Part shown: positions 1 to 39,202 of the stretch, piece after piece | How the letters are laid out: every line of letters begins with the position of its first letter | How positions within the stretch are numbered: position 1 is the stretch's first letter | NCBI GenBank assembly: GCA_002305475.1 | Contig: DBRB01000005.1 | Span: 1-39,202, forward strand | Length of the DNA stretch: 39,202 bases | Source: a candidate division WWE3 bacterium UBA1379 | GTDB lineage: Bacteria; Patescibacteriota; WWE3; UBA101185; UBA10185 | Direction: 5' to 3' | The notes under the pieces: generated by a model | What the model was told of the DNA's origin: nothing | The model's database searches: none | Seen by the model: the letters and a program-made list of their open reading frames with translations, nothing else | Program-made: the position numbers and the translations under genes

Positions 1-1743
1 GAACCTTGCCTACCTTCATTTTTATTTATTGTATACGGTTGTAGAAGGATACCTGAGAGTGCCCCACCTGGATCCAAAGGACTATTTTCTCCGGTATCGT
101 AAATTGCATCACTTGCTACTGCGATGGCATCGGCATATGAGTTATTTCCCGGCCGTGCTTCCTTTACAAATTCAGAACCGGTATTAAATGGCTGTCTAGC
201 CTCAGTTTCCTGCACTTCCCACTTTTCTGACCTTATGCCTTGCTTTGGATATACATCATTATTTGTGCTGGAGTCCCAGGGTTCAAATGTGGATCCCAAA
301 GCAAACAAGTATTCCGGTCTCATATTTATGGGATCCTCACAAATATCCTTCAGTGTTCTGATTCTTCCTCCATCTTTACAAACTTCGGTCTCCCAATCAG
401 CAAACCCTGAATCGCAGAATCTCTTCCATGTTCCAGGTGAAGAAAGAGAAGCGAATGGACCGGCTGTAGTCTGTATGTTTTGTAAACTATCTTTAGATAT
501 GGTTTCATTACACTGTTCCAAGATCTGGCAGGATATCGGTTCATAAGTATCATCAGCGTTGTATTCCCTTTGATAATTGGATCCTATACAATCGGCAAAG
601 TAACGAAGATATGATTGTGGTAAAGAAGGATCTTCAGCGATATAACGTAAGTTTGCTCTACCCTCAAAAGTTCTATACGGTTCAATTTTTGATGCCCAGG
701 GAATGAAATGCAATTTATTACGTGTCAAAAAATCCATATAACCGAAAGGTGTATCTGACATATGTTCCTTATAACACTCGTATAAGCTAAGTGGTTGGCC
801 GGTAACAGGATTAGTCCCTTTTTCTCCCCATTGAATTTCACAATCTTTGTTCCATAGTGCCCCTGAGGAACTGCCTAATGGAATACTAATATTTAAAACA
901 CCATTAATAACATCCGCAACATCACTAATCGGAGAATTATCCGGAACAGGTATATTTAATAAATCTACAGAAATTATAGAATTCATTTTTTTGAATCTTA
1001 AATCATAACCTTGTTCCTCCAGAGGAATATCGAAAGTCTGAGAAACTTTACCTTTCTTAAAACCAACACTTATTACGTTTCCCGTCGGACTGCTTACTTC
1101 AGGGACCGTAGTTGTACAACCCAAAAATGTATTATCATCCACGTATTGCAATAAATCAGGAGGGGGATTATATGAAAAATTTGCTCTGCTGTCACAATCT
1201 ACATGGACATTAAAATCCGATATACTTCTGTAAGTTGGAACTTTAATTAATTCCGTCAGTTTATCTCCACAGAAATATGCTACATACCCACTTAAGCTAC
1301 CCGGGCCAAGCCGTCTCATTGGTAATGAGTATTTGCCCTTATCAGTTTCTTCAGTAGTTGTAGAAGTTGATGCATATAAGTGTGTAATATATCCCGGAGT
1401 GTTTGCATCAATAGATTTTCCATTAGGAGCCTCCGGCACAACTTCATAAAACGCAACCGTAACTCCTCCGATAGGTTCACCTGCTTTAAGTATAGATGCT
1501 CCATCGCCTTTATCCATAGGTACTGCATGGGCTGAATAAACACGACCACATACAGTTGCTAAAGCGGGGTCACTCTGACATGGACAGCCTGTTACAGAAC
1601 CTCTCAATGTACCGTCTACACATTCCAAATCCATGCAGGCTTCATCTTCAGCATAAGTGGTATTTAACGGAATAAAAAATAAGGCACCAATCAATATGAC
1701 ATGAACAAAAAATTTAACTTTTGAAAGCGTAGTGAGGTTCATA
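1..1743 (-). CDS. Partial (3'-truncated by window edge) large secreted protein. Start ATG at 1743-1741 and an N-terminal signal peptide; function unknown.
   Basis: Hand translation of the reverse strand from 1743 gives MNLTTLSKVKFFVHVILIGALFFIPLNTTYAEDEACMDLECVDGTL..., and I checked the frame as open down to ~1260. No other ORF of 60 aa or more appears in any frame across 550-1316, consistent with one long ORF that runs off the edge and was left out of the track. No family recognised. Confidence 0.6.
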
Positions 1744-1831
1744 TTGTACAAAAAAATTATAACACGCTTCTTTTACTTTTCACCTAATTAATGATGATTT
1801 TTAACTATAGATGATTATAAATATTATAATA

Positions 1832-3727
1832 CTATACAGTAGTTAACAAGCTCTGATATTCTTCACCTTCAATGGTTTCTTTTTCTAAAAGTTTTTGAGT
1901 TATCCTGTCAAGTACTTCCCTCTGCTCGGTTAAAATTGCCTTCGCCCGGTTATATGCATCATCAATAATTCTTCGCACTTCAGCATCTATTTTTGCAGCC
2001 ATCTCCTGGCTGTGTGTCGGTTCGGAAAATTCTCTTGCCAGCCATGGATTACCTTCTCTCCCGTCATAGGAAATCGGTCCCAACGGACTCATTCCATAAG
2101 AAGCCACCATTTTTCTGGCAAGCTTTGTAGCTTTATCAATATCATCAGCCGCCCCAATAGTAAATTCGTTATAAACCACATCTTCTGCTGCCCTTCCTCC
2201 CAACATAGTAGCAATGATTGATAAAAGTCGTGTTCTTGTTTCATTATAGCGGTCTCTTTCGGGAGGAAATGCCGTATGTCCTAATGAGCCACCCCTGGCA
2301 ACAATAGATACCCGATGAACCGGATCCATATCAGGAACGCAGGATGCTACCAAGGCATGACCTGCTTCATGGTAGGCAGTCATCTTTCTTTCTTCCTCGG
2401 TCTGCAGAGTTTTTCTTTCGGATCCCATAGTTACTTTAAGAGAAGCTTCTTCAATATCTCTCATATCAACCTTTTCTTTGTTTGCACGGGCGGCAAGAAT
2501 TGCTGCTTCATTCAACATATTTTCAATATCTGCTCCACTGAAACCTACTGTTCTTTTGGCAATCTGATCGAGTTTAACATCATCTGAAAACGGTTTACCC
2601 CGCATATGAATTTTTATTATTTCCTCCCTGTCTTTCAGATCAGGCATCGGAATGGTAATTCTTCGGTCAAATCTTCCAGGTCTAATTAAGGCAGGATCCA
2701 ACATATCAGGTCTGTTAGTTGCAGCAAGCACAATTACATCAGTCCTGGGATCAAAACCATCCATTTCAATTAAGATCTGATTTAAGGTTTGTTCTCGTTC
2801 ATCATGACCCCCTCCGATACCCATACCTCGCTGTCTTCCGATAGCATCAATTTCATCGATAAAAATAAGGCTGGGCTGGCTAGCTTTTGCCATTCTGAAT
2901 AAATCTCTGGCTCTAGCTGAACCAACTCCCACCAGCATTTCCATAAATTCTGAACCGGCAACACTGAAAAACGGAACATTAGCTTCACCGGCAATCGCTT
3001 TAGCAAGCAATGTTTTTCCTACCCCGGATGGTCCTACCAAGAGAATTCCTTTGGGTGTTCTTGCTCCAAGCTTTCTGTACTTTTCCGGATTTTTTAAAAA
3101 GTCCACAATCTCTTTCATCTCAGTTTTAGCTTCTTCATTTCCCGCTACATCTTCAAAAGTGATTTTTGGATGATCCCTGTTAAACATTTTTGCCCGAGAA
3201 CGGCCAAATGACAGAATATCGCTTCCTGCGCTTCGCATCTGTCTGAAAATGAAGAACAAAAGAAGAACAGGGAGTCCGAACATCAAAAGAGGGGATAATA
3301 CCTGAACCAAACCTATACGGTTTTCTACCTTGATTTCTCCAGATACCTTATTAGGATCAATCTGATTGTTGGCTAACATCTCGCTGAAACTTACCCCTTC
3401 TTCTTTAGTAGATTTAAACATCGTGCCATCTTTCAACAATACCTCGACCGTATCACCCGCAACGGTGACATTCTGAACTCGTTCTTCCTGAATCAACGTC
3501 ATTACTTCACTGATAGGGCGTTCCTCTGATATAAAATTCTGGGGGAACAACAGACCAAATAAAAGATAGCCTGCAATTAAGATAAAAATATAGAAGAAAA
3601 CGTTGCTGAATATGTTAGGCGGCTGCACCTTATCCAAAGGACTTTTACCTTCCGTATTTTTACTCTTGACATTTTTTTTATTATTACCTCGCTTACCGTT
3701 TTTTTCCTTATTAATATCTTTTGACAT
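1832..3727 (-). CDS. ftsH: ATP-dependent zinc metalloprotease FtsH
   Basis: 631 aa. Basic N-terminal tail plus a TM helix. AAA+ Walker A GPSGVGKT and Walker B IIFIDEIDA, second region of homology, and the HEAGHAL zinc-binding motif. Confidence 0.95.
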   Translation of the reverse strand: MSKDINKEKNGKRGNNKKNVKSKNTEGKSPLDKVQPPNIFSNVFFYIFILIAGYLLFGLLFPQNFISEERPISEVMTLIQEERVQNVTVAGDTVEVLLKDGTMFKSTKEEGVSFSEMLANNQIDPNKVSGEIKVENRIGLVQVLSPLLMFGLPVLLLFFIFRQMRSAGSDILSFGRSRAKMFNRDHPKITFEDVAGNEEAKTEMKEIVDFLKNPEKYRKLGARTPKGILLVGPSGVGKTLLAKAIAGEANVPFFSVAGSEFMEMLVGVGSARARDLFRMAKASQPSLIFIDEIDAIGRQRGMGIGGGHDEREQTLNQILIEMDGFDPRTDVIVLAATNRPDMLDPALIRPGRFDRRITIPMPDLKDREEIIKIHMRGKPFSDDVKLDQIAKRTVGFSGADIENMLNEAAILAARANKEKVDMRDIEEASLKVTMGSERKTLQTEEERKMTAYHEAGHALVASCVPDMDPVHRVSIVARGGSLGHTAFPPERDRYNETRTRLLSIIATMLGGRAAEDVVYNEFTIGAADDIDKATKLARKMVASYGMSPLGPISYDGREGNPWLAREFSEPTHSQEMAAKIDAEVRRIIDDAYNRAKAILTEQREVLDRITQKLLEKETIEGEEYQSLLTTV

Positions 3728-3770
3728 AGAACTCGGATTATATACTAAAATTGATAGGATTTCATCCTAA

Positions 3771-4778
3771 CTAGAATCTATGAAACCGCATTTTTTCCTT
3801 TACTTCTTCCAGAATAGCAGCTGCTTCCTCACGGGTTTTAGAGGTACCTGTTCTTAGGATGTCCATAACTTCATCCGGATGCTGTTCATAATACGCCCTC
3901 TTCTCCCTGATAGGCATTAAGAAATTGTTAAGTGCAAGATAAAGTTTCTCTTTAACTTCAACATCACCTACTAACCCCTGTGTATATCTTTTCTTCAAAT
4001 CCGCCACTTCCTCAACATTTGGATTAAACGCATCATGATATATAAAAACCGGATTGCCCACTACTCTTCCCGGATCTGTCGGGTGAACTCTATTAGGATC
4101 TGTAAACATACCCATAACCTTTCTTCGTACTTCCTGTTCAGTGTCCGACAAATAAATGCAGTTATTCAAAGATTTTGTCATCTTCGCATTTCCGTCAATT
4201 CCCACCAGTCTTTTAACTCTGCCTACCATCCCATCTACTTTTTTGAAAACCGCACCATATATCGAATTAAATTTCTGACCTATTTCATTAGTAAGTTCAA
4301 TATGCGGAAGCTGATCTTCTCCCACCGGAACAACATCAGCATTCACACACAAGATATCGGCTGCCTGCAGAAGTGGAAAATTAATGAAACCCATCGAGTA
4401 ATTATCACCTAATCCCTTATCTCTGATTTCTTCTTTAAGTGTGGGATTTCTCAATGCACGATTATGACTGACCAACATACTGAATATTACGGCTAACTCA
4501 TAGATTTCCGATACAGCGGATTCATTAAAAATTACCGCTTTCTTCGGATCCAAACCGACAGCCAAATTATCCATAGTTGCCTGAATGACAGAATCACGAA
4601 TAGTTTCCGGATCATTAACATATTTCGGATATGCAAAGGCATGCATATCCGCCAGAATTATAAATGTTTCATAGGAATCCTGCAGTTTTACCCGATTCTC
4701 TAAAGAACCGACATAATGGCCAAGGTGAAGTTTACCAGTTGTATTATCCCCTGTAAGAATTCTTTTTTTATTGCTCAT
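3771..4778 (-). CDS. trpS: Tryptophanyl-tRNA synthetase (class I)
   Basis: 335 aa. The HIGH-region variant TGKLHLGHYVGSL aligns to the TrpRS GxxPSGxxTxGNYxG region. TrpRS-typical PLLQAADIL...VPVGEDQLPHIELT and KMTKS (KMSKS) motifs are present. The size fits TrpRS, not TyrRS. Confidence 0.85.
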   Translation of the reverse strand: MSNKKRILTGDNTTGKLHLGHYVGSLENRVKLQDSYETFIILADMHAFAYPKYVNDPETIRDSVIQATMDNLAVGLDPKKAVIFNESAVSEIYELAVIFSMLVSHNRALRNPTLKEEIRDKGLGDNYSMGFINFPLLQAADILCVNADVVPVGEDQLPHIELTNEIGQKFNSIYGAVFKKVDGMVGRVKRLVGIDGNAKMTKSLNNCIYLSDTEQEVRRKVMGMFTDPNRVHPTDPGRVVGNPVFIYHDAFNPNVEEVADLKKRYTQGLVGDVEVKEKLYLALNNFLMPIREKRAYYEQHPDEVMDILRTGTSKTREEAAAILEEVKEKMRFHRF

Positions 4779-4783
4779 AGTTA

Positions 4784-4859
4784 TGGTGCCAACGGGTGGA
4801 ATTGAACCACCGACCTAGCGCTTATGAAACGCCCACTCTAACCACTGAGCTACGTTGGC
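4784..4859 (-). tRNA. tRNA-Met (anticodon CAU), elongator type with encoded CCA. Could alternatively be the lysidine-modified Ile2 species.
   Basis: The reverse complement GCCAACGTAGCTCAGTGGTTAGAGTGGGCGTTTCATAAGCGCTAGGTCGGTGGTTCAATTCCACCCGTTGGCACCA folds as a cloverleaf by hand: 7-bp acceptor with G1-C72 paired, D stem GCTC/GAGT, anticodon loop TTCATAA, T loop TTCAATT. Confidence 0.85.
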
Positions 4860-4981
4860 CTGTTAAGGGGTTCACCCTAGTTACACCCCTTATCTTAGCA
4901 CAACCATCTACTTTTTTCGATGTCTATTTTAAAAAGAGATTGGAGGATTCAAATTTATCCAAATTTTGATATCTATATACT

Positions 4982-5560
4982 GTGCCAAGGAAATATATTA
5001 TTAAAGTTTATAAACCTAATGCGTATTATCACATTTACAACAGAGGAGTTGAAAAAAGAGCAATATTCTTAACACCTGAAGATTACAAAAAATTTCTTCA
5101 TTTTCTGAAGGAATCAATAACGAGAACCGAAGTTTGCATGGTAAGCTACTGTTTGATGCATAACCACTATCACTTATTAGTATACCAACAAAATCCGCGC
5201 GACATCACAAAACTGATGAGATCTGTACGCACAAAATATTCTTCCAATTTTAACTATAAATATGATCGTGTCGGATGTCTCTTTCAAAGCAGTTACCGCG
5301 CGAGAATAATTAAATCCGAAGAAGATTTATTGGCTACTTCAGCCTATATTCACAACAACCCTTACAGGGATAAACCCGGGTCTATCCCTAAAAAATACCA
5401 GTACACCAGCCTGCCTGAATATTTAGGTACCAGAACAACAACATGGGTCAATACACAAAATATTATTTCCATTTTTAAGCAACATAATAGTGTTTTTTGG
5501 ATAAACGATTATCTGAAATACCACGAGGATAAAAGAAAAGAAAGGATGGATCTAGGTTGA
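4982..5560 (+). mobile_element. IS200/IS605-family (Y1 HUH) transposase, RAYT-like, with a GTG start
   Basis: 192 aa carrying the HUH motif region LMHNHYHLLVY and the downstream catalytic Tyr region SAYIHNNPYR, the architecture of Y1 transposases (Pfam Y1_Tnp). It lies between two tRNA genes. Confidence 0.7.
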
Positions 5561-5570
5561 TCCCTAATTT

Positions 5571-5644
5571 GGTTGCGGGGCCCGGATTTGCACCGGGGCC
5601 TTCAGATTATGAGCCTGACGAGGTACTACTCCTCTACCCCGCGT
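5571..5644 (-). tRNA. tRNA-fMet-like (anticodon CAU), initiator-type acceptor end with encoded CCA
   Basis: The reverse complement CGCGGGGTAGAGGAGTAGTACCTCGTCAGGCTCATAATCTGAAGGCCCCGGTGCAAATCCGGGCCCCGCAACCA resembles E. coli tRNA-fMet (CGCGGGGTGGAGCAGCC...CCCCGCAACCA), including the C1:A72 mismatch. Anticodon loop is CTCATAA. It is atypical in that the anticodon stem has only one G-C in place of the three consecutive G-C pairs, and the T loop is TGCAAAT. Confidence 0.65.
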
Positions 5645-5772
5645 TAGTGAATACAACAATCTAAAAACGTCTATGCACTAAGCAAGGGTTATGGTAACAG
5701 ATGATTAGAGTCATGTCAAAATCGAATTTAAAAGTAACAGTAGAATAAAATCGATATTTATAACTTATACGA

Positions 5773-6159
5773 TTATAGGAATAATTCTACCCAAAGCTGG
5801 GCGTTGGTTTTTTCTTTTGGCATACTGTCTTCTACCACTTTCCCGTTTTCTATCACTACAGAATTTGCGGGTATTAATTCGCTGATATATACTTTTTCTC
5901 CCGGTTTAATGAGATTAAGTGCGTTACGGGCACGTTCTTCTACAAACTCATTAGTTCGTTTATAGGCAATCATACTTTCTAAGGTTACCTTCTTTTCTTC
6001 GAGGGTACTAATCTCCGATTTCATATCCTCTAAACGCTTGCTACTCTGCATAACATTTAATGTAGTCCTAATAAAGTTCGCAGTTGCTATGAGTATTAAT
6101 ATACTAAGGATTAAGTATTTTATATGAGCAGGCACCGACATTAACGACATTATATACAA
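5773..6159 (-). CDS. ftsB: Septum formation initiator family protein (FtsB/DivIC-like)
   Basis: 128 aa. One N-terminal TM helix, a coiled-coil stretch (LEDMKSEISTLEEKKVTLESM), and the FtsB-family motif FVEERARNALNLIKPGEKVY near the C-terminus. Confidence 0.6.
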   Translation of the reverse strand: MYIMSLMSVPAHIKYLILSILILIATANFIRTTLNVMQSSKRLEDMKSEISTLEEKKVTLESMIAYKRTNEFVEERARNALNLIKPGEKVYISELIPANSVVIENGKVVEDSMPKEKTNAQLWVELFL

Positions 6160-6290
6160 GGTGCGTCAGGAATCAAGTTTATTTGCATTATTCAAACATA
6201 TTTATCATACATCTGTTGACATTTTGAAAACAAAGTGATAATTTGTCATCCTATAGTAACTGTGCTACACTCTGTCCTAGAAAGAAATAT

Positions 6291-7166
6291 ATGATTAGTT
6301 TAGAAACTGCGCGTAACAATTTTATAAAGCATCTGGAAAATCAAGGAAAATCCCATTCTACATTACTAGCATATGGAAAAGATATTGAACAACTTATATC
6401 TCACCTGGCTAAGAAGGGAGTAACTAATGTTAATGAAATTACCCTGGAGCATTTGGAAGATTTCATGAAAAAACTGGCTTCGGAGAGCTATACTAATAAA
6501 TCCATTTCCAGAAAAACCAACTCCACAAAGACTTTTTTTAGATTTCTGAAAGAAAAAGGACATATTGACACAAACGTTGCTGATTTATTAAAGCATCCTA
6601 AAGTCGATATCAAGGCTCCGAGAATTTTATCCAAATTAGAATACAGAGCATTGAGAGACGCAGCAAAAGAAGATCCTCGTACATCAGCCATTATCGAAGT
6701 ACTTCTGCAAACAGGAATTATGATTTCTGAACTGGCAGATATTAAGATGGAAGATCTTCACATGGATAAAGATTCTGGGACTCTTTTTATACCCGGAAAA
6801 CCGAATAAAGATTCCAGAACTATTCCTTTGAATAAAGCTGTTATCGAAGCTATAAGAAACTATATTGAAAAGGATCGTCCTAATGACAAGGATGCAAAGC
6901 ATCTATTTATCACAAAATCAGGAAAACCTCTTCTGATCAGAAATATAAGATCAACTATTGAAAGATACTATAAAGCAGCCGGTGTAGAAAATGCTAAGGT
7001 GAATGATTTGAGACATACATTTGTTGCATTTCATTTATCAAATGGAACAAACATTGTACAAGTTTCAAAGATAGCCGGTCATAAAAGAGTATCTACAACT
7101 GAAAGATATCTTCAATACATTGAAAGACCTTCCGGAGAAGAAAAAACGGAACTTGGTATTTTATAA
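6291..7166 (+). CDS. Tyrosine recombinase, XerC/XerD / phage-integrase family. The track ORF begins at TTG 6243; ATG 6291 (MISLETARNNF) is the more likely start.
   Basis: The N-terminal SAM-like domain and the C-terminal catalytic domain both match the family (TGIMISEL, IPGKPNKDSRT, NDLRHTFVAFHLSNG, GHKRVSTTERYL with the nucleophile Tyr). At the positions of conserved Arg-I and His-II the sequence has Met and Asn. A sigma70-like promoter sits upstream: TTGACA 6216-6221, TG-extended GATAAT 6236-6242. Confidence 0.8.
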   Translation: MISLETARNNFIKHLENQGKSHSTLLAYGKDIEQLISHLAKKGVTNVNEITLEHLEDFMKKLASESYTNKSISRKTNSTKTFFRFLKEKGHIDTNVADLLKHPKVDIKAPRILSKLEYRALRDAAKEDPRTSAIIEVLLQTGIMISELADIKMEDLHMDKDSGTLFIPGKPNKDSRTIPLNKAVIEAIRNYIEKDRPNDKDAKHLFITKSGKPLLIRNIRSTIERYYKAAGVENAKVNDLRHTFVAFHLSNGTNIVQVSKIAGHKRVSTTERYLQYIERPSGEEKTELGIL

Positions 7167-7645
7167 AATCACATAAAATAAACTACCCTATATGGATAGT
7201 CTGCCTTCTGTCCGGAGGTACGAGCTACCGTTATAATTTTACAGATCACTATTAGTTTTCTAGTGGTTTTATCCTTTGTACCTTGTCTTGGTTTTTTTCA
7301 ATTTATCTTATCTGTATCTGCCTTGTACTTTACTTGATAGCTAAGCACAGATAAGTTATTTTTCTTTGACATGTGAAGCCTACATATTAAATTGATATAT
7401 ATTAGTTTTTTTTGCTAATGCAAACAAATAAAGGACAAAAAGGTATCAATCTTTAACAAGTATTATTTATTCATTTCCGTCTGAGTATTTAACTTCTTTA
7501 GTATATATAAATAATTGTTAAGTATGTTTTCTTATTTACAATTGACTAGTATTTATTTAAATCCAAAATCAATTAGGAACAATCAAGAAGAACCACTATA
7601 TATAATGATAAAGGACAAGTTCAAAATCCCAAAATAGCGTATAAA

Positions 7646-7849
7646 ATGGCTAAAGAAGAAGATCCCTATCATAAGAAATCATTTTTCGGTTTAATAAAAC
7701 CAAGTGAAACTAAAGTAAAAGAAGGAGAGCGTGCAGCAGAAAAAGTTGGGGAAACACTAAACAAAGCTAATAATAGAACTCTAGCAGAACAAGCAGAAAT
7801 AAAGAAAGCTTCAGATACGAACCTAAACCACCGCATAGCTTTGATGTGA
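7646..7849 (+). CDS. Hypothetical small charged protein (67 aa); the coding call is uncertain
   Basis: ORF with ATG start whose stop overlaps the next start (ATGA). No recognisable domain. Confidence 0.3.
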   Translation: MAKEEDPYHKKSFFGLIKPSETKVKEGERAAEKVGETLNKANNRTLAEQAEIKKASDTNLNHRIALM

Positions 7850-8268
7850 AACAAGAAAATATAAATAATTACTCCGACGAAGCAAAAAGATTAGTCGAGT
7901 TAATACTTAATGAGTTGGAGAAACAAGGTTTGTCGGATCTACCGTATCAGAAAGAAATTTTGTTTGCAGAAATACATGGCTTCCCTAATCTCTCAAGCGA
8001 GGATGCCGAAATAAATGAAAATGGTCCTATGAGAAAATTCATATCTAGTACCTTAGTAGAACGGCTAACGGAACAAGGTATCAGCGTACATTTGCTAACT
8101 AACAGTTATAGTGAGAAGAGTGAGGTGGAACCTGGCAAAAATTTAGGAATTAGAGTATTTCAGGCTGTCGAAGAGGGGAGTTATGGTCCAGACTATCAGA
8201 AAAATACCTTTAGCTATCAGAGATCTAAAATCCAGATCTATTTCACAAGAAATACATTTGAGTACTAA
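7846..8268 (+). CDS. Hypothetical protein (140 aa)
   Basis: ORF overlapping the stop of the preceding ORF. No recognisable domain. Confidence 0.4.
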   Translation: MKQENINNYSDEAKRLVELILNELEKQGLSDLPYQKEILFAEIHGFPNLSSEDAEINENGPMRKFISSTLVERLTEQGISVHLLTNSYSEKSEVEPGKNLGIRVFQAVEEGSYGPDYQKNTFSYQRSKIQIYFTRNTFEY

Positions 8269-8299
8269 TTAATAAAGCATTTTGTTAAGAGTTAATTTT

Positions 8300-8375
8300 T
8301 GGTGGGTGTTCCTGGACTCGAACCAGGGACCGAGCGTGTATAAGACGCTTGCTCTACCAACTGAGCTAAACACCC
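8300..8375 (-). tRNA. tRNA-Ile (anticodon UAU) with encoded CCA
   Basis: The reverse complement GGGTGTTTAGCTCAGTTGGTAGAGCAAGCGTCTTATACACGCTCGGTCCCTGGTTCGAGTCCAGGAACACCCACCA folds as a canonical cloverleaf: anticodon stem AGCGT/ACGCT, loop CTTATAC giving U33 and anticodon T-A-T, T loop TTCGAGT. Confidence 0.8.
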
Positions 8376-8454
8376 ATATACCAATCAGCGTAGATCACAT
8401 TATACCTGCTTTCATTAAGATTTAAAGTATCAAATCAAAATAAACCAGATATGT

Positions 8455-8814
8455 TTAATTTTCTTCATCATCCGGATTAAATCGTTTTGCCTCCCTACGT
8501 TCTTCCCAGTCACTTGAAGCTGCAGCACCATATTTAGATTTGTTCACCTTACGCTCTAATTCTTCTACTGCAAGCACCAACGCTGTTTCCAAACTGTAAT
8601 TTGTTTCATCCGTAAAAAATTCTTCGCCGTCAATATCCAGATCTATCCTCACGGCAAACTGTTCTACGGGTGCTTTATTCATCACTACTCTTGCATACTT
8701 AGATCCCTCATCTACATTTTTAAATCGATGCTCCAGCTTAGAAATTTTCTCTTTTGCAAGTTCTTTCATACTTTCAGAAATATCCATGTTATCTGATTTA
8801 AATTGGTAGTTCAT
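8455..8814 (-). CDS. hpf: Ribosome hibernation promoting factor / ribosome-associated inhibitor (HPF/RaiA, S30AE family)
   Basis: 119 aa matching the S30AE family in size and pattern (ISESMKELAKEKISKLEH...VRIDLDIDGEEFF...ETALVLAVEELERKV). Confidence 0.7.
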   Translation of the reverse strand: MNYQFKSDNMDISESMKELAKEKISKLEHRFKNVDEGSKYARVVMNKAPVEQFAVRIDLDIDGEEFFTDETNYSLETALVLAVEELERKVNKSKYGAAASSDWEERREAKRFNPDDEEN

Positions 8815-8842
8815 TTAGGCTTCCTTTCTGACAAATTTCTAA

Positions 8843-9088
8843 TTACAGTTTCGGGAAGATCTGATTCCCTTCCTCATCATATAAAAATATCGCTGCTGTA
8901 GGGCAAGATTGCGCAGCCATTAACAATTCCTCATCGCTTCTTAATTCTGCATTAGGTTTTACCACAGCAATGTTTTCTCCGTCCAGTTCAAAAGCGTCAG
9001 GGGAGACTACTACACATGTTGCGGCACCTATACAGGCATCTCTTTTTACAACTACTTTCCAAATCTTTTTATTCTGTTTATCGGACAA
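8843..9088 (-). CDS. Small ferredoxin (single [4Fe-4S]/[3Fe-4S] type)
   Basis: 81 aa with CIGAATC...AAQSCPTAAI, matching the C-x2-x-x2-C...CP pattern of short bacterial ferredoxins. Confidence 0.8.
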   Translation of the reverse strand: MSDKQNKKIWKVVVKRDACIGAATCVVVSPDAFELDGENIAVVKPNAELRSDEELLMAAQSCPTAAIFLYDEEGNQIFPKL

Positions 9089-9129
9089 AATTTTTCACCT
9101 CCTGTCCTTTATAAAAATATTTCTGAAGA

Positions 9130-9411
9130 TTATTCCTTAAAGTTAATCACTTCGTTTAGTCTTTCAACTATTTCCTCGATTTCCTCATTACTCATCCCGT
9201 GAATCCTACATCCCGCTTCAATTGTATCAAAAGTACTGGCAAAACATCCGACACAGTGTAGACCATAATCCAATAGCACTTCGGCTGTATCAGGATATCG
9301 AAAGACCAACTCACCAAGATTGGTATCCTTCGTAACTACAAACTCACTTCCGCCGGCCGTATTTAATTTATCCTGTCTTACATTATCTTTGTTCATACTG
9401 ATCAATAGCAT
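9130..9411 (-). CDS. DUF1858-like small redox protein (hybrid-cluster-protein-associated disulfide domain family). ATG 9396 is the likelier start.
   Basis: 93 aa with ELVFRYPDTAEVLLDYGLHCVGCFAS...IEAGCRIHG, the pattern of the DUF1858/ScdA-N-like CxxC domain. It overlaps the sufU stop. Confidence 0.5.
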   Translation of the reverse strand: MLLISMNKDNVRQDKLNTAGGSEFVVTKDTNLGELVFRYPDTAEVLLDYGLHCVGCFASTFDTIEAGCRIHGMSNEEIEEIVERLNEVINFKE

Positions 9412-9769
9412 TTTTCAACGCATCCAAAACCAAAGTGGCACACTTTACCCTGCTGGTTGTCAGATTTAAATTCAACATCTCCAAAAGCTGTTCTTTAGTC
9501 ATGTTCTTTGCTTCTTCAATAGATTTTCCTTTTAAAGCATCCAGCAGATAGCTAGAAGAAATAACGGATACTGCACATGCAACACCGTCAAACTTAGCGT
9601 CTTCAATGACTCGGGGATTTGTATCGGAGAGTTTCAGCTGAAGAACAATTTCATCCCCGCACATCGGATTTTTCTGCATTATTTCAATGGACGGATCTGT
9701 AAGCCTTCCTCTGTTGGATGTATTCTTATAGACTTCCATTAATTCTTCTCTGTATAAAGTGTCGTCCAT
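9383..9769 (-). CDS. sufU: Fe-S cluster assembly scaffold, SufU/IscU-like
   Basis: 128 aa with NPMCGDEIVL and GVACAVSVIS motifs (scaffold cysteines), located inside the suf operon. Confidence 0.7.
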   Translation of the reverse strand: MDDTLYREELMEVYKNTSNRGRLTDPSIEIMQKNPMCGDEIVLQLKLSDTNPRVIEDAKFDGVACAVSVISSSYLLDALKGKSIEEAKNMTKEQLLEMLNLNLTTSRVKCATLVLDALKNAIDQYEQR

Positions 9770-9784
9770 TTTATAACTCCAAAA

Positions 9785-11050
9785 TTAATACTCTAAATTT
9801 TTTAATTTATTTTTTCCTAAAATTTTTATTGCTTTTTGAATTCCCTCTACCAAACGGTCAATATCATCCGTATTGTTGTAAATATAAAAGCTTGCTCTGG
9901 TTGAAGAGGATATATTTAATTTCTTATGCAACGGCATACAGCAGTGATGGCCAGATCTCACAGCTACACCAACGGTATCCAGCACCGCAGCCAGATCATG
10001 AGAATGGATTCCATCAACCGAAAATGCAATTAAACCTGTCCTCTCTTGAGCATCCGCAGGTCCTAGAATCTTCAAACCTTCAATAGTACTTAGTTTATTT
10101 AAAGCGTATGTATTCATAATAACTTCGTGCTCCCTGATATTTTTCATATCAAGATTACGCAGGTACTTTACTGCTCTTGATAAACCTATTGCACCGGCGA
10201 TATGCGGTGTACCTGCTTCCAGTTTTTCGGGTAGAACCGCCCATGTGGAATCATTCAAGGTAACAACATCTATCATTCCTCCTCCGTAAATAAACGGCTC
10301 CATACTTTCCAATAGATTTTTCCTTGCCCACAATACACCTATTCCGGTTGGACCCAGCATTTTGTGACCGGAAAACGCATAAAAATCACAATCCAGGCTT
10401 TGAACATTAACTGGGATATGAGGAACTGCCTGTGCTCCGTCAATACATACTAAAGCACCTACCGCATGAGCAGCTTTGGAAATTTCTTTCACCGGAAGAA
10501 TTGTTCCTAATACATTTGAAGCCTGTGAAAAACAAACAAGTTTCACTTTTCCTGATAGAGAAGATAATTTATCCTTGAATTTTTCTAGAATTATATTTCC
10601 GGTATCATCAGAACCTATTTCTATATATTCCAGTTTTGCTCCGGTCTGCTTTGCTACTATCTGCCAAGGAATAAGATTACTGTGATGTTCAATATCCGTT
10701 AAAAGGATACTATCTCCTTCCTGAAGATTAAATAAGGCCCAAGTGAAAGCTACACGATTGAGTGATTCTGTTGTTCCTGTGGTAAAGATCACTTCGGAAA
10801 GATCAGTAGCTCCGATAAAACCTGCCACAACTCTTCTTGCGTCCTCATACATTTCAGTAGCTTCTTCACTTAAAGTATGCAAACCTCTATGCACATTAGC
10901 ATTGTGGTTGGCATAATAATCCGCAATAGCTTCGATTACCTGCCTGGGTTTCTGGGATGTTGCAGCATTGTCTAAATAAACCAACGGGTGGTTTTTAGCT
11001 TCCCTTTTTAATATGGGACAATCTGATTTTATTAAATCGGTTTTTAACAT
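9785..11050 (-). CDS. sufS: Cysteine desulfurase SufS (PLP-dependent, class V aminotransferase fold)
   Basis: 421 aa. PLP lysine motif FSGHKMLGPTGIGVLW and active-site cysteine loop RSGHHCCMPL. Confidence 0.92.
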   Translation of the reverse strand: MLKTDLIKSDCPILKREAKNHPLVYLDNAATSQKPRQVIEAIADYYANHNANVHRGLHTLSEEATEMYEDARRVVAGFIGATDLSEVIFTTGTTESLNRVAFTWALFNLQEGDSILLTDIEHHSNLIPWQIVAKQTGAKLEYIEIGSDDTGNIILEKFKDKLSSLSGKVKLVCFSQASNVLGTILPVKEISKAAHAVGALVCIDGAQAVPHIPVNVQSLDCDFYAFSGHKMLGPTGIGVLWARKNLLESMEPFIYGGGMIDVVTLNDSTWAVLPEKLEAGTPHIAGAIGLSRAVKYLRNLDMKNIREHEVIMNTYALNKLSTIEGLKILGPADAQERTGLIAFSVDGIHSHDLAAVLDTVGVAVRSGHHCCMPLHKKLNISSSTRASFYIYNNTDDIDRLVEGIQKAIKILGKNKLKNLEY

Positions 11051-11631
11051 ATCTGTTTACGAACAATCTCTCGAATTTTATCATCTATAATTGTATTAAT
11101 TAACGAGCTGAAAAAGCCCTCAGTAATAAACCGTTCTGCTTCCTCGCGTATAAACCCTCTGCTCATCAGGTAATATACCTGATCACTTCTAATTCTTCCG
11201 GTGGTGGCACCGTGTGATGCTTTAACATCATTAGCATCTATCTGAAGAATGGGTGAAGAATTGTTTTTCACATTCTCACCAATAACTAAAACATCATCCT
11301 GCAAATAGGCATTTGTCTGCTGAGCTGACTTATCAATAATAATCTTACCCGTATAATCAAAGTACGAATTATCCATTAAGACTGTCATTATTTTTGTCAG
11401 ACAGCTGGTGTTGGGTACCTTATGAACGGAGGATGTCTCTATTTTAAGCTGTTCTTTTGCACCTACTTTATATAAACCTATAATCTCCGCTGATATTCCC
11501 TCTTTATCCAGTATTAATGTAAATGATCGTTCTATCTGGGAATCCTTTTTTTGACATACCAGTATATACTGAGTATCCTCCTCAGCATGCATCTCCAGGT
11601 GATTTTTCAGTTCCACTAAGACCGTGTTCAT
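11044..11631 (-). CDS. sufD: Fe-S assembly protein SufD, short form corresponding to the C-terminal half
   Basis: 195 aa with the SufB/SufD C-terminal signature [32 protein letters not shown]. Shares a 7-nt overlap with sufS. Confidence 0.75.
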
Positions 11632-13001
11632 CCTACACTCCCTTCCATTTCCATCTCAATCAGACGGTTAAGTTCAACTGCATATTCCATGGGCAATTCC
11701 TTAATAATTGGTTCAATAAAACCGGATATAATCATACTCATGGACTGACTTTCTGATAAACCTCGACTCATAAGATAGAACAGTTTTTCTTCTCCGATTC
11801 TGCTTACTGTTGCTTCATGTTCAATATTTGCGGAACTTTCCTGGACCTTCATTACGGGAAATGTATCCGTTGCAGATCTATCATCAAGAATCAAAGCATC
11901 ACATTCAACCCGGCATTTGGCATTTTTTGCAGAAGGAGATACATGCACTAACCCTCTGTAACTGGTTCTACCCCCATCCGCACTAACTGATTTTGAAATG
12001 ATAGTTGAGCTGGTATTTGGAGCAAGGTGTAACATTTTTGCTCCGGCATCTTGGTGCTGTCCGGATTCTCCTGCATATGCAACGGATAGCATTTCTCCCC
12101 TTGCACCTTCCCCAACCAGATAACAACTCGGATATTTCATGGTTAATCTGGACCCCAGATTCCCGTCAACCCATTCCATAACTGCATTTTTTTCCACTCT
12201 GGCTCTTTTAGTTACAAGGTTGTAGACATCCTTTGACCAGTTCTGAATTGTTGTATATCTGAAACGCGCACCCTGTTTAACAATTACTTCAACCACTGCC
12301 GCATGCAAAGAATCGGAAGAATATACTGGAGCACTGCATCCTTCAACATATGAAGCAAAACTGTCCTCTTCGGCAATAATCAGAGTTCTTTCAAACTGTC
12401 CCATATTCATAGCATTGATTCTGAAATATGCCTGAAGGGGTCTTTTTACATGAACTCCTTTAGGAATATATACAAACGATCCTCCGCTCCATACGGCACT
12501 ATTTAAGGCAGAAAACTTATTATCATTGGCAGGAATAACTTTTCCGAAATATTCTCTTACCAACTCAGGATGCTTTTGAACAGCCTCATCGGTAGAACAG
12601 AAAATAATACCCTGTTCTTCCAGCTCCTGAAGAAGTGAAGAATAGGCAACCTCTGAATCAAACTGAGCTTTAACTCCTGCCAGATGTTCCCGTTCCGCTT
12701 GCGGAACACCTATGCGGTCAAAGGTCTCTTTTATTTCCGAAGGAACATCCTCCCACCGTTTTCCTTCTTTTTCCACCGGTTTAAGGTAGTAGTAAATATC
12801 ATCATAATTTATCTTGCTCAGATCACCGCCCCAGGTAGGCACAGGTTTTTCTAAGAAAGTTTTATAGGCATGAAGACGGAAATCAAGCATCCATTCCGGT
12901 TCCTTTTTTATTTCGGAAATCTGTCGGATTATTTCCTCACTCAGGCCTTTCTGAGTTTTAAACACTGCTTTTTCAGTTGTATGAAAACCATATTTATACA
13001 T
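11628..13001 (-). CDS. sufB: Fe-S cluster assembly protein SufB
   Basis: 457 aa. Full-length SufB-like, with [34 protein letters not shown], and the C-terminal [25 protein letters not shown]. Confidence 0.9.
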
Positions 13002-13052
13002 AAATATGCCTGACGTTGATTAAGTAACTACATGTATTAAAAACAAATGTTA

Positions 13053-13796
13053 TTATTCTCCGAAGGGTGCGTATCCTTTTTCTTCAAGCTCCTCTGCTAA
13101 ATCCTTACCTCCAGACTTTACCAGTACACCATCCTGTAATATATGTACAAAATCTGGCTCAATGTGTTTTAAAATCCTTGTGTAATGTGTGATTATCAAA
13201 ACCGCCATATTATTCTTCTCATGGAGATGGTTTACTGCTTTTGCCACATGTTTTAAGGCATCAATATCCAAACCACTGTCAACTTCATCCAGAACGGCAA
13301 GTTTTGGTTCCGCAACCAACATCTGAAGCATTTCCATTCTTTTCTTTTCACCACCAGAAAAGCCTTCATTTACATAGCGATGCATAAAGTCCTCTTTCAT
13401 ATCCAAAAGTTCCATTTTGTCTACCAGTATTTTTCTGAATGCAGCAGGGGTTAACTTCTCATGGTGAGAAATGTTGTATACCATTCTTAAAAAGTTTGCT
13501 ACACCCACCCCATCAATCTCACTGGGATACTGAAAAGAAAGAAATATTCCTTTTTTTGCTCTTTCATCAGGAGACAATTGAGTAATATCAGCACCATCAA
13601 AAATGAAGGTACCGGAGTCTATAATGTAATTAGGATGACCCATCATGGCTTGTGCTAATGTACTCTTACCGGAGCCATTCGGACCCATCAAAACATGGAT
13701 TTCTCCCGGTTTGATTTCCAAACTCAGCCCTTTGATAATCTGCTTATTAGTCTGTTCTTCTGCAATACTAACCTTGATATCGTTAATGACCAGCAT
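13053..13796 (-). CDS. sufC: Fe-S assembly ATPase SufC (ABC-type)
   Basis: 247 aa. Walker A GPNGSGKST, ABC signature FSGGEKKR, Walker B LAVLDEVDSGLD, and an H-loop. Confidence 0.92.
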   Translation of the reverse strand: MLVINDIKVSIAEEQTNKQIIKGLSLEIKPGEIHVLMGPNGSGKSTLAQAMMGHPNYIIDSGTFIFDGADITQLSPDERAKKGIFLSFQYPSEIDGVGVANFLRMVYNISHHEKLTPAAFRKILVDKMELLDMKEDFMHRYVNEGFSGGEKKRMEMLQMLVAEPKLAVLDEVDSGLDIDALKHVAKAVNHLHEKNNMAVLIITHYTRILKHIEPDFVHILQDGVLVKSGGKDLAEELEEKGYAPFGE

Positions 13797-14103
13797 TCCT
13801 TACTCCCGTAAACTTTACAGCATCCAACACACAATCCGTATTTCCGCATTCGTGTGAAACTTTATACAAAACTTCTTTACCAGATCTTCTGCTTTCCAGA
13901 AGACCTAATTCACGCATTTCTTTAAGATGATACGAAACCGTAGGCTGAGTAAGTCCGACCAGTTTGACCAACTCAGAAACGGTTTTTTCTCCGTTATCTC
14001 TTAAATAAACATATATCTGGATACGGGCGTCTATTCCTAGTGATTTAAAACAACCCGTGCATTTAATTTTATTGGTTTTTTTATTTTGTTCATGATTTTT
14101 CAT
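13783..14103 (-). CDS. ArsR/SmtB-family HTH transcriptional regulator, a candidate suf operon regulator
   Basis: 106 aa with the winged-HTH core (TVSELVKLVGLTQPTVSYHLKEMRELGLLESRR) and five Cys (KCTGC near the N-terminus, HECGNTDC near the C-terminus). Its stop overlaps the sufC start. Confidence 0.75.
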   Translation of the reverse strand: MKNHEQNKKTNKIKCTGCFKSLGIDARIQIYVYLRDNGEKTVSELVKLVGLTQPTVSYHLKEMRELGLLESRRSGKEVLYKVSHECGNTDCVLDAVKFTGVRNAGH

Positions 14104-14301
14104 GCATAGATATTATTCGATATATCGGGTGTTTGTCAAATCGGGTTTTTATTATTCTGACGCTATATGAGATATATTTGTTAAGGAATATATCAATATT
14201 CTCGGATTTTCAATTAATGTACTAGTTTTCTTTTCAATGATGTTCATATATAATCAGGATCAGCATTTACTCACCGACTGCAATAATTCACTATCATATC
14301 T

Positions 14302-14390
14302 GGAGGGTTGGCAGAGCGGTAATGCAGCGGCTTGCTAAGCCGTGACGGGCTTAAATCCGTCCACAGGTTCGAATCCTGTACCCTCCGCCA
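14302..14390 (+). tRNA. tRNA-Ser (anticodon GCU), long variable arm, encoded CCA
   Basis: GGAGGGTTGGCAGAGCGGTAATGCAGCGGCTTGCTAAGCCGTGACGGGCTTAAATCCGTCCACAGGTTCGAATCCTGTACCCTCCGCCA. Acceptor GGAGGGT/ACCCTCC, anticodon stem GCGGC/GCCGT with loop TTGCTAA, type-II variable arm. Confidence 0.85.
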
Positions 14391-14411
14391 AAAAAAAGCT
14401 ATAATTTAACT

Positions 14412-14993
14412 ATGAAATTGTCTACTTTCGCAAAATATATAGGTGTACCGGTTCCACAACCTTCACAGGAAACTCCAAAGATTGAAATAAATCCTGAAAA
14501 TCTCGGTCCAAAAGAAGTGTTTCTGGCGTGGGAAACATTAGGACGACCTACCAAGAAAATGAGAAACACCAGAATGACCAGAACATTAACGGTAATTGGT
14601 ATTGTCATCGCACTGCTATTGGCTATCATGGGTGAATTTTTCCTGATTCTTGTAATCGGAAGTTTGATTTTTGTAAGCTATGTTCTGTCTAATACTCCTC
14701 CGGAAATCTCCAAGTTTGAAATTTCATCTCATGGAGTAATGTTTGATGAACAAATGTATTACTGGATACAGCTAAAGCAGTTTTTCTATACTAATTTCGG
14801 AGACAGCGAAATATTGGCAATAGATACAAAAGAAGCCTTACCGGGCAGGATATTCATTTCTTTTAAACAGGAAGACAAACAGAAACTTCATGAAGTTATT
14901 TCCAGATATCTGCCGTTTTTAAAACAAGAACCGAAGTCAGCTTTCGATAAGATGTATGAGTCGGTATTAGATAAATTCAATACTGAAGGTTAA
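14412..14993 (+). CDS. Hypothetical membrane protein (two TM helices)
   Basis: 193 aa with a hydrophobic pair near residues 60-100. No family recognised. Confidence 0.5.
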   Translation: MKLSTFAKYIGVPVPQPSQETPKIEINPENLGPKEVFLAWETLGRPTKKMRNTRMTRTLTVIGIVIALLLAIMGEFFLILVIGSLIFVSYVLSNTPPEISKFEISSHGVMFDEQMYYWIQLKQFFYTNFGDSEILAIDTKEALPGRIFISFKQEDKQKLHEVISRYLPFLKQEPKSAFDKMYESVLDKFNTEG

Positions 14994-15064
14994 CCTCAAT
15001 CCATCCCTTATTTTCCATCGCAAAAATGAATTTTAATAGTATAATAGCGGGGTAATTCCCTTTT

Positions 15065-15140
15065 GTGCCCGTAGTTCAGAGGATAGAACGCAAGGTTGCG
15101 GACCTTGAAGTCGGGGGTTCGAGTCCCTCCGGGCACGCCA
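15065..15140 (+). tRNA. tRNA-Arg (anticodon GCG) with encoded CCA
   Basis: GTGCCCGTAGTTCAGAGGATAGAACGCAAGGTTGCGGACCTTGAAGTCGGGGGTTCGAGTCCCTCCGGGCACGCCA. Acceptor GTGCCCG/CGGGCAC, anticodon stem CAAGG/CCTTG, loop TTGCGGA. Confidence 0.8.
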
Positions 15141-15264
15141 TAATATGTTAGGTAGATCTTTCTTTATAAATAGCCTATAATCACTCAATAACACATAAGT
15201 AAAAGCTTTCTCAAATCTTTAAGAAATGTCTGAAGTAGAGATCCTAAGATAAGGAGTTAAGATT

Positions 15265-15594
15265 ATGGTATATCCCAAAGTAAGTGAACTTGTCTCAAGA
15301 ATTAGCAACACCAGTAAGTATTGCACAGACGTACTGGCTCTGGCGCAAACACTACGGAAGTTCCGCGAAAGTCACACTTTTCTACGCAGAGAAGTTGTCG
15401 AGCAACTTAAATACGGGGGTCTTGATTTTCATGTACAACTTGCCTTATATATCGCACTCGAATCTGCATCTGAAGGGAATGTTCCGTTTGATTTTAAAAC
15501 AGCAGCAGATGCTGCAGGAATTACCGAAGGAGAACTTCTGCTGTTTCTTTCGGTTTTGGAAGATTTTTGTATCAATTATGGTAAGGGAATATAA
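15265..15594 (+). CDS. Hypothetical protein (109 aa)
   Basis: AAGGAG Shine-Dalgarno 9 nt upstream of the ATG, and an intrinsic terminator just downstream of its stop. The overlapping 15284..15664 ORF is in another frame and spans the terminator, so I reject that one. Confidence 0.5.
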   Translation: MVYPKVSELVSRISNTSKYCTDVLALAQTLRKFRESHTFLRREVVEQLKYGGLDFHVQLALYIALESASEGNVPFDFKTAADAAGITEGELLLFLSVLEDFCINYGKGI

Positions 15595-15668
15595 AGAACA
15601 CTTTCACGCCACTGCAAGAGAATATGTATCTTCAGTGGCGTTACTTTTTCACGTTAACCTTTAAACCA

Positions 15669-15694
15669 AAAGAACCGGGTTTCCCCGGCTCTTT
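15669..15694 (-). terminator. Rho-independent terminator for the RRM gene (stem AAGAGCCGGG/CCCGGTTCTT in the minus-strand RNA, GAAA loop, U-run); weaker in the plus sense
   Basis: Inverted repeat 15669-15679/15684-15694, followed in the minus-strand RNA by UUUUGGUUU. Confidence 0.55.
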
Positions 15695-15718
15695 ATCGTA
15701 CTAATTTTCTTTTAAAAA

Positions 15719-16024
15719 TTAGTATCTGTTTCCGCGATTAAAACCGCCTCCACCTCTGAAGTCTCGTCTGGGACGTTCTTCCATCGGTCTGGCAACAGAT
15801 ACGACTAATTTTCTACCGTCAACTTCTTTACCATTCATCTCGGATATTGCAGATTGAGCTGCTGAATCATCTTCGAATTCCACAAAACCAAAACCCTTGC
15901 TTCGTCCGCTATCTCTGTCGGAAATAATAGTTGCAGAAGCAACGTTTCCATAAGGAGCGAATAAATCAGTTAAACTGCCTTGGTTTACAGAATAAGGAAG
16001 ATTACCTACATATAACTTGGTCAA
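15719..16024 (-). CDS. RRM-type RNA-binding protein with glycine/arginine-rich tail
   Basis: 101 aa. RNP-2 LYVGNL and RNP-1 KGFGFVEF motifs; C-terminal RRDFRGGGGFNRGNRY. Confidence 0.85.
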   Translation of the reverse strand: MTKLYVGNLPYSVNQGSLTDLFAPYGNVASATIISDRDSGRSKGFGFVEFEDDSAAQSAISEMNGKEVDGRKLVVSVARPMEERPRRDFRGGGGFNRGNRY

Positions 16025-16311
16025 TTAAATCACCGCCCTTCAATTTAAAGCGTTCTTTATGCACATTCTATTGATGCTGGCTGCATCATGGCTTTTACGC
16101 CGTAAAACATATATTAGGCTCTAAGACCGGGAAATACTTATGAGGATACTCGCAATACTTCTGACATCTACAGAGTTATGGGCATTGTAGCATGTAGATT
16201 GAAATTAGTCTATGTAATCAACCAAACTATAACAAATGCTAAATATGTCATACTCTAAATATCCGCTCCGACATCTACAAAAACATTGCTATATATGTTA
16301 ATCTTCCCTAT

Positions 16312-18579
16312 ATGACGGCAAAACGAACCCAAATGGAACCTAAATTTGAACATCAAAAAGTAGAACAAACAATCACCCAAAAATGGGAGAAAGCTGATGC
16401 GTTTAAAACCGTCAGAGATCCAAATAAAAAGCCGTATACCATTCTCCTCCCCCCTCCTAACGCTTCAGGAAAAATGCATACAGGTAACGTTTTGATGATA
16501 GCCATAGAAGATCTCTTAATTCGCTGGAAGCGGATGCAGGGATATTCCGCTCTTTGGGTTCCCGGTACCGATCATGCCGGTTTTGAGACACAGGTTACAT
16601 ATGAAAGAGAATTATCAAAACAGGGTAAAAGCCGATTGGATTTTGACAGAAACACTCTCTATGATTCTATCTGGAAGTTTGTGCAGGACAACAAAGGATT
16701 AATTGAAGAGCAGATTAAGCAAATGGGAGCCAGTGTGGACTGGAGCCGATATACATTTACTCTTGATCCAAAAGCCCTGGAGGTAGTTCATAACACTTTT
16801 GAAAAAATGGTTAATGAAGGGTTAATTTATCGGGATGATTATGTAGTAAATTACTGTCCCGCTTTGGGAACAACATTTGCCGATCTGGAAGTAAACTTTG
16901 TGGAAAGAAAAGATCCCCTCTACTACATCAAATACGGACCATTAACTGTAGCGACCGTCCGTCCCGAAACAAAACTGGGAGACACAGCCTTAGCAGTAAA
17001 CCCTAGTGATCCCAGGTATCAGCAATATATAGGAAAGGAAATTGAATTTGAAGATGTAATGGGAAAAAACAAACTACCCGTAATTGCTGACAGCTATGTG
17101 GACATGGAATTCGGAACAGGAATATTAAAGGTAACACCCGCTCACGATAAAAATGATTATGAAATCGGAATCAGACACAATTTGGAAATAAAAAGCGTAA
17201 TCGGTCTAAACGGAAGAATGGCAGAAAATACCAGGAAATATGCCGGAATGAAAGTAAAACAAGCCAGAGAGGAAATAGTAAAAGATCTGCAAAATTTAGG
17301 ACTGATAGAAAAAATTGACTATGAGTACGTTCACCTAGTACCGGTAAGCTACAAGGGAGAAAAGGAAATTGAACCATTGGTTCTGCCTAACTGGTTCGTG
17401 AAAGTAGATTCATTGAAAAAACCAGCTCTGGATGCGGTATTAAATGGAGATGTAAAGATATTTCCGAAATGGCGGGAAATCACCTATGTCAGATGGATGG
17501 AAGAAATGCGGGATTGGCCTATATCCCGTCAGGTAGTATGGGGTATCAGAATACCAGCCTGGTATAACGTACAGGAAAATCCGGAAATTACGGTTACATT
17601 CTTAAATAAACAGGGCAAAGTAGAAACCGGATTAATCTCTGACCTGTTAAAAAATTACTCATTTGAGGAAATTGAATCAGGATTACAAAATCTCGTAGCC
17701 CCCAAAAATGCCAAATTTATTGTCAGTAAAAACAAACCTAACGGACAGTATTTACAGGAAACCGATACCTTCGATACCTGGTTTTCCAGCGGACAATGGC
17801 CTTTAACCACACTCGGATATCCAGAAAGCGAAGATTTTAAATACTTTTATCCGACTGATGTATTGGAAACAGGATGGGAAATTATCCGTCTATGGGTATC
17901 AAGAATGATTATGTTTGGGATTTATATGACCGGGCAACCACCCTTTAAAAACGTATATTTGCACGGGATGGTAAGAGCTTTAGACGGTAGAAAGATGAGT
18001 AAAAGTCTGGGAAATATCATTAATCCCGATGAATACATGGAAAAATACGGGGTGGATGCATTAAGAATGGGATTAATCAGCGGAACCGCTAACGGAAAAG
18101 ACTTTGCATTTCCTAAAGATAAAGTAATCGGTTACAGAAACTTCACCAACAAAATCTGGAACATGGCCAGATTTATGTTAATGATGATGGATAAATATGA
18201 GGAGGAAAACAATAGTACTGCAATACCAGAATACGAAAAATTAAATAAGAACGATTTAACGGATGAGGACAGAACAATGATTAATGGATTAAATGAATTA
18301 ATCCGTTCGGTAGATAACAGTCTGGAAATATTCAGATTTGCCGATGCAGCTGATGCTATATATCATTATATGTGGGATGAACTGGCTGCAAAATGTATTG
18401 AAAGTGTAAAGGTCAGAGAAGATAAAAGAATTGCTCTAAGTGTTTTAAGACATATCTTCAAAGAATGTTTAAAACTTTTGCATCCTTTTATGCCCTTTGT
18501 AACGGAAGCTGTCTGGGAAAAAGTATCCGAACAAGACAACTCACTTCTAGCATTAACCAGTTGGCCAAAAGAAGAATAA
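16312..18579 (+). CDS. valS: Valyl-tRNA synthetase (class I), short form without the C-terminal coiled-coil extension
   Basis: 755 aa. HIGH region PPPNASGKMHTGNV; ValRS-typical WVPGTDHAGFETQ; ISRQVVWGIRIP; KMSKSLGN. Confidence 0.8.
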   Translation: MTAKRTQMEPKFEHQKVEQTITQKWEKADAFKTVRDPNKKPYTILLPPPNASGKMHTGNVLMIAIEDLLIRWKRMQGYSALWVPGTDHAGFETQVTYERELSKQGKSRLDFDRNTLYDSIWKFVQDNKGLIEEQIKQMGASVDWSRYTFTLDPKALEVVHNTFEKMVNEGLIYRDDYVVNYCPALGTTFADLEVNFVERKDPLYYIKYGPLTVATVRPETKLGDTALAVNPSDPRYQQYIGKEIEFEDVMGKNKLPVIADSYVDMEFGTGILKVTPAHDKNDYEIGIRHNLEIKSVIGLNGRMAENTRKYAGMKVKQAREEIVKDLQNLGLIEKIDYEYVHLVPVSYKGEKEIEPLVLPNWFVKVDSLKKPALDAVLNGDVKIFPKWREITYVRWMEEMRDWPISRQVVWGIRIPAWYNVQENPEITVTFLNKQGKVETGLISDLLKNYSFEEIESGLQNLVAPKNAKFIVSKNKPNGQYLQETDTFDTWFSSGQWPLTTLGYPESEDFKYFYPTDVLETGWEIIRLWVSRMIMFGIYMTGQPPFKNVYLHGMVRALDGRKMSKSLGNIINPDEYMEKYGVDALRMGLISGTANGKDFAFPKDKVIGYRNFTNKIWNMARFMLMMMDKYEEENNSTAIPEYEKLNKNDLTDEDRTMINGLNELIRSVDNSLEIFRFADAADAIYHYMWDELAAKCIESVKVREDKRIALSVLRHIFKECLKLLHPFMPFVTEAVWEKVSEQDNSLLALTSWPKEE

Positions 18580-18584
18580 AAAAA

Positions 18585-18614
18585 CCCGCCTTGCACTTAT
18601 TAGTACCCGGCGGG
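18585..18614. terminator. Bidirectional intrinsic terminator between convergent valS and the 18660..19217 gene
   Basis: Inverted repeat CCCGCC(18585-18590)...GGCGGG(18609-18614). The minus-strand RNA hairpin is followed by U7 (plus-strand A7 at 18578-18584). Confidence 0.5.
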
Positions 18615-18659
18615 ATTAAAAACTATTGTCCCCCTGATTAATATTTGATTGTTCAAATT

Positions 18660-19217
18660 CTAGCTAAAGGCCAGCATCCATATTCCCAGTAATGCCAAAG
18701 TATAACTGGAAATAGGATAGAAAGTGTCTTTACCAAGATCCGGCTGATCTTTAACCAGGTAAATACCAAGCTGAAGAACTATACACACTCCAACCACCCA
18801 CGAGGGAACTGAGGTTCCGAAAACAAGAGGAAAAGCAAAGACCAACAAATTCCCTGCAATAAGCAGTATTAGTGAAAATAATCCATGGTTTCCGATGTAA
18901 CGTACCGATGTCAACTGGCTGATATGGTATTCAGTATCCTGAACCACAAAACCACACCAGAAAAACACACCCGCAATGTAAATTAATACGGAGATCACAT
19001 TCCCCCATGTATCGGGATGCCATTTAGCAAACCCCATGGTAACCAGAGGTGGTAACTGAACTACATAAGTGAGGATCAAGCAAAGCAAAACCACCAGCAG
19101 ACCAAACTTGATATGCAGGAGGTCTTTAAAAAAAGCTACAAAATGCTTAACCATCACTTCCGCCTGAAGGTTAATGAAATCTCTTTCTTTAGGTACATAT
19201 GAAGAATGTCTTTCCAT
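18660..19217 (-). CDS. Hypothetical polytopic membrane protein
   Basis: 185 aa with 4-5 predicted TM helices, immediately downstream of the SPFH gene. Confidence 0.5.
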   Translation of the reverse strand: MERHSSYVPKERDFINLQAEVMVKHFVAFFKDLLHIKFGLLVVLLCLILTYVVQLPPLVTMGFAKWHPDTWGNVISVLIYIAGVFFWCGFVVQDTEYHISQLTSVRYIGNHGLFSLILLIAGNLLVFAFPLVFGTSVPSWVVGVCIVLQLGIYLVKDQPDLGKDTFYPISSYTLALLGIWMLAFS

Positions 19218-19220
19218 TTC

Positions 19221-20102
19221 CTAATGTCCTTTCCCATTTAGCAGTTTACCAAGAAAAGGAATGTCACCAATCACCGTATGCAAAGCACCTTTTCCTGCCA
19301 TTTCCGCCAAGGTATCCATAACCTGCTTACCGATATAATCTTCCCCCTGAGTACTTTTCTCTTGCACATATGCAGTATTTTCAGCTTCACTTAATATTTG
19401 GATTGCCGCCGCCTTGGCTTTAGCTAATGCAATTTCTGCAGCAGCAGCTTGAATATGATTAGGTATATCTACATCTTTAAGCCAAACCCGACGAACTTTA
19501 CACCCCCAATTTGCGGCTTCCTTATGAAGGGCATCCGTCACACAACGGACTAGAAATTCTGTACCCTCCGCTTTAATACGATCAAAAGTGGTACCGCTCA
19601 GAACCCTCGTAAGTGCATCTCCAAACACGGTGGCGAAAGCCTGAATCGGATCCCTGGATGGGGTATTCCAATAAGTCTTTCCCGGATCTACCACCTGAAA
19701 TTCAAACCCAGGGTCATGAATTACTAAAGCTCCGGCAGTATCACCTCCGACCGCCAATGCCATAGTATCCATCTCTACGATTGTAGGGGCTAGAGAATAC
19801 TTTCTAGCCCGTTGAAACGGCCACTTTATATTTATGAGAAAACCCGTTCCGCACTCCTCTGTGCGACGGTTCAGTGTAACAATTACCACAGCCTCTTGTT
19901 CCCTCAACAGTATCCATGATAAACCAGGAATATTGAAAAGAAACAACAACACTAAAAGAACACCGGTAATAAGCACAGTTGCAGTAGGCCATTTTAGCAA
20001 CCAAATGGTCAATATCGAGGTTACTAAAACCACAATTACAACAAACACAACTAAGTGTTGACCAACACTTCGCTTATTATGGTTTGAAATATGCACAGAC
20101 AT
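19221..20102 (-). CDS. SPFH/band-7 domain protein (stomatin/prohibitin/HflKC superfamily)
   Basis: 293 aa. N-terminal TM anchor, then an SPFH-like core (VVIVTLNRRTEECGTGFLINIKWPFQRARKYSLAP...), then an Ala-rich coiled-coil (AAAAEIALAKAKAAAIQILSEAEN). Confidence 0.7.
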   Translation of the reverse strand: MSVHISNHNKRSVGQHLVVFVVIVVLVTSILTIWLLKWPTATVLITGVLLVLLFLFNIPGLSWILLREQEAVVIVTLNRRTEECGTGFLINIKWPFQRARKYSLAPTIVEMDTMALAVGGDTAGALVIHDPGFEFQVVDPGKTYWNTPSRDPIQAFATVFGDALTRVLSGTTFDRIKAEGTEFLVRCVTDALHKEAANWGCKVRRVWLKDVDIPNHIQAAAAEIALAKAKAAAIQILSEAENTAYVQEKSTQGEDYIGKQVMDTLAEMAGKGALHTVIGDIPFLGKLLNGKGH

Positions 20103-20113
20103 GTGCTCCTCCT

Positions 20114-20902
20114 TTAAGATTGAATAACATTCCTAATACCGCTTTTATGACTATGCACAGGCTGAAAAGATTTACTCTGATCAGAATCTGTACCTGAAGC
20201 TTTTTCTAAGAGATCAGCATATTTCGGATCAACACTTTTTACCAAAAACAAAAATTGCTCCTCGGTAAGTTGCCCGGATTTATACTGCTCTTGATAAAGC
20301 TTCAACAGTTCAACTATGATCTTCTTTTTTTCGACCTCAATTGCTTCCGTTTGCTGCTGTACGCTCTTCTCAGCAGTATCAAAAGTTTTTCCCAGGTCAA
20401 AATAGCCGGCTCTACCATCTCTGCTTCCCAAATCCACCTTAACCTGGGCTTCTTCCCGAAAAACCTGCTGTTCCGTGGATTCTGGACGCATGACGGTTCT
20501 TGATGCATTCCTTTTTGTTTGCAACCCGCTCAGAAATGAGAAAGCAGCAATCACTAATACCCACACTACAAAACTGGCAACAACTACCACCACATTCTCT
20601 GTCCATAACCAGTTAGCAACCAAGGAGAATCCCACAACAAGTACACACAATAACAACCTCTTATACCCTCTTGTAAATGCTGAATATACAGCCAAAGCAA
20701 ATGCATATAAAAGAAAAAAACGTGACCAAAAGGGTACCTGGGGAATAAATCTATCCAGTTGTTTGGACCCAAATAAAACCACTGCTCCTACAACAACCCA
20801 AAACAGAATATTTGCAACAAACCTCTGTTTTACGATCGTGTCAACTCTCATCTCAAACCTCCATGAAAAGAGTGTAGGACTGTTTGAACTTTTCAGCATC
20901 AA
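20114..20902 (-). CDS. Membrane protein with C-terminal SHOCT-like domain
   Basis: 262 aa with four hydrophobic helices, then IVELLKLYQEQYKSGQLTEEQFLFL, which resembles the SHOCT short C-terminal motif. Confidence 0.45.
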   Translation of the reverse strand: MMLKSSNSPTLFSWRFEMRVDTIVKQRFVANILFWVVVGAVVLFGSKQLDRFIPQVPFWSRFFLLYAFALAVYSAFTRGYKRLLLCVLVVGFSLVANWLWTENVVVVVASFVVWVLVIAAFSFLSGLQTKRNASRTVMRPESTEQQVFREEAQVKVDLGSRDGRAGYFDLGKTFDTAEKSVQQQTEAIEVEKKKIIVELLKLYQEQYKSGQLTEEQFLFLVKSVDPKYADLLEKASGTDSDQSKSFQPVHSHKSGIRNVIQS

Positions 20903-20940
20903 ACAGTCCTGATGTTAATTAAGTTTGTCCTTATTTTTTA

Positions 20941-21261
20941 TTAGGGAGTAGTCGGTGGAATAGGTGGAGCTGGTGGTTTAGGCGGAGAAGACGTAGCAGA
21001 CGTATTCCTCTGTGCCGACATAGTAACCGAACCTTTTGCGGATACCTTAAGTAAATTCCCCTCAAACGCCGACTCACCAGTTTCAGCGTAAGTAACGCTG
21101 GTATCCTGCTTGATATCCAAATCGTTACCAAACCCTAAAAGACCTCTCAGTCCGTCAAAAAACGGATTCCCTCTAAACATGTCGGACATTGCCTGAAACA
21201 ATCCCCCCAAACCTCCGTTTGAAGTGGGACTAACCTGCATGCCCTGTTGCTTTTTACTCAT
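20941..21261 (-). CDS. Hypothetical protein with Pro-rich C-terminus
   Basis: 106 aa; Gly-rich N-terminus and C-terminal PPKPPAPPIPPTTP. No family recognised. Confidence 0.35.
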   Translation of the reverse strand: MSKKQQGMQVSPTSNGGLGGLFQAMSDMFRGNPFFDGLRGLLGFGNDLDIKQDTSVTYAETGESAFEGNLLKVSAKGSVTMSAQRNTSATSSPPKPPAPPIPPTTP

Positions 21262-21290
21262 GATAAACCTCCTTATGCTCTTTCGTTGAT

Positions 21291-21884
21291 TTATTGATCG
21301 TTTTGGTAATATAAATGCAGTACCTTGTCTGCATACTGAAAACCTCGATCCATCGGACCGTATTTCTTTAATCCTTCTCGTTCACCATATTTCTTTATAA
21401 GATTCGCTAGAAACATCGTACCATAAGCAATATTTGTCTCCGGATCTTTAAGTGCCCTTACTGTCGGCCTGTCTTTAAACATATTTCCATATAGTTTTGC
21501 AGACAAACCGTCTGAAGCCATAATCTGCATCAAACCAACTGCACCGCTATGCGAAATTACAGTGGGTCTGCCACCGCTTTCTATAGTAATAACAGCGGCT
21601 ACTAGATCAGGATCCAAACCGTTAATCCTCGCGTGTTTAACAATCAGTTTTTCCCATTTCCTGACATTCCGAGGGTAATTTGGACTTATTCCACCAGTAA
21701 CTCCATCGGAAAAAGCACTGGCTTGAGCAACTTCACTAAAGAAATTAAAATCTATACCTGCATAATCCAAAAACAAGCCGCACGCTGACAACATAACAAT
21801 AGTTAATAACAGAGCCAAGCGAGGAACCTGTACCCATAGACGGGCGTAGGCACCAACCAGAAGAAAAGGAAGTTTTAATATCAT
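21291..21884 (-). CDS. Lytic transglycosylase (SLT domain, family 1)
   Basis: 197 aa. N-terminal TM/signal peptide; catalytic Glu in ITIESGG; AVGLMQIM motif; Y...AYN-like region. Confidence 0.85.
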   Translation of the reverse strand: MILKLPFLLVGAYARLWVQVPRLALLLTIVMLSACGLFLDYAGIDFNFFSEVAQASAFSDGVTGGISPNYPRNVRKWEKLIVKHARINGLDPDLVAAVITIESGGRPTVISHSGAVGLMQIMASDGLSAKLYGNMFKDRPTVRALKDPETNIAYGTMFLANLIKKYGEREGLKKYGPMDRGFQYADKVLHLYYQNDQ

Positions 21885-22105
21885 TCTTACCTCTCCTATA
21901 TATATTATTTACTTTTCAAAGAACAAAAATTCTACGACACTACTACATAAGTATCAGCAGTAATCCCCCCGAGATATTCAGTTTTCCCGGAAATGTTGAA
22001 CAATAAATTGGATAGGATTTTCTCTCATTCCTGCGAAAAATATACACTAGGGTATATCAAAAAGCAATACAAGCATTTTTAAGGTGGGAAGTGGACAACA
22101 GTATA

Positions 22106-22780
22106 TTATTCTTCGTTTTCTTCAGCTTCGCGTTCTTTCTTTTCTTCTTCAGTCAGCTCCTCAGAAGCTTCCACCTTAGCTAGTGCTTCTTCTTCACTGA
22201 CTTCTTCTGCTACTTCTTCCATCACAGCATGGTCAATCTTTACTATCATTTCATCTTCTTCATGCCCGACAATTTCGACTTTATTTCTATCATAATCAAG
22301 CTGGGAAACAGTGATTCCATCTCCGATTTCTTCGATTCCTGATACATCCACCACAAAACTTGATGGTAAATCTGAAGGAAGAGCTTCAACACTAACTTCA
22401 TCTAAAAGGGTTAATACCAGACCATCCCCGCTTTTTACCAGAGGGTTCGTTTCAGAACCTATAATTTCCACTGGAATTTGGGCGGTAATTTTCTCTTTAA
22501 GATTTACTTTATGAAATCCCGCATGAATAGGAGACAGAGTAATCGGATCAAGTTGTACATCTTTTATTAAAACTTTCTCTTTACCGGCACCTTCTATTGC
22601 AATATCCACAAGAGTATTTTCTCCTGCTATGCTGAATACTTTTATAAAGTTATTTAAATCTACAGTTAGAGAAATTGAATCCTGCCCTTTTCCGAACATA
22701 ACTGCAGGCATAAGCCTGTCATTTCTCAAGCTTTGGGCTTTTTTACCGTTTTCTTGTCTTTTTTGAGCAATAATTTCCAT
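22106..22780 (-). CDS. rplY: 50S ribosomal protein L25 / general stress protein Ctc form
   Basis: 224 aa. N-terminus MEIIAQKRQENGKKAQSLRNDRLMPAVMFGKG aligns with Ctc-type L25, and the C-terminus carries the acidic extension typical of the Ctc form. Confidence 0.85.
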   Translation of the reverse strand: MEIIAQKRQENGKKAQSLRNDRLMPAVMFGKGQDSISLTVDLNNFIKVFSIAGENTLVDIAIEGAGKEKVLIKDVQLDPITLSPIHAGFHKVNLKEKITAQIPVEIIGSETNPLVKSGDGLVLTLLDEVSVEALPSDLPSSFVVDVSGIEEIGDGITVSQLDYDRNKVEIVGHEEDEMIVKIDHAVMEEVAEEVSEEEALAKVEASEELTEEEKKEREAEENEE

Positions 22781-23109
22781 ATAGAATTCTTTTCCAGGGC
22801 ACGGTGCAAACTTAGTAATTCATCATAGCTTACGCTATTTTCCATCATAAATTTCTTTATTTCTTCCCCCAGAAGATCGGAAACAAGTGGGATGGTACCT
22901 GATCCTTGAGTGGTAACAGTAACCATACTTTGACCGTGACATTTAGGACAGACCGCATGAGCTAAAAATGCCATCGGAGCATCGCTGATGGTCAGCAGCT
23001 TCGCCTGTTCCAGACTCGACCCACATTTATAGCAAACTGACCTCTCTAAATGTTCTTTGATTAATCTACGTTCTAACATCCTACCTTTCCCGATCCCGCC
23101 GGAAATCAA
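22726..23109 (-). CDS. Hypothetical zinc-ribbon protein (two CxxC pairs)
   Basis: 127 aa with CYKCG...(24 aa)...CPKCHG and a Lys-rich tail. The 3' end overlaps rplY by 55 nt, so the true extent is uncertain. Confidence 0.4.
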   Translation of the reverse strand: MISGGIGKGRMLERRLIKEHLERSVCYKCGSSLEQAKLLTISDAPMAFLAHAVCPKCHGQSMVTVTTQGSGTIPLVSDLLGEEIKKFMMENSVSYDELLSLHRALEKNSIWKLLLKKDKKTVKKPKA

Positions 23110-23201
23110 AGCGATTTCTTTAAGGAACGAACGTCATTTTACTTCTGTAAACTTAATTGGTCAAGGACCTTGCTAATTGCTGCTAATACCTTTCCGATTG
23201 C

Positions 23202-24902
23202 CTATTCGGTCAAACTTACCACATATACACGGCTTCCGTCCAATACATACAGATTCTTCTCATCATCTGTTACAGCTATACCCCTGATATCAGTCCATTT
23301 AGAGGTATCAGAATTCATATATTGTTTATATAGCTTTCCTTCTTTGTCCAGAACAACAATCCTGTTATTTCCCTTATCCGCAACATAAATATAGTCAAAG
23401 TCGTAATCAGTCAGAACCTGTACCGATGCAACAAATTCTTTATCAAGACCGCTGACACTAAATTCATCCTGCACACCTTGTGTGAACTTCAGCAGACTTC
23501 CGTCATTCTTCAGAATATAGATACTTCCATCAATACTGATAGAACGTCCTCCGTTTAAAACGGCATTCTGAGTCCATGTTGATGATGTGCCGTCAGAAGT
23601 GGTTTTCGTAATGGTATCTCCGCTTAAAGTATAAGTATTTCCAAGATAAACGGATGAAATAGTTCTATCTTTAAATTCATCATCTGACAAAACAAATTTC
23701 GGCGTATCCAATGATGAGGAATAGATTTTCTTCTGATCCGTATCTCCTACTAAAACATTTGAGGAAGATAATTCAATATATGAGGGGTTTACCGATGCAT
23801 CCGTGAGTTTAAGATCATAAAATACTTCCGAAGACACTCTGACCACAGTGGGATCATCAGGAGCCTGAGTCACCGCAGACGCTACCTCGGAAGGTTGTTC
23901 TTTTTCCTCTGGCTCGGTAAATACATCCATCACACTTCCCTCTGCCGTTTCAGATGTTTCAGTGCGGATCTTGTCCCTATTTATTTTAAGAGAATATAAA
24001 ACGGATACTAATAATAAAATTCCTGCAATGGTAGCTATGGTTGTAACTTTCTCTTTCTTGCTTTTTTCTTTATGCACTCTGATGTCAATGACCGATTCCC
24101 TTGGATTATTCAGACTACCGGAATCGGATACCGGATTTCTCTCTATCGAAGGGGTGGCTTTCATTTTTCTTTTGAATATCCCAAAAACTTTTGAAACCGG
24201 AAGTTTTATTCCGGGTTTTTTGTCCTCAGATCCATTCATCCCAAAATCCACCACCTCATCTTGAGAAAAACTGGTATCAACAATGATTTTCAGAAGCACA
24301 CATGATCCTTCCATAGGTAGACCTTCCGTGGAAAATGAGGTATTTAAAAGTTCTTCCGGAGGAATTTTTTCAATAAAAGGTTGAGTGGCAAAAATCAGAA
24401 CATCATCATTCTTCACTACACCGGAAGCGGCTGAATAATGACCTTCGCTGTTGGCACTGATTGCTCTTAAATCCCCATCCCGCATCAGATAACATCCTGT
24501 TTTTCCGTATGAAACCATATAAATAACATTTCCCCATAACACACCGCACAATATATTAAACTGGACCTGTTCAGAGGTCGGATGAAGTGATATGGATTCA
24601 TTAGTCAGCTTAGTCACCCGATCCCTTACATCAGCAATAGCTTTTTCTAAAGATTGAACTGGAGATATGTTTTCGGACTGATAATAGGATTCACGCAATA
24701 CATCACTTACTACCGTAGAAACTAGGTTGGTATCGAATTCTTCTGATCCGGAGATATCAAATACAGCATAAAGACTGCCCTTTTTCCCGCGTGTAGTTTC
24801 ATCATCAGGTTCAACGGTAATGGCATTGGAAAATCCTCTGGCGGATACCGGCAGATTTGGATAGATTTTTTGAACTTTGGCAGTAAGTTTTTTCAACATC
24901 AC
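23202..24902 (-). CDS. Membrane protein: cytoplasmic PP2C-like (possibly degenerate) domain, one TM helix, extracellular NHL-repeat region
   Basis: 566 aa. PPM-like stretches KKGSLYAVFDISGS and CGVLWGNVIYMVSYGKTGCYLMRDGDL, with metal-binding Asp replaced. TM helix VTTIATIAGILLLVSVLYSL. C-terminal NHL-like repeats (YIYVADKGNNRIVVLDKEGKLY; LYVLDGSRVYVVSL). Confidence 0.55.
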   Translation of the reverse strand: MMLKKLTAKVQKIYPNLPVSARGFSNAITVEPDDETTRGKKGSLYAVFDISGSEEFDTNLVSTVVSDVLRESYYQSENISPVQSLEKAIADVRDRVTKLTNESISLHPTSEQVQFNILCGVLWGNVIYMVSYGKTGCYLMRDGDLRAISANSEGHYSAASGVVKNDDVLIFATQPFIEKIPPEELLNTSFSTEGLPMEGSCVLLKIIVDTSFSQDEVVDFGMNGSEDKKPGIKLPVSKVFGIFKRKMKATPSIERNPVSDSGSLNNPRESVIDIRVHKEKSKKEKVTTIATIAGILLLVSVLYSLKINRDKIRTETSETAEGSVMDVFTEPEEKEQPSEVASAVTQAPDDPTVVRVSSEVFYDLKLTDASVNPSYIELSSSNVLVGDTDQKKIYSSSLDTPKFVLSDDEFKDRTISSVYLGNTYTLSGDTITKTTSDGTSSTWTQNAVLNGGRSISIDGSIYILKNDGSLLKFTQGVQDEFSVSGLDKEFVASVQVLTDYDFDYIYVADKGNNRIVVLDKEGKLYKQYMNSDTSKWTDIRGIAVTDDEKNLYVLDGSRVYVVSLTE

Positions 24903-25011
24903 TTGAATTTTTTATTTAGCGGCAGACAGATAATTTTAAATATTGATTATTCCTTACCGCCAAACCTTAAAATTGCCTCTCCGTTTCAATAAATAATTAA
25001 TGCATAAACAG

Positions 25012-25260
25012 CTATATGGTCAGTATTGATATTACCACAAGAGCACCTGCTAAAAAAAGGTGTACAAACGATAATATTGTGAAAAACCAGGCGGCATCTG
25101 TTTTAAAACTGCTGTTGAGCAGATTAACCTGACGGACTACCAGGATGGAAAATATCCCGTAAATAACAATAATTCCCACAATCAGAATATTTATTAAACT
25201 GCTAAATCCTTCAGGAGAAAAAAGACTGACAATTAAATCCGCGGCTGTGTCACTGAACAT
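25012..25260 (-). CDS. Small membrane protein (two TM helices)
   Basis: 82 aa, hydrophobic. Its start overlaps the upstream gene's stop by 11 nt (operon partner). Confidence 0.4.
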   Translation of the reverse strand: MFSDTAADLIVSLFSPEGFSSLINILIVGIIVIYGIFSILVVRQVNLLNSSFKTDAAWFFTILSFVHLFLAGALVVISILTI

Positions 25261-25819
25261 TCTTTGCCTCCTTTACCAAATCGGATAATATATCCTGCAT
25301 CTTTGCCGGATTTGAAACACTTTGAAACTCAAACTGCGGAAGTTCGGCTGCAGTTTGAATAATTACATCTCCAATGTTAAAAAGGGCTTCAAAGGCTCCC
25401 TGAACATCGTAAGAAATATCTTCAATATTACGAAGAGGAGCATCCGATACTCTTCTATAAAGAAGGTGATAAAAGTCCATGTCTACAATCCTTTTATTCG
25501 TAATAATATAAACATTGAAAAACCAGTTCAAAAATCTTTCAAAGATAAAACCGAATGTGAAAAGATACCATAGAGCATTAATGTTAAATGCCAAATTGGA
25601 TCCAATTAATTCAGGATAATTCAGATTTAAGGAAAACAGCAAGGTATTAACAAAAGCCGGGGATATAATCAAAAGAACCGCAAATAATATCCAGCCTAAA
25701 TTTGTAACAAAACTCCGCCTAAGGACATACAGCACCTGCTCACCCGGATCCTCACCCTCGAATTTCGTCCCGGGTGGATCCTTAAGAAAAGAAGATGTTA
25801 GCGTTCTGATCATATACAA
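25250..25819 (-). CDS. Bacterial PH-domain membrane protein (bPH_2/DUF304, YdbS/YdbT-like)
   Basis: 189 aa. Two N-terminal TM helices, followed by ITNKRIVDMDF...IGDVIIQT, which is typical of bPH_2. Confidence 0.55.
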   Translation of the reverse strand: MYMIRTLTSSFLKDPPGTKFEGEDPGEQVLYVLRRSFVTNLGWILFAVLLIISPAFVNTLLFSLNLNYPELIGSNLAFNINALWYLFTFGFIFERFLNWFFNVYIITNKRIVDMDFYHLLYRRVSDAPLRNIEDISYDVQGAFEALFNIGDVIIQTAAELPQFEFQSVSNPAKMQDILSDLVKEAKNVQ

Positions 25820-26074
25820 ATTATATCATTATAGAGATGAATGTATTAGAAATCCGGTAAACAATCTGTAAAGAAGAACAAAAGGAGCAGCTTGATCTTA
25901 GAGTTTTGATGTAATCACATCAATTAGTTAATGCCGATATTTTTTTCATTGCCGAATCATAATACAATGGATGTTTAATCAGTACACATTTTTTCTTTTT
26001 GAAAGAACACGCGCAAATATCAAAAATATCTGATGAATGAATTATTACTTAATAGTGCAACAGATAAGAGAGAT

Positions 26075-27883
26075 TTATTTAGTTACAAAATCATATAGTT
26101 TATTTCTGATTGATATATACCCAGGTGCCCGTAAATTAAAGACGGTTTTAAATTCTGCTCCGTCAATTCCGATTCTTCCGCGATTAGTGTTAAAGTAAAC
26201 CTTTGATGTATACCCACCATTACTAATTTCTACATCTACATCCGAATCTACACTGGTAAATTTACTTCCGTAGTCATCTGCTTTATCCGCCATAGCGTCA
26301 ATTGAATAAGGGTTTCCTCCCCAACAACTGGTAGTAACAGGTGATATCCTGTCTTTTTCTTTTGAGGATCCCTTACGCCAGACAACCCAAGCATTAAGAA
26401 TATCCGCCATTTCTTTTTCTGTAAGCCATGGATTGGAACGTCCGCAAGTGGATGAATTTACATTATATGTCTGGGTATACCATGCTTTAAAAAACCAGGG
26501 CGATTTTGCTTTCTTTTCATACGCATCATTAGGCCAGCTTCCTTTAGTATCCCAGCCAATATTATTAATATATCCTCCGGTTGTAGAAGAGTAGTAGGCT
26601 ACAACACTGCTATCCAATATTTTCTTATCAGTATCATCAACTGCTTCTTTCCAACGGGATGGGGGATCCTCACTTTTGGATTTAAGAAACACCTGACAGG
26701 ACTGGGAAGTACAGATACATTTGCCGTTTTTCTTGTAGCGGTATGCATACGATCTGGCGGCTATAGCCTGAGCTTTCAAAGCATTTTCCGGCCAATCGGC
26801 TGGCATCTCCGCTAAACCATATAAATACTTCTTCATGCTCATCGTCCCATAACCCTCAACGCAAATCTCATCAGCATCATCTTCCTCTTTTACACCAGAT
26901 TTATAATAAAATTTAAGGATGTCCTTGTAATTCTGACCGGCTTCGGCACGTCCTTTTGCACCGTATTGACTCATACCATTACCGTGTGTATATGCTCCGT
27001 AACTGGAAGCGGCGAATGCTGGACGGAATCCAGGATCCGGTAGTTTTTGTTCCGCTGCTTCATAATTACCCACAGTACCGTTCCCCTCACCGTATTTCTG
27101 AGAAAGAATACTTTGCTGTTTTGCAGTCAGTTCACTGATAGCCTGTGATAAATCTTCTAGCTCTTCTTCAAGATCCTCCTGCTGACTGGAAAGAACATTT
27201 AATTCCTTCTCCTGGCTGGCTTTCTGTGAATCCAGCTGCTGTTTTAATACCAGCATCTTATTATGGGAATCTTCCAGTTCGCTTTTTAAACTTTCAGCTT
27301 CGTTTTTATCTTTTTCGAAATTTGTAATTTCCTTATTAATCGCTCCTATTAAACTGATCGTTTCAGAGGTTAAGGTTTTCTCAAAAATATATGAATAAGT
27401 AGAAAATTGGAAACCATTCAGATCTTCCTCGATTTTTTCACTTGTATTTACAAAAGGAACGGAAGATAAAAACAATTCCAGATCATTAAGTACTCCCCGC
27501 TTGCTGAAATTTCTGATAATTTTGTTTCTGATATCAATTTTTTCCGTCAGATCTTTCCGTCTGTTTTCCAGATTAGTATTTATTTCAGCCAGCTGTTCCT
27601 CCATGTTTTTAATATCCGCCTGAAGTTCATTAACCTGTGCCTGGGTAACATTCAACTGAGAGGACAAGTCAGCAATTTTTTTTGAGACACCGTCAGCTTT
27701 AGAACGAATTTCTGATAGTTTTTTTGATGTAGATTGATATTCTTCCTCTTTTTTCTCCAGTTTTTCTTCAATTTTCTTTAATTCGTCGTCGGTATCATCA
27801 GCCAGCATCACAAAACTCATAGCAGGTAGGAAAAATGTTATTGTTATTAGTACGAGTATGAGCAGTCTACGCATTGTGGACAT
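26075..27883 (-). CDS. SpoIID/LytB-domain protein with N-terminal signal anchor and long coiled-coil
   Basis: 602 aa. Coiled-coil over residues ~30-250. Then KKYLYGLAEMPADWPENALKAQAIAARSYAYRYKKNG...CTSQSCQVF, which matches the SpoIID/LytB amidase-enhancer domain signature. Confidence 0.7.
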   Translation of the reverse strand: MSTMRRLLILVLITITFFLPAMSFVMLADDTDDELKKIEEKLEKKEEEYQSTSKKLSEIRSKADGVSKKIADLSSQLNVTQAQVNELQADIKNMEEQLAEINTNLENRRKDLTEKIDIRNKIIRNFSKRGVLNDLELFLSSVPFVNTSEKIEEDLNGFQFSTYSYIFEKTLTSETISLIGAINKEITNFEKDKNEAESLKSELEDSHNKMLVLKQQLDSQKASQEKELNVLSSQQEDLEEELEDLSQAISELTAKQQSILSQKYGEGNGTVGNYEAAEQKLPDPGFRPAFAASSYGAYTHGNGMSQYGAKGRAEAGQNYKDILKFYYKSGVKEEDDADEICVEGYGTMSMKKYLYGLAEMPADWPENALKAQAIAARSYAYRYKKNGKCICTSQSCQVFLKSKSEDPPSRWKEAVDDTDKKILDSSVVAYYSSTTGGYINNIGWDTKGSWPNDAYEKKAKSPWFFKAWYTQTYNVNSSTCGRSNPWLTEKEMADILNAWVVWRKGSSKEKDRISPVTTSCWGGNPYSIDAMADKADDYGSKFTSVDSDVDVEISNGGYTSKVYFNTNRGRIGIDGAEFKTVFNLRAPGYISIRNKLYDFVTK

Positions 27884-27986
27884 AAATTAATTATAACATC
27901 TCATTGTTACAGGCAAATAAATTAAGAAAAGTTCCCACTTTCCGCAAATAAGTTGACTCTGCGGATAGTTAAGGACAATAATAGTG

Positions 27987-28516
27987 TAATGGTCCTTAAT
28001 AAAATAATTATTCCCTTAAAGTTTTGTAATTTTCTCTTTTGGGTATTAATTATTGTTTCACTTTATAACAAGCAAGCATATGCTGTTGAATATGCACCAT
28101 GTCAGCCTAATTCTTCCCACTGCACCTTAGTAGATGATCTAATCGGCTCACATTATGATTGTGCATGTGACGTATTTTGCGATCCCGGAGAAAAATGTGA
28201 AAAAAGAATGGGTATAGGTGCGAGTGGGTACTGGTGTCGGGAATCAAGCCTTTGTGTGGATCCAAATCCTGCTTATACAGACTGTACCTACGGGGAAATC
28301 GAAACATGCGGAAACAGTATATTGAACTCTTCCTGTGCAGATAATGAAAGATGTTTGTCACCTGCAAACACTGGCCCCGGCGGAAGCAGCAGACCTCAAT
28401 GTGTTCCTGATACTTCCTGTGTAAATGATCCAGGTGTCTGTGCAAATTTACCGGGGGCAGGTGCATATTGGCAACCTCTTGCACAGCAAACAATCCCCAA
28501 CAACTGGATTGTTTAA
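27987..28516 (+). CDS. N-terminal fragment of Cys-rich hairpin-anchored protein A (signal peptide plus Cys-rich region). The track ORF begins at TTG 27953; ATG 27987 gives a clean signal peptide.
   Basis: MVLNKIIIPLKFCNFLFWVLIIVSLYNKQAYA | VEYAPCQPNSSHC..., with 22 Cys in the mature part. It ends at TAA 28514-28516, while the downstream part of the same gene continues in another frame. Confidence 0.6.
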
Positions 28517-29460
28517 ACGGAACTGTATGCTGTACTTCTAATGAAAACGACTGCAATAGCATGGGTGGGATCTGTGACACCTCCTGTGGTGGCACGGGAG
28601 TTATACCCACCGGTATCTGCGGTCCAGGATCATTAGGCCAGTTATGTTGCAGACAAGAACCTGCTAAAGCCTGTGAAGTTTCGGTAGCTGCAGGAGGCCT
28701 TGGAGGTGAATGTGTAACAGCGGGTGCCTGTGGATCAGCACCCTTAACACCTGCTTCCGGATGTCTGTTTACCGAGGAATGCTGTCCTACTTCATCTACC
28801 CAAACATGCGAGGATGCGGGGGGTGTTGTTGTAAGACACGCAGGATGTGATACCCCTATAGAAGGTGTCGTTACACCTATTGGAGCATTATGCTGCAATC
28901 CCACTACCCTTCCAAAATGTAATGAAATACCTGGAGGTGGGTTTTGTACGTTTTTGCATTGTGATGTTACTCCGGTTGCTTCTTCGGATTGTGCGGCACC
29001 TAACATCTGTTGTCCAAACACACAGCGATTCTGTGAGGTTGGTAATGCGGGGGGACAACCATCATTCGGAGGTGTATGCAACGGGACACCTTGTACTACC
29101 GTTACACAAGCAAGAGAATGCTCCGTGTGTTGTCTTAATTCAGATGCGATACCTCCTCCTGACGGAAATGATGATGATCCCAGAGGTCCTACTTACACAT
29201 CCGAATACACAGGTCCAAAAATTACAGTTAATCAGCTAATAGGACTAATATACGATATAATGCTTCCAATAAGCATTGGGGTAGGATTGTTATTTATCAT
29301 AAAAGCAGGTTATGTTTTAAAAACTTCTGAAGGTAATCCTACTAAAAAACAGCAAGGTATTGATGATTTAACCGGCGCGGTGGTAGGTACATTATTTGTT
29401 GGTCTATCCTTAGTAATTTTGAGAGTAATCATTAATTCTATTTTGGGTGGCAATATTTAA
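28468..29460 (+). CDS. C-terminal fragment of Cys-rich protein A: Cys-repeat ectodomain plus the conserved C-terminal two-helix hydrophobic hairpin
   Basis: This frame is open from 28429, with no signal peptide of its own. Its Cys-rich repeats match the architecture of the intact paralog B. The last ~90 aa are near-identical to the C-terminus of B and homologous to the three small downstream proteins. Confidence 0.6.
   Translation: MATSCTANNPQQLDCLNGTVCCTSNENDCNSMGGICDTSCGGTGVIPTGICGPGSLGQLCCRQEPAKACEVSVAAGGLGGECVTAGACGSAPLTPASGCLFTEECCPTSSTQTCEDAGGVVVRHAGCDTPIEGVVTPIGALCCNPTTLPKCNEIPGGGFCTFLHCDVTPVASSDCAAPNICCPNTQRFCEVGNAGGQPSFGGVCNGTPCTTVTQARECSVCCLNSDAIPPPDGNDDDPRGPTYTSEYTGPKITVNQLIGLIYDIMLPISIGVGLLFIIKAGYVLKTSEGNPTKKQQGIDDLTGAVVGTLFVGLSLVILRVIINSILGGNI
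29245..29402 (+). repeat. 158-bp block perfectly identical to 30750..30907 (3' hairpin-module coding region shared by genes A and B). The surrounding ~260 bp are ~85-90% identical.
   Basis: Direct comparison of the two gene 3' ends. The block from CTAATATACGATATAATGC through ACATTATTTGTTGG is identical base for base. Confidence 0.85.
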
Positions 29461-29608
29461 TTATCTCTCATTTTTTAACTCAATCATAGTGGATCCGAAT
29501 AGTTACAGCGAACCATCTTCTTAAATAGATATCAACGCATCATATATACTTGACTATCAATTTGTTTACCCGTCATAATCCTATTACAAAAGTTTCTAGC
29601 AACATTAT

Positions 29609-30968
29609 TATGAAAAATATTAATAAAATTTTATTATTCTTCCTGTTTCTTTTTGTCGGCTTTCTTTTTTATACCGGTAAAGTATACGCAGACTGGTGTA
29701 CGGAACCTAGATATGCTGCTTTAGGAGCTCGATGTGTGTCTATGGCAGGATCTACGGAATTTAGATGTCCGGACGGTTTTAGCACTTATCCAGATCCTAA
29801 TGTAGTTTGCCCGGTTGATGGGGTTGAAATCTGCTGTGTACCAAACACCAGGATGTGTTTAAACAATAGTAGCAACAGCTGCCATAATACATCCTGCCCT
29901 GCAGGCTATGTTCCATCACAACCAGGTAATTTATTATGTCCGATTAACGGTCAGGTTTGTTGTACACCACAGCAAGCTCCAAACCCAGAGCAATGTCCTA
30001 CAGGTAATGGAGTATGTCTACCTAATTGTAATGTAACAGGATACACAAATGATCCGCAAAGAAGATCCTGCACAATTAACAATACAGAGTGTTGTATTAG
30101 AACAAATACCGGAAGTTGTCCGGCACCCCCAAATGGATTTTGTTTTAGCGGTACTTGCAGTGGAGGAACCGTACCGGATCCTCAAAACAGATTATGTTCT
30201 ACACCAGGAAATGTATGTTGTCTTCCAGCGAGTACTTCAACACAATGTCCGGCTTCTCCTGAAGGTTATTGTTTTTCAGGTGCATGTGCCGGGGGGACAG
30301 TACCGGATCCACAGGGAAGACAATGCTCAACCAGTGGACAAACCTGCTGTGTACCAGATCCAAGCGATGCCTGTCCTGCACCTCCAGACGGGTTTTGTTA
30401 CGATGGATTATGTCCGGGCGGTTTGATGCTGGATAGTAGATCATGTCCTAATGCAAGTCAGAATTGCTGTGTGGAGGAAGAAATTGTTATTCCTCCTACA
30501 GAATGTACCCCTAACGCAACAGTATGTGATATACAAATTGTAAATGGGGTAGTAGTTAGTGCGTGGTGCCCCTGCGGTGAATCTGGCTGCGGTACAAATA
30601 CCAGATGTGTAAAAGGAGTCGGAGATACATTCTTTTGCCAAAACGATACGATTGCTTGTATAGCTGAAGACGACCCGTTAGACCCAGATGATTCAACGTA
30701 CGAATCAGAATACACAGGACCGATAATCACAGTAAATGAGCTGATTTCTCTAATATACGATATAATGCTTCCAATAAGCATTGGGGTAGGATTGTTATTT
30801 ATCATAAAAGCAGGTTATGTTTTAAAAACTTCTGAAGGTAATCCTACTAAAAAACAGCAAGGTATTGATGATTTAACCGGCGCGGTGGTAGGTACATTAT
30901 TTGTTGGATTGTCATTAGTGATTTTAAGAATTATAATTAATTCAATCTTAGGTGGTAACATAACTTAA
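29609..30968 (+). CDS. Cys-rich secreted protein B: signal peptide, ~38-aa six-Cys tandem repeats, C-terminal VirB2/TrbC-like two-helix hairpin. ATG 29609 is the likely start; the track TTG 29550 lies inside the promoter.
   Basis: Signal peptide MKNINKILLFFLFLFVGFLFYTGKVYA | DW. About 60 Cys in repeats of the form CPAPPxGFCFSGxCxGGTVPDPQxRxCSTxGxxCC(V/L)P. C-terminus ...IYDIMLPISIGVGLLFIIKAGYVLKTSEGNPTKKQQGIDDLTGAVVGTLFVGLSLVILRIIINSILGGNIT. Promoter TTGACT(29550-29555)-N17-TCATAAT. Confidence 0.75.
30117..30476 (+). repeat. Three tandem ~126-129-bp coding repeats, each a ~38-aa six-Cys unit, within gene B
   Basis: The units start at 30117, 30246 and 30372. Each encodes CP(A)(P/S)PxG(F/Y)C(F/Y)xGxCxGG...(R)xC...CC(L/V)(P/E). 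Confidence 0.75.
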
Positions 30969-31013
30969 AGTCTAAACCTGACTTTGAATATTATTTAAAA
31001 GGAGGTGTAATCT

Positions 31014-31376
31014 ATGAACTTACAATTAATACAGGATGTTTATGCAGGACCTGGTGTAGGTACAACAGTATCCAGCTCATTAACAACTGACTTCACTGAT
31101 ATCGGTGACCTGGCTGGTTTTGTAATCAATATTATTCTTGGTATAGGTTGGGCTTTAACCTTTATCATGCTTGCCGGTGGTTTTATCAGATACATCACAT
31201 CAAGAGGTGAAACCAAGGCTACGGATTCTGCACGAAACTGGCTGACATATGCCGCTTTAGGAGGGGTTGGTTTGTTCTTCTTAACTGTTATTAAAAATAT
31301 AATACTGTCACTATTAACTGGTAATACAAGCAGACCTCAGGAAATTGACGAACAATTTGACCCGTTTGCCAACTAA
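31014..31376 (+). CDS. Small two-helix hairpin protein P1 (VirB2/TrbC-pilin-like topology), candidate major subunit
   Basis: 120 aa. Hydrophobic helix (FVINIILGIGWALTFIMLAGGFIRYI), loop TSRGETKATDSARNW, second helix. Homologous to the C-termini of A and B. Strong SD AAAGGAGGTG 13 nt upstream, and a hairpin terminator downstream. Confidence 0.7.
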   Translation: MNLQLIQDVYAGPGVGTTVSSSLTTDFTDIGDLAGFVINIILGIGWALTFIMLAGGFIRYITSRGETKATDSARNWLTYAALGGVGLFFLTVIKNIILSLLTGNTSRPQEIDEQFDPFAN

Positions 31377-31398
31377 CTTCGCTGAAATTGTACAGTGT

Positions 31399-31430
31399 AA
31401 AACCCCGGTTAATTCCGGGGTTTAGCATTT
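31399..31430 (+). terminator. Intrinsic terminator/attenuator after P1
   Basis: Perfect 8-bp stem AACCCCGG(31401-31408)/CCGGGGTT(31415-31422), loop TTAATT, followed by TAGCATTTGTAT. Confidence 0.6.
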
Positions 31431-31488
31431 GTATGACCTTGCTTCACAAATAATTGCTTTATACAAACGTCTTGCCATATAATACCTA

Positions 31489-31795
31489 TATGTTTGACTA
31501 CATCCCTTTCTCACAAGATCCAAGCGGAGGAAATGTAACGACTATCGGAGATGTGTTAGGTATGTCAATAAATATCATGATGGGAATTGTTTTTGCTTTG
31601 GGTTTTATATCGCTAGCAGCGGGGTTTGTTATATTTGTTACCAGCAGAGGAAATCCTGATGGTACTGCACGTGCAGGAAAAGCCGTATTATACGGTGCAG
31701 GTGCAGTGGCACTATCTCTGCTCGTCCTTGTAATTAAAGAAATTATCTTCAAGGCAATAGGTGTTGAAGGTGTAGACACCGTGCCGGCTATTTAG
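31489..31795 (+). CDS. Small two-helix hairpin protein P2, paralog of P1. The track ORF begins at TTG 31454; ATG 31489 is likelier.
   Basis: MFDYIPFSQDPSGGNVTTIGDVLGMSINIMMGIVFALGFISLAAGFVIFVTSRGNPDGTARAGKAVLYGAGAVALSLLVLVIKEIIF..., collinear with P1 and with the A/B C-termini. A TATAAT-like box lies ~6 nt upstream of the ATG, suggesting a possible leaderless transcript. Confidence 0.65.
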
Positions 31796-31804
31796 AATAA
31801 ATAT

Positions 31805-32233
31805 ATGTTAAAGGTATTAAGATCAGTATTAATATTTACTCTATTAATAACAGCTTTCAATGTGTTTTCAGAACCTGCATATGCCGTAAACTGCACCCCT
31901 CTTTCGGATGAAGCACCCGGACCACAGGATATAATCTGCCCTGTTATAAGAATTGTGAATATCGCTTTGCTTTCTTCCGGAGCGGTATTAATTCTGATGC
32001 TTTTATGGGGCGGTGTTAAATTAGCGCTGGCAATCGGAGATCCAAAAGCCATGCAGGCTGCATCAGCAACATGGACTTGGGCTATCATAGGATTTGCTGT
32101 AGTAATCGGCGGTGCTACTTTATTGAAAATAGTAGCGGGCTGGTTCGGATGGGAAGCAGACTTTCTTAATCCCTTTGATACACTTCAACAAAAAATACAG
32201 GAATTTATGTCGCTTTTGCATATTGAAGGTTAA
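31805..32233 (+). CDS. VirB2/TrbC-like pilin-type protein P3 (signal peptide plus two hydrophobic helices)
   Basis: 142 aa. Signal peptide MLKVLRSVLIFTLLITAFNVFSEPAYA | VNC. Mature part with two Cys, helix 1 AVLILMLLWGGVKLALAIGDPK, loop, helix 2 WAIIGFAVVIGGATLLKIVAGWFGW. This layout resembles Agrobacterium VirB2. Confidence 0.65.
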   Translation: MLKVLRSVLIFTLLITAFNVFSEPAYAVNCTPLSDEAPGPQDIICPVIRIVNIALLSSGAVLILMLLWGGVKLALAIGDPKAMQAASATWTWAIIGFAVVIGGATLLKIVAGWFGWEADFLNPFDTLQQKIQEFMSLLHIEG

Positions 32234-33525
32234 TATTCTATTAAATACGCGCCACCTAAAGTAAATGTATTGATTAAACTATTCCCTGAGTAGTAAACAT
32301 CTGAAACTTTTCCTTGTAACTCAACATTAAAACTATAACTTCTTGAAATTCCTGTTTCTAGATCTATCACTATTATATCTAAGGTACGTGTTTGTGGATT
32401 TATACCACTAAACGATACAACTTTATCTTGTATAAATGCGGGAACTAGCTCTGTTAATGGAATATTTTTGTTGAAAATATTTACAGATGTTCTTGTATTA
32501 TTAGTGAGATTATATATTACCCAGTTATTACCATTAAAATATAGTATGTCCTCTCTTGATGGATTTGTTTTTATATATGATAGCGGAGATGTATCGATGT
32601 TCTTTTTATCCCAACTGAATGTAGTTTTTTCCAAAGATGATATTATATAGTATTCATTACCTAGATTACCCACATCACTAGGCTGTTCAATAACCACGAT
32701 TTTATTCTGATTTCCTAGTACCGCTTTATATAATCCTGCTAATATTTCCGTGGATAATTCGGTTGTTACTCCTGTGTCGGTATCATATATTGAAAGCGTT
32801 GATGTTGCATTCAGAAAATTTATATTTGTTTGGTATAGCAGTTGTTTTAATTGAGGATTATAATCCTGAACCCAACCTTTTATTGAAAGTTCCCGCAATA
32901 CAGGTGTACTTTTCGACTGCCATGGTGAGAGATCCAAAGAAAATATCCTTAGATTATCCAACTGTTCTCCTGTTGTAACATAAGCCTTCTGTGCATCTAT
33001 CCATAGCAGATCACGCACTCTTGGCAATTGCTCTCTTAACAACGCAAAATAATCTTCACCTGTATTAATCTCCACTATCCTGGTCTGGTTATTATAGTAA
33101 ACTAAATAAGGTTTAAGCGTATCCGGGTATAAGAACGATGTATAATTAATCCCGATTGTATCTTTATATAATTCATTAGTAGTAGGTGCTCTTTTTAATG
33201 AATAGGAAACCTGTCCCGTTTTAATTATATCCGAGGTAATTACCTGACCTTCAATCCAAAAACCATTTAATTTGAGCTGGATAAAATCTCCATCGACAAG
33301 CCCTAATGATGCAGGGGTTGTTTGTCCCGAGTATTTATCATTAATAAATATCTGTGCTCCCGTCGGCTCGGATATTATCATCAACGTACCCTGACTCTTT
33401 TCACTAGTACCAGTAGACACATTTCGATCAAATGCGGGGTTTGTACTGACGTTCCTGAAAAAATAACCGATCAAAAAAACCACGAAAAGGATTAATATTA
33501 ATATTATTATTTGTTTCTTTTTCAT
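32230..33525 (-). CDS. Membrane-anchored extracytoplasmic protein with PEGA domain and a beta-rich (propeller-like) region
   Basis: 431 aa. N-terminal TM anchor MKKKQIIILILILFVVFLIGYFF. PEGA-like TLMIISEPTGAQIFINDKYSGQTTPASLGLVDGDF. Then ~330 aa rich in beta-strand-type repeats. Its stop shares the TTAA with the stop of P3 (convergent). Confidence 0.55.
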   Translation of the reverse strand: MKKKQIIILILILFVVFLIGYFFRNVSTNPAFDRNVSTGTSEKSQGTLMIISEPTGAQIFINDKYSGQTTPASLGLVDGDFIQLKLNGFWIEGQVITSDIIKTGQVSYSLKRAPTTNELYKDTIGINYTSFLYPDTLKPYLVYYNNQTRIVEINTGEDYFALLREQLPRVRDLLWIDAQKAYVTTGEQLDNLRIFSLDLSPWQSKSTPVLRELSIKGWVQDYNPQLKQLLYQTNINFLNATSTLSIYDTDTGVTTELSTEILAGLYKAVLGNQNKIVVIEQPSDVGNLGNEYYIISSLEKTTFSWDKKNIDTSPLSYIKTNPSREDILYFNGNNWVIYNLTNNTRTSVNIFNKNIPLTELVPAFIQDKVVSFSGINPQTRTLDIIVIDLETGISRSYSFNVELQGKVSDVYYSGNSLINTFTLGGAYLIEY

Positions 33526-33537
33526 ATCTTTATTAAA

Positions 33538-36500
33538 CTATGGACGACATGCCTCATTCCAAATTTCTCCCATTGCACGCCAATCAGTAAAACATGCAAG
33601 TGCACCAGAAGACCATCTTGATATTAAATCAACAACGCTTACACCTGCAACATCATGACTGTTTTGAAAGTTTCCGGTCTGGCTTCCTGCAAAGTGAGTA
33701 TGAGGGTGTGTACCTAAAGTATGACAACTTCCAGAACAATCAGAATGACCAAGTGTTGTTCCCGCTGCAACAGGTATACACCCCTCTGGCGATGGTCTGC
33801 CCGTAATTGTTGTATCCATCATATGAGTAAAGTATAAAGAAGGGCAAGGAGATGTAATTTCATCATTCCAGTCTCCAGAAGGATCCGTGGGATATAAATA
33901 AACAGAAACACCGCCTGTAGGATCCATTTCAGGAAAGGCACACCCGTCAAACGGAGCTACCACAGGCTGACCCTCGCATTGGTATACATCTGAGATACCT
34001 TCCGTACTACTATGGGTGCAACTATAACCTAATAATCCAGGGAACGGATTTCTACCCGGACAATTTGTACCATCACCAAATCTACCTCGTGGAGGAGCAG
34101 ATCCGGAACCGGGAGGTACAACAACCGGTAGTTCATCTCCTACACATTCACCGGAAACACATTGAAGAGAACAACATATAGAAGAATCTGAACAGGATTC
34201 CCCGGTATGTCGGCAGTCTGCTCTTGGCATACCAGCCATTTGATATCCAGTACTACTTCTTGTTGTGTCTATAGGTGGGAAGGTGATAAGAGATGAACCG
34301 AAAAACATAAAGGAGATAATCATGATAATAAAAAAAGGAAAAGCTGTTATATATAAAATCATCTTAACACCAGTGGTCACGAGTTTATCCAAGTCTTTAA
34401 AGAATGTGGAGAGCTCCCCTTTAAATATAGCCTTGAGAAATGCTTCTGTTTTATTGATAACCAGATTTGTTACAAACTTTACAACCGGAGTAATTACTTT
34501 ATCTATTATCGGGGCAAGTACAGAACCAGCACCTGAAGTACTTCCAGCAAGTAATGCCAGAAGAGCTGTTCTAATAGCTCTCGCCACTGCAGTAGATATT
34601 GCATCTTTAACCTGAAACAAAGGAGCGACATATTTACCTATTCTCTTAAAAACTTCTGTCTGAATCTGATTTGCCAAGGATGATAATTTCTGCAGATGAC
34701 CAACCCGATCCCAAGTAATATTTATATAATCAGTGCTTCTTATCCTTTTTCCTAAACCCTGCATCAATTCCGTTAATATTCTTCCATTTTCAGCTGTGTT
34801 TTCAAGATAGTTCCCATTAAAAGACAAACCCAACCTTTGCTGATTTTCTTTAAGCCATCTCAAGAATTTTTCGTTATTTTCGACCAAATCCGTGAATTCC
34901 TTTTCGCCAACCTTCAACCCTTTAACAACCGATATATCTCCGTTGAGAAAGCGGATCATTGAATTACCGCTATCATTAAAACCGACGAGAGCGCCGGTAT
35001 TCTTATCCAACACTGCATTCAAACGGCCTAAAGTTTTGTTTGCAGCATCGTGATCCGATAAAATTCCATGTAGAGTAACCGCACCCTTAAAATGTTTACC
35101 GCCAGCTACCTTCACTCTACCCACCCCCGAGATATCTACAGAAAAGGTGTTTCTCGCTGTAAATGCTTTTGTGCTTGAACCGGCAAAATCCGGATCATAC
35201 ACTAAACCTAAGTAATGTGATCTTTGTAATGTGGCTTTAACTGCCTGAGAAGGATACAAACCGTCAAGATAGGGTCTGATTTTTCCTTGCCATACATAAA
35301 CTTTAAACAGCCTTCCCTTTTCAATATTTGATAAAAAGTCCGCAAAGTCATTCTTCTCATACATAGGGTTGGCTGCCATCAGAAGCCTTCGAACATTTTC
35401 TATGCCGGAATACTGATCAACCTGGGAATTAGTATGTGAGGCTGTTTTTGTAAAGACATCGCGTAGGGTATCCCCACTATTTGGGGTAAACATACTACCA
35501 CCCTGCATCAAATATCTACCGGTAGTCTTATTCAGCAAATCGTGTTGAATGCCCTTTATGGCACCGGGTTGCGTTATACTACTTGCCAAAGTATCAAGAC
35601 GACCTTTTAGTACACCGGCCGATAGTATGCCTACCGAGCCTGAAGACTGTGCCTCTACAGCCAGATTATGAATATCTTCAACTTTCCTTCTAAATGAACT
35701 CATTACCAGGTTGTAATTCTGTTTCTGAATAGGATTAAGGTTTGCAGGTATTACTGTATCAATATCATTAAGCGCATCGCTGGCAACTTTTTGCAAGGTC
35801 TTCATTGAATTCTGAATGGTCAACCCCGCTTTTTCCCCGCCGACTACAATTTTTCCTAGGTTTTCCTGAACACCAAAAATACCTTCTTTTTTAGTAAAAT
35901 TACTTATTCTTTGTACGGCTTTTGTACCGGCAAGAAAATCCTCTATAGCAGCAATTTCATCAACTGATAAACCGGTTACATTATTTCGGAAATTTTCTAC
36001 TTCAGTAGCAACGGCATCCAAAGCACTTAAACGAAGTTCGTTATAATCCCTGTTTCTGGACGAAGTGGCCTCAACACCAACGGTAAATTTCAGGAAAGAT
36101 TGACCAACTTTGGAATAGACATCTGTGGGTATTTTCTCCTTAACAATATCGTAAGTACCGGGGGAAGTTTCCCTTACCATGTTAACTTCAGTGTCTCCCG
36201 GTTTCATCACCCTCAAACCCTGCATCTGATAAGGATTTGGTTCCGTGGTAGGTGTAATACCTAATGTATGTTTGGCATACTCTTCTGCAGGCCTGAAAAA
36301 AGGAGACTGACCTTCCGGTGCTAAATTATCCCGCCCCGCTAAAACAGGCTCCCAGAAATACTTCTGTTCAATGTAGTTTCTGAAGTCTTTCCAGTCAAAA
36401 GTGGATTTAACCCATTGTTCTATAGTTGATTTAAATTGTCCTTCGGGATCTTTTGACCAATCCCCCGGATTGATAGATACCTGAAGCTGAACGCCGGGAG

Positions 36501-36774
36501 TATCATCAATATCCCCGAATTCTAAAGCCCTCTGGGGATCATATGACTGATAACCGGCTTTTTTAGGGGTAGCTGATAATTTAAACTGGGTTTTTATATC
36601 CTCAATAACCGCGTTCTTTACTGCTGCAGGCAATTTTCCAAAGTCAATATCCTTAAATACATTCTCAATCCAGTTTGCTAATACATCAAAGGTATATTCC
36701 TCCGGAGGAGGAACTGCACCTTTTCTGGGCGGTCGGGGTATGGGTTGTCCGGGATAATATCCAACGCGCGGCAT
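33538..36774 (-). CDS. Giant membrane protein (1078 aa): large N-terminal domain of unknown function, TM segment(s), C-terminal Cys-rich ectodomain with a knottin-like six-Cys framework and M23/LytM-like motifs
   Basis: No signal peptide and no P-loop. Hydrophobic segment KMILYITAFPFFIIMIISFMFFGSSLI. It is followed by CRHTGESCSDSSICCSLQCVSGEC (C-x6-C-x5-CC-x3-C-x4-C), then FTHMMD (HxxxD), then CHTLGTHPHTHF (HxH). Confidence 0.6.
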   Translation of the reverse strand: MPRVGYYPGQPIPRPPRKGAVPPPEEYTFDVLANWIENVFKDIDFGKLPAAVKNAVIEDIKTQFKLSATPKKAGYQSYDPQRALEFGDIDDTPGVQLQVSINPGDWSKDPEGQFKSTIEQWVKSTFDWKDFRNYIEQKYFWEPVLAGRDNLAPEGQSPFFRPAEEYAKHTLGITPTTEPNPYQMQGLRVMKPGDTEVNMVRETSPGTYDIVKEKIPTDVYSKVGQSFLKFTVGVEATSSRNRDYNELRLSALDAVATEVENFRNNVTGLSVDEIAAIEDFLAGTKAVQRISNFTKKEGIFGVQENLGKIVVGGEKAGLTIQNSMKTLQKVASDALNDIDTVIPANLNPIQKQNYNLVMSSFRRKVEDIHNLAVEAQSSGSVGILSAGVLKGRLDTLASSITQPGAIKGIQHDLLNKTTGRYLMQGGSMFTPNSGDTLRDVFTKTASHTNSQVDQYSGIENVRRLLMAANPMYEKNDFADFLSNIEKGRLFKVYVWQGKIRPYLDGLYPSQAVKATLQRSHYLGLVYDPDFAGSSTKAFTARNTFSVDISGVGRVKVAGGKHFKGAVTLHGILSDHDAANKTLGRLNAVLDKNTGALVGFNDSGNSMIRFLNGDISVVKGLKVGEKEFTDLVENNEKFLRWLKENQQRLGLSFNGNYLENTAENGRILTELMQGLGKRIRSTDYINITWDRVGHLQKLSSLANQIQTEVFKRIGKYVAPLFQVKDAISTAVARAIRTALLALLAGSTSGAGSVLAPIIDKVITPVVKFVTNLVINKTEAFLKAIFKGELSTFFKDLDKLVTTGVKMILYITAFPFFIIMIISFMFFGSSLITFPPIDTTRSSTGYQMAGMPRADCRHTGESCSDSSICCSLQCVSGECVGDELPVVVPPGSGSAPPRGRFGDGTNCPGRNPFPGLLGYSCTHSSTEGISDVYQCEGQPVVAPFDGCAFPEMDPTGGVSVYLYPTDPSGDWNDEITSPCPSLYFTHMMDTTITGRPSPEGCIPVAAGTTLGHSDCSGSCHTLGTHPHTHFAGSQTGNFQNSHDVAGVSVVDLISRWSSGALACFTDWRAMGEIWNEACRP

Positions 36775-36855
36775 ATGAAAATAGTATATACTAGATTTTA
36801 CGATTTTTTAATTAAATTCTTGCATTATTAACCCGTTTGTGGAAAAATTCTAAAT

Positions 36856-38193
36856 ATGAGGATGTTATCATTTTCCAGATTATTCAAGGTTTTTATCGTT
36901 GTCTCTTCTATTCTTTTTTACCTTGGTGCAACTACTGACAGAGCATTGGCTCAAGGAGATGGGGTTTCGGGAGTGATTTATGCTGACGGAGAAGAAAAAC
37001 TTTATGAAAACATCCAACTTTTCGTACCTGGATTAGATATCAGAAGAACAGCATTAAACCATTTAGCTGCTGCTGCTTTTGATGGAATACCCTTTATAGC
37101 TTTCGGAAAAAACATCAGTGAAATGCAGGGATGCGGTGCAAAATTTTTGCAGGATAACGGTGCGGATGTAACCTGCCAGGGTTGTGCACAGAATCTGGAA
37201 TGCGAAGATCTTCAATTGCTGTATAAACCGGGTTCCCAGTTTGCTCAGACAAGAGTAGCGGGCACTTTAATCGGTTTATCTAATTTTCTGGGTGGGGCCG
37301 CTATCAATGAACCGGCACCGGTAAATTTGGCTTACTGGTGGAATGACAATGTTAACAAAGTACCTTTTGTCGGTCATGCTCTTGCAGCAGATTCAACTAC
37401 CTATAGCGGACCATTTTTAGGGGCCATTTTATTTGTCTGGAAATTAACCAGAAATATCGCTTACGGATTGATGTCGGTTGTAATGTTGGCCACCGGATTA
37501 ATGATTATAACCAGAAAGAAACTAGGACCACAGGCAGCAGTAACTGCTCAGCTTGCTCTTCCAAAAATAATTATTGCTCTGGTATTGATAACATTCAGTT
37601 ACCCCATCGGGGCTCTTGGAGTATCTTTAGCATATGTTCTGAGAGGGAACGTCGGGCCGATGTTAGCAGATGTGGATTGGGGAGGATTAGGCAATAATGT
37701 ATTAACAGCAACAGATGGTTTTTCTGTTGGATTTATCGCCTCAGCTCTCTTTGCTGTTGTTACCGCAATCATGGGTCTAGGTCCTGTAATACTGATAATC
37801 TCCTTACTGGTGATCTTTGTTGCAATCGTAGCAGGTATTCTCGTATATATTAAATTTTTCACCATCTACATTAAACTGCTATTTTCTATTATCGCCGCTC
37901 CTTTCATATTCACAATCGGAGCAATTCCCGGTCAGGATCAGGCAACAATAAACTGGTTTAAAAGTTTTATCGCTAACGTGATAGCAATACCAGCTATGTT
38001 TTTTATATACACATTATCTTTCCTTTTATCCTGGAAAATTATGTTAACGGCATTTACTGAAGCAACCGTGTTCGGTGGTGGTCCACTTATGCTCTTCATA
38101 GTCCCCTTCGTATATATATACGGTGCATTCTTTGCCAGACAGGTTCCGGATAAAATCGAAGCACTGATAGTAGGTGAAAAGAAGAGAAAATAA
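36856..38193 (+). CDS. Polytopic membrane protein with VirB6/TrbL-like topology (signal peptide, ~150-aa extracytoplasmic domain, 6 or more TM helices)
   Basis: 445 aa. Signal peptide MRMLSFSRLFKVFIVVSSILFYLGATTDRALA. Soluble Cys-containing domain (CGAKFLQDNGADVTCQGCAQNLEC). Then a densely hydrophobic C-terminal two-thirds. Transcribed divergently from the 1078-aa gene. Confidence 0.55.
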   Translation: MRMLSFSRLFKVFIVVSSILFYLGATTDRALAQGDGVSGVIYADGEEKLYENIQLFVPGLDIRRTALNHLAAAAFDGIPFIAFGKNISEMQGCGAKFLQDNGADVTCQGCAQNLECEDLQLLYKPGSQFAQTRVAGTLIGLSNFLGGAAINEPAPVNLAYWWNDNVNKVPFVGHALAADSTTYSGPFLGAILFVWKLTRNIAYGLMSVVMLATGLMIITRKKLGPQAAVTAQLALPKIIIALVLITFSYPIGALGVSLAYVLRGNVGPMLADVDWGGLGNNVLTATDGFSVGFIASALFAVVTAIMGLGPVILIISLLVIFVAIVAGILVYIKFFTIYIKLLFSIIAAPFIFTIGAIPGQDQATINWFKSFIANVIAIPAMFFIYTLSFLLSWKIMLTAFTEATVFGGGPLMLFIVPFVYIYGAFFARQVPDKIEALIVGEKKRK

Positions 38194-38267
38194 CCGGTAA
38201 ACAAACCACATTAATCACACCTCGATAATTTCCTCAAAATATCAGTTTTATACGCTATAATGTTCCC

Positions 38268-38726
38268 ATGTTATTGGCAAAAAACCGTAAAGCTTTTTAC
38301 GATCATGAAATATTGGAAAAATTTACTGCGGGCATAGCTTTAAAAGGCTATGAAGTCAAAGCAGTGAAAGAAGGTAAGGTGAACATGGACGGTTCATTTG
38401 TACAGGTATTGGGTCATGAGGTTTATGTAATCAATATGTATATCGGACAATATTCCAAACAAAGCCAGGAAACAGGGAAACAACAGTCTAGAACAAGCAG
38501 AAAGCTGCTTCTTAGAAAAGAAGAAATTGAAAAACTGCAAAGAGAACTGGCACAGAAAGGAAAAACCGCAATTCCTCTTGCGTTGATCTTATCCCATAAT
38601 ATGATAAAATTGGAGTTCGGAATAGCAAAAGGACGTAAAAAGGTTGAGAAAAAGCACCTTGAAAAAGAAAGACAGATCAAGCGTGATCTGGAAAAAGCTG
38701 TCAAAGAAACACATAAGTATTATTAA
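38268..38726 (+). CDS. smpB: SsrA-binding protein SmpB
   Basis: 152 aa. NRKAFYDHEILEKFTAGIALKGYEVKAVKEG...GKTAIPLALILSHNMIKLEFGIAKGRKK and a basic C-terminal tail. Confidence 0.9.
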   Translation: MLLAKNRKAFYDHEILEKFTAGIALKGYEVKAVKEGKVNMDGSFVQVLGHEVYVINMYIGQYSKQSQETGKQQSRTSRKLLLRKEEIEKLQRELAQKGKTAIPLALILSHNMIKLEFGIAKGRKKVEKKHLEKERQIKRDLEKAVKETHKYY

Positions 38727-38740
38727 TAACGAGTATTTAT

Positions 38741-39144
38741 GGGGATGTAATGGCTTTGACTGAAAGACGCTATCTATGAAAGCAGGCCGAAGTCCTATAT
38801 CTTCGTTAAAAGATAGGAAAAAACAAATGCTGAAAACAAATTAGCATTCGTCGAAGAACCGGCATTAGTCGGTGCATTCGCTTAATCCCGTTAGAGGATT
38901 AGATCCTTTTATTTCTGTCCGGAGTAATAAACAGGGTCATATAAAACCGGAATGAGGTAGTTTAGAAATGGTCTTTTTAAACCGCCAAGGACTCAGAGTT
39001 CATAAGATGCTTAATGTATTAGACCTGCCGAGGATTCTATGGTTAGTCAAATACCTAACCTCTTAAGAAAAATTTGACTGAGCTTGGGAATACTTTTGTA
39101 TTTAGCCTTTCAACACAGGGGTTCGATTCCCCTCATCTCCACCA
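38741..39144 (+). ncRNA. ssrA: tmRNA (ssrA)
   Basis: Starts GGGGATG and ends ...GGGGTTCGATTCCCCTCATCTCCACCA, giving a tRNA-like acceptor/T-arm with CCA and a G3:U70 Ala-identity pair. Internal tag ORF GCTGAAAACAAATTAGCATTCGTCGAAGAACCGGCATTAGTCGGTGCATTCGCTTAA (AENKLAFVEEPALVGAFA*). Sits immediately downstream of smpB. Confidence 0.85.
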
Positions 39145-39202
39145 AATTATTTTTTTCTTTAGGTATTATCAAGGAGTTTGCCGAGTTATAAAAACATGAT
39201 GA

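Follow-up and report, generated by a model that had tools for sequence, protein, structure and literature searches.

Type IV secretion systems (T4SS) of the ultrasmall Patescibacteria (CPR) have been published (Wang 2023, PMC10633639; Quiñonero-Coronel 2025, PMC12102498) and originate from the monoderm MPF-FATA conjugation machinery. They include VirB2 arrays of 2-11 genes, their genes lie near dnaA/dnaN, and VirB6 is scarce in some classes (PMC12102498). In Southlakia epibionticum, both the pilin array and the T4SS are essential (PMC10633639). The window analyzed here, an entire contig of 39 kb (39,202 nucleotides) from a WWE3-like (Katanobacteria) bacterium, carries a locus with the same set of parts as SEML1_0005-0019, a cluster of S. 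epibionticum that is essential by Tn-seq. With a probability of roughly 0.85, the locus represents the half of this known T4SS that supplies the pilins, the channel, and the wall-cutting function. A sequence-only reading had called it uncharacterized or otherwise novel, which does not hold, as VirB2-like pilin arrays and Patescibacteria T4SS are in print (PMC10633639, PMC12102498, PMC12857230). What appears unreported is the presence of large cysteine-rich surface domains on the first pilins of the array.

The pilin array

Five consecutive forward-strand genes share a hydrophobic hairpin of two helices joined by a short polar loop, (K/T)TS(E/R)G(N/D)P, which is either C-terminal or spans the whole protein. 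Alignment bore out the earlier proposal that this module is common to all five, and the Pfam family PF18895 (T4SS_pilin; cut-off 26.6 bits) matched four of them: P3 at 30.3 bits, over the cut-off, and A, B, and P1 at 24–25 bits (E 2–5e-5), just under it. PF18895 also matched 80 of 85 extended-pilin relatives, of which only one was touched by PF04956. A profile search gave no sequence link from the window pilins to the solved VirB2, TraA, or CedA1 structures, and a fold search with the hairpin was non-specific, its best matches being a T3SS needle protein and helical hairpins of various kinds. The PF18895 matches nevertheless support the suggested identity of the hairpins as VirB2-type pilin modules of a T4SS; the likeness to the Ced system, also suggested, adds nothing.

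The starts of A, B, and P2 were moved by 1-2 nt to 27989, 29610, and 31490. Extended pilin A (27989..29460, +) has a signal peptide, a Cys-rich repeat ectodomain, and a C-terminal PF18895 hairpin (E 2.3e-5). It had been taken as one intact gene, which proved incorrect: a -1 frameshift splits it into 27989-28516 in one frame and the rest to 29460 in the -1 frame (the ORFs 27953-28516 and 28468-29460 are in different frames). Of this gene, only the C-terminal ORF of 330 aa (P0035) appears in public annotation. The likely site, read from the sequence, is a G5 homopolymer (28453..28457, +). Adding one G to this run yields a 490-aa ORF with 49 Cys, and the repaired junction, CANLPGGRCILATSCTANNPQQLDCLNGTVCC, matches the C-x-C-x-C-x-C-x-CC (6-Cys) repeat exactly. 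The frameshift might stem from an error in sequencing, from a pseudogene lesion, or from slipped-strand switching. Extended pilin B (29610..30968, +; 452 aa) has a signal peptide and a C-terminal PF18895 hairpin, between which lie at least five 6-Cys repeats (44 Cys); its AF2 model places the hairpin helices (375-407 and 412-447) at pLDDT 91-97 and the ectodomain below 50. The hairpins of A and B are 89–95% identical, and the repeat that encodes them (29191..29456, +, and 30696-30961) shows 89% nucleotide identity; the ectodomains of the two proteins could not be aligned.

Among the small pilins, P1 (31014..31376, +; 120 aa) has a short leader ending in VYA and a PF18895 match at E 5e-5, and its orthologues (40-68% identity) occupy the equivalent array position. 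P2 (31490..31795, +; 101 aa) has no Pfam match and a weak match to the NCBIfam model Mbov_0395 pilin-like (E 0.003); its orthologues also keep their array position, and P1 and P2 cross-match one another's orthologues in BLASTP searches. P3 (31805..32233, +; 142 aa) has two Cys in addition to its signal peptide and C-terminal tail, and it is the final array gene in 22 loci. The array consists of four conserved VirB2-like (PF18895) pilin classes in the fixed order extended, P1, P2, P3. No description of this order, which is conserved in 22 genomes, was found in the literature, nor of a widespread PF18895 pilin subfamily with ectodomains of 6–16% Cys. The fusion of a VirB2-like module to Cys repeats still appears undescribed, as first supposed, but it is not specific to this genome: extended pilins form a large subfamily with 130-570-aa ectodomains.

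Alternatively, the hairpin may be a mere membrane anchor, with the extended proteins acting as disulfide-rich surface adhesins and the small ones as T4SS channel subunits, and with no filament formed, a situation known from conjugation systems of Gram-positive bacteria and mycoplasmas, which possess pilin-like proteins yet lack a pilus. A pilus has never been observed in any Patescibacterium (PMC12857230), the weak NCBIfam matches point to a pilin-like conjugal transfer protein of a mycoplasma ICE (Mbov_0395), an ectodomain of 350-570 aa would be hard to fit into a VirB2-type helical filament, and the fold search cannot separate a pilin hairpin from other hairpins. We nonetheless consider this explanation less likely, though still plausible, since the extended class shares the loop and helix motifs of the small pilins and is always first in the array, the four conserved classes in fixed order look like a set of major and minor subunits, and the array is essential in S. 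epibionticum.

Channel, wall, and envelope proteins

The polytopic membrane protein at 36856..38193 (+; 445 aa) comprises a signal/TM helix, an ectodomain of ~160 aa with four Cys, and five long TM helices. Its best structural matches are two VirB6-type T4SS proteins, and Foldseek ranked TrwI first (probability 0.99-1.0); the predicted structure has a VirB6-like fold. The VirB6/TrbL-like assignment made earlier is thus upheld by structure and not by profile, as PF04610 matched none of the 45 VirB6-like family members scanned. A VirB6 too divergent for profile models was not found described in the literature.

The giant protein (33538..36774, −; 1078 aa), which has orthologues in 24 loci, carries a hydrophobic segment (residues 798-835, nt 34270-34383, −) followed by a Cys-rich C-terminal ectodomain (residues 836-1078, nt 33541-34269, −). 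All of its 16 Cys lie in the C-terminal 243 aa, and the Cys-free N-terminal 835 aa are probably cytoplasmic. The ectodomain had been described as combining a putative knottin-like Cys framework with HxH and HxxxD motifs reminiscent of M23 hydrolases; HxH is present (HPHTH), but the second motif is HxxD, and the window protein's C-terminus matches no M23 or other peptidase HMM. At the same position, however, 3 of 25 family members carry a true M23 domain (E 1.7e-24 in locus L031), 1 of 25 a C39-like domain, and 15 of 25 an HExxH motif. This shows that the family has a variable, peptidase-type C-terminal ectodomain.

The slot downstream of the giant gene holds a membrane-anchored protein in most relatives and, in this locus, a bitopic envelope protein (32230..33525, −; 431 aa) with an N-terminal TM anchor, a PEGA domain, and a beta-rich region. 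The PEGA match is borderline (20.9 bits against a cut-off of 20.8), which agrees with the initial description, and the L013 orthologue matches at E 1.8e-10. On the other side of the array, and divergent from it, lies the gene of a coiled-coil protein with a SpoIID domain (26075..27883, −; 602 aa; PF08486 E 2.3e-18). It is a conserved neighbor, which adjoins the array in most relatives at 46-59% identity (39% in L006 and 30% in L024).

Synteny and the ATPase half

The order SpoIID, extended-P1-P2-P3, bitopic protein, giant, VirB6-like protein is kept in about 23 genomes. In syntenic relatives, the VirB6-like gene lies directly upstream of genes for PrgI/VirB3-like, TrsD-like, and VirB4 proteins, near dnaN/dnaA; in L005, L008, L011, and L013, the locus runs on into PrgI (PF12666, E 3e-11), a TraC_F_IV-like 235-aa protein, and VirB4 (P-loop_TraG, E 8e-29), followed by DnaN and DnaA. 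Together with the PF18895 matches, this supports the T4SS reading first proposed and indicates that the genes of the locus form one T4SS-associated unit. As noticed at the outset, the window contains neither VirB4 nor VirD4, according to Pfam searches and tblastn, and VirB3 is missing from its 39 kb as well. Because these are missing from a window that covers the whole contig, and because SmpB follows the VirB6-like gene, the ATPase half is probably encoded on another contig. The earlier guess that it lies elsewhere fits the lineage, in which 32 of 46 metagenomic VirB4 loci are split and 14 contiguous; about 19 genomic pilin-half loci are also split.

A decaying T4SS remnant, with its ATPase half lost and its pilin half eroding, would account for the frameshift in gene A and the absence of VirB4 from the contig, and about 20% of Patescibacteria assemblies have no detectable VirB4. 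Yet all other genes are intact, including the second extended pilin B, and the split arrangement is the majority one in the lineage. Moreover, one-base homopolymer errors are common in assemblies, and decay is very improbable. Still more improbable is an envelope or wall-remodeling locus (SpoIID, peptidase giant, and PEGA protein, with the hairpins as holin-like proteins or small membrane regulators) rather than secretion: SpoIID and giant-family peptidase domains act on peptidoglycan, housekeeping genes flank the locus, and no ATPase lies within the window, but PrgI-TrsD-VirB4 lies beside these genes in 14 metagenomic loci and in no fewer than four genomic ones, the 445-aa protein structurally resembles VirB6-type proteins, PF18895 matches are present, and the parts list recurs in the S. 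epibionticum T4SS cluster.

If the locus is half of a T4SS, the PrgI-TrsD-VirB4 module of the source genome would lie near the replication origin. VirB4 would pull pilins out of the membrane and assemble them on the VirB6-like platform into a wall-spanning conduit or pilus, and the giant's ectodomain (perhaps also the SpoIID neighbor) would open the peptidoglycan. Extended pilins may keep the VirB2 topology, in which the loop is inside the cell and the two termini are outside it. Their N-terminal disulfide-rich ectodomains would then be on the filament or cell surface, where they may serve as built-in adhesins for a host cell; a place at pilus tips, as first envisaged, is a possibility. If so, extended pilins would supply the role of VirB5/PrgB in other systems.

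Comparison with known systems

Like the VirB2/TrbC/TraA pilins (PF04956) of T-pili and F-pili, the window proteins have two hydrophobic helices, a short polar or basic loop, and, in A, B, and P3, a signal peptide, and both are associated with VirB4 and VirB6-type proteins. In contrast, they match neither PF04956 nor any solved pilin profile, belong to a monoderm rather than a diderm, and form several paralogue classes, one with a large N-terminal ectodomain; VirB5 is absent from the locus. VirB6/TrwI of R388 and DotA of Legionella Dot/Icm share only 8-11% sequence identity with the 445-aa protein, which does not match PF04610, and have no counterpart of its N-terminal ectodomain with four conserved Cys.

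In the prgH-prgI-prgJ-prgK stretch of pCF10 (MPF-FATA, Enterococcus), VirB6-like, VirB3-like (PrgI), and VirB4 genes follow one another as they do in the relatives. PrgK, a large membrane-anchored multi-domain wall hydrolase that belongs to the system, parallels the giant, but differs in its LytM/SLT/CHAP domains and N-terminal anchor. pCF10 also lacks pilins, uses PrgB as adhesin, and encodes both a relaxase and a coupling protein.

The Patescibacteria T4SS, as in S. epibionticum ML1, likewise has a VirB6-like polytopic protein and a PF18895 VirB2-like pilin array divergent from the machinery genes, as well as a ~1100-aa protein whose C-terminal domain is of the peptidoglycan-peptidase type and which precedes a PEGA protein. 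The 1113-aa SEML1_0007, with a C-terminal DD-peptidase domain, is the architectural counterpart of the giant, and SEML1_0005 that of the PEGA protein. PrgI, TrsD-like, and VirB4 genes lie near dnaN/dnaA there as in relatives of the locus, and a relaxase or coupling protein is absent nearby in both. The window locus differs in that it is split: SmpB follows its VirB6-like gene, and VirB4 presumably lies at another site. Its VirB6-like protein is also shorter, at 445 aa rather than the 998-1088 aa of S. epibionticum, and is missed by every HMM. In the window family, the giant itself bears the hydrolase module, which varies among M23, HExxH, and C39-like types, whereas S. epibionticum combines an M15-like domain with a separate lysozyme. 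Finally, the window's array has four classes in fixed order, and its first pilins bear 130-570-aa ectodomains with 6-16% Cys.

A hairpin array assigned to the T4SS pilin family PF18895

The window is an entire contig (39,202 bp) from a public MAG, with housekeeping genes of the reduced-genome type (FtsH, a class I W/Y-type tRNA synthetase, the Suf system, LeuRS, L25, and SmpB). Five plus-strand genes in it end in, or consist entirely of, the same two-helix hairpin: the extended pilins A (27989-29460) and B (29610-30968), and the small pilins P1 (31014-31376), P2 (31490-31795), and P3 (31805-32233). They are preceded by a minus-strand gene for a SpoIID-domain coiled-coil protein (26075-27883). 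Downstream lie minus-strand genes for a 431-aa PEGA protein (32230-33525) and a 1078-aa protein, here called the giant (33538-36774), followed by plus-strand genes for a polytopic 445-aa VirB6-like protein (36856-38193) and SmpB (38268-38726). The hairpin array had been noticed in the sequence-only reading, and that observation is confirmed here with corrections.

Pfam searches revealed that P3 matches the T4SS_pilin HMM (PF18895) with 30.3 bits, above the gathering score of 26.6 bits. A, B, and P1 scored 23.7-24.8 bits (E 2-5e-5), slightly under this cut-off, and P2 had no Pfam match; in BLASTP, P1 and P2 each matched orthologues of the other. In an AF2 model of B, the hairpin consists of two hydrophobic helices, H375-407 and H412-447, joined by a short polar loop (pLDDT 91-97), and the hairpin alignments show this layout as well. 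The hairpins are thereby identified, by sequence, as T4SS pilin modules of the known family PF18895. Direct links to solved VirB2, TraA, or CedA1 pilins did not emerge: the hairpin proteins of the window have no match to PF04956, and a profile of 107 hairpins found no T4SS pilin (VirB2, TraA, or CedA1) among PDB sequences. Searched against the PDB with Foldseek, the B model gave nothing more specific than generic helical hairpins, among them a T3SS needle protein and ATP synthase subunit c, and no E value was below 0.9; a search of this kind is not informative when the query is a bare hairpin.

Pilins of the P1 class (window 31014-31050; orthologues in the relatives' loci L001-L024) all begin with a 7-14-aa leader that ends in (K/N)VYA and is followed by Q, A, or V. 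This leader has no real hydrophobic core; A, B, and P3 differ in having classical signal peptides. Other features were noted upstream of the locus. At 4982-7166, a Y1 transposase of the IS200-like type and a tyrosine recombinase lie in a stretch with a GC content of 0.33-0.35, compared with about 0.39 elsewhere, which may be a small mobile insertion. A protein with an SLT lytic transglycosylase domain (21291-21884, minus strand; E 2.5e-19), encoded 6 kb upstream, could be a VirB1-type partner or else a housekeeping enzyme. A 566-aa protein (23202-24902, minus strand) belongs to no Pfam family, and its C-terminus gave weak matches to beta-propeller-repeat models of NCBIfam.

Extended pilins with Cys-rich ectodomains

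Gene A is spread over two frames. Inserting one G into the G5 run (28453-28457) yields a 490-aa ORF, and the repaired junction matches the local 6-Cys repeat, C-x-C-x-C-x-C-x-CC. B contains 44 Cys residues, with five clean repeats, and repaired A contains 49. The hairpin-coding DNA of A and B is 89% identical over 266 nt; the two ectodomains are not alignable. At the DNA level, the Cys-repeat region showed no tandem repeats, and the ectodomain of B, unlike its hairpin, could not be modelled by AlphaFold. An exhaustive search with B returned 781 cluster representatives at E <= 1e-3. Among the best 150 of them, nearly all align via the C-terminal hairpin, and 85 are extended relatives of at least 200 aa. 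In 78 of these 85, which reach lengths of up to 662 aa, the N-terminal part contains at least 6% Cys. PF18895 was matched by 80 (best E 2.2e-11), TrbC/VirB2 (PF04956) by one (E 4.9e-4), and in none of the 85 is the ectodomain covered by a Pfam family.

Pilins of the F-pilus and T-pilus have the VirB2 topology, in which the N-terminus lies outside. Because of this topology, the Cys-rich ectodomains would be displayed outside the cell. P1, P2, and P3 would be assembled by VirB4 on a platform of the VirB6-like protein, and the wall would be opened by the ectodomain of the giant. The extended class, to which A and B belong, may represent an undescribed kind of T4SS pilin, a reading to which we give a probability of roughly 0.3: a VirB2-like hairpin carrying a modular, fast-evolving, disulfide-rich ectodomain of 6-Cys repeats, placed at the tip of a P1/P2/P3 filament or sparsely within it. 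If this is true, the pilus of a monoderm epibiont would have a built-in, exchangeable host-recognition adhesin. Its anchor module would be homogenized, as the 89% nucleotide identity between A and B suggests, and its ectodomains would be replaced or turned on and off, with the G5 tract as one possible switch.

The main rival explanation is that the hairpin is a mere anchor for surface adhesins and channel subunits, and that no filament forms; a pilus has so far not been observed in any Patescibacterium (PMC12857230). On the side of a filament stands the composition of the array. Four orthologous pilin classes occur in fixed order, and 22 relatives keep the order of the array, which comprises five genes in the window. 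This argues for a hetero-oligomeric structure, not for antigenic variation.

The VirB6-like protein, the ATPase half, and the giant

The order SpoIID protein, extended pilin-P1-(P1/P2)-P3, membrane-anchored protein, giant, and VirB6-like protein is kept in about 23 genomes. In four relatives' loci (L005, L008, L011, and L013), the genes beyond the VirB6-like gene encode a PrgI/VirB3-like protein (PF12666, E 3e-11), a 232-235-aa "TrsD-like" protein with weak similarity to the N-terminus of TraC/VirB4, and a VirB4 ATPase (P-loop_TraG E 8e-29, AAA_10), then dnaN and, further along, dnaA. VirB4 was also linked in the more distant L025, L026, L031, L035, and L039. The orthologous loci are thus linked to VirB3 and VirB4. 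Readings of the hairpins as a holin or simple anchor, or of the locus as a stand-alone wall-remodelling unit, were rejected because they conflict with the VirB4 synteny.

The 445-aa protein matched neither a Pfam family nor a PDB sequence. Its proposed relation to VirB6/TrbL (PF04610) was not borne out at the profile level, either in the window protein or among 45 relatives (27 homologues and 18 more). The VirB6-like topology was upheld: the protein has the five or more long TM helices, arranged as a bundle, that characterize the VirB6 fold. Its homologue lies directly upstream of PrgI-TrsD-VirB4 in L005, L008, L011, L013, L025, L031, and L039 and in 14 metagenomic loci, an arrangement not seen in the window. 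It is therefore VirB6-like by structure and gene position. The family has members in candidate division WWE3 as well as elsewhere in the Patescibacteria. In loci L009-L023, at about 11.2-15.2 kb within each locus, the VirB6-like gene and SmpB are separated by a gene for a second protein, of 1210-1395 aa and with no Pfam match; this protein occurs in many WWE3 genomes and is missing from the window.

The window, as the sequence-only reading had remarked of VirB4, contains no VirB4, PrgI, or TrsD-like gene. A metagenome scan with the VirB4 sequences returned 80 loci, 46 of them informative. The VirB6-like gene was immediately upstream of PrgI in 14 of the 46, and no pilin-half genes were nearby in the other 32. 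This split type, with SmpB after the VirB6-like gene, was also found in about 19 genomic loci. Since SmpB follows the VirB6-like gene here, the window is to be counted with the split loci. This arrangement is common, and thus the ATPase half (PrgI-TrsD-VirB4) of this genome is most probably on another contig. Look-ups with the exact sequences of the 445-aa and 1078-aa proteins matched no recorded contig. The contigs of the relatives L001 and L002 were not among the returns of the scan, and no single genome with the two halves apart was found; searches of the literature and supplements for a VirB4 of CP006914, a complete WWE3 genome, yielded nothing. The VirB4 homologue of L026 (L026:10380-13577) has 1066 aa. 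Intein_splicing was matched by 2 of 40 large ORFs scanned, probably including this one. In TPA assemblies, several of the close relatives carry the label "uncultured Candidatus Saccharibacteria" or "Gammaproteobacteria"; these labels look unreliable because the locus structure agrees with candidate division WWE3 genomes.

The giant has a single long hydrophobic segment (798-835), no signal peptide, and no Cys in residues 1-835 but 16 in residues 836-1078. This distribution fits an N-terminus in the cytoplasm and an extracellular C-terminus, the orientation we infer. For the N-terminal ~800 aa, Pfam gave no match anywhere in the family. The family profile yielded only coiled-coil noise against PDB sequences, and homologue searches with the single sequence and with a 25-sequence alignment returned only the giant itself. 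At the extreme N-terminus (window 36730-36774), the motif M..NP.YPGYYPG is near-invariant across 25 genomes, with M1, G5, and G9 invariant; it may serve in recognition or docking.

The C-terminal ectodomain varies within the family (n=25): a true M23 domain occurs in three, an HExxH motif in 15, and a C39-like domain in one. Residues 838-1078 of the window protein did not match the M23 HMM (PF01551) at E <= 10, were not reached by jackhmmer from the M23 domain of L031, and aligned with M23 in hhalign at a probability of 2%. Of the two motifs that had suggested an M23 hydrolase, HxH is present (HPHTH, from residue 1023) and HxxxD is absent, with HMMD only. The motif order PVVAPFDG...GG.SVYLYP...YFTHM...THPHTHF resembles M23, with no significant profile match. 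Thus, the M23 idea is right for the position in the family and unproven for the window protein. The interchangeable peptidase module on the giant (M23, HExxH, C39-like, M15) points to wall cutting as a conserved step; the wall could be the bacterium's own or that of its host.

Comparison with described Patescibacteria T4SS

In Southlakia epibionticum, a T4SS cluster with a pilin array is essential, and in this one species tested the T4SS was essential for epibiotic growth (PMC10633639). The cluster encodes a PEGA protein (SEML1_0005), a lysozyme (SEML1_0006), a 1113-aa protein with a C-terminal Hedgehog/DD-peptidase domain (SEML1_0007), VirB4 (SEML1_0008), PrgI (SEML1_0010), a VirB6-like protein (SEML1_0013), and six PF18895 pilins (SEML1_0014-0019) (PMC10633639). 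Apart from the ATPase half, the window carries the same set of parts. The giant and the PEGA protein resemble SEML1_0007 and SEML1_0005 in their architecture, as taken from published tables. More widely, VirB4 was found in 2,417 of 3,035 Patescibacteria assemblies, and a Patescibacteria VirB4 clade was nested in MPF-FATA; the survey also reported 441 VirB2 arrays of 2-11 genes each, partly found with PF18895, and T4SS genes near dnaA and dnaN (PMC12102498). The T4SS interpretation of the sequence-only reading was right in kind, by PF18895, the VirB6-like protein, and the VirB3/VirB4 linkage; the system itself had already been described. The literature yielded no description of the Cys-rich extended-pilin subfamily, of the conserved order in which the four pilin classes occur, or of the VirB6 family, invisible to HMMs and with a split locus.

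In the same survey, VirB6 was scarce or absent in some Patescibacteria classes, and no adhesins were detected (PMC12102498). The structurally VirB6-like family, missed by profiles, is a candidate for the "scarce" VirB6. The large pilin subfamily with cysteine-rich surface domains provides candidate adhesins and could mediate host contact. If the extended pilins are what we propose, they and the HMM-invisible VirB6 would account for the apparent lack of adhesins and VirB6 in parts of Patescibacteria.

Follow-up and report, generated by a model that had tools for sequence, protein, structure and literature searches.

Two overlapping ORFs located around position 28,500 of the WWE3 contig studied here (39,202 nt; the whole stretch of DNA analysed is referred to as the window) raise the question of whether they constitute two genes or a single gene, paralog A, that is split by a frameshift. 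If the latter is the case, one also has to decide whether the frameshift is a mutation, a reversible switch, a site of programmed recoding or an error in the recorded sequence. A first-pass annotation had proposed that one gene is split in the overlap and had named pseudogene formation, phase variation and sequencing or assembly error as possible causes.

Reading Frames and Domain Architecture of Paralog A

The upstream ORF is read in frame 2. Its start codon is TTG 27953 or, more plausibly, ATG 27989, and its TAA stop codon occupies positions 28514-28516, as the first-pass annotation had it. Frame 1 is open from 28429, directly after a TGA at 28426-28428, to a stop codon at 29458-29460. It carries the rest of the gene, including the hairpin, which also agrees with the earlier proposal, as does the length of the overlap in which both frames are open, 88 nt. 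The frameshift must fall inside this overlap (Table 1). There are 175 open codons in frame 2 and 344 in frame 1, and a second lesion is absent.

Frame 2 can be joined to frame 1 only by a +1 insertion, a 2-nt deletion or a -1 ribosomal slip. In an insertion scan, duplication of a base at nearly any position between 28428 and 28513 resulted in an unbroken 490-aa product starting from ATG 27989. The claim that a single-base change would fuse the two ORFs into a protein of ~490 aa is therefore true of insertions; a one-base deletion does not have this effect.

Table 1. Features of the paralog A locus and the adjoining pilin genes. Coordinates are those of the window.
Feature	Position	Strand	Basis
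Promoter-like TTGACT-18-AATAAT just 5' of the paralog A ATG	27953-27982	+	Consensus scan only, not evidence of function
Frame-2 ORF (signal peptide and Cys-rich modules)	27989-28516	+	Sequence
Sec-type signal peptide of paralog A (MVLNKIIIPLKFCNFLFWVLIIVSLYNKQAYA), frame 2	27989-28084	+	Sequence
Two Cys-rich CxC-type ectodomain modules (28100-28255 and 28283-28420), frame 2	28100-28420	+	Sequence
Overlap with frames 2 and 1 both open, 88 nt	28429-28516	+	Sequence, insertion scan
Frame-1 ORF (Cys repeats and VirB2-like T4SS_pilin hairpin)	28429-29460	+	Sequence
Zone where a +1 correction keeps a canonical six-Cys repeat	28436-28462	+	Insertion scan
Cys repeats r1 to r6, six in all, with the pattern C..C..C..C..CC; in frame 1 once past the G run	28439-29133	+	Sequence
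Cys repeat r1, spans the lesion	28439-28533	+	Sequence
G5 run; putative one-base deletion from ancestral G6 (CCG GGG GGC, Pro-Gly-Gly)	28453-28457	+	No longer homopolymer within 28436-28462
Cys-free end of the truncated N-terminal product, read out of frame (AGAYWQPLAQQTIPNNWIV, stop)	28458-28516	+	Sequence
C4 run, not a likely lesion site	28495-28498	+	Insertion scan
C-terminal VirB2-like two-helix membrane hairpin (Pfam PF18895, T4SS_pilin), frame 1	29236-29457	+	Pfam scan
158-nt tract identical between paralogs A and B	29245-29402 = 30750-30907	+	Sequence comparison
Promoter-like TTGACT-18-CATAAT upstream of paralog B	29550-29579	+	Consensus scan only
Paralog B, intact, 452 aa (signal peptide, Cys repeats, a CxC module and the hairpin also present in A)	29610-30968	+	Sequence, Pfam scan
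Three short VirB2-like pilin genes (120, 113 and 142 aa)	31014-32233	+	Pfam scan, synteny with L002, L003, L006 and L007

In the corrected protein, the order of elements given in Table 1 is completed by an acidic, Pro-rich linker between r1-r6 and the hairpin. The N-termini of the proteins of relatives are analogous to the paralog A signal peptide and end in xYA or xFA. A CxC-type module is also found at the N-terminus of the protein from relative L008, and in paralog B and the protein from L007 it adjoins the membrane anchor. A signal peptide and two hydrophobic helices with a short polar loop are all present in paralog A, though in one polypeptide only after frameshift correction. The mature corrected protein contains an even number of Cys residues, 48, and the mature N-terminal fragment alone an odd number, 15.

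The hairpin was recognized by the Pfam profile PF18895 (gathering cut-off of 26.6 bits) with a score of 28.5 bits when the last 93 aa of paralog A were scanned alone, and of 24.2 bits in the full-length protein (24.8 bits for full-length paralog B). The same profile matched all eight aligned relatives scanned. No matches were obtained when PDB sequences were searched with a profile of the aligned hairpins. NCBIfam provided no names for paralogs A and B or for the 1078-aa and 445-aa proteins encoded downstream of the pilin genes, and no Pfam matches to VirB4 or VirB6 were found among the large ORFs of the 39-kb window.

The First Pilin Gene in Relatives

The SpoIID-like gene beside the pilin genes assigns the organism to WWE3, and the closest relatives found through it are 55-72% identical; the best one (72%) lies on a 2.4-kb contig, and the others reach at most 65%. 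Since these relatives are too distant for comparison at the level of individual bases, they were used for architecture and synteny. In all six syntenic relatives, the first pilin gene beside the SpoIID-like gene is one intact ORF that encodes a signal peptide, an ectodomain and a hairpin. Owing to a hypervariable Cys-rich ectodomain, the products vary in length (118 aa in L009, 125 aa in L002, 317 aa in L007, 360 aa in L006, 408 aa in L008 and 568 aa in L003), and their hairpins are 33-52% identical to that of paralog A. The order of genes beyond the first pilin could be judged in L002, L003, L006 and L007, whose contigs reach that far. In these four, the first pilin is followed by three short pilins and a protein of ~1000-1250 aa, as in the window. 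The first-pass annotation had held that orthologues that are also split, together with reads that uniformly support the current sequence, would speak against its proposal; none of the syntenic relatives is split at this position.

Metagenome contigs were scanned with the conserved hairpin motif, which retrieved 80 loci, with 66 genes not cut by a contig end. About 63 of these 66 complete genes (~95%) are single ORFs that start with a signal peptide. These genes code for proteins of 87-620 aa with 0-56 Cys residues. At one locus, L065, an in-frame TAA at ~1466-1468 separates the signal-peptide/Cys part from the rest (…LSIPPY*TFNSS…), which may be a nonsense mutation or an error.

These data bear on the possibility that paralog A is a genuine two-gene arrangement, with a secreted 175-aa Cys-rich protein and a separately started 330-aa protein translated from TTG 28468. 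NCBI does list the two halves as individual proteins (P0002 with 175 aa and P0001 with 330 aa), and an AGGTG sequence is located 4 nt upstream of TTG 28468. However, the 330-aa product would have no signal peptide despite an ectodomain of ~250 aa that is rich in disulfides, while the 175-aa product would end in a 19-aa Cys-free out-of-frame tail and contain an odd number of Cys residues. A family of stand-alone N-terminal homologues was not found either: when the N-terminal 156 aa of paralog A served as the query in an exhaustive HMMER search against 1.84 billion cluster representatives, only P0002 and one 2701-aa repeat protein were retrieved. Since the relatives have single ORFs, the N-terminal family is absent and the fragments look unnatural alone, the two-gene arrangement is not supported, and we consider it very improbable.

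The 2701-aa protein (P0126) contains nine stretches that resemble residues 98-145 of paralog A (Cys module 2) at 29% identity, with the match at ~855-902. A word-indexed search of 5.8 billion proteins with fused paralog A returned only the C-terminal fragment itself, a weak negative result, since P0002, which is present in the collection, was missed. No matches to A-specific peptides were found in a scan of JGI metagenomes, and an exact look-up showed that the 490-aa protein corrected with a G6 run (see below) is not on record.

A different kind of overlap is present at 22106-23109 on the minus strand, where a 127-aa ORF and the beginning of the ribosomal protein L25 gene share 55 nt in different frames. 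This pair is also called in L007 and L008 (117 aa and L25), which makes it a conserved two-gene arrangement and not a frameshift, in contrast to paralog A. In the latter, both halves are real coding sequence and the relatives carry single ORFs, so the proposal of one gene split by a frameshift in the overlap stands. The two deposited hypothetical proteins would be better flagged as one disrupted gene.

Probable Location of the Missing Base

The first-pass annotation had pointed to two homopolymer tracts in the overlap. The CCCC run is located exactly where it had been placed; the GGGGG run is there as well, though at 28453-28457 and not at 28452-28456, one base away. If the frame is corrected at the C4 run, repeat r1 becomes CANLPGAGAYWQPLAQQTIPQQLDCLNGTVCC and is two short of its six Cys residues; the C4 run was rejected as the lesion site for this reason. 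The G5 run, in turn, is the only G/C run of at least 5 within the zone where a +1 correction keeps the six-Cys repeat canonical. There are just 24 G/C runs of at least 5 in the 39-kb window, and only 5% of 88-nt intervals and 1% of 20-nt intervals hold one. Since such runs are rare, the coincidence of the shift zone with the G run is more than would be expected by chance.

When G6 is restored at 28453, r1 reads CANLPGGRC, which resembles CNEIPGGGFC of r5. Three G6 runs are present in the whole window, at 28818-28823 and 29049-29054 in paralog A and at 30291-30296 in paralog B, and each of them encodes Gly-Gly. Thus, 3 of the 15 Gly-Gly dipeptides of A and B are encoded by G6, compared to none of the 33 in other genes; the numbers are small, and our own hypergeometric estimate gives p of about 0.03.

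The Cys pattern of r1 is satisfied by any insertion at 28436-28462 except 28441. Since frame 1 alone reads a complete Cys repeat from 28441, this pattern cannot fix the site to the base. The missing base of paralog A most likely belongs to the G run, slippage from G6 to G5 being the most parsimonious history. The ancestral G6 state at 28453 is judged from paralogous repeats, because no close orthologue of paralog A was found in the collections searched.

Mutation or Error

In the Logan assembly of sequencing run SRR5321211, for which a literature search found no paper, a contig of 29.3 kb matches the window without a single difference at positions 17989-29273, G5 included. A second Logan contig, SRR5321211_38, covers positions 30878-39202 with one difference at 35801 (T in the NCBI contig, C in Logan), which translates into K325R of the 1078-aa protein and hints that the strains in the sample are slightly heterogeneous. 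The break of the Logan contig at 29273 and its resumption at 30878 are accounted for by the 158-nt tract that is identical between paralogs A and B. The NCBI contig and the Logan assembly were made separately, both from SRR5321211, the one run in which the organism is recorded. Since the two assemblies agree at G5 while differing at the polymorphic position 35801, an assembler artefact, one of the causes considered at the outset, is unlikely.

In the case of a sequencing or consensus error, the run would in reality be G6 and the 490-aa gene unbroken. A single base does restore a fully plausible protein, and homopolymer indels are a common artefact in metagenome-assembled genomes; moreover, two assemblies made from the same run are not independent with regard to read errors or low coverage. 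On the other hand, the NCBI and Logan sequences do not differ anywhere in the 11.3 kb surrounding the site, and other long genes in the 39 kb are unbroken despite longer runs (G6, C6, A8 and T8). The genes for FtsH, a class I aminoacyl-tRNA synthetase, SufB, cysteine desulfurase and LeuRS, the SpoIID-like gene and the 1078-aa gene are all full length, although the window has 24 G/C runs of 5 or more together with numerous A/T runs of greater length. An error at this site is, in our view, unlikely.

Programmed Frameshifting

Full-length pilin could also be envisaged to arise from the G5 template if the G run caused transcriptional slippage or a programmed -1 shift of the ribosome. The shift required is indeed -1, and the P-site tRNA-Gly on GGG (28454-28456) could re-pair perfectly one base back, yielding LPGGRC. 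However, the zero-frame codons at the G run (TTA CCG GGG GCA) contain no X XXY YYZ heptamer, as A CCG GGG and G GGG GCA both deviate from this pattern. The RNA downstream showed no excess of structure over shuffled controls (z = -1.72, -1.22 and 0.06), and the relatives encode the protein in a single frame. A run of five G residues is far too short for known cases of transcriptional slippage. We rejected programmed frameshifting on the grounds of the missing slippery heptamer and the non-significant downstream structure and assign it only a minimal chance. Were it true, peptides across ...ANLPGGRCILATS... in a uniformly G5 population, or a peptide spanning ANLPGGRCILATSC from a population with G5 only, would point to recoding.

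Phase Variation

The G tract lies within the ORF of paralog A, and a change of +/-1 base toggles full-length translation. One can imagine a low-grade reversible switch, in which slipped-strand mispairing between G5 and G6 turns paralog A ON and OFF, the assembly showing the OFF majority state. Several observations are consistent with such a switch. The permitted zone of this gene, which codes for a surface structure, has a single G/C run of 5 or more, in which the lesion lies, Gly-Gly encoded by G6 is over-represented in A and B (3 of 15 versus 0 of 33), and paralog A carries only one lesion. In addition, an unrelated member of the family, found in three metagenomes (L071, L072 and L073) in versions that are 99.5-99.9% identical, differs by one indel. 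In L071 (153-158) and L072 (~2054) the run is G6 and the gene is intact, reading M-G-G-C, while in L073 (121-127) it is G7 and the gene is frameshifted. Finally, the pilin arrays of Patescibacteria are thought to diversify host interaction (PMC12102498).

The tract itself, G5 and presumably G6 when intact, is below the length of at least 7 that serves as the cut-off for calling phase-variable genes with G/C repeats (PMC6321876). For a non-redundant set of 42 family genes, the density of G/C runs is 0.27 per kb versus 0.18 per kb in the flanks at a length of at least 6, and 0.04 versus 0.03 per kb at a length of at least 7; the family genes are also more GC-rich than the flanks. Family-wide poly-G enrichment as a signature of contingency loci was thus not clearly found in these 42 genes, and the local G6 Gly-Gly enrichment is confined to A and B. 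Both assemblies have G5, a G6 allele of paralog A is not on record, and the enrichment and the second case of an indel rest on very small numbers. The classical form of phase variation, which the first-pass annotation had considered, is not supported, and the low-grade switch we regard as unlikely. Evidently, short Gly-Gly-encoding G runs are a weak spot of the family genes, through mutation or error.

A more general idea, that short G6 runs coding for Gly-Gly loops of the Cys-rich ectodomains in long VirB2-like pilins act as low-grade contingency switches in CPR bacteria and thereby turn adhesive pilin paralogs ON and OFF among the cells of a population, appears quite unlikely, even though the change from G6 to G5 in paralog A and the G6/G7 difference among L071, L072 and L073 would agree with it. 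If it were true, it would be the first indication of phase variation of the simple sequence repeat (SSR) type in the host-attachment apparatus of ultra-small episymbionts, and true G5/G6 heterogeneity would point to a simple means by which CPR bacteria choose between pilins in an on/off manner, for which no example is known to us.

Paralog B, the Pilin Array and Probable Gene Conversion

Paralogs A and B and the three short pilins form a five-gene array of VirB2-like pilins. The 120-aa and 142-aa short pilins match PF18895 with 23.7 and 30.3 bits, respectively. The first-pass annotation had described fused paralog A as collinear with paralog B, and at the level of architecture this is so. The two proteins, however, can be aligned only over the last ~99 aa, with 89% identity; their ectodomains contain similar Cys modules in a different order.

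Within the aligned part, the 158-nt tract is identical in A and B. The sequences flanking it on the two sides have pS of 0.67 and 0.96 and pN of 0.15 and 0.03. As judged by these comparisons, the identity of the 158-nt tract is most simply explained by recent gene conversion. Since synonymous sites outside the tract are near saturation and pN is low, A and B are old, with anchors under purifying selection, and by the same values the frame-1 reading has been under selection. Because the frameshift is the sole defect in about 490 codons and the hairpin has a history of strong purifying selection, the frameshift is probably young relative to the age of the gene; alternatively, it is not in the genome at all.

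The 1078-aa gene (33538-36774, minus strand) and the 445-aa gene (36856-38193, plus strand) are kept beside the array in L002, L003, L006 and L007. Their products, the former with a Cys- and His-rich C-terminus, gave no Pfam or NCBIfam match and are candidate parts of the pilus or secretion apparatus.

At a distance from the array, the window contains a tyrosine recombinase (Phage_integrase) gene at 6243-7166, followed by its lowest-GC stretch (31% at 7001-8000) and by a tRNA-Ile gene with the anticodon TAT at 8300-8375. The region 6243-8375 may be a small integrated element. A tRNA-Ile with a UAU anticodon is uncommon in bacteria.

Proposed Origin of the Split Gene

We put the probability at roughly 60% that a recent, genuine one-base deletion turned paralog A, one of the two long Cys-rich VirB2-like pilin genes, into a null allele, paralog B being intact. 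Paralog A would originally have been a single gene, the first of the five-gene pilin array in this genome of WWE3 (Katanobacteria, CPR/Patescibacteria). Its predicted product is a secreted, disulfide-rich pilin with a signal peptide, a Cys-rich ectodomain of about 380 aa and a C-terminal two-helix hairpin. In the sequenced population, a G6 run that would have encoded Gly-Gly of the first loop of repeat r1 was probably shortened to G5 (28453-28457), likely by replication slippage. Translation from the signal peptide would then stop 19 codons after the lesion, and the secreted product would be a fragment of 175 aa that lacks the membrane anchor and has an odd Cys count. A working pilin is unlikely to arise from the other 330 codons, since they include no signal peptide. 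The function of paralog A would thereby be lost, and paralog B and the three short pilins presumably carry the function of the array.

The frameshift itself matters little, as it adds one more inactivated paralog in a metagenome-assembled genome. Of somewhat wider interest is the conserved WWE3 array, whose first gene encodes a VirB2-like hairpin joined to a hypervariable, disulfide-rich ectodomain that ranges from 0 to about 500 aa. Here there are two such genes, with anchors that appear to be homogenised by gene conversion, and one of them was probably knocked out recently. Duplication, diversification and loss form the pattern expected of a host-contact surface under diversifying selection.

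Comparison with Known Systems

The proposed null allele resembles ordinary frameshift pseudogenes in duplicated surface-protein genes, in which a single indel occurs at a short homopolymer, one paralog is intact and the rest of the gene is undecayed. Homologues of paralog A carry all its parts in a single ORF, a state to which one indel would return the gene here, as is characteristic of a pseudogene or null allele. There is no essential difference from such pseudogenes, except that the host lineage and the gene family are unusual.

SSR phase variation through poly-G/C tracts in Campylobacter and Neisseria (PMC6321876, PMC5953494) likewise involves a change of +/-1 in an intragenic poly-G that switches the frame of a surface gene, and the variation between G6 and G7 among samples in a second member of this pilin family is a further likeness. 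The difference is that the tract here, of only 5 (6 when intact), is shorter than the cut-offs of at least 7 (PMC6321876), and an excess of long tracts across the pilin family is absent. With dnaX-type -1 frameshifting, the locus shares the need for a -1 shift and a G run that lets tRNA-Gly re-pair; unlike in dnaX, there is no canonical heptamer, significant stimulatory structure or conservation.

The closest framework for the locus as a whole is given by the VirB2-like pilin arrays of Patescibacteria. According to PMC12102498, such arrays consist of 2-11 genes in 383 assemblies, and pilin genes are located near virB4 in only 1135 of 1948 assemblies. The window likewise contains a tandem array, of five genes, whose products combine a signal peptide with the PF18895 two-helix hairpin and whose paralogs are highly divergent. 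The conserved placement of the array in WWE3 beside a SpoIID-like gene and a ~1000-1250-aa protein is another likeness. As to differences, no VirB4 was found in this 39-kb window and one paralog is frameshifted. In addition, the hairpin of the first gene or genes is here preceded by a hypervariable, Cys-rich ectodomain that is long, reaching up to about 500 aa; a mention of long Cys-rich VirB2-like pilins was not found in the passages of PMC12102498 consulted.

Follow-up and report, generated by a model that had tools for sequence, protein, structure and literature searches.

A probable gene-conversion tract in the constant module of two tandem VirB2-like pilin genes from a WWE3-related bacterium

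Two tandem pilin-like genes, A and B, of a bacterium related to candidate division WWE3 (CPR/Patescibacteria) carry a block that is identical base for base, embedded in coding sequences that are otherwise clearly divergent. The best explanation for this block, and a probable one judging from the sequence, is a recent gene-conversion tract within the constant module of both genes, as silent divergence is discontinuous at its limits, relatives show no codon conservation over it, and neither a significant RNA fold nor an Rfam match was found. The window, i.e., the whole stretch of 39,202 nucleotides that was analysed, belongs to the chromosome of this bacterium.

The pilin array and its two large genes

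Five consecutive VirB2-like (Pfam T4SS_pilin) genes occupy positions 27989-32233, A and B being the first two (Table 1). In all relatives (L001-L003, L006, L025-L030), the SpoIID-domain gene is kept immediately to the left of the array, and the second small pilin-like gene, whose profile match is weak, has the two-helix layout of the other members and syntenic small genes in relatives. PF18895 is matched by 39 of the 41 family members; with 24.8 bits for A and 24.7 bits for B, the complete proteins stay slightly below the curated cut-off of 26.6 bits, which the module of B exceeds when scanned alone (30.0 bits), and neither protein has an NCBIfam match.

The layout of PF18895, a signal peptide and two hydrophobic helices with a short polar loop, is predicted to be present, with a hydrophobic N-terminus at residues 1-27 and helices of B at residues 375-407 and 412-447. 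The C-terminal module is modelled as a helical hairpin (pLDDT 86.7), compatible with the VirB2/TraA fold, while the AlphaFold2 model of full-length B, built on a 12-sequence alignment, reached a pLDDT of only 49.5, and its ectodomain was therefore set aside. Foldseek returned no PDB match with E <1, an archaeal conjugation pilus ranking 49th (E 5.5), and among PDB sequences searched with a profile no pilin reached significance. No VirB4, VirB6 or VirD4 family was found in the ORFs of at least 100 residues of the window, nor within 8-10 kb of the locus in relatives. As pilin genes lay near virB4 in only 1135 of the 1948 assemblies of a 2025 survey (PMC12102498), this absence is compatible with membership of the T4SS_pilin family.

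Table 1. Coordinates of the pilin array, its left neighbour and the elements discussed in the text (positions of the window)
Feature	Position	Strand	Basis or remark
SpoIID-domain protein, coiled-coil N-terminus	26075..27883	-	Pfam PF08486, E 2.3e-18
Promoter-like site TTGACT-18-AATAAT	27953..27982	+	Consensus scan 10/12; consensus match only; upstream of A start 27989
Gene A, 5' reading frame: signal peptide and first cysteine-rich part	27989..28516	+	ORFs, translations; stop from frame break
Run of five G, likely one-base frame break of gene A	28453..28457	+	Reconstruction with added G
Gene A, 3' reading frame, 330 residues as publicly annotated (P0001)	28468..29460	+	
Gene A, constant C-terminal module (T4SS_pilin two-helix hairpin)	29191..29460	+	Only part alignable with B
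Identical block, copy 1	29245..29402	+	Exact base comparison; probable gene-conversion tract
Promoter-like site TTGACT-18-CATAAT, A-B spacer	29550..29579	+	Consensus scan 10/12; upstream of B start
Gene B, 452 residues	29610..30968	+	ORFs, translations
Gene B, constant C-terminal module	30696..30968	+	PF18895, 30.0 bits scanned alone
Identical block, copy 2	30750..30907	+	Exact base comparison
Small pilin-like gene 1, 120 residues	31014..31376	+	PF18895, E 5e-5; synteny kept
Small pilin-like gene 2, 113 residues	31454..31795	+	Weak NCBIfam match, pilin-like conjugal transfer protein, E 0.003
Small pilin-like gene 3, 142 residues	31805..32233	+	PF18895, 30.3 bits, above cut-off

Both large genes join the pilin module to an ectodomain of about 350-400 cysteine-rich residues, composed of modules of ~40 residues, in which Tandem Repeats Finder detected no DNA-level repeats. 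In gene B, the signal peptide is followed by six CC-terminated modules, a distal cysteine-rich part and the pilin module, and the 3' frame of gene A likewise has six cysteine-rich modules, each ending in CC, followed by the C-terminal pilin module. Gene A is interrupted by a frame break that the translations place between about 28426 and 28514; when one G is added at the G run, the gene reads through as an uninterrupted 490-residue protein with no stop codons, and across the junction the cysteines are then spaced as in the modules of the family. Programmed -1 frameshifting was considered for this G run, which holds no canonical slippery heptamer, and the site was treated as a one-base indel.

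Arrays of VirB2-like pilins are widespread in Patescibacteria (Quinonero-Coronel et al. 2025, PMC12102498; PMC12857230), and a role in host adaptation has been proposed for them (PMC12102498, PMC12857230). In Southlakia epibionticum, the only member of the Patescibacteria tested so far, a six-gene array is essential (reviewed in PMC12857230). The present locus resembles these arrays in having several tandem T4SS_pilin/VirB2 genes in a CPR genome, which are divergent in sequence yet structurally alike. However, within-array amino-acid identity averages 25% in the 2025 survey, with a maximum of 54% (PMC12102498), while A and B share their module at 94-95% around a DNA core that is 100% identical, and no virB4 lies within the present 39-kb window. 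In the literature on T4SS pilins of CPR/Patescibacteria, no description was found of cysteine-rich ectodomains of 350-400 residues on the first genes of an array. As seen at this locus and in its relatives, the WWE3 array begins with a gene for a large, modular, cysteine-rich, putative surface domain.

The identical block and its silent sites

The two copies of the block agree at 158 of 158 bases, as the first-pass annotation had noticed, and the identity is maximal, being bounded by mismatches at 29244 and 29403. The residues encoded by copy 1 span helix 1, the polar loop and the initial third of helix 2 (LIYDIMLPISIGVGLLFIIKAGYVLKTSEGNPTKKQQGIDDLTGAVVGTLFVG). Around it, A and B can be aligned over 267 nt only (29191-29457 against 30696-30962, offset 1505), with 30 differences, all of which fall in the 109 flanking bases. 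Thus, the flanks are 72.5% identical and not ~85-90%, as first noted; that range fits only the whole 266-nt direct repeat inside the two tandem genes (29191-29456 and 30696-30961), which is 89% identical overall. Beyond the alignable region, identity at the same offset drops to 13-43% per 30-nt window, i.e., to random level, and blastn found no A-B similarity outside it, nor elsewhere in the window. At the protein level, BLASTP with composition correction aligns A and B over their C-terminal 96-99 residues only, in agreement with the earlier remark that the ectodomain-coding parts are divergent. With 30 differences among 267 sites, 158 consecutive bases free of any difference have a probability of at most 1.5e-11 (union bound), which excludes chance.

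The discontinuity is also seen in the codons. Third positions differ at 22 of 36 in the flanks against 0 of ~52 in the block, and by the Nei-Gojobori method the flanks have a pS of 0.82 (23 of 28 silent sites) and a pN of 0.084, compared to no change at 36.7 silent sites of the block (P about 1e-11 or lower). The flanks comprise 37 codons only; where the amino acid is identical, 12 of 32 codons are the same, against 11.3 expected at random, and this sharing between A and B equals the level found between species. If the silent sites of the block were saturated like those of the flanks, the probability of all 52 block codons being identical would be 10^-22.5. Silent divergence, therefore, switches sharply from saturated to zero at both edges of the block, at codon resolution. 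Regarding the amino acids, A and B agree at 32 of 37 flank positions (86%), compared to 57-59% at best with any other protein among ~15 billion public proteins, which indicates that they are true paralogs.

Three of the signs by which gene conversion is recognised are found here, namely two homologous copies on the same replicon, an over-long run of identity and a discontinuity at silent sites, and recent recombination between the copies, one of the readings first proposed, is the best account of them. In this course of events, an old duplication would have produced the tandem paralogs A and B, its age being suggested by the saturation of the shared module outside the block, and a tract of ~158 bp would have been recently copied between them by non-reciprocal homologous recombination (ectopic gene conversion), possibly through RecA-type conversion or template switching. 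The copied tract would run from helix 1 through the loop into the beginning of helix 2, over the most conserved part of the family, erasing the silent differences there. Identical anchors may have been tolerated or even favoured, both proteins presumably having to fit one assembly machinery or filament. Nevertheless, gene A as given is frameshifted and one partner may be a pseudogene, in which case the selective argument for identical anchors would fall away. It also counts against conversion that identity between the modules of A and B was probably no higher than 70-80% beforehand, making them a poor substrate for RecA-type recombination.

As the tract lies in the constant module, it homogenises the anchor and swaps no tip, so that its proposed role as a device for tip variation was not borne out. 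Taken alone, the block would be a textbook tract of ordinary gene conversion, and it would provide a clean, dated marker of homologous recombination acting inside the pilin array of an uncultivated CPR bacterium. Ectopic gene conversion between bacterial paralogs, leading to concerted evolution without dedicated machinery, is known from tufA/tufB in Salmonella. The present case is similar in that two paralogs of one genome share a tract of identity within an older divergence, located in the most conserved coding segment. However, only ~158 bp of a 270-bp shared module are homogenised here, the remaining >1 kb of each gene being unalignable, and the partners are tandem genes, 1.5 kb apart, in an uncultivated CPR bacterium.

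Competing explanations of the identity

Among the other explanations, an outside donor fares best, and it is still unlikely. Homologous recombination with another strain could have brought in either the whole second gene or a portion of its constant module, with crossovers inside the module, and the two copies would then be alike over any segment of recent common origin. Such a history agrees with the relatives, in which alleles are frequently replaced with one breakpoint where the constant module begins, with the presence of two large tandem genes in no other sampled lineage, and with flanks saturated at silent sites, as expected for modules from long-separated lineages. It requires, however, two breakpoints within the 270-bp module and a donor that matches the resident central segment, whereas a direct copy from one neighbour to the other, 1.5 kb away, is the simpler course; moreover, the 86% amino-acid identity of the flanks places A and B far closer to each other than to anything in the public proteins. 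By blastn, the A-B spacer has no likeness to the sequence upstream of A or to that downstream of B, so mere capture of an allele together with its native flanks does not account for B.

An artefact of assembly or polishing is somewhat less probable again. The contig comes from a metagenome-assembled genome, where collapse of a graph bubble or joining of the alleles of coexisting strains could create false identity or even the tandem order of the two genes. In relatives, strains differ from each other at this locus, and their contigs often (L024, L029, L030, L031) end within about 35-135 nt of the pilin gene, which shows that assemblers struggle here; bubble popping or smoothing could, in addition, erase a few real differences in a near-identical repeat. 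Bubble popping, however, needs shared k-mers on both sides, and it could raise 98-99% identity to 100% but not ~73% to complete identity, and the sharp switch of silent sites from zero to saturated is typical of a recombination tract. Concatenation of two alleles by the assembler was rejected, since it predicts a likeness between the upstream regions of the two genes and another between their downstream regions, and blastn found neither.

The first-pass annotation had also compared the locus with pilin antigenic variation and with shufflon or cassette systems. A programmed device of this kind, with A and B as pilE/pilS- or shufflon-like cassettes and the block as their recombination site, is very improbable. 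Its appeal lies in the architecture of a variable tip on a constant anchor, in one of the two genes being out of frame at a G run, and in the 158-bp direct repeat, which could mediate deletion or amplification of a 1505-bp unit. Nevertheless, the window holds two copies only, with no further near-identical module among public proteins, and in both A and B a promoter-like site precedes the start codon and a signal peptide is encoded. Furthermore, the homology is found on the 3' side only, so the tips are not exchangeable by double crossover. The likeness failed on the two copies, the direct repeats and the lack of both a nearby recombinase and a G-quadruplex (G4).

In Neisseria pilE/pilS, which belongs to the type IV pilus class, one expressed gene is accompanied by many silent, promoterless, 5'-truncated copies, variable segments are transferred and a G4 element is required. 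Gene conversion between pilin copies, with conserved segments supplying the homology, would be common to both systems; silent truncated copies, transfer of variable segments, the G4 and a pilin of the type IV pilus class were not found here. A pilE/pilS-like system was rejected accordingly, as there are no silent promoterless copies, the identical tract is the conserved part and no homology exists 5' of the variable part. No motif of four G3+ runs was detected on either strand of 27501-31200. In the R64 shufflon, the adjacent Rci recombinase inverts segments between short inverted sfx repeats and thereby varies the C-terminus. Alternative adhesin parts on a constant pilin part recall that arrangement, but here the repeats are direct, no recombinase is adjacent and the variable part is N-terminal, and a shufflon was discarded on the first two grounds. 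The only tyrosine recombinase of the window is Xer-like and lies 21 kb away (6243-7166), and the inverted repeats of 27000-33000 (20-24 nt, 73-86% complementarity) are at chance level. A diversity-generating retroelement was also dismissed, because no reverse-transcriptase family occurs in any scanned ORF, the core is identical and the flank substitutions have no adenine bias.

Constraint at the nucleotide level, i.e., an RNA or DNA element embedded in both genes that forbids silent changes, is barely credible, as nothing but the identity itself speaks for it, and the first suggestion to this effect was not supported. In relatives L001, L002, L003 and L006, the peptide of the segment is kept with only 11-39% of codons in common, showing free variation at silent sites, and nucleotide identity between lineages is no higher in the segment than in neighbouring genes. 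The folding energies of both strands of the block are within the range of shuffled sequences (z-scores -0.76 and -1.18), no Rfam family matches inside it, the single sub-threshold match (isrJ) lying outside, and a scan found no promoter- or terminator-like site within it.

Ectodomain replacement in related strains

The searches brought up no close relative of the locus. Neither gene B nor P0001 had an exact match in the contig index, no relative was found when species-representative genomes were scanned with the C-terminal module, word-indexed protein searches gave 2 matches and 1 match only, and a metagenome scan recovered 17 loci, none closer than 58%. The best relatives reach 57-59% amino-acid identity in the module, and none has two copies; every related locus examined holds a single large pilin gene, indicating that the A-B duplication is specific to the source lineage.

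Tip-domain swapping, which the first-pass annotation proposed to look for in related genomes, was found in three pairs of related contigs, where the region of the signal peptide and ectodomain is replaced outright, two of the pairs being 96-99% identical in their flanks. One breakpoint coincides with the start of the gene, the other with the beginning of the constant module. In these allele pairs, upstream homology runs through the SpoIID gene to the start codon of the pilin gene, as in L029/L030, with 97% identity over 4200 nt. The design of a variable tip on a constant anchor, as first suggested for A and B, is a property of the whole family. In this family, tip diversity arises by whole-region replacement between strains, separately from the tract of the identical block. 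Wholesale replacement of the ectodomain between strains so similar in their flanks, together with a two-helix anchor that would evolve in concert, suggests that an exposed structure is under strong diversifying or balancing selection, making the locus a concrete target for asking how these episymbionts recognise their partners.

A comparable organisation is seen in flagellin, which has conserved terminal core domains and a hypervariable, recombining, exposed middle domain. In both cases, the polymerising part is conserved, the surface part is wholly different between close strains and its exchange by homologous recombination is anchored in conserved parts; the present proteins, however, are of another family and topology, with an N-terminal variable part and a constant C-terminal membrane hairpin, and their filament formation is putative. 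The virB2 paralog clusters of Anaplasma phagocytophilum encode small proteins (signal peptide and two helices) with short hypervariable stretches, and their copy number and sequence vary between strains (PMC3556328). Tandem amplification, diversity near the exposed N-terminal part and two conserved hydrophobic helices are shared with those clusters (PMC3556328), whereas the variable part here is a large modular domain subject to whole-domain replacement between strains. The trwL arrays of Bartonella have been mentioned as a further parallel (PMC12102498).

Taking these observations together, a broader and rather doubtful reading could be proposed, in which the constant VirB2-like module and the conserved upstream gene would act jointly as a portable recombination anchor for exchanging whole ectodomains in WWE3/CPR populations. 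The ectodomains would then fall into ancient classes shared across lineages, occasionally with two stacked in tandem, and homogenisation of the anchor would keep every tip compatible with one assembly machine. If so, the window would represent the intragenomic side of the ectodomain exchange, and, provided that these proteins form or decorate a surface filament for contact with host cells, the process would, through recombination, determine which hosts episymbiotic ultrasmall bacteria can use or how they evade immunity or phages.

With respect to annotation, public gene calls truncate these pilin genes, and the public record of gene B covers only its last 180 residues (P0004).

The identical block and its silent sites

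Genes A and B are tandem VirB2-like paralogs (Pfam T4SS_pilin), and the segments 29245-29402 and 30750-30907 within them agree at 158 of 158 bases, as the first-pass annotation had claimed, being bounded by mismatches on both sides so that extension by even one base is impossible. A repeat finder places them in a wider homologous pair (29191-29456 and 30696-30961) of 89% identity. Codon by codon, the alignable region runs over 29191-29457 and 30696-30962, with 30 differences, every one within the 109 flanking bases, so that the flanks are 72.5% identical and not 85-90%, as had been estimated at first. Outside this region, at the same offset, identity falls to 13-43% per 30-nt window, which is the random level, and blastn gives no further similarity between A and B or elsewhere in the window.

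Over the short flanking sequence, whose estimates come from 37 codons, there is a difference at 22 of 36 third positions, and the Nei-Gojobori method gives pS = 0.82 (23 of 28 silent sites) and pN = 0.084, compared to 0 of 36.7 silent sites differing in the block. Where the flanks of A and B encode the same residue, the identical codon is used in 12 of 32 cases, 11.3 being predicted by random draws from the codon usage of the window, a level of sharing that matches the one found between different species; thus, the residual 72.5% identity is fully accounted for by protein conservation. If the block were saturated like its flanks, the chance of its silent identity would be 10^-22.5, and a simpler permutation argument gives at most 1.5e-11.

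The assembler may have smoothed out a few real differences inside the block, but such smoothing could not produce its identity from sequence diverged like the flanks. A constraint at the nucleotide level, the other reading offered beforehand, was not supported: at four related loci (L001, L002, L003 and L006) the peptide of the block segment is kept with only 11-39% of the codons shared, the RNA fold is no better than shuffled controls on either strand (z = -0.76 and -1.18) and no Rfam family matches the block. Rapid adaptive change in the flanks cannot account for the contrast, because the flank changes are mostly synonymous, and the joining of two alleles by the assembler is made unlikely by an A-B spacer unlike both the region upstream of A and the region downstream of B. 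Together with the lack of any other constraint, the silent-site contrast suggests that the block is quite probably of far more recent origin than the sequence around it, one paralog having supplied this tract to the other, in agreement with the recent recombination originally proposed.

The flanks of A and B share 86% amino-acid identity, compared to 57-59% for the best outsider, which places the duplication itself after the divergence from every relative sampled; it is nevertheless old enough to have saturated its silent sites. All related loci recovered have a single large pilin gene adjoining SpoIID and then three small ones, the tandem large-gene pair being so far unique to the window among them, and no additional near-identical module was found among public proteins.

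Origin of the tract and comparison with known systems

Within the shared C-terminal module, or anchor, the block spans the part that is most conserved: helix 1, the loop and the beginning of helix 2. The tract presumably stems from ectopic conversion of the RecA type, or else from template switching, the two neighbours being 1.5 kb apart, and identical anchors would be tolerated or favoured, as A and B presumably have to fit the same assembly partners. Gene A, if genuinely frameshifted, may be a decaying copy, in which case this selective argument is void.

Gene conversion of the kind proposed for the block is a familiar process, and the dedicated cassette, shufflon or pilin-antigenic-variation system also envisaged at first was not borne out. 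A pilE/pilS-like system is rejected by the presence of only two copies in the window, both with a start codon, a signal peptide and a promoter-like site (TTGACT-18-nATAAT, by consensus match), by the absence of A/B homology 5' of the variable part and by the lack of a G4 motif on either strand of 27501-31200. The repeats are direct and the sole tyrosine recombinase of the window is Xer-like, 21 kb distant and beside an IS200-like transposase, which dismisses a shufflon; both of these genes appear unrelated to the pilin genes. A diversity-generating retroelement is dismissed by the absence of a reverse transcriptase from the ORFs scanned and of adenine bias among the mismatches.

In Patescibacteria, VirB2-like arrays of 2-11 genes show a within-array identity of at most 54% (PMC12102498), whereas A and B share a near-identical core. 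For Southlakia epibionticum, one VirB2-like array has proved essential (PMC12857230), and the virB2 clusters of Anaplasma vary by strain, with N-terminal hypervariable stretches (PMC3556328). The literature search found no description of a near-identical core between two array members, of large cysteine-rich ectodomains on such pilins or of ectodomain allelic replacement between near-identical strains.

Variable tips on constant anchors in relatives

The suggested design of a variable tip on a constant anchor holds for the family, whose N-terminal parts are cysteine-rich and differ widely in length and sequence. An exhaustive profile-free search for the module, with E up to 0.001, gave 1354 cluster representatives. 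In nearly all of the best 150 the module is C-terminal, and total lengths there are mostly 75 to 662 residues; eight pairs within these 150, A/B being one, combine an anchor identity of 90% or more with no significant ectodomain similarity. Tip swapping between related genomes, which the first-pass annotation had proposed to look for, was found in three contig pairs from different samples, having the same locus and anchor with different ectodomains. L029 and L030 are 97% identical over 4200 nt upstream as far as the start codon, then unalignable over ~1070 nt, and 96.5% identical over the final 284 nt (constant module and slightly beyond). The flanks of L024 and L025 are 97% and 99% identical around an ectodomain region that cannot be aligned, and the same pattern is seen at greater distance in L026 relative to L027-L028; one additional locus looked at is single-copy too. 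Strain-to-strain exchange has the appearance of ordinary homologous recombination with its anchoring points upstream and in the constant module.

Two ectodomain classes are common to two lineages (contigs L024/L025 and L026/L027; proteins P0008, P0010, P0013 and P0015), being 38-40% identical across them, and the anchors cluster by lineage, with 100% identity in one allele pair, 92% in the other and 80-84% between lineages, a combination reminiscent of trans-lineage polymorphism or of cassette transfer. In relatives, metagenome contigs frequently stop within about 35-135 nt of the pilin gene (L029 66 nt past it, L030 36 nt past), L024 having 1583 nt and L031 1060 nt; such ends would be the expected effect of strain-level ectodomain polymorphism on the assembly graph. 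In solved VirB2/TraA-type pili the termini point outward, and by analogy the N-terminal domains would decorate the exterior of any filament.

Architecture, neighbours and annotation of genes A and B

Features of the pilin array and other genes of the window
Feature	Position	Strand	Remark
IS200-like Y1 transposase	4982-5560	+	close to Xer-like recombinase
Xer-like tyrosine recombinase	6243-7166	+	DivIC-like gene, other strand, between it and transposase
RRM_1 protein, 101 residues	15719-16024	-	strong RNA-recognition-motif match, E 3e-25
SLT-domain lytic transglycosylase	21291-21884	-	upstream of pilin array
SpoIID-domain protein	26075-27883	-	long coiled coil; precedes array on opposite strand
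Gene A, first reading frame	27989-28516	+	signal peptide and first cysteine-rich part
Gene A, second reading frame	28468-29460	+	330 residues
Gene B	29610-30968	+	452 residues
Three small pilin-like genes	31014-32233	+	directly after B in array
1078-residue protein	33538-36774	-	hydrophobic segment near residue 800, cysteine-rich C-terminal part

Against PF18895 (T4SS_pilin), A and B reach 24.8 and 24.7 bits at full length, and the module of B alone reaches 30.0 bits (cut-off 26.6); 39 of the 41 family members scanned match PF18895 and two match TrbC/VirB2. The AlphaFold2 model of the C-terminal module is a helical hairpin (pLDDT 86.7), with no significant match to solved structures. Both proteins have a signal peptide, then six modules of ~40 residues and further cysteine-rich sequence, with 44-49 cysteines in all, and finally the ~90-residue C-terminal module. 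The ectodomain modules (29610-30700 and 28468-29190) all end in CC, with a spacing of roughly C-x7-8-C-x4-5-C-x9-12-C-x5-6-CC; they match no Pfam family, are clearly present four times in the protein P0005, and show no DNA-level tandem repeat in A and B. Gene A is broken by a shift of one base that maps to the five-G run at 28453-28457. With one G added there, it reads through as a single protein of 490 residues, whose cysteines over the junction are then spaced as in the modules elsewhere in A and B. This frame break may reflect an error in sequencing, a pseudogene formed very recently or a phase-variable tract; A and B together have four other G/C runs of five or six bases (G6 at 28818, 29049 and 30291; C5 at 30126).

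The SpoIID neighbour shares 55-65% identity with proteins from candidate division WWE3 genome bins, which makes the source organism a relative of this CPR lineage. The cell-wall-remodelling SLT and SpoIID enzymes could have a VirB1-like role. The 1078-residue protein has no match in Pfam or NCBIfam and possibly belongs to the same apparatus as the pilins; relatives have proteins of 1001-1344 residues at the equivalent position adjoining the array. Otherwise the window carries housekeeping genes (FtsH, TrpRS/TyrRS-type and LeuRS synthetases, the Suf system, ribosomal protein L25 and SmpB).

In the protein collection, gene B is the 180-residue P0004, its open reading frame with signal peptide having 452 residues, and the L025 homolog (about 7503-8954) is called at 317 residues within an open frame of 483. 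Public calls shorten these pilin genes, and surveys built on them would miss the ectodomains.

Follow-up and report, generated by a model that had tools for sequence, protein, structure and literature searches.

A VirB2-like pilin paralogue with a putative beta-defensin-like module array in a candidate division WWE3 bacterium

Arrays of 2-11 divergent genes coding for VirB2-like pilins are common in the Patescibacteria (PMC12102498), and Southlakia epibionticum cannot do without its pilin array (PMC10633639). In the one Patescibacterium that has been tested genetically, epibiotic growth requires the T4SS and its pilin array, whose role has been described as completely unknown (PMC10633639, PMC11665869), while the assembly of a pilus by the Patescibacteria T4SS has been raised as a possibility only (PMC12857230). 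The locus described here shares with these arrays the two-helix pilin domain with its SEGNP loop, the tandem arrangement of divergent genes and the chromosomal context (PMC12102498, PMC10633639). The Patescibacteria pilins described to date are, however, regarded as small proteins, whereas the products of two genes in this locus, paralog A and gene B, carry disulfide-rich N-terminal extensions of 335-370 aa. The pilin domains of A and B are furthermore 91% identical, as opposed to a reported within-array maximum of 54% (PMC12102498, PMC10633639), and the array containing gene B lacks an adjacent virB4 gene. Cys-rich ectodomains and extended pilins are unmentioned in the papers on the Patescibacteria T4SS (PMC12102498, PMC10633639), and a limited full-text search of the literature recovered nothing that combines Patescibacteria or CPR, pilin or T4SS, and cysteine-rich, nor any beta-defensin-like domain tied to bacterial pilins or described in bacteria.

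Among proteins of the defensin fold, the animal beta-defensins (PF00711) are free cationic peptides, whereas the gene B modules are bacterial, tandem, membrane-anchored and anionic, and have a longer third loop. Avian beta-defensin 11 and the tick carboxypeptidase inhibitor comprise two domains in soluble animal proteins, while the gene B protein joins six units and a further module to a pilin anchor. The sea anemone tau-AnmTx Ueq 12-1 (PDB 5lah) is a free, toxin-like peptide of 45 aa with 10 Cys, whose sequence relation to the gene B units is limited to the Cys residues. In a 2024 survey, trans-defensins were recorded in vertebrates and some invertebrates, and cis-defensins were the only kind recorded from bacteria (PMC11561630). 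While VirB2-like pilins are known, an array of defensin-like modules on such a pilin is undescribed in the literature found. The interpretation favoured here, with moderate confidence, is that gene B codes for a VirB2-like pilin paralogue with a Sec-exported ectodomain of six beta-defensin-like modules, within a five-gene pilin array.

The window, which is the whole stretch of DNA that was analysed, comprises the 39,202 nucleotides of contig DBRB01000005.1 of the candidate division WWE3 bacterium UBA1379 (GCA_002305475.1). Five pilin-domain genes, including A and B, form a VirB2-like array between positions 27989 and 32233, and all are encoded on the forward strand. Paralog A (27989-29460) codes for a Cys-rich pilin whose reading frame is broken in two by a frameshift at a run of five G residues (28453-28457); when one G is added to this run, a single ORF of 490 aa is restored, in which the two parts meet within a canonical unit. 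Gene B (29610-30968) is followed by a short pilin gene (31014-31376, 120 aa) with a weak match to the T4SS_pilin family of Pfam (PF18895), a short pilin-like gene (31454-31795, 113 aa) with a weak match to the NCBIfam Mbov_0395 pilin-like conjugal transfer family, and a short pilin gene (31805-32233, 142 aa) which scores 30.3 bits against PF18895, above the cut-off. The VirB2-like T4SS pilin domain and the pilin array, both of which were missed in an earlier sequence-only reading of this DNA, set the biological context for the Cys-rich repeats. No virB4, virB3, virB8, virD4 or other recognisable T4SS gene is present on the 39-kb contig, and the disulfide-forming machinery that the same reading had suggested looking for was not found, with no Dsb-, VKOR- or thioredoxin-like gene among the scanned ORFs of at least 100 aa on this contig. 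The remainder of the contig is ordinary chromosome, encoding FtsH, TrpRS, the Suf system, LeuRS, L25, SmpB, tmRNA and tRNAs.

GCA_012798115.1 and several Logan assemblies carry a syntenic locus. The gene order in GCA_012798115.1 is LeuRS, L25, a protein of ~600 aa, a 187-aa protein, a SpoIID-like protein, the Cys-rich pilin P0099 and three short pilin-like genes, two of which show weak PF18895 matches, and the SpoIID-like proteins of the two syntenic loci are 55% identical. The comparison of repeat number that had been proposed for strains is given here for syntenic species, between which the module content differs: the gene B protein comprises 452 aa with six units, while its syntenic orthologue P0099 comprises 265 aa with three CC-terminated segments, one of which is a canonical six-Cys unit. 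Searches for strain variants of gene B yielded no exact gene record and no close metagenome relative, and the near-identical strain contig L003 ends inside the gene B pilin domain.

The gene B frame is open for 472 codons from a TTG at 29550, with the likely ATG start at 29610, rather than at 29609 as first read, and the stop codon at 30966-30968; there is no obvious Shine-Dalgarno sequence upstream of the ATG. The assignment of its product as a 452-aa Cys-rich pilin is based on the ORF list and translation, the PF18895 match at the C-terminus and 781 relatives found with phmmer. From the N-terminus, the protein is composed of a signal peptide, six six-Cys units, an 8-Cys module and the pilin hairpin. 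The signal peptide MKNINKILLFFLFLFVGFLFYTGKVYA (29610-29690, aa 1-27) was read in the sequence and coincides with a modelled N-terminal helix, its cleavage site being a putative one. Unit R1 (29694-29843, aa 29-78) is a loose copy with Cys gaps of 11,10,13,7,0, and is followed by R2 (29844-29969, aa 79-120; gaps 7,4,13,6,0), R3 (29970-30101, aa 121-164; 6,3,13,6,0), R4 (30102-30227, aa 165-206; 7,4,12,6,0), R5 (30228-30356, aa 207-249; 7,4,12,6,0), which is the unit modelled with AlphaFold2, and R6 (30357-30476, aa 250-289; 7,4,10,6,0). Each of the six units is closed by a CC doublet (aa 75, 117, 161, 203, 246 and 286), and the gap pattern of R2-R6 is 6-7, 3-4, 10-13, 6, 0, which can be generalised as C-x7-C-x4-C-x10-13-C-x6-CC.

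A linker, a distinct and conserved 8-Cys module (C299...C350, with the core CPCGESGCGTNTRC), recognised from its Cys positions, and an acidic linker occupy 30477-30698. This is the portion of the ectodomain to which most relatives align, many phmmer alignments beginning at ~aa 321, and a comparable CxC...C...C module is present at the N-terminus of paralog A. The Cys total is 44, with 36 in the six units and eight in the C-terminal module, and not the ~60 estimated from the sequence alone. The proposal of a secreted, disulfide-dense and modular ectodomain holds, given that a signal peptide precedes the six six-Cys units and a membrane hairpin follows them. A filament in which every subunit carried a 335-aa ectodomain would be hard to pack.

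The six-Cys tandem units themselves had been correctly recognised and their core motif does span ~38 aa, but the period is 40-44 aa. The three best copies extend from the first Cys at nt 30117 to nt 30476, exactly as had been claimed, and the degenerate copies reported to reach back to the signal peptide correspond to R1-R3. The periodicity is statistically supported, with a BLOSUM62 autocorrelation peak at lag 43 (z 7.0), as compared to a maximum z of 4.5 in 1000 shuffles, and when the Cys were held fixed and the non-Cys residues alone were scored the z value was still 5.7, the shuffles reaching at most 4.8. At the protein level the identity is 65% between R4 and R5 and 47% between R5 and R6. 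The DNA of R4 and R5 is only 60% identical, 14 of their 26 identical residues are encoded by different codons, and no DNA-level tandem repeat was identified by TRF in the window or in L009, which together point to a repeat duplication that is old and has been maintained at the protein level.

The VirB2-like pilin domain (30699-30965, aa 364-452) consists of a YTGP motif, a helix (aa 375-407), the K-rich SEGNP loop and a second helix (aa 412-447). The C-terminal 90 aa of the gene B protein score 24.7 bits against PF18895 and paralog A scores 24.8 bits, both just below the cut-off of 26.6. A profile of the pilin domain retrieved 58 proteins, 52 of which carry a precomputed PF18895 match. A hydrophobic helical hairpin is predicted by AlphaFold2 over the two helices (pLDDT 63-77 per 10-residue block), and these are connected by a short, polar, lysine-rich loop, KTSEGNPTKKQQG. 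In an alignment of 40 diverse relatives (A1), SEGxP is invariant and YxGP invariant or near-invariant. An exhaustive phmmer search with gene B recovered 781 relatives at E<1e-3, nearly all through the pilin domain, with the named relatives including "pilin [Patescibacteria group bacterium]" and a protein of a WWE3 bacterium. Related loci occur in Saccharibacteria and Minisyncoccia MAGs, and scans with profile A3 returned two loci in genomes and 17 in metagenomes, mostly short, Cys-free pilins. A comparison of the pilin-domain profile with solved structures revealed no relative, neither VirB2 nor TraA. The ectodomain alone had no match at E<=1e-3 in an index of 5.8 billion proteins, and a word-index search with full-length gene B recovered only paralog A and one other protein.

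Paralog A follows the same CC repeat logic as gene B with a divergent sequence, as noted previously. The last ~270 nt of the two genes, coding for the pilin domain, are 89% identical, including a stretch of at least 100 nt that is perfectly identical, and immediately upstream of this 3' end the identity falls abruptly to random level. The ectodomains of A and B share no significant similarity. Such a conserved 3' end alongside dissimilar ectodomains fits a conserved assembly or anchor domain that would carry interchangeable, fast-diverging outer modules, and the contrast between A and B supports a putative role in display or recognition.

The signal peptide would send the N-terminus of the gene B protein outside, the first pilin helix would stop transfer, the lysine-rich SEGNP loop would remain cytoplasmic in keeping with the positive-inside rule, and the second pilin helix would return outside. 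Such an arrangement would be the one known for VirB2/TraA, where the N-terminus ends up outside. The protein would then stay in the membrane or join the pilus of the three adjacent short pilins as a minor or tip subunit; the latter is favoured here, with a purely cell-surface location being nearly as likely. In either location the 335-aa ectodomain would project as a chain of rigid, protease-resistant beads, whose fixed Cys and variable loops would make binding to the surface of the host cell strain-specific. The array is probably a tough, protease-resistant and variable surface for host contact, on or beside the secretion-system pilus, and the rigid stalk or adhesin envisaged from the sequence alone is retained as its most plausible role.

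A serious if less probable alternative is that the same module array never enters a filament, with the hairpin acting only as a two-helix membrane anchor and the ectodomain as a stalk or adhesin on the cell surface. The 335-aa ectodomain is four times the size of the pilin domain, which makes dense helical packing seem difficult. In addition, virB4 is absent from the contig, and pili of these systems are unobserved, figuring as a mere possibility in PMC12857230. A simple anchor does not, however, account for the conservation of the C-terminal domain, which extends far beyond anchor needs, with SEGxP and YxGP retained across the 40 diverse relatives and 91% identity between the pilin domains of A and B, nor for the constant adjacency of the gene to short pilins, both in the gene B locus and in the syntenic locus.

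The distribution of the unit was determined among 191 relatives by scanning back from each CC doublet for four Cys with spacing similar to that in gene B. The six-Cys-CC unit occurs in 78 copies in 40 of these relatives, as compared to 4.8 copies expected after shuffling of the ectodomains. Among the matches listed, 72 of the 85 relatives of at least 200 aa contain at least 5% Cys. Six is by far the commonest number of Cys between successive CC doublets, being present in 74 segments, as compared to 18 segments for the next commonest number. Only the six Cys are invariant in the alignment of the 78 units, where the mean column identity is 21%; as judged from this alignment, a constant scaffold carries loops that vary freely. 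Owing to the strong divergence of these loops, an HMM built from gene B's own repeats matched gene B alone when 150 relatives were searched. When an HMM was used to search for units that had lost Cys, from which disulfide pairs might be inferred, only complete units were returned. Five four-Cys segments between CC doublets exist in all, and in a single case, a four-Cys unit in paralog A, the spacing (12,14) is that expected if C2 and C4 had been lost together.

The human beta-defensins hBD1-3 have Cys gaps of 6,4,9,6,0, and the disulfide connectivity of the beta-defensin fold is C1-C5, C2-C4, C3-C6. Units R2-R6 follow the beta-defensin six-Cys framework, C-x6-C-x4-C-x9-C-x6-CC, with a third loop that is 1-4 residues longer. 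AlphaFold2 modelling of R5 on the 78-unit alignment gave a mean pLDDT of 88.6, with four of the five models above 80, while the single-sequence model of the whole gene B protein was uninformative for the ectodomain (pLDDT 30-49 per 10-residue block). All nine Foldseek matches of the R5 model are to Ueq 12-1 or to human beta- or alpha-defensins, none of them significant (E 0.7-9). The unit is predicted to form a small antiparallel beta-sheet with three disulfides, matching the solved beta-defensins. A likeness to granulin or EGF-like folds had been suggested on the basis of the CC doublets, yet each unit has a single CC among its six Cys, in the C-terminal position, as in the beta-defensin framework. 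Granulin is a module of ~57 aa with 12 Cys and four CC doublets, whereas the units have one CC per six Cys and ~42 aa, and it was absent from the Pfam scans of the 78 units and from the fold searches. The six Cys of an EGF-like domain are paired 1-3, 2-4, 5-6; the units lack the EGF spacing, and EGF gave a single weak Pfam match among the 78 units.

When the 78 units were scanned against 24,736 Pfam models, Defensin_beta (PF00711) was matched by more units than any other family. The first unit of P0099 scores 23.8 bits against this model, which exceeds the curated threshold (21), and its alignment spans positions 2-36 of the 36 in the profile, while the unit of P0147 scores 11.8 bits. The gene B units have no PF00711 match even at E<=10, and their link to Defensin_beta is therefore transitive, through the relatives. 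Among PDB sequences, five of the six matches of the first P0099 unit are beta-defensins, all weak (E 0.16-1), while the unit profile finds its best PDB match in the N-domain of the tick carboxypeptidase inhibitor, which has the defensin fold (E 0.019), with the six Cys aligned. The six Cys were likewise aligned by hhalign between the unit profile and 11 beta-defensin sequences (E 5e-4, probability 31%), and the glycines before C2 are conserved in both the unit and the beta-defensin consensus. It is conceivable, though we regard it as unlikely, that the units represent some small disulfide scaffold of convergent or unrelated kind and that the beta-defensin-like model is an artefact of Cys spacing. 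The invariance of the Cys alone in 78 units with 21% mean column identity would be in keeping with this, as would the low hhalign probability (31%), the Foldseek E values of 0.7-9 and the single weak Pfam matches obtained for each of thionin, knottin toxins and EGF, and the Cys framework alone may steer the AlphaFold model.

The net charge of the 78 units averages -2.7, with 82% at or below -1 and 1% at or above +2, and that of the gene B units ranges from -4 to +1. The beta-defensin trait of a cationic, free antimicrobial peptide is absent here, the units being anionic and covalently linked in a membrane-anchored protein. Membrane killing of the defensin type is not expected, attack on membranes being unlikely because the units are anionic. 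The broader notion that the modules are bioactive defensin-like effectors which reach the host cell by delivery or release, for example as toxins, antimicrobials or protease inhibitors of the tick carboxypeptidase inhibitor kind, is improbable. The defensin fold does serve toxins and inhibitors, the best PDB profile match is a carboxypeptidase inhibitor domain, one unit weakly matches the Pfam family Inhibitor_I68, and the host is the presumed target of the epibiont T4SS (PMC11665869); the charge distribution (82% of units at or below -1, 1% at or above +2) nevertheless argues against it, as do the absence of obvious processing sites between units, the hypervariability of the loops, unlike a conserved active site, and the covalent tie of the array to a membrane hairpin.

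The sole public protein of gene B (P0001) begins at Met273 and comprises 180 aa, and it is very improbable that this C-terminal part alone is the true product and the upstream Cys-rich part non-coding, a reading in line with the Met273 start and with the lack of an obvious Shine-Dalgarno sequence at ATG 29610, but at odds with the 472-codon open frame and its canonical signal peptide, the in-frame 42-aa periodicity that extends to non-Cys residues, the repeat protein sequence held through synonymous change, the alignment of P0008 across aa 170-451 (38% identity) and the matching units carried by relatives. Public gene calls cut both A and B short, to 330 and 180 aa respectively, and because of such truncation ectodomains of the gene B kind may be under-represented in protein databases.

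Beyond the favoured interpretation of gene B as a VirB2-like pilin paralogue with beta-defensin-like modules, it can be tentatively suggested that these modules belong to the true trans-defensin (beta-defensin-type) domains, as the first bacterial members, and represent a large, unannotated and hypervariable display family on Patescibacteria T4SS pilins at the contact between epibiont and host. Since trans-defensins have been reported from animals only (PMC11561630), the occurrence across bacteria of a module that shares the framework and the predicted fold of beta-defensins bears on the origin of the fold. If it is homologous to the animal beta-defensins, the origin of that superfamily needs rethinking, while if it is convergent, the same scaffold has been reinvented for surface recognition. 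Pilins with large, disulfide-locked and hypervariable ectodomains are natural candidates for touching and recognising the host, and such ectodomains make the host specificity of epibionts testable.

Paralog A, the Cys-rich pilin gene upstream of B (27989-29460, + strand), is present as two overlapping open reading frames (27953-28516 and 28468-29460), and its frame is split at a run of five G residues (G5) at 28453-28457. A single extra G in this run joins the two frames into one coding for a 490-aa Cys-rich pilin with 49 cysteines, and the junction of the fused product then forms a canonical C-x7-C-x5-C-x9-C-x5-CC unit. Possible explanations of the split are an error in the assembly, decay of A into a pseudogene, and slipped-strand switching. 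Both A and B are shortened in the public gene calls (28468-29460 and 30426-30968, respectively). P0001, retrieved in the search for relatives, is a 180-aa product which starts at Met273 of B, while P0002 corresponds to the second half of paralog A (330 aa); the full ectodomains of A and B were not found in the protein collections searched.

Two cell-wall enzymes are encoded beside the pilin array: a 602-aa coiled-coil protein with a SpoIID/LytB domain (26075-27883, - strand), located directly upstream of the array and with its synteny kept in the relative, and an SLT lytic transglycosylase (21291-21884, - strand). A 566-aa protein (23202-24902, - strand) has no Pfam match and shows weak C-terminal matches to NHL/beta-propeller repeats; in the syntenic locus, the equivalent position holds a 615-aa gene. 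The 1078-aa protein encoded at 33538-36774 (- strand), without a family match, contains a membrane segment and a Cys-rich C-terminal part, includes CRHTGESCSDSSICCSLQCVSGEC, a C-x6-C-x5-CC-x3-C-x4-C knottin-like framework, and has a 1197-aa syntenic counterpart in the related loci L005/L006. The 445-aa product of 36856-38193 (+ strand), which carries a signal peptide and numerous transmembrane helices, has no Pfam or NCBIfam match and may be VirB6-like. In the syntenic locus its 451-aa counterpart adjoins the pilin array, and a 443-aa variant with at least 90% identity is found in a Logan assembly. The span 38268-39144 holds smpB and, directly after it, a tmRNA gene (38741-39144; tag AENKLAFVEEPALVGAFA). 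At 4784-8375, two tRNA-Met genes, a tRNA-Ile(TAT), an IS200-like Y1 transposase (4982-5560) and a XerC-like integrase (6243-7166) form a cluster which may represent a small mobile or rearranged region.

The 290-aa relative P0008 (L009/L004) comprises a signal peptide, four units and the pilin domain. Its four units are near-identical, of 41 aa each, with gaps of 7, 5, 11, 6 and 0 in all four. P0008 shows the unit-array pilin architecture at its cleanest. TRF detected no DNA-level tandem repeat in L009 or in the window.

The pilin-coding 3' ends of A (29191-29456) and B (30696-30961) share 89% identity, including perfect identity over at least 100 nt, while upstream this drops sharply to the random level of ~50%. 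A contig (L003; SRR5321211) from a strain that is nearly identical stops a short way into the pilin domain of B, probably an assembly break at this A/B repeat. Since the identity is confined to the 3' ends, the alignment suggests recent gene conversion between A and B affecting the anchor part only.

Follow-up and report, generated by a model that had tools for sequence, protein, structure and literature searches.

Patescibacteria depend for their epibiotic life on a poorly understood T4SS-like machine. This system resembles the conjugation machinery of monoderm bacteria but lacks a relaxase (PMC12102498), and since most Patescibacterial T4SS loci have no recognisable VirB1 (PMC12102498), the passage of such a machine through the peptidoglycan is an open point. 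[quoted passage not shown] The LytM domain of PrgK is without HXXXD and HXH motifs, and is inactive and regulatory (PMC11323569); PrgK owes its activity to additional muramidase and CHAP domains. A second protein of interest is SEML1_0007 of the Saccharibacteria member Candidatus Southlakia epibionticum, which comprises 1113 aa, adjoins virB4, has a C-terminal peptidoglycan-peptidase-like domain and is essential in Tn-seq (PMC10633639 Tables S1 and S2). The structural neighbours of the whole SEML1_0007 protein include a 'Peptidase M23 domain-containing protein' (PMC10633639; PMC12102498), but its C-terminal domain (aa 951-1105) is of the Hedgehog/DD-peptidase (M15-like) type and not M23.

Among the M23 peptidases themselves, the M23B enzymes (LytM, lysostaphin, LytU, NMB0315) are secreted or wall-bound and take their first zinc ligand from the His of an HxxxD motif. 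The M23A enzymes (beta-lytic protease, LasA) have a long His-to-Asp spacing, the catalytic residues of beta-lytic protease being H22, D36, H82, H121 and H123, and they depend on intramolecular disulfides for folding (PMC8715609). Both a long His-Asp spacing and Cys bridges therefore occur within M23, and M23A provides a precedent for the two features in an active enzyme.

The window analysed here is a 39,202-nucleotide stretch of DNA from a candidate division WWE3 bacterium, an ultra-small organism of the Patescibacteria type, and the features discussed are listed in Table 1. We propose, with a probability of roughly 0.6, that the 1078-aa protein encoded on its minus strand serves a Patescibacteria-type (monoderm-like) T4SS as its membrane-anchored peptidoglycan peptidase, with a function analogous to that of PrgK/VirB1. 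It shares the overall plan of PrgK but has a roughly threefold larger predicted cytoplasmic region, is Cys-rich, has neither a muramidase nor a CHAP domain and, unlike the LytM domain of PrgK, keeps four of the five catalytic residues along with a displaced His. It resembles SEML1_0007, as far as the two can be compared by description only, in size, in its T4SS locus and in its peptidase-like C-terminus, although no knot has been reported for SEML1_0007. A requirement for the 1078-aa protein in the T4SS is suggested by analogy with the essential SEML1_0007 only.

Table 1. Features of the 1078-aa protein and of its gene neighbourhood, with positions in the window.
Feature	Residues	Position (nt)	Strand	Basis or remark
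Whole ORF	1078 aa	33538-36774	minus	Cys-free N-part, membrane anchor, knot-like insert, stalk, M23-like domain
N-terminal region	aa 1-724	34603-36774	minus	without Cys, without signal peptide
Ala/Gly-rich, moderately hydrophobic stretch	aa 725-775	34450-34602	minus	Kyte-Doolittle 1.0-1.57
Strong transmembrane helix (predicted) MILYITAFPFFIIMIISFMFFGSSLITF	aa 805-832	34279-34362	minus	Kyte-Doolittle up to 2.42
Six-Cys knottin-like insert, C-x6-C-x5-CC-x3-C-x4-C	aa 854-877 (24 residues)	34144-34215	minus	
Pro-rich stalk VGDELPVVVPPGSGSAPP	aa 878-895	34090-34143	minus	sequence; model pLDDT < 50
Divergent M23/LytM-type peptidase domain, 10 Cys	aa 896-1078	33541-34089	minus	
H921...D929 (HSSTEGISD)		33988-34014	minus	alignments
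GQPVVAPFDG, M23 'G-x-P-V-x-A-x-x-x-G' strand motif	aa 935-944	33943-33972	minus	alignments
YFTHM, 'xHL' motif with H984	aa 981-985	33820-33834	minus	alignments
H1025-T-H1027, M23 HxH motif		33694-33702	minus	alignments
Partner gene, N-terminal membrane helix and PEGA domain	431 aa	32230-33525	minus	12 nt downstream, co-oriented
Polytopic membrane protein	445 aa	36856-38193	plus	divergently transcribed; same position in relatives
T4SS_pilin (PF18895) array		28468-29460, 29550-30968, 31014-31376, 31805-32233 (span 28468-32233)	plus	
Coiled-coil and SpoIID-domain protein	602 aa	26075-27883	minus	

An assembly artefact can be dismissed for the ORF, because its copy in a separate, independent assembly (P0011, from Logan) matches it at 1077 of 1078 residues. 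An overlapping ORF on the plus strand (34265-34615, 116 aa) is antisense within this well-supported gene and was rejected as spurious. The preliminary description had identified the 1078-aa ORF and quoted three strings from it, all of which are present, although their positions required adjustment. The six-Cys string CRHTGESCSDSSICCSLQCVSGEC, placed at ~34144-34221, ends at nt 34215; FTHMMD occupies aa 982-987 (nt 33814-33831) rather than ~33819-33836, and GTHPHTHF occupies aa 1021-1028 (nt 33691-33714) rather than ~33688-33732. The two His-containing strings lie 105 and 144 aa beyond the six-Cys segment, and not 150-200 aa as had been estimated.

Searches with the single sequence gave little indication of the nature of the protein. 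Word-index searches with the ectodomain or the full protein recovered the self-match only, phmmer of the ectodomain against the PDB gave chance-level matches only, and no M23 match came from NCBIfam or PHROG for either the whole protein or the ectodomain. A Pfam scan of the query, which had been suggested as the means of recognising an M23 domain, likewise found no M23 match even at E <= 10, and a family profile was needed to reveal the relationship. With phmmer, a search of 1.84 billion representatives identified relatives of the same architecture, P0002 (E 9e-45), P0003 (5e-15) and P0005 (1e-5), and also the canonical M23 protein P0006 (E 6e-5). Pfam Peptidase_M23 scores P0006 at 62 bits and P0005 at 30.0 bits, the latter above the cut-off of 28.7 bits.

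A first profile search of the PDB (A1) was biased in that the profile held one canonical M23 row; when it was rerun with family members only (A2), M23 was still the top match. A profile built from four family members only matched LytU (PDB 5kqb) with an E-value of 5e-4, and the family-only profile matched three M23+LysM proteins in a 5.8-billion-sequence database (E 1.6e-7 to 2e-5). Comparison of the family profile with a canonical M23 profile in hhalign gave a probability of 98.7% (E 3.9e-16 over 88 columns), and the LytM beta-sheet fold was found in the ectodomain. The profile, fold and transitive Pfam evidence together bear out the earlier suggestion of an M23/LytM-type domain. We conclude, on the strength of these sequence comparisons, that the tail of the ectodomain is a divergent, cysteine-rich M23 (LytM-type) peptidase domain with predicted catalytic activity. 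The genome scan yielded one further relative, L005, whereas two scans of metagenome contigs and one of viral contigs yielded no further family member, and the family comprises five members found in all.

The remainder of the protein is consistent with a membrane-anchored enzyme. Residues 1-724 gave no match in Pfam, NCBIfam, PHROG or the PDB, and the N-terminal 800 aa found nothing in the PDB at E <= 1; the N-terminal region is homologous along its whole extent to P0003 (29% identity), which also has the Ala/Gly-rich segment. This segment is possibly membrane-associated. The hydrophobic segment that had been noted ahead of the six-Cys string corresponds to one strong helix in the Kyte-Doolittle profile, and all 16 Cys are C-terminal to it (16/16 within aa 854-1076, none within aa 1-853), a placement with a chance probability of ~1e-11. 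Because there is one strong helix, no N-terminal signal peptide and every Cys lies beyond the helix, the protein is predicted to be anchored in the membrane and to expose its hydrolase domain on the outer side (monoderm type). The N-terminal ~720-800 aa would be cytoplasmic, judging from their lack of Cys and of a signal peptide. This arrangement sets the protein apart from the secreted or wall-bound M23B enzymes, as its peptidase domain would be tethered behind an 800-aa cytoplasmic region.

Between the helix and the stalk lies the six-Cys insert, which shares the C-x6-C-x5-CC-x3-C-x4-C framework with ICK peptides (omega-conotoxins and spider toxins such as protoxin-1). Those peptides are free, secreted and eukaryotic, whereas the insert is a module built into a bacterial membrane protein. 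The knottin/ICK reading of the preliminary description is supported by the spacing, by the confidence of the single-sequence AlphaFold model (pLDDT 84-90, with a C-terminal beta-hairpin bearing Cys V and VI) and by the identity of the neighbours of the segment, which were knottins in 20/20 Foldseek and 6/6 phmmer matches; however, none of these matches is statistically significant. Over 32 columns the predicted structure fits protoxin-1 (2m9l) to 1.4 A, at a sequence identity of 38%. Curated knottin families in Pfam gave E-values far below their cut-offs in significance (Conotoxin_I2 E 0.65, Conotoxin E 2.2), and the best phmmer match of the segment in the PDB had an E-value of 0.39. The Cys pattern itself is not a chance product, since a loose ICK regular expression was matched by only 820 of 200,000 shuffles of the ectodomain (0.4%) in which the 16 Cys were kept. 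A cystine knot is thus a plausible reading of the modelled segment.

The insert is a clean insertion relative to P0003 and, being absent from all relatives, was seen in the window protein only. For this reason it is a serious contender, at somewhat under even odds, that the segment is not a true cystine knot but one of several lineage-specific disulfide staples whose likeness to toxins lies in the Cys spacing alone: P0003, P0005 and L005 carry unrelated Cys-rich CCNS..DR.GC tails, and L005 has in addition a 40-aa Cys-rich loop. Such a staple would not readily account for the high model confidence obtained from one sequence, for the hairpin that carries Cys V and VI or for the uniformly knottin neighbours and the fit to protoxin-1. 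We consider it most likely that the segment, as a mini-domain of this lineage within the stalk, serves as a rigid spacer or a binding module.

The residues of the M23 active site could be assigned from the alignments. D929 (within THSSTEGISD, nt 33988-34017) aligns with the Asp ligand of M23 and is followed by the signature GQPVVAPFDG; H984 aligns with the catalytic His of the AHL/LHL motif in canonical M23, and H1025-T-H1027 aligns with HLHF/HVHF, both being invariant in the family. The identification of GTHPHTHF as the site of the HxH motif was therefore correct, whereas FTHMMD, taken previously for an HxxxD zinc motif, aligns with the 'xHL' catalytic-His motif in every alignment, the Asp ligand being D929. 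It was this misreading that made the motifs appear 'closer together than usual'. The column of the canonical first His, which in M23B is the His of HxxxD, is occupied by E925 in the window protein and by Tyr in four relatives, and an invariant His, H921, lies four residues upstream of that column and eight before D929 (Hx7D). H921 may be a displaced zinc ligand that replaces the canonical first His, although the loop that bears it has low model confidence (pLDDT ~62).

The absence of the canonical first zinc His counts against an active peptidase, as does the inactivity of degenerate LytM domains, the one in PrgK among them. Further points against the proposal are the low model confidence in the loop with H921, the lack of a Pfam M23 match for the query by itself, the lack of a VirB4 gene in the contig and the small size of the family. 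It is conceivable, although we think it unlikely, that the domain keeps the M23 fold without being a working enzyme and binds peptidoglycan or regulates another hydrolase, as do the degenerate LytM domains of EnvC, NlpD and DipM. The replacement of the HxxxD His by Glu (Tyr in the relatives) would fit such a role, the LytM domain of PrgK is both inactive and regulatory (PMC11323569), and the SpoIID- and SLT-domain genes nearby encode candidate hydrolases to be regulated. [quoted passage not shown]

The genes around the 1078-aa ORF point to a T4SS-like cluster, with four T4SS_pilin genes, a conserved partner and a conserved membrane protein in the window. The product of the partner gene scores 20.9 bits against Pfam PEGA and is homologous to L001_455 (E 1e-20) and L005_434 (E 2e-11); in the relatives, too, a partner of ~440 aa adjoins the M23 gene. 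The 445-aa membrane protein is 35% identical to L001_438 (E 1e-61). Matching pilin arrays adjoin the relative P0005, where the array is flanked by a gene of the same coiled-coil and SpoIID type, and genes for VirB4, TraC-like and PrgI proteins lie beside P0002, P0005 and L005 in a gene order like that of the window. A separate SLT protein is encoded at 21291-21884. No VirB4 gene is present within the 39-kb contig, so the association with a T4SS is argued from the pilin genes and from the conserved gene order in the relatives. A phage tape-measure or ejection protein was also considered and was rejected, as there was no PHROG match and no phage genes were found nearby; M23 phage entry proteins are known (phi29 gp13, and the cyanophage A4 internal protein 9k2v), whereas the gene described here is chromosomal and has a T4SS-like context.

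This context suits the earlier idea of an envelope-spanning machine with a VirB1/PrgK-like component, and a wall-opening role of that kind is the best reading because the relatives are encoded in T4SS loci of Patescibacteria that share this gene order. The Pfam scan found no SLT, lysozyme or CHAP domain in the 1078-aa protein. Since it has no SLT/muramidase or CHAP domain it is not a VirB1 homologue, and on the best reading it would work like the VirB1/PrgK functional class by analogy. An active enzyme might alternatively be aimed at the wall of the host bacterium, as an epibiont tool for attack or feeding and not as a factor for assembly in its own envelope, and this we regard as rather improbable. 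Epibiotic growth requires the Patescibacterial T4SS (PMC10633639), which is without DNA-transfer parts (PMC12102498), and in a Saccharibacteria relative the same M23 variant is fused to a GH5 glycanase, all of which would suit a host target; nevertheless, only ~60 residues (linker, knot-like insert and stalk) tether the domain to the membrane of the producer, and no cleavage site or secretion signal for its release was identified.

The proposed peptidase of the T4SS would operate as follows. With the N-terminal ~720-800 aa in the cytoplasm and the helix at aa 805-832 spanning the membrane, a short linker, the 24-residue knot-like insert with three predicted disulfides, the Pro-rich stalk and then the 180-aa domain of M23/LytM fold would be displayed outside. 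From M23 enzymology, Zn2+ would be held by D929, H1027 and the displaced H921 (Hx7D in place of HxxxD), with H984 and H1025 serving, like their counterparts in LytM and lysostaphin, to activate water and to stabilise the transition state. Peptide cross-links would be cut locally, and this local cutting would allow a pilus or channel to pass the wall of its own cell or of an attached host.

It is improbable, in our estimation, that the insert is a genuine, bacterially encoded ICK domain with a specific job in the stalk of a secretion-system peptidase. Such a job might be, for example, to bind the host surface, or to keep the M23 active site plugged up to assembly of the machine, in the manner of the occluding segment in latent LytM and of knottin carboxypeptidase inhibitors. 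We can hardly credit the further possibility that the insert is a toxin-like effector released from the protein to act on another cell, as no evidence supporting the 'toxin-like module' of the preliminary description was found beyond a non-significant likeness to venom ICK peptides, whereas the insert lies between the membrane anchor and the enzyme domain without recognisable processing sites, is conserved in no relative, and resembles animal venom peptides whose animal ion-channel targets are irrelevant for a bacterial epibiont.

Knottins have been described as eukaryotic (PMC9116674), and the fold would have a rare bacterial representative in the insert, provided that the insert is a real knottin. 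If it were a genuine ICK domain, knottins would be extended to Patescibacteria and the protein would represent a self-regulated wall-cutting tool for epibiosis; the general importance of the knot is nevertheless limited because it is confined to one protein. For the T4SS-like machine itself, the analysis points to a cryptic M23 peptidase in one lineage that was missed by standard Pfam annotation and that lies behind a very large cytoplasmic region, always together with a partner of ~440 aa. The missing wall-opening activity thus has a concrete candidate in the 1078-aa protein, whose variant active site, Hx7D, is directly testable.

The open reading frame of the 1078-aa protein, together with the three strings quoted from it in the preliminary description, was found in the window sequence. 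The positions given there for the Cys block (the knot) and for FTHMMD were accurate to a few bases, whereas the range for GTHPHTHF overshot one end by as much as 18 nt, and the His motifs lie 105 and 144 aa past the knot rather than 150-200 aa. The first 853 residues contain no Cys, and all 16 Cys of the protein lie between aa 854 and aa 1076 (chance probability ~1e-11). A loose ICK pattern was seen in 0.4% of ectodomain shuffles. Only one strongly hydrophobic helix is present (aa 805-832), with a weaker hydrophobic stretch N-terminal to it (aa 725-775). An independent second assembly encodes a copy identical at 1077 of 1078 positions. We conclude that the Cys/His motif observation is real and non-random.

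Coordinates and search statistics of the features discussed
Feature	Position	Strand	Length	Remarks
ORF of the window protein	33538..36774	minus	1078 aa	
Knot, CRHTGESCSDSSICCSLQCVSGEC	aa 854-877; nt 34144-34215			
FTHMMD	aa 982-987; nt 33814-33831			
GTHPHTHF	aa 1021-1028; nt 33691-33714			
Four T4SS_pilin (PF18895) genes	28468-32233	+		
Long pilin-domain proteins	28468-29460; 29550-30968	+	330; 472 aa	
SpoIID-domain gene	26075-27883	-	602 aa	long N-terminal coiled coil; SpoIID Pfam E 2.3e-18
Partner gene	32230-33525	-		N-terminal membrane helix, PEGA domain; 12 nt downstream of M23 gene
Polytopic membrane protein gene, divergent	36856-38193	+	445 aa	
SLT lytic transglycosylase domain protein	21291-21884	-	197 aa	Pfam E 2.5e-19; ~12 kb from M23 gene
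smpB, tmRNA	38268-39144	+		
tRNA-Ile, anticodon TAT (UAU)	8300-8375	-		
IS200-like Y1 transposase gene	4982-5560			Pfam Y1_Tnp E 2.6e-12
tRNA-Met genes	4784-4859; 5570-5643			
Tyrosine recombinase/integrase	6243-7166			
Relative P0002			878 aa	phmmer E 9e-45
Relative P0003			1161 aa	phmmer E 5e-15
Relative P0005			636 aa	phmmer E 1e-5
P0006, small canonical M23 peptidase				phmmer E 6e-5
GH5 + M23 protein	L005 7976-10636 (CAYMOT010000001.1)		886 aa	GH5 cellulase-like Pfam E 8.7e-10

In the Pfam scan that the preliminary description had proposed, the single sequence gave no M23 match even at E <= 10, its only matches being sub-threshold ones to conotoxins (E 0.65 and 2.2), and word-indexed homologue searches returned nothing beyond the protein itself. 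An exhaustive phmmer search of 1.84 billion cluster representatives recovered three relatives that are built in the same way, each with a long N-terminal region, a hydrophobic segment and a related C-terminal domain, and one canonical M23 peptidase, P0006. The latter scores 62 bits against Pfam Peptidase_M23, and P0005 scores 30.0 bits (cut-off 28.7 bits). As a guard against circularity, profile A2 was restricted to four family members. Searched against the PDB it ranked M23 first (LytU 5kqb, E 5e-4; NMB0315, E 6.5e-3), in a 5.8-billion database it found three M23+LysM proteins (E 1.6e-7 to 2e-5), and hhalign matched it to the separate canonical M23 profile A5 over 88 columns (probability 98.7%, E 3.9e-16). 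Family profile, hhalign and phmmer thus uphold the proposed M23-like C-terminal domain, and we conclude that the protein is a divergent M23 member in homology and fold.

The motif assignment had to be corrected. Several mutually consistent alignments place D929, within THSSTEGISDVY, at the Asp position of M23 'HxxxD', GQPVVAPFDG at the strand motif that follows, H984, within YFTHM, at the 'xHL' catalytic His, and H1025-T-H1027 at HxH. GTHPHTHF had therefore been read correctly, but FTHMMD, taken for HxxxD, is the 'xHL' motif, which is why the motifs had seemed too close together. Where canonical M23 has its first His, the window protein has Glu (E925) and each of the four relatives has Tyr. 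H921, eight residues N-terminal to D929, is invariant in all five family members (30-56% identity); its loop is modelled at only ~62 pLDDT. Loss of the canonical first His gives rise to the main alternative, a degenerate regulatory LytM domain, which we regard as rather unlikely. In M23A enzymes the His and Asp are spaced far apart and disulfides are essential; the residues of beta-lytic protease are H22, D36, H82, H121 and H123 (PMC8715609). By this analogy an Hx7D site and Cys bridges are compatible with an active M23 enzyme. In such an enzyme H921, D929 and H1027 would be the Zn ligands, and H984 and H1025 the putative catalytic helpers.

Compared with P0003, the knot is a clean 24-residue insertion in the linker from membrane helix to Pro-rich stalk, and it was not found in P0002, P0003, P0005 or the L005 protein (from a Saccharibacteria MAG). 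The ICK-type Cys pattern is thus present as a unique insert, and its reading as a knottin is plausible but not established. Relatives carry Cys-rich additions elsewhere (C-terminal CCNS..DR.GC tails; a 40-aa Cys-rich loop before HxH in L005), so that disulfide-rich decoration is a habit of the family. The alternative of a toxin-like module found no support.

The window is a chromosomal stretch that carries FtsH, LeuRS, L25, Suf genes and SmpB/tmRNA; the ordinary pairing of smpB with a directly following tmRNA gene (tag peptide AENKLAFVEEPALVGAFA) confirms this context. VirB4 was not found anywhere in the 39-kb contig. Two pilin-domain proteins are unusually long, with large N-terminal extensions and a ~70-aa T4SS_pilin domain at the C-terminal end only; neighbouring pilins have ~110-140 aa. 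The SLT protein is a candidate for the system's VirB1-type glycosidase, and including it three peptidoglycan-remodelling genes lie within 15 kb. The N-terminal loop of the 445-aa membrane protein is Cys-rich (CGAKF...CQGCAQNLEC). The protein matched nothing in Pfam, NCBIfam or PHROG and may be a VirB6-like channel subunit. Elsewhere, the tRNA-Met genes flank the Y1 transposase gene, and this, the integrase and the window's GC minimum (6001-8000, GC 0.325) may mark a small mobile insertion. In most bacteria AUA is read by a CAU tRNA that carries lysidine, and a genomic UAU tRNA-Ile such as the one here is uncommon.

Loci of the relatives have the same gene order, plus VirB4 (DUF87/AAA_10/P-loop_TraG), TraC-like and PrgI genes and up to 12 pilin genes. 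The 445-aa protein is 35% identical (E 1e-61) to the same-position product beside P0003 (L001 1256-2572). The partner (~430-455 aa) is a conserved protein (E 1e-20 and 2e-11), always encoded 3' of the M23-bearing gene (L001 6209-7576; L005 10398-11702). The Saccharibacteria MAG was the only match among GTDB species representatives; its 886-aa protein has GH5 in the N-terminal part and the Hx7D M23 variant at the C-terminal end, so that within T4SS loci the M23 module has undergone domain shuffling, and VirB4 lies ~4 kb away. Retention of the partner gene immediately after even this fusion suggests that the two proteins are a functional pair. A similar 609-aa SpoIID gene adjoins the pilins of the P0005 locus (L002 21612-21911), as the 602-aa one does in the window, and SpoIID-type lytic enzymes may thus regularly accompany these T4SS-like clusters.

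The analysis shows that the His/Asp residues are conserved and that the locus has synteny of the T4SS type. Patescibacterial T4SS are described as related to monoderm conjugation machinery, with pilin arrays and without relaxase, and mostly lack a recognisable VirB1 (PMC12102498). In Ca. Southlakia, peptidase and lysozyme homologues adjoining virB4 are essential (PMC12102498; PMC10633639). SEML1_0007 of this organism (1113 aa, essential, adjoining virB4) has a C-terminal Hedgehog/DD-peptidase-like domain, and the structural neighbours of the whole protein include a CPR 'Peptidase M23 domain-containing protein' (PMC10633639). In PrgK, from pCF10, a single transmembrane helix follows the cytoplasmic N-domain; the LytM domain is external but degenerate, and muramidase and CHAP domains are present as well (PMC11323569). 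This comparison argues that the window protein works like a PrgK/VirB1-class wall hydrolase. The likeness is in putative function only: lacking both SLT and CHAP domains, the window protein is not a VirB1 homologue.

The Cys distribution and the lack of a signal peptide point to an N-in/C-out topology, in which the enzyme would cut peptide cross-links locally to let a pilus or channel pass. A host wall as target, instead of the producer's own, would be a compatible variant of this proposal. The central call, an M23-like wall hydrolase that serves an envelope machine and bears a knottin-like block, thus holds with corrected motifs. The finding is what appears to be a cryptic, Cys-rich M23 domain of the Hx7D type in Patescibacterial T4SS, and the knottin-like insert that it comes with is unique.
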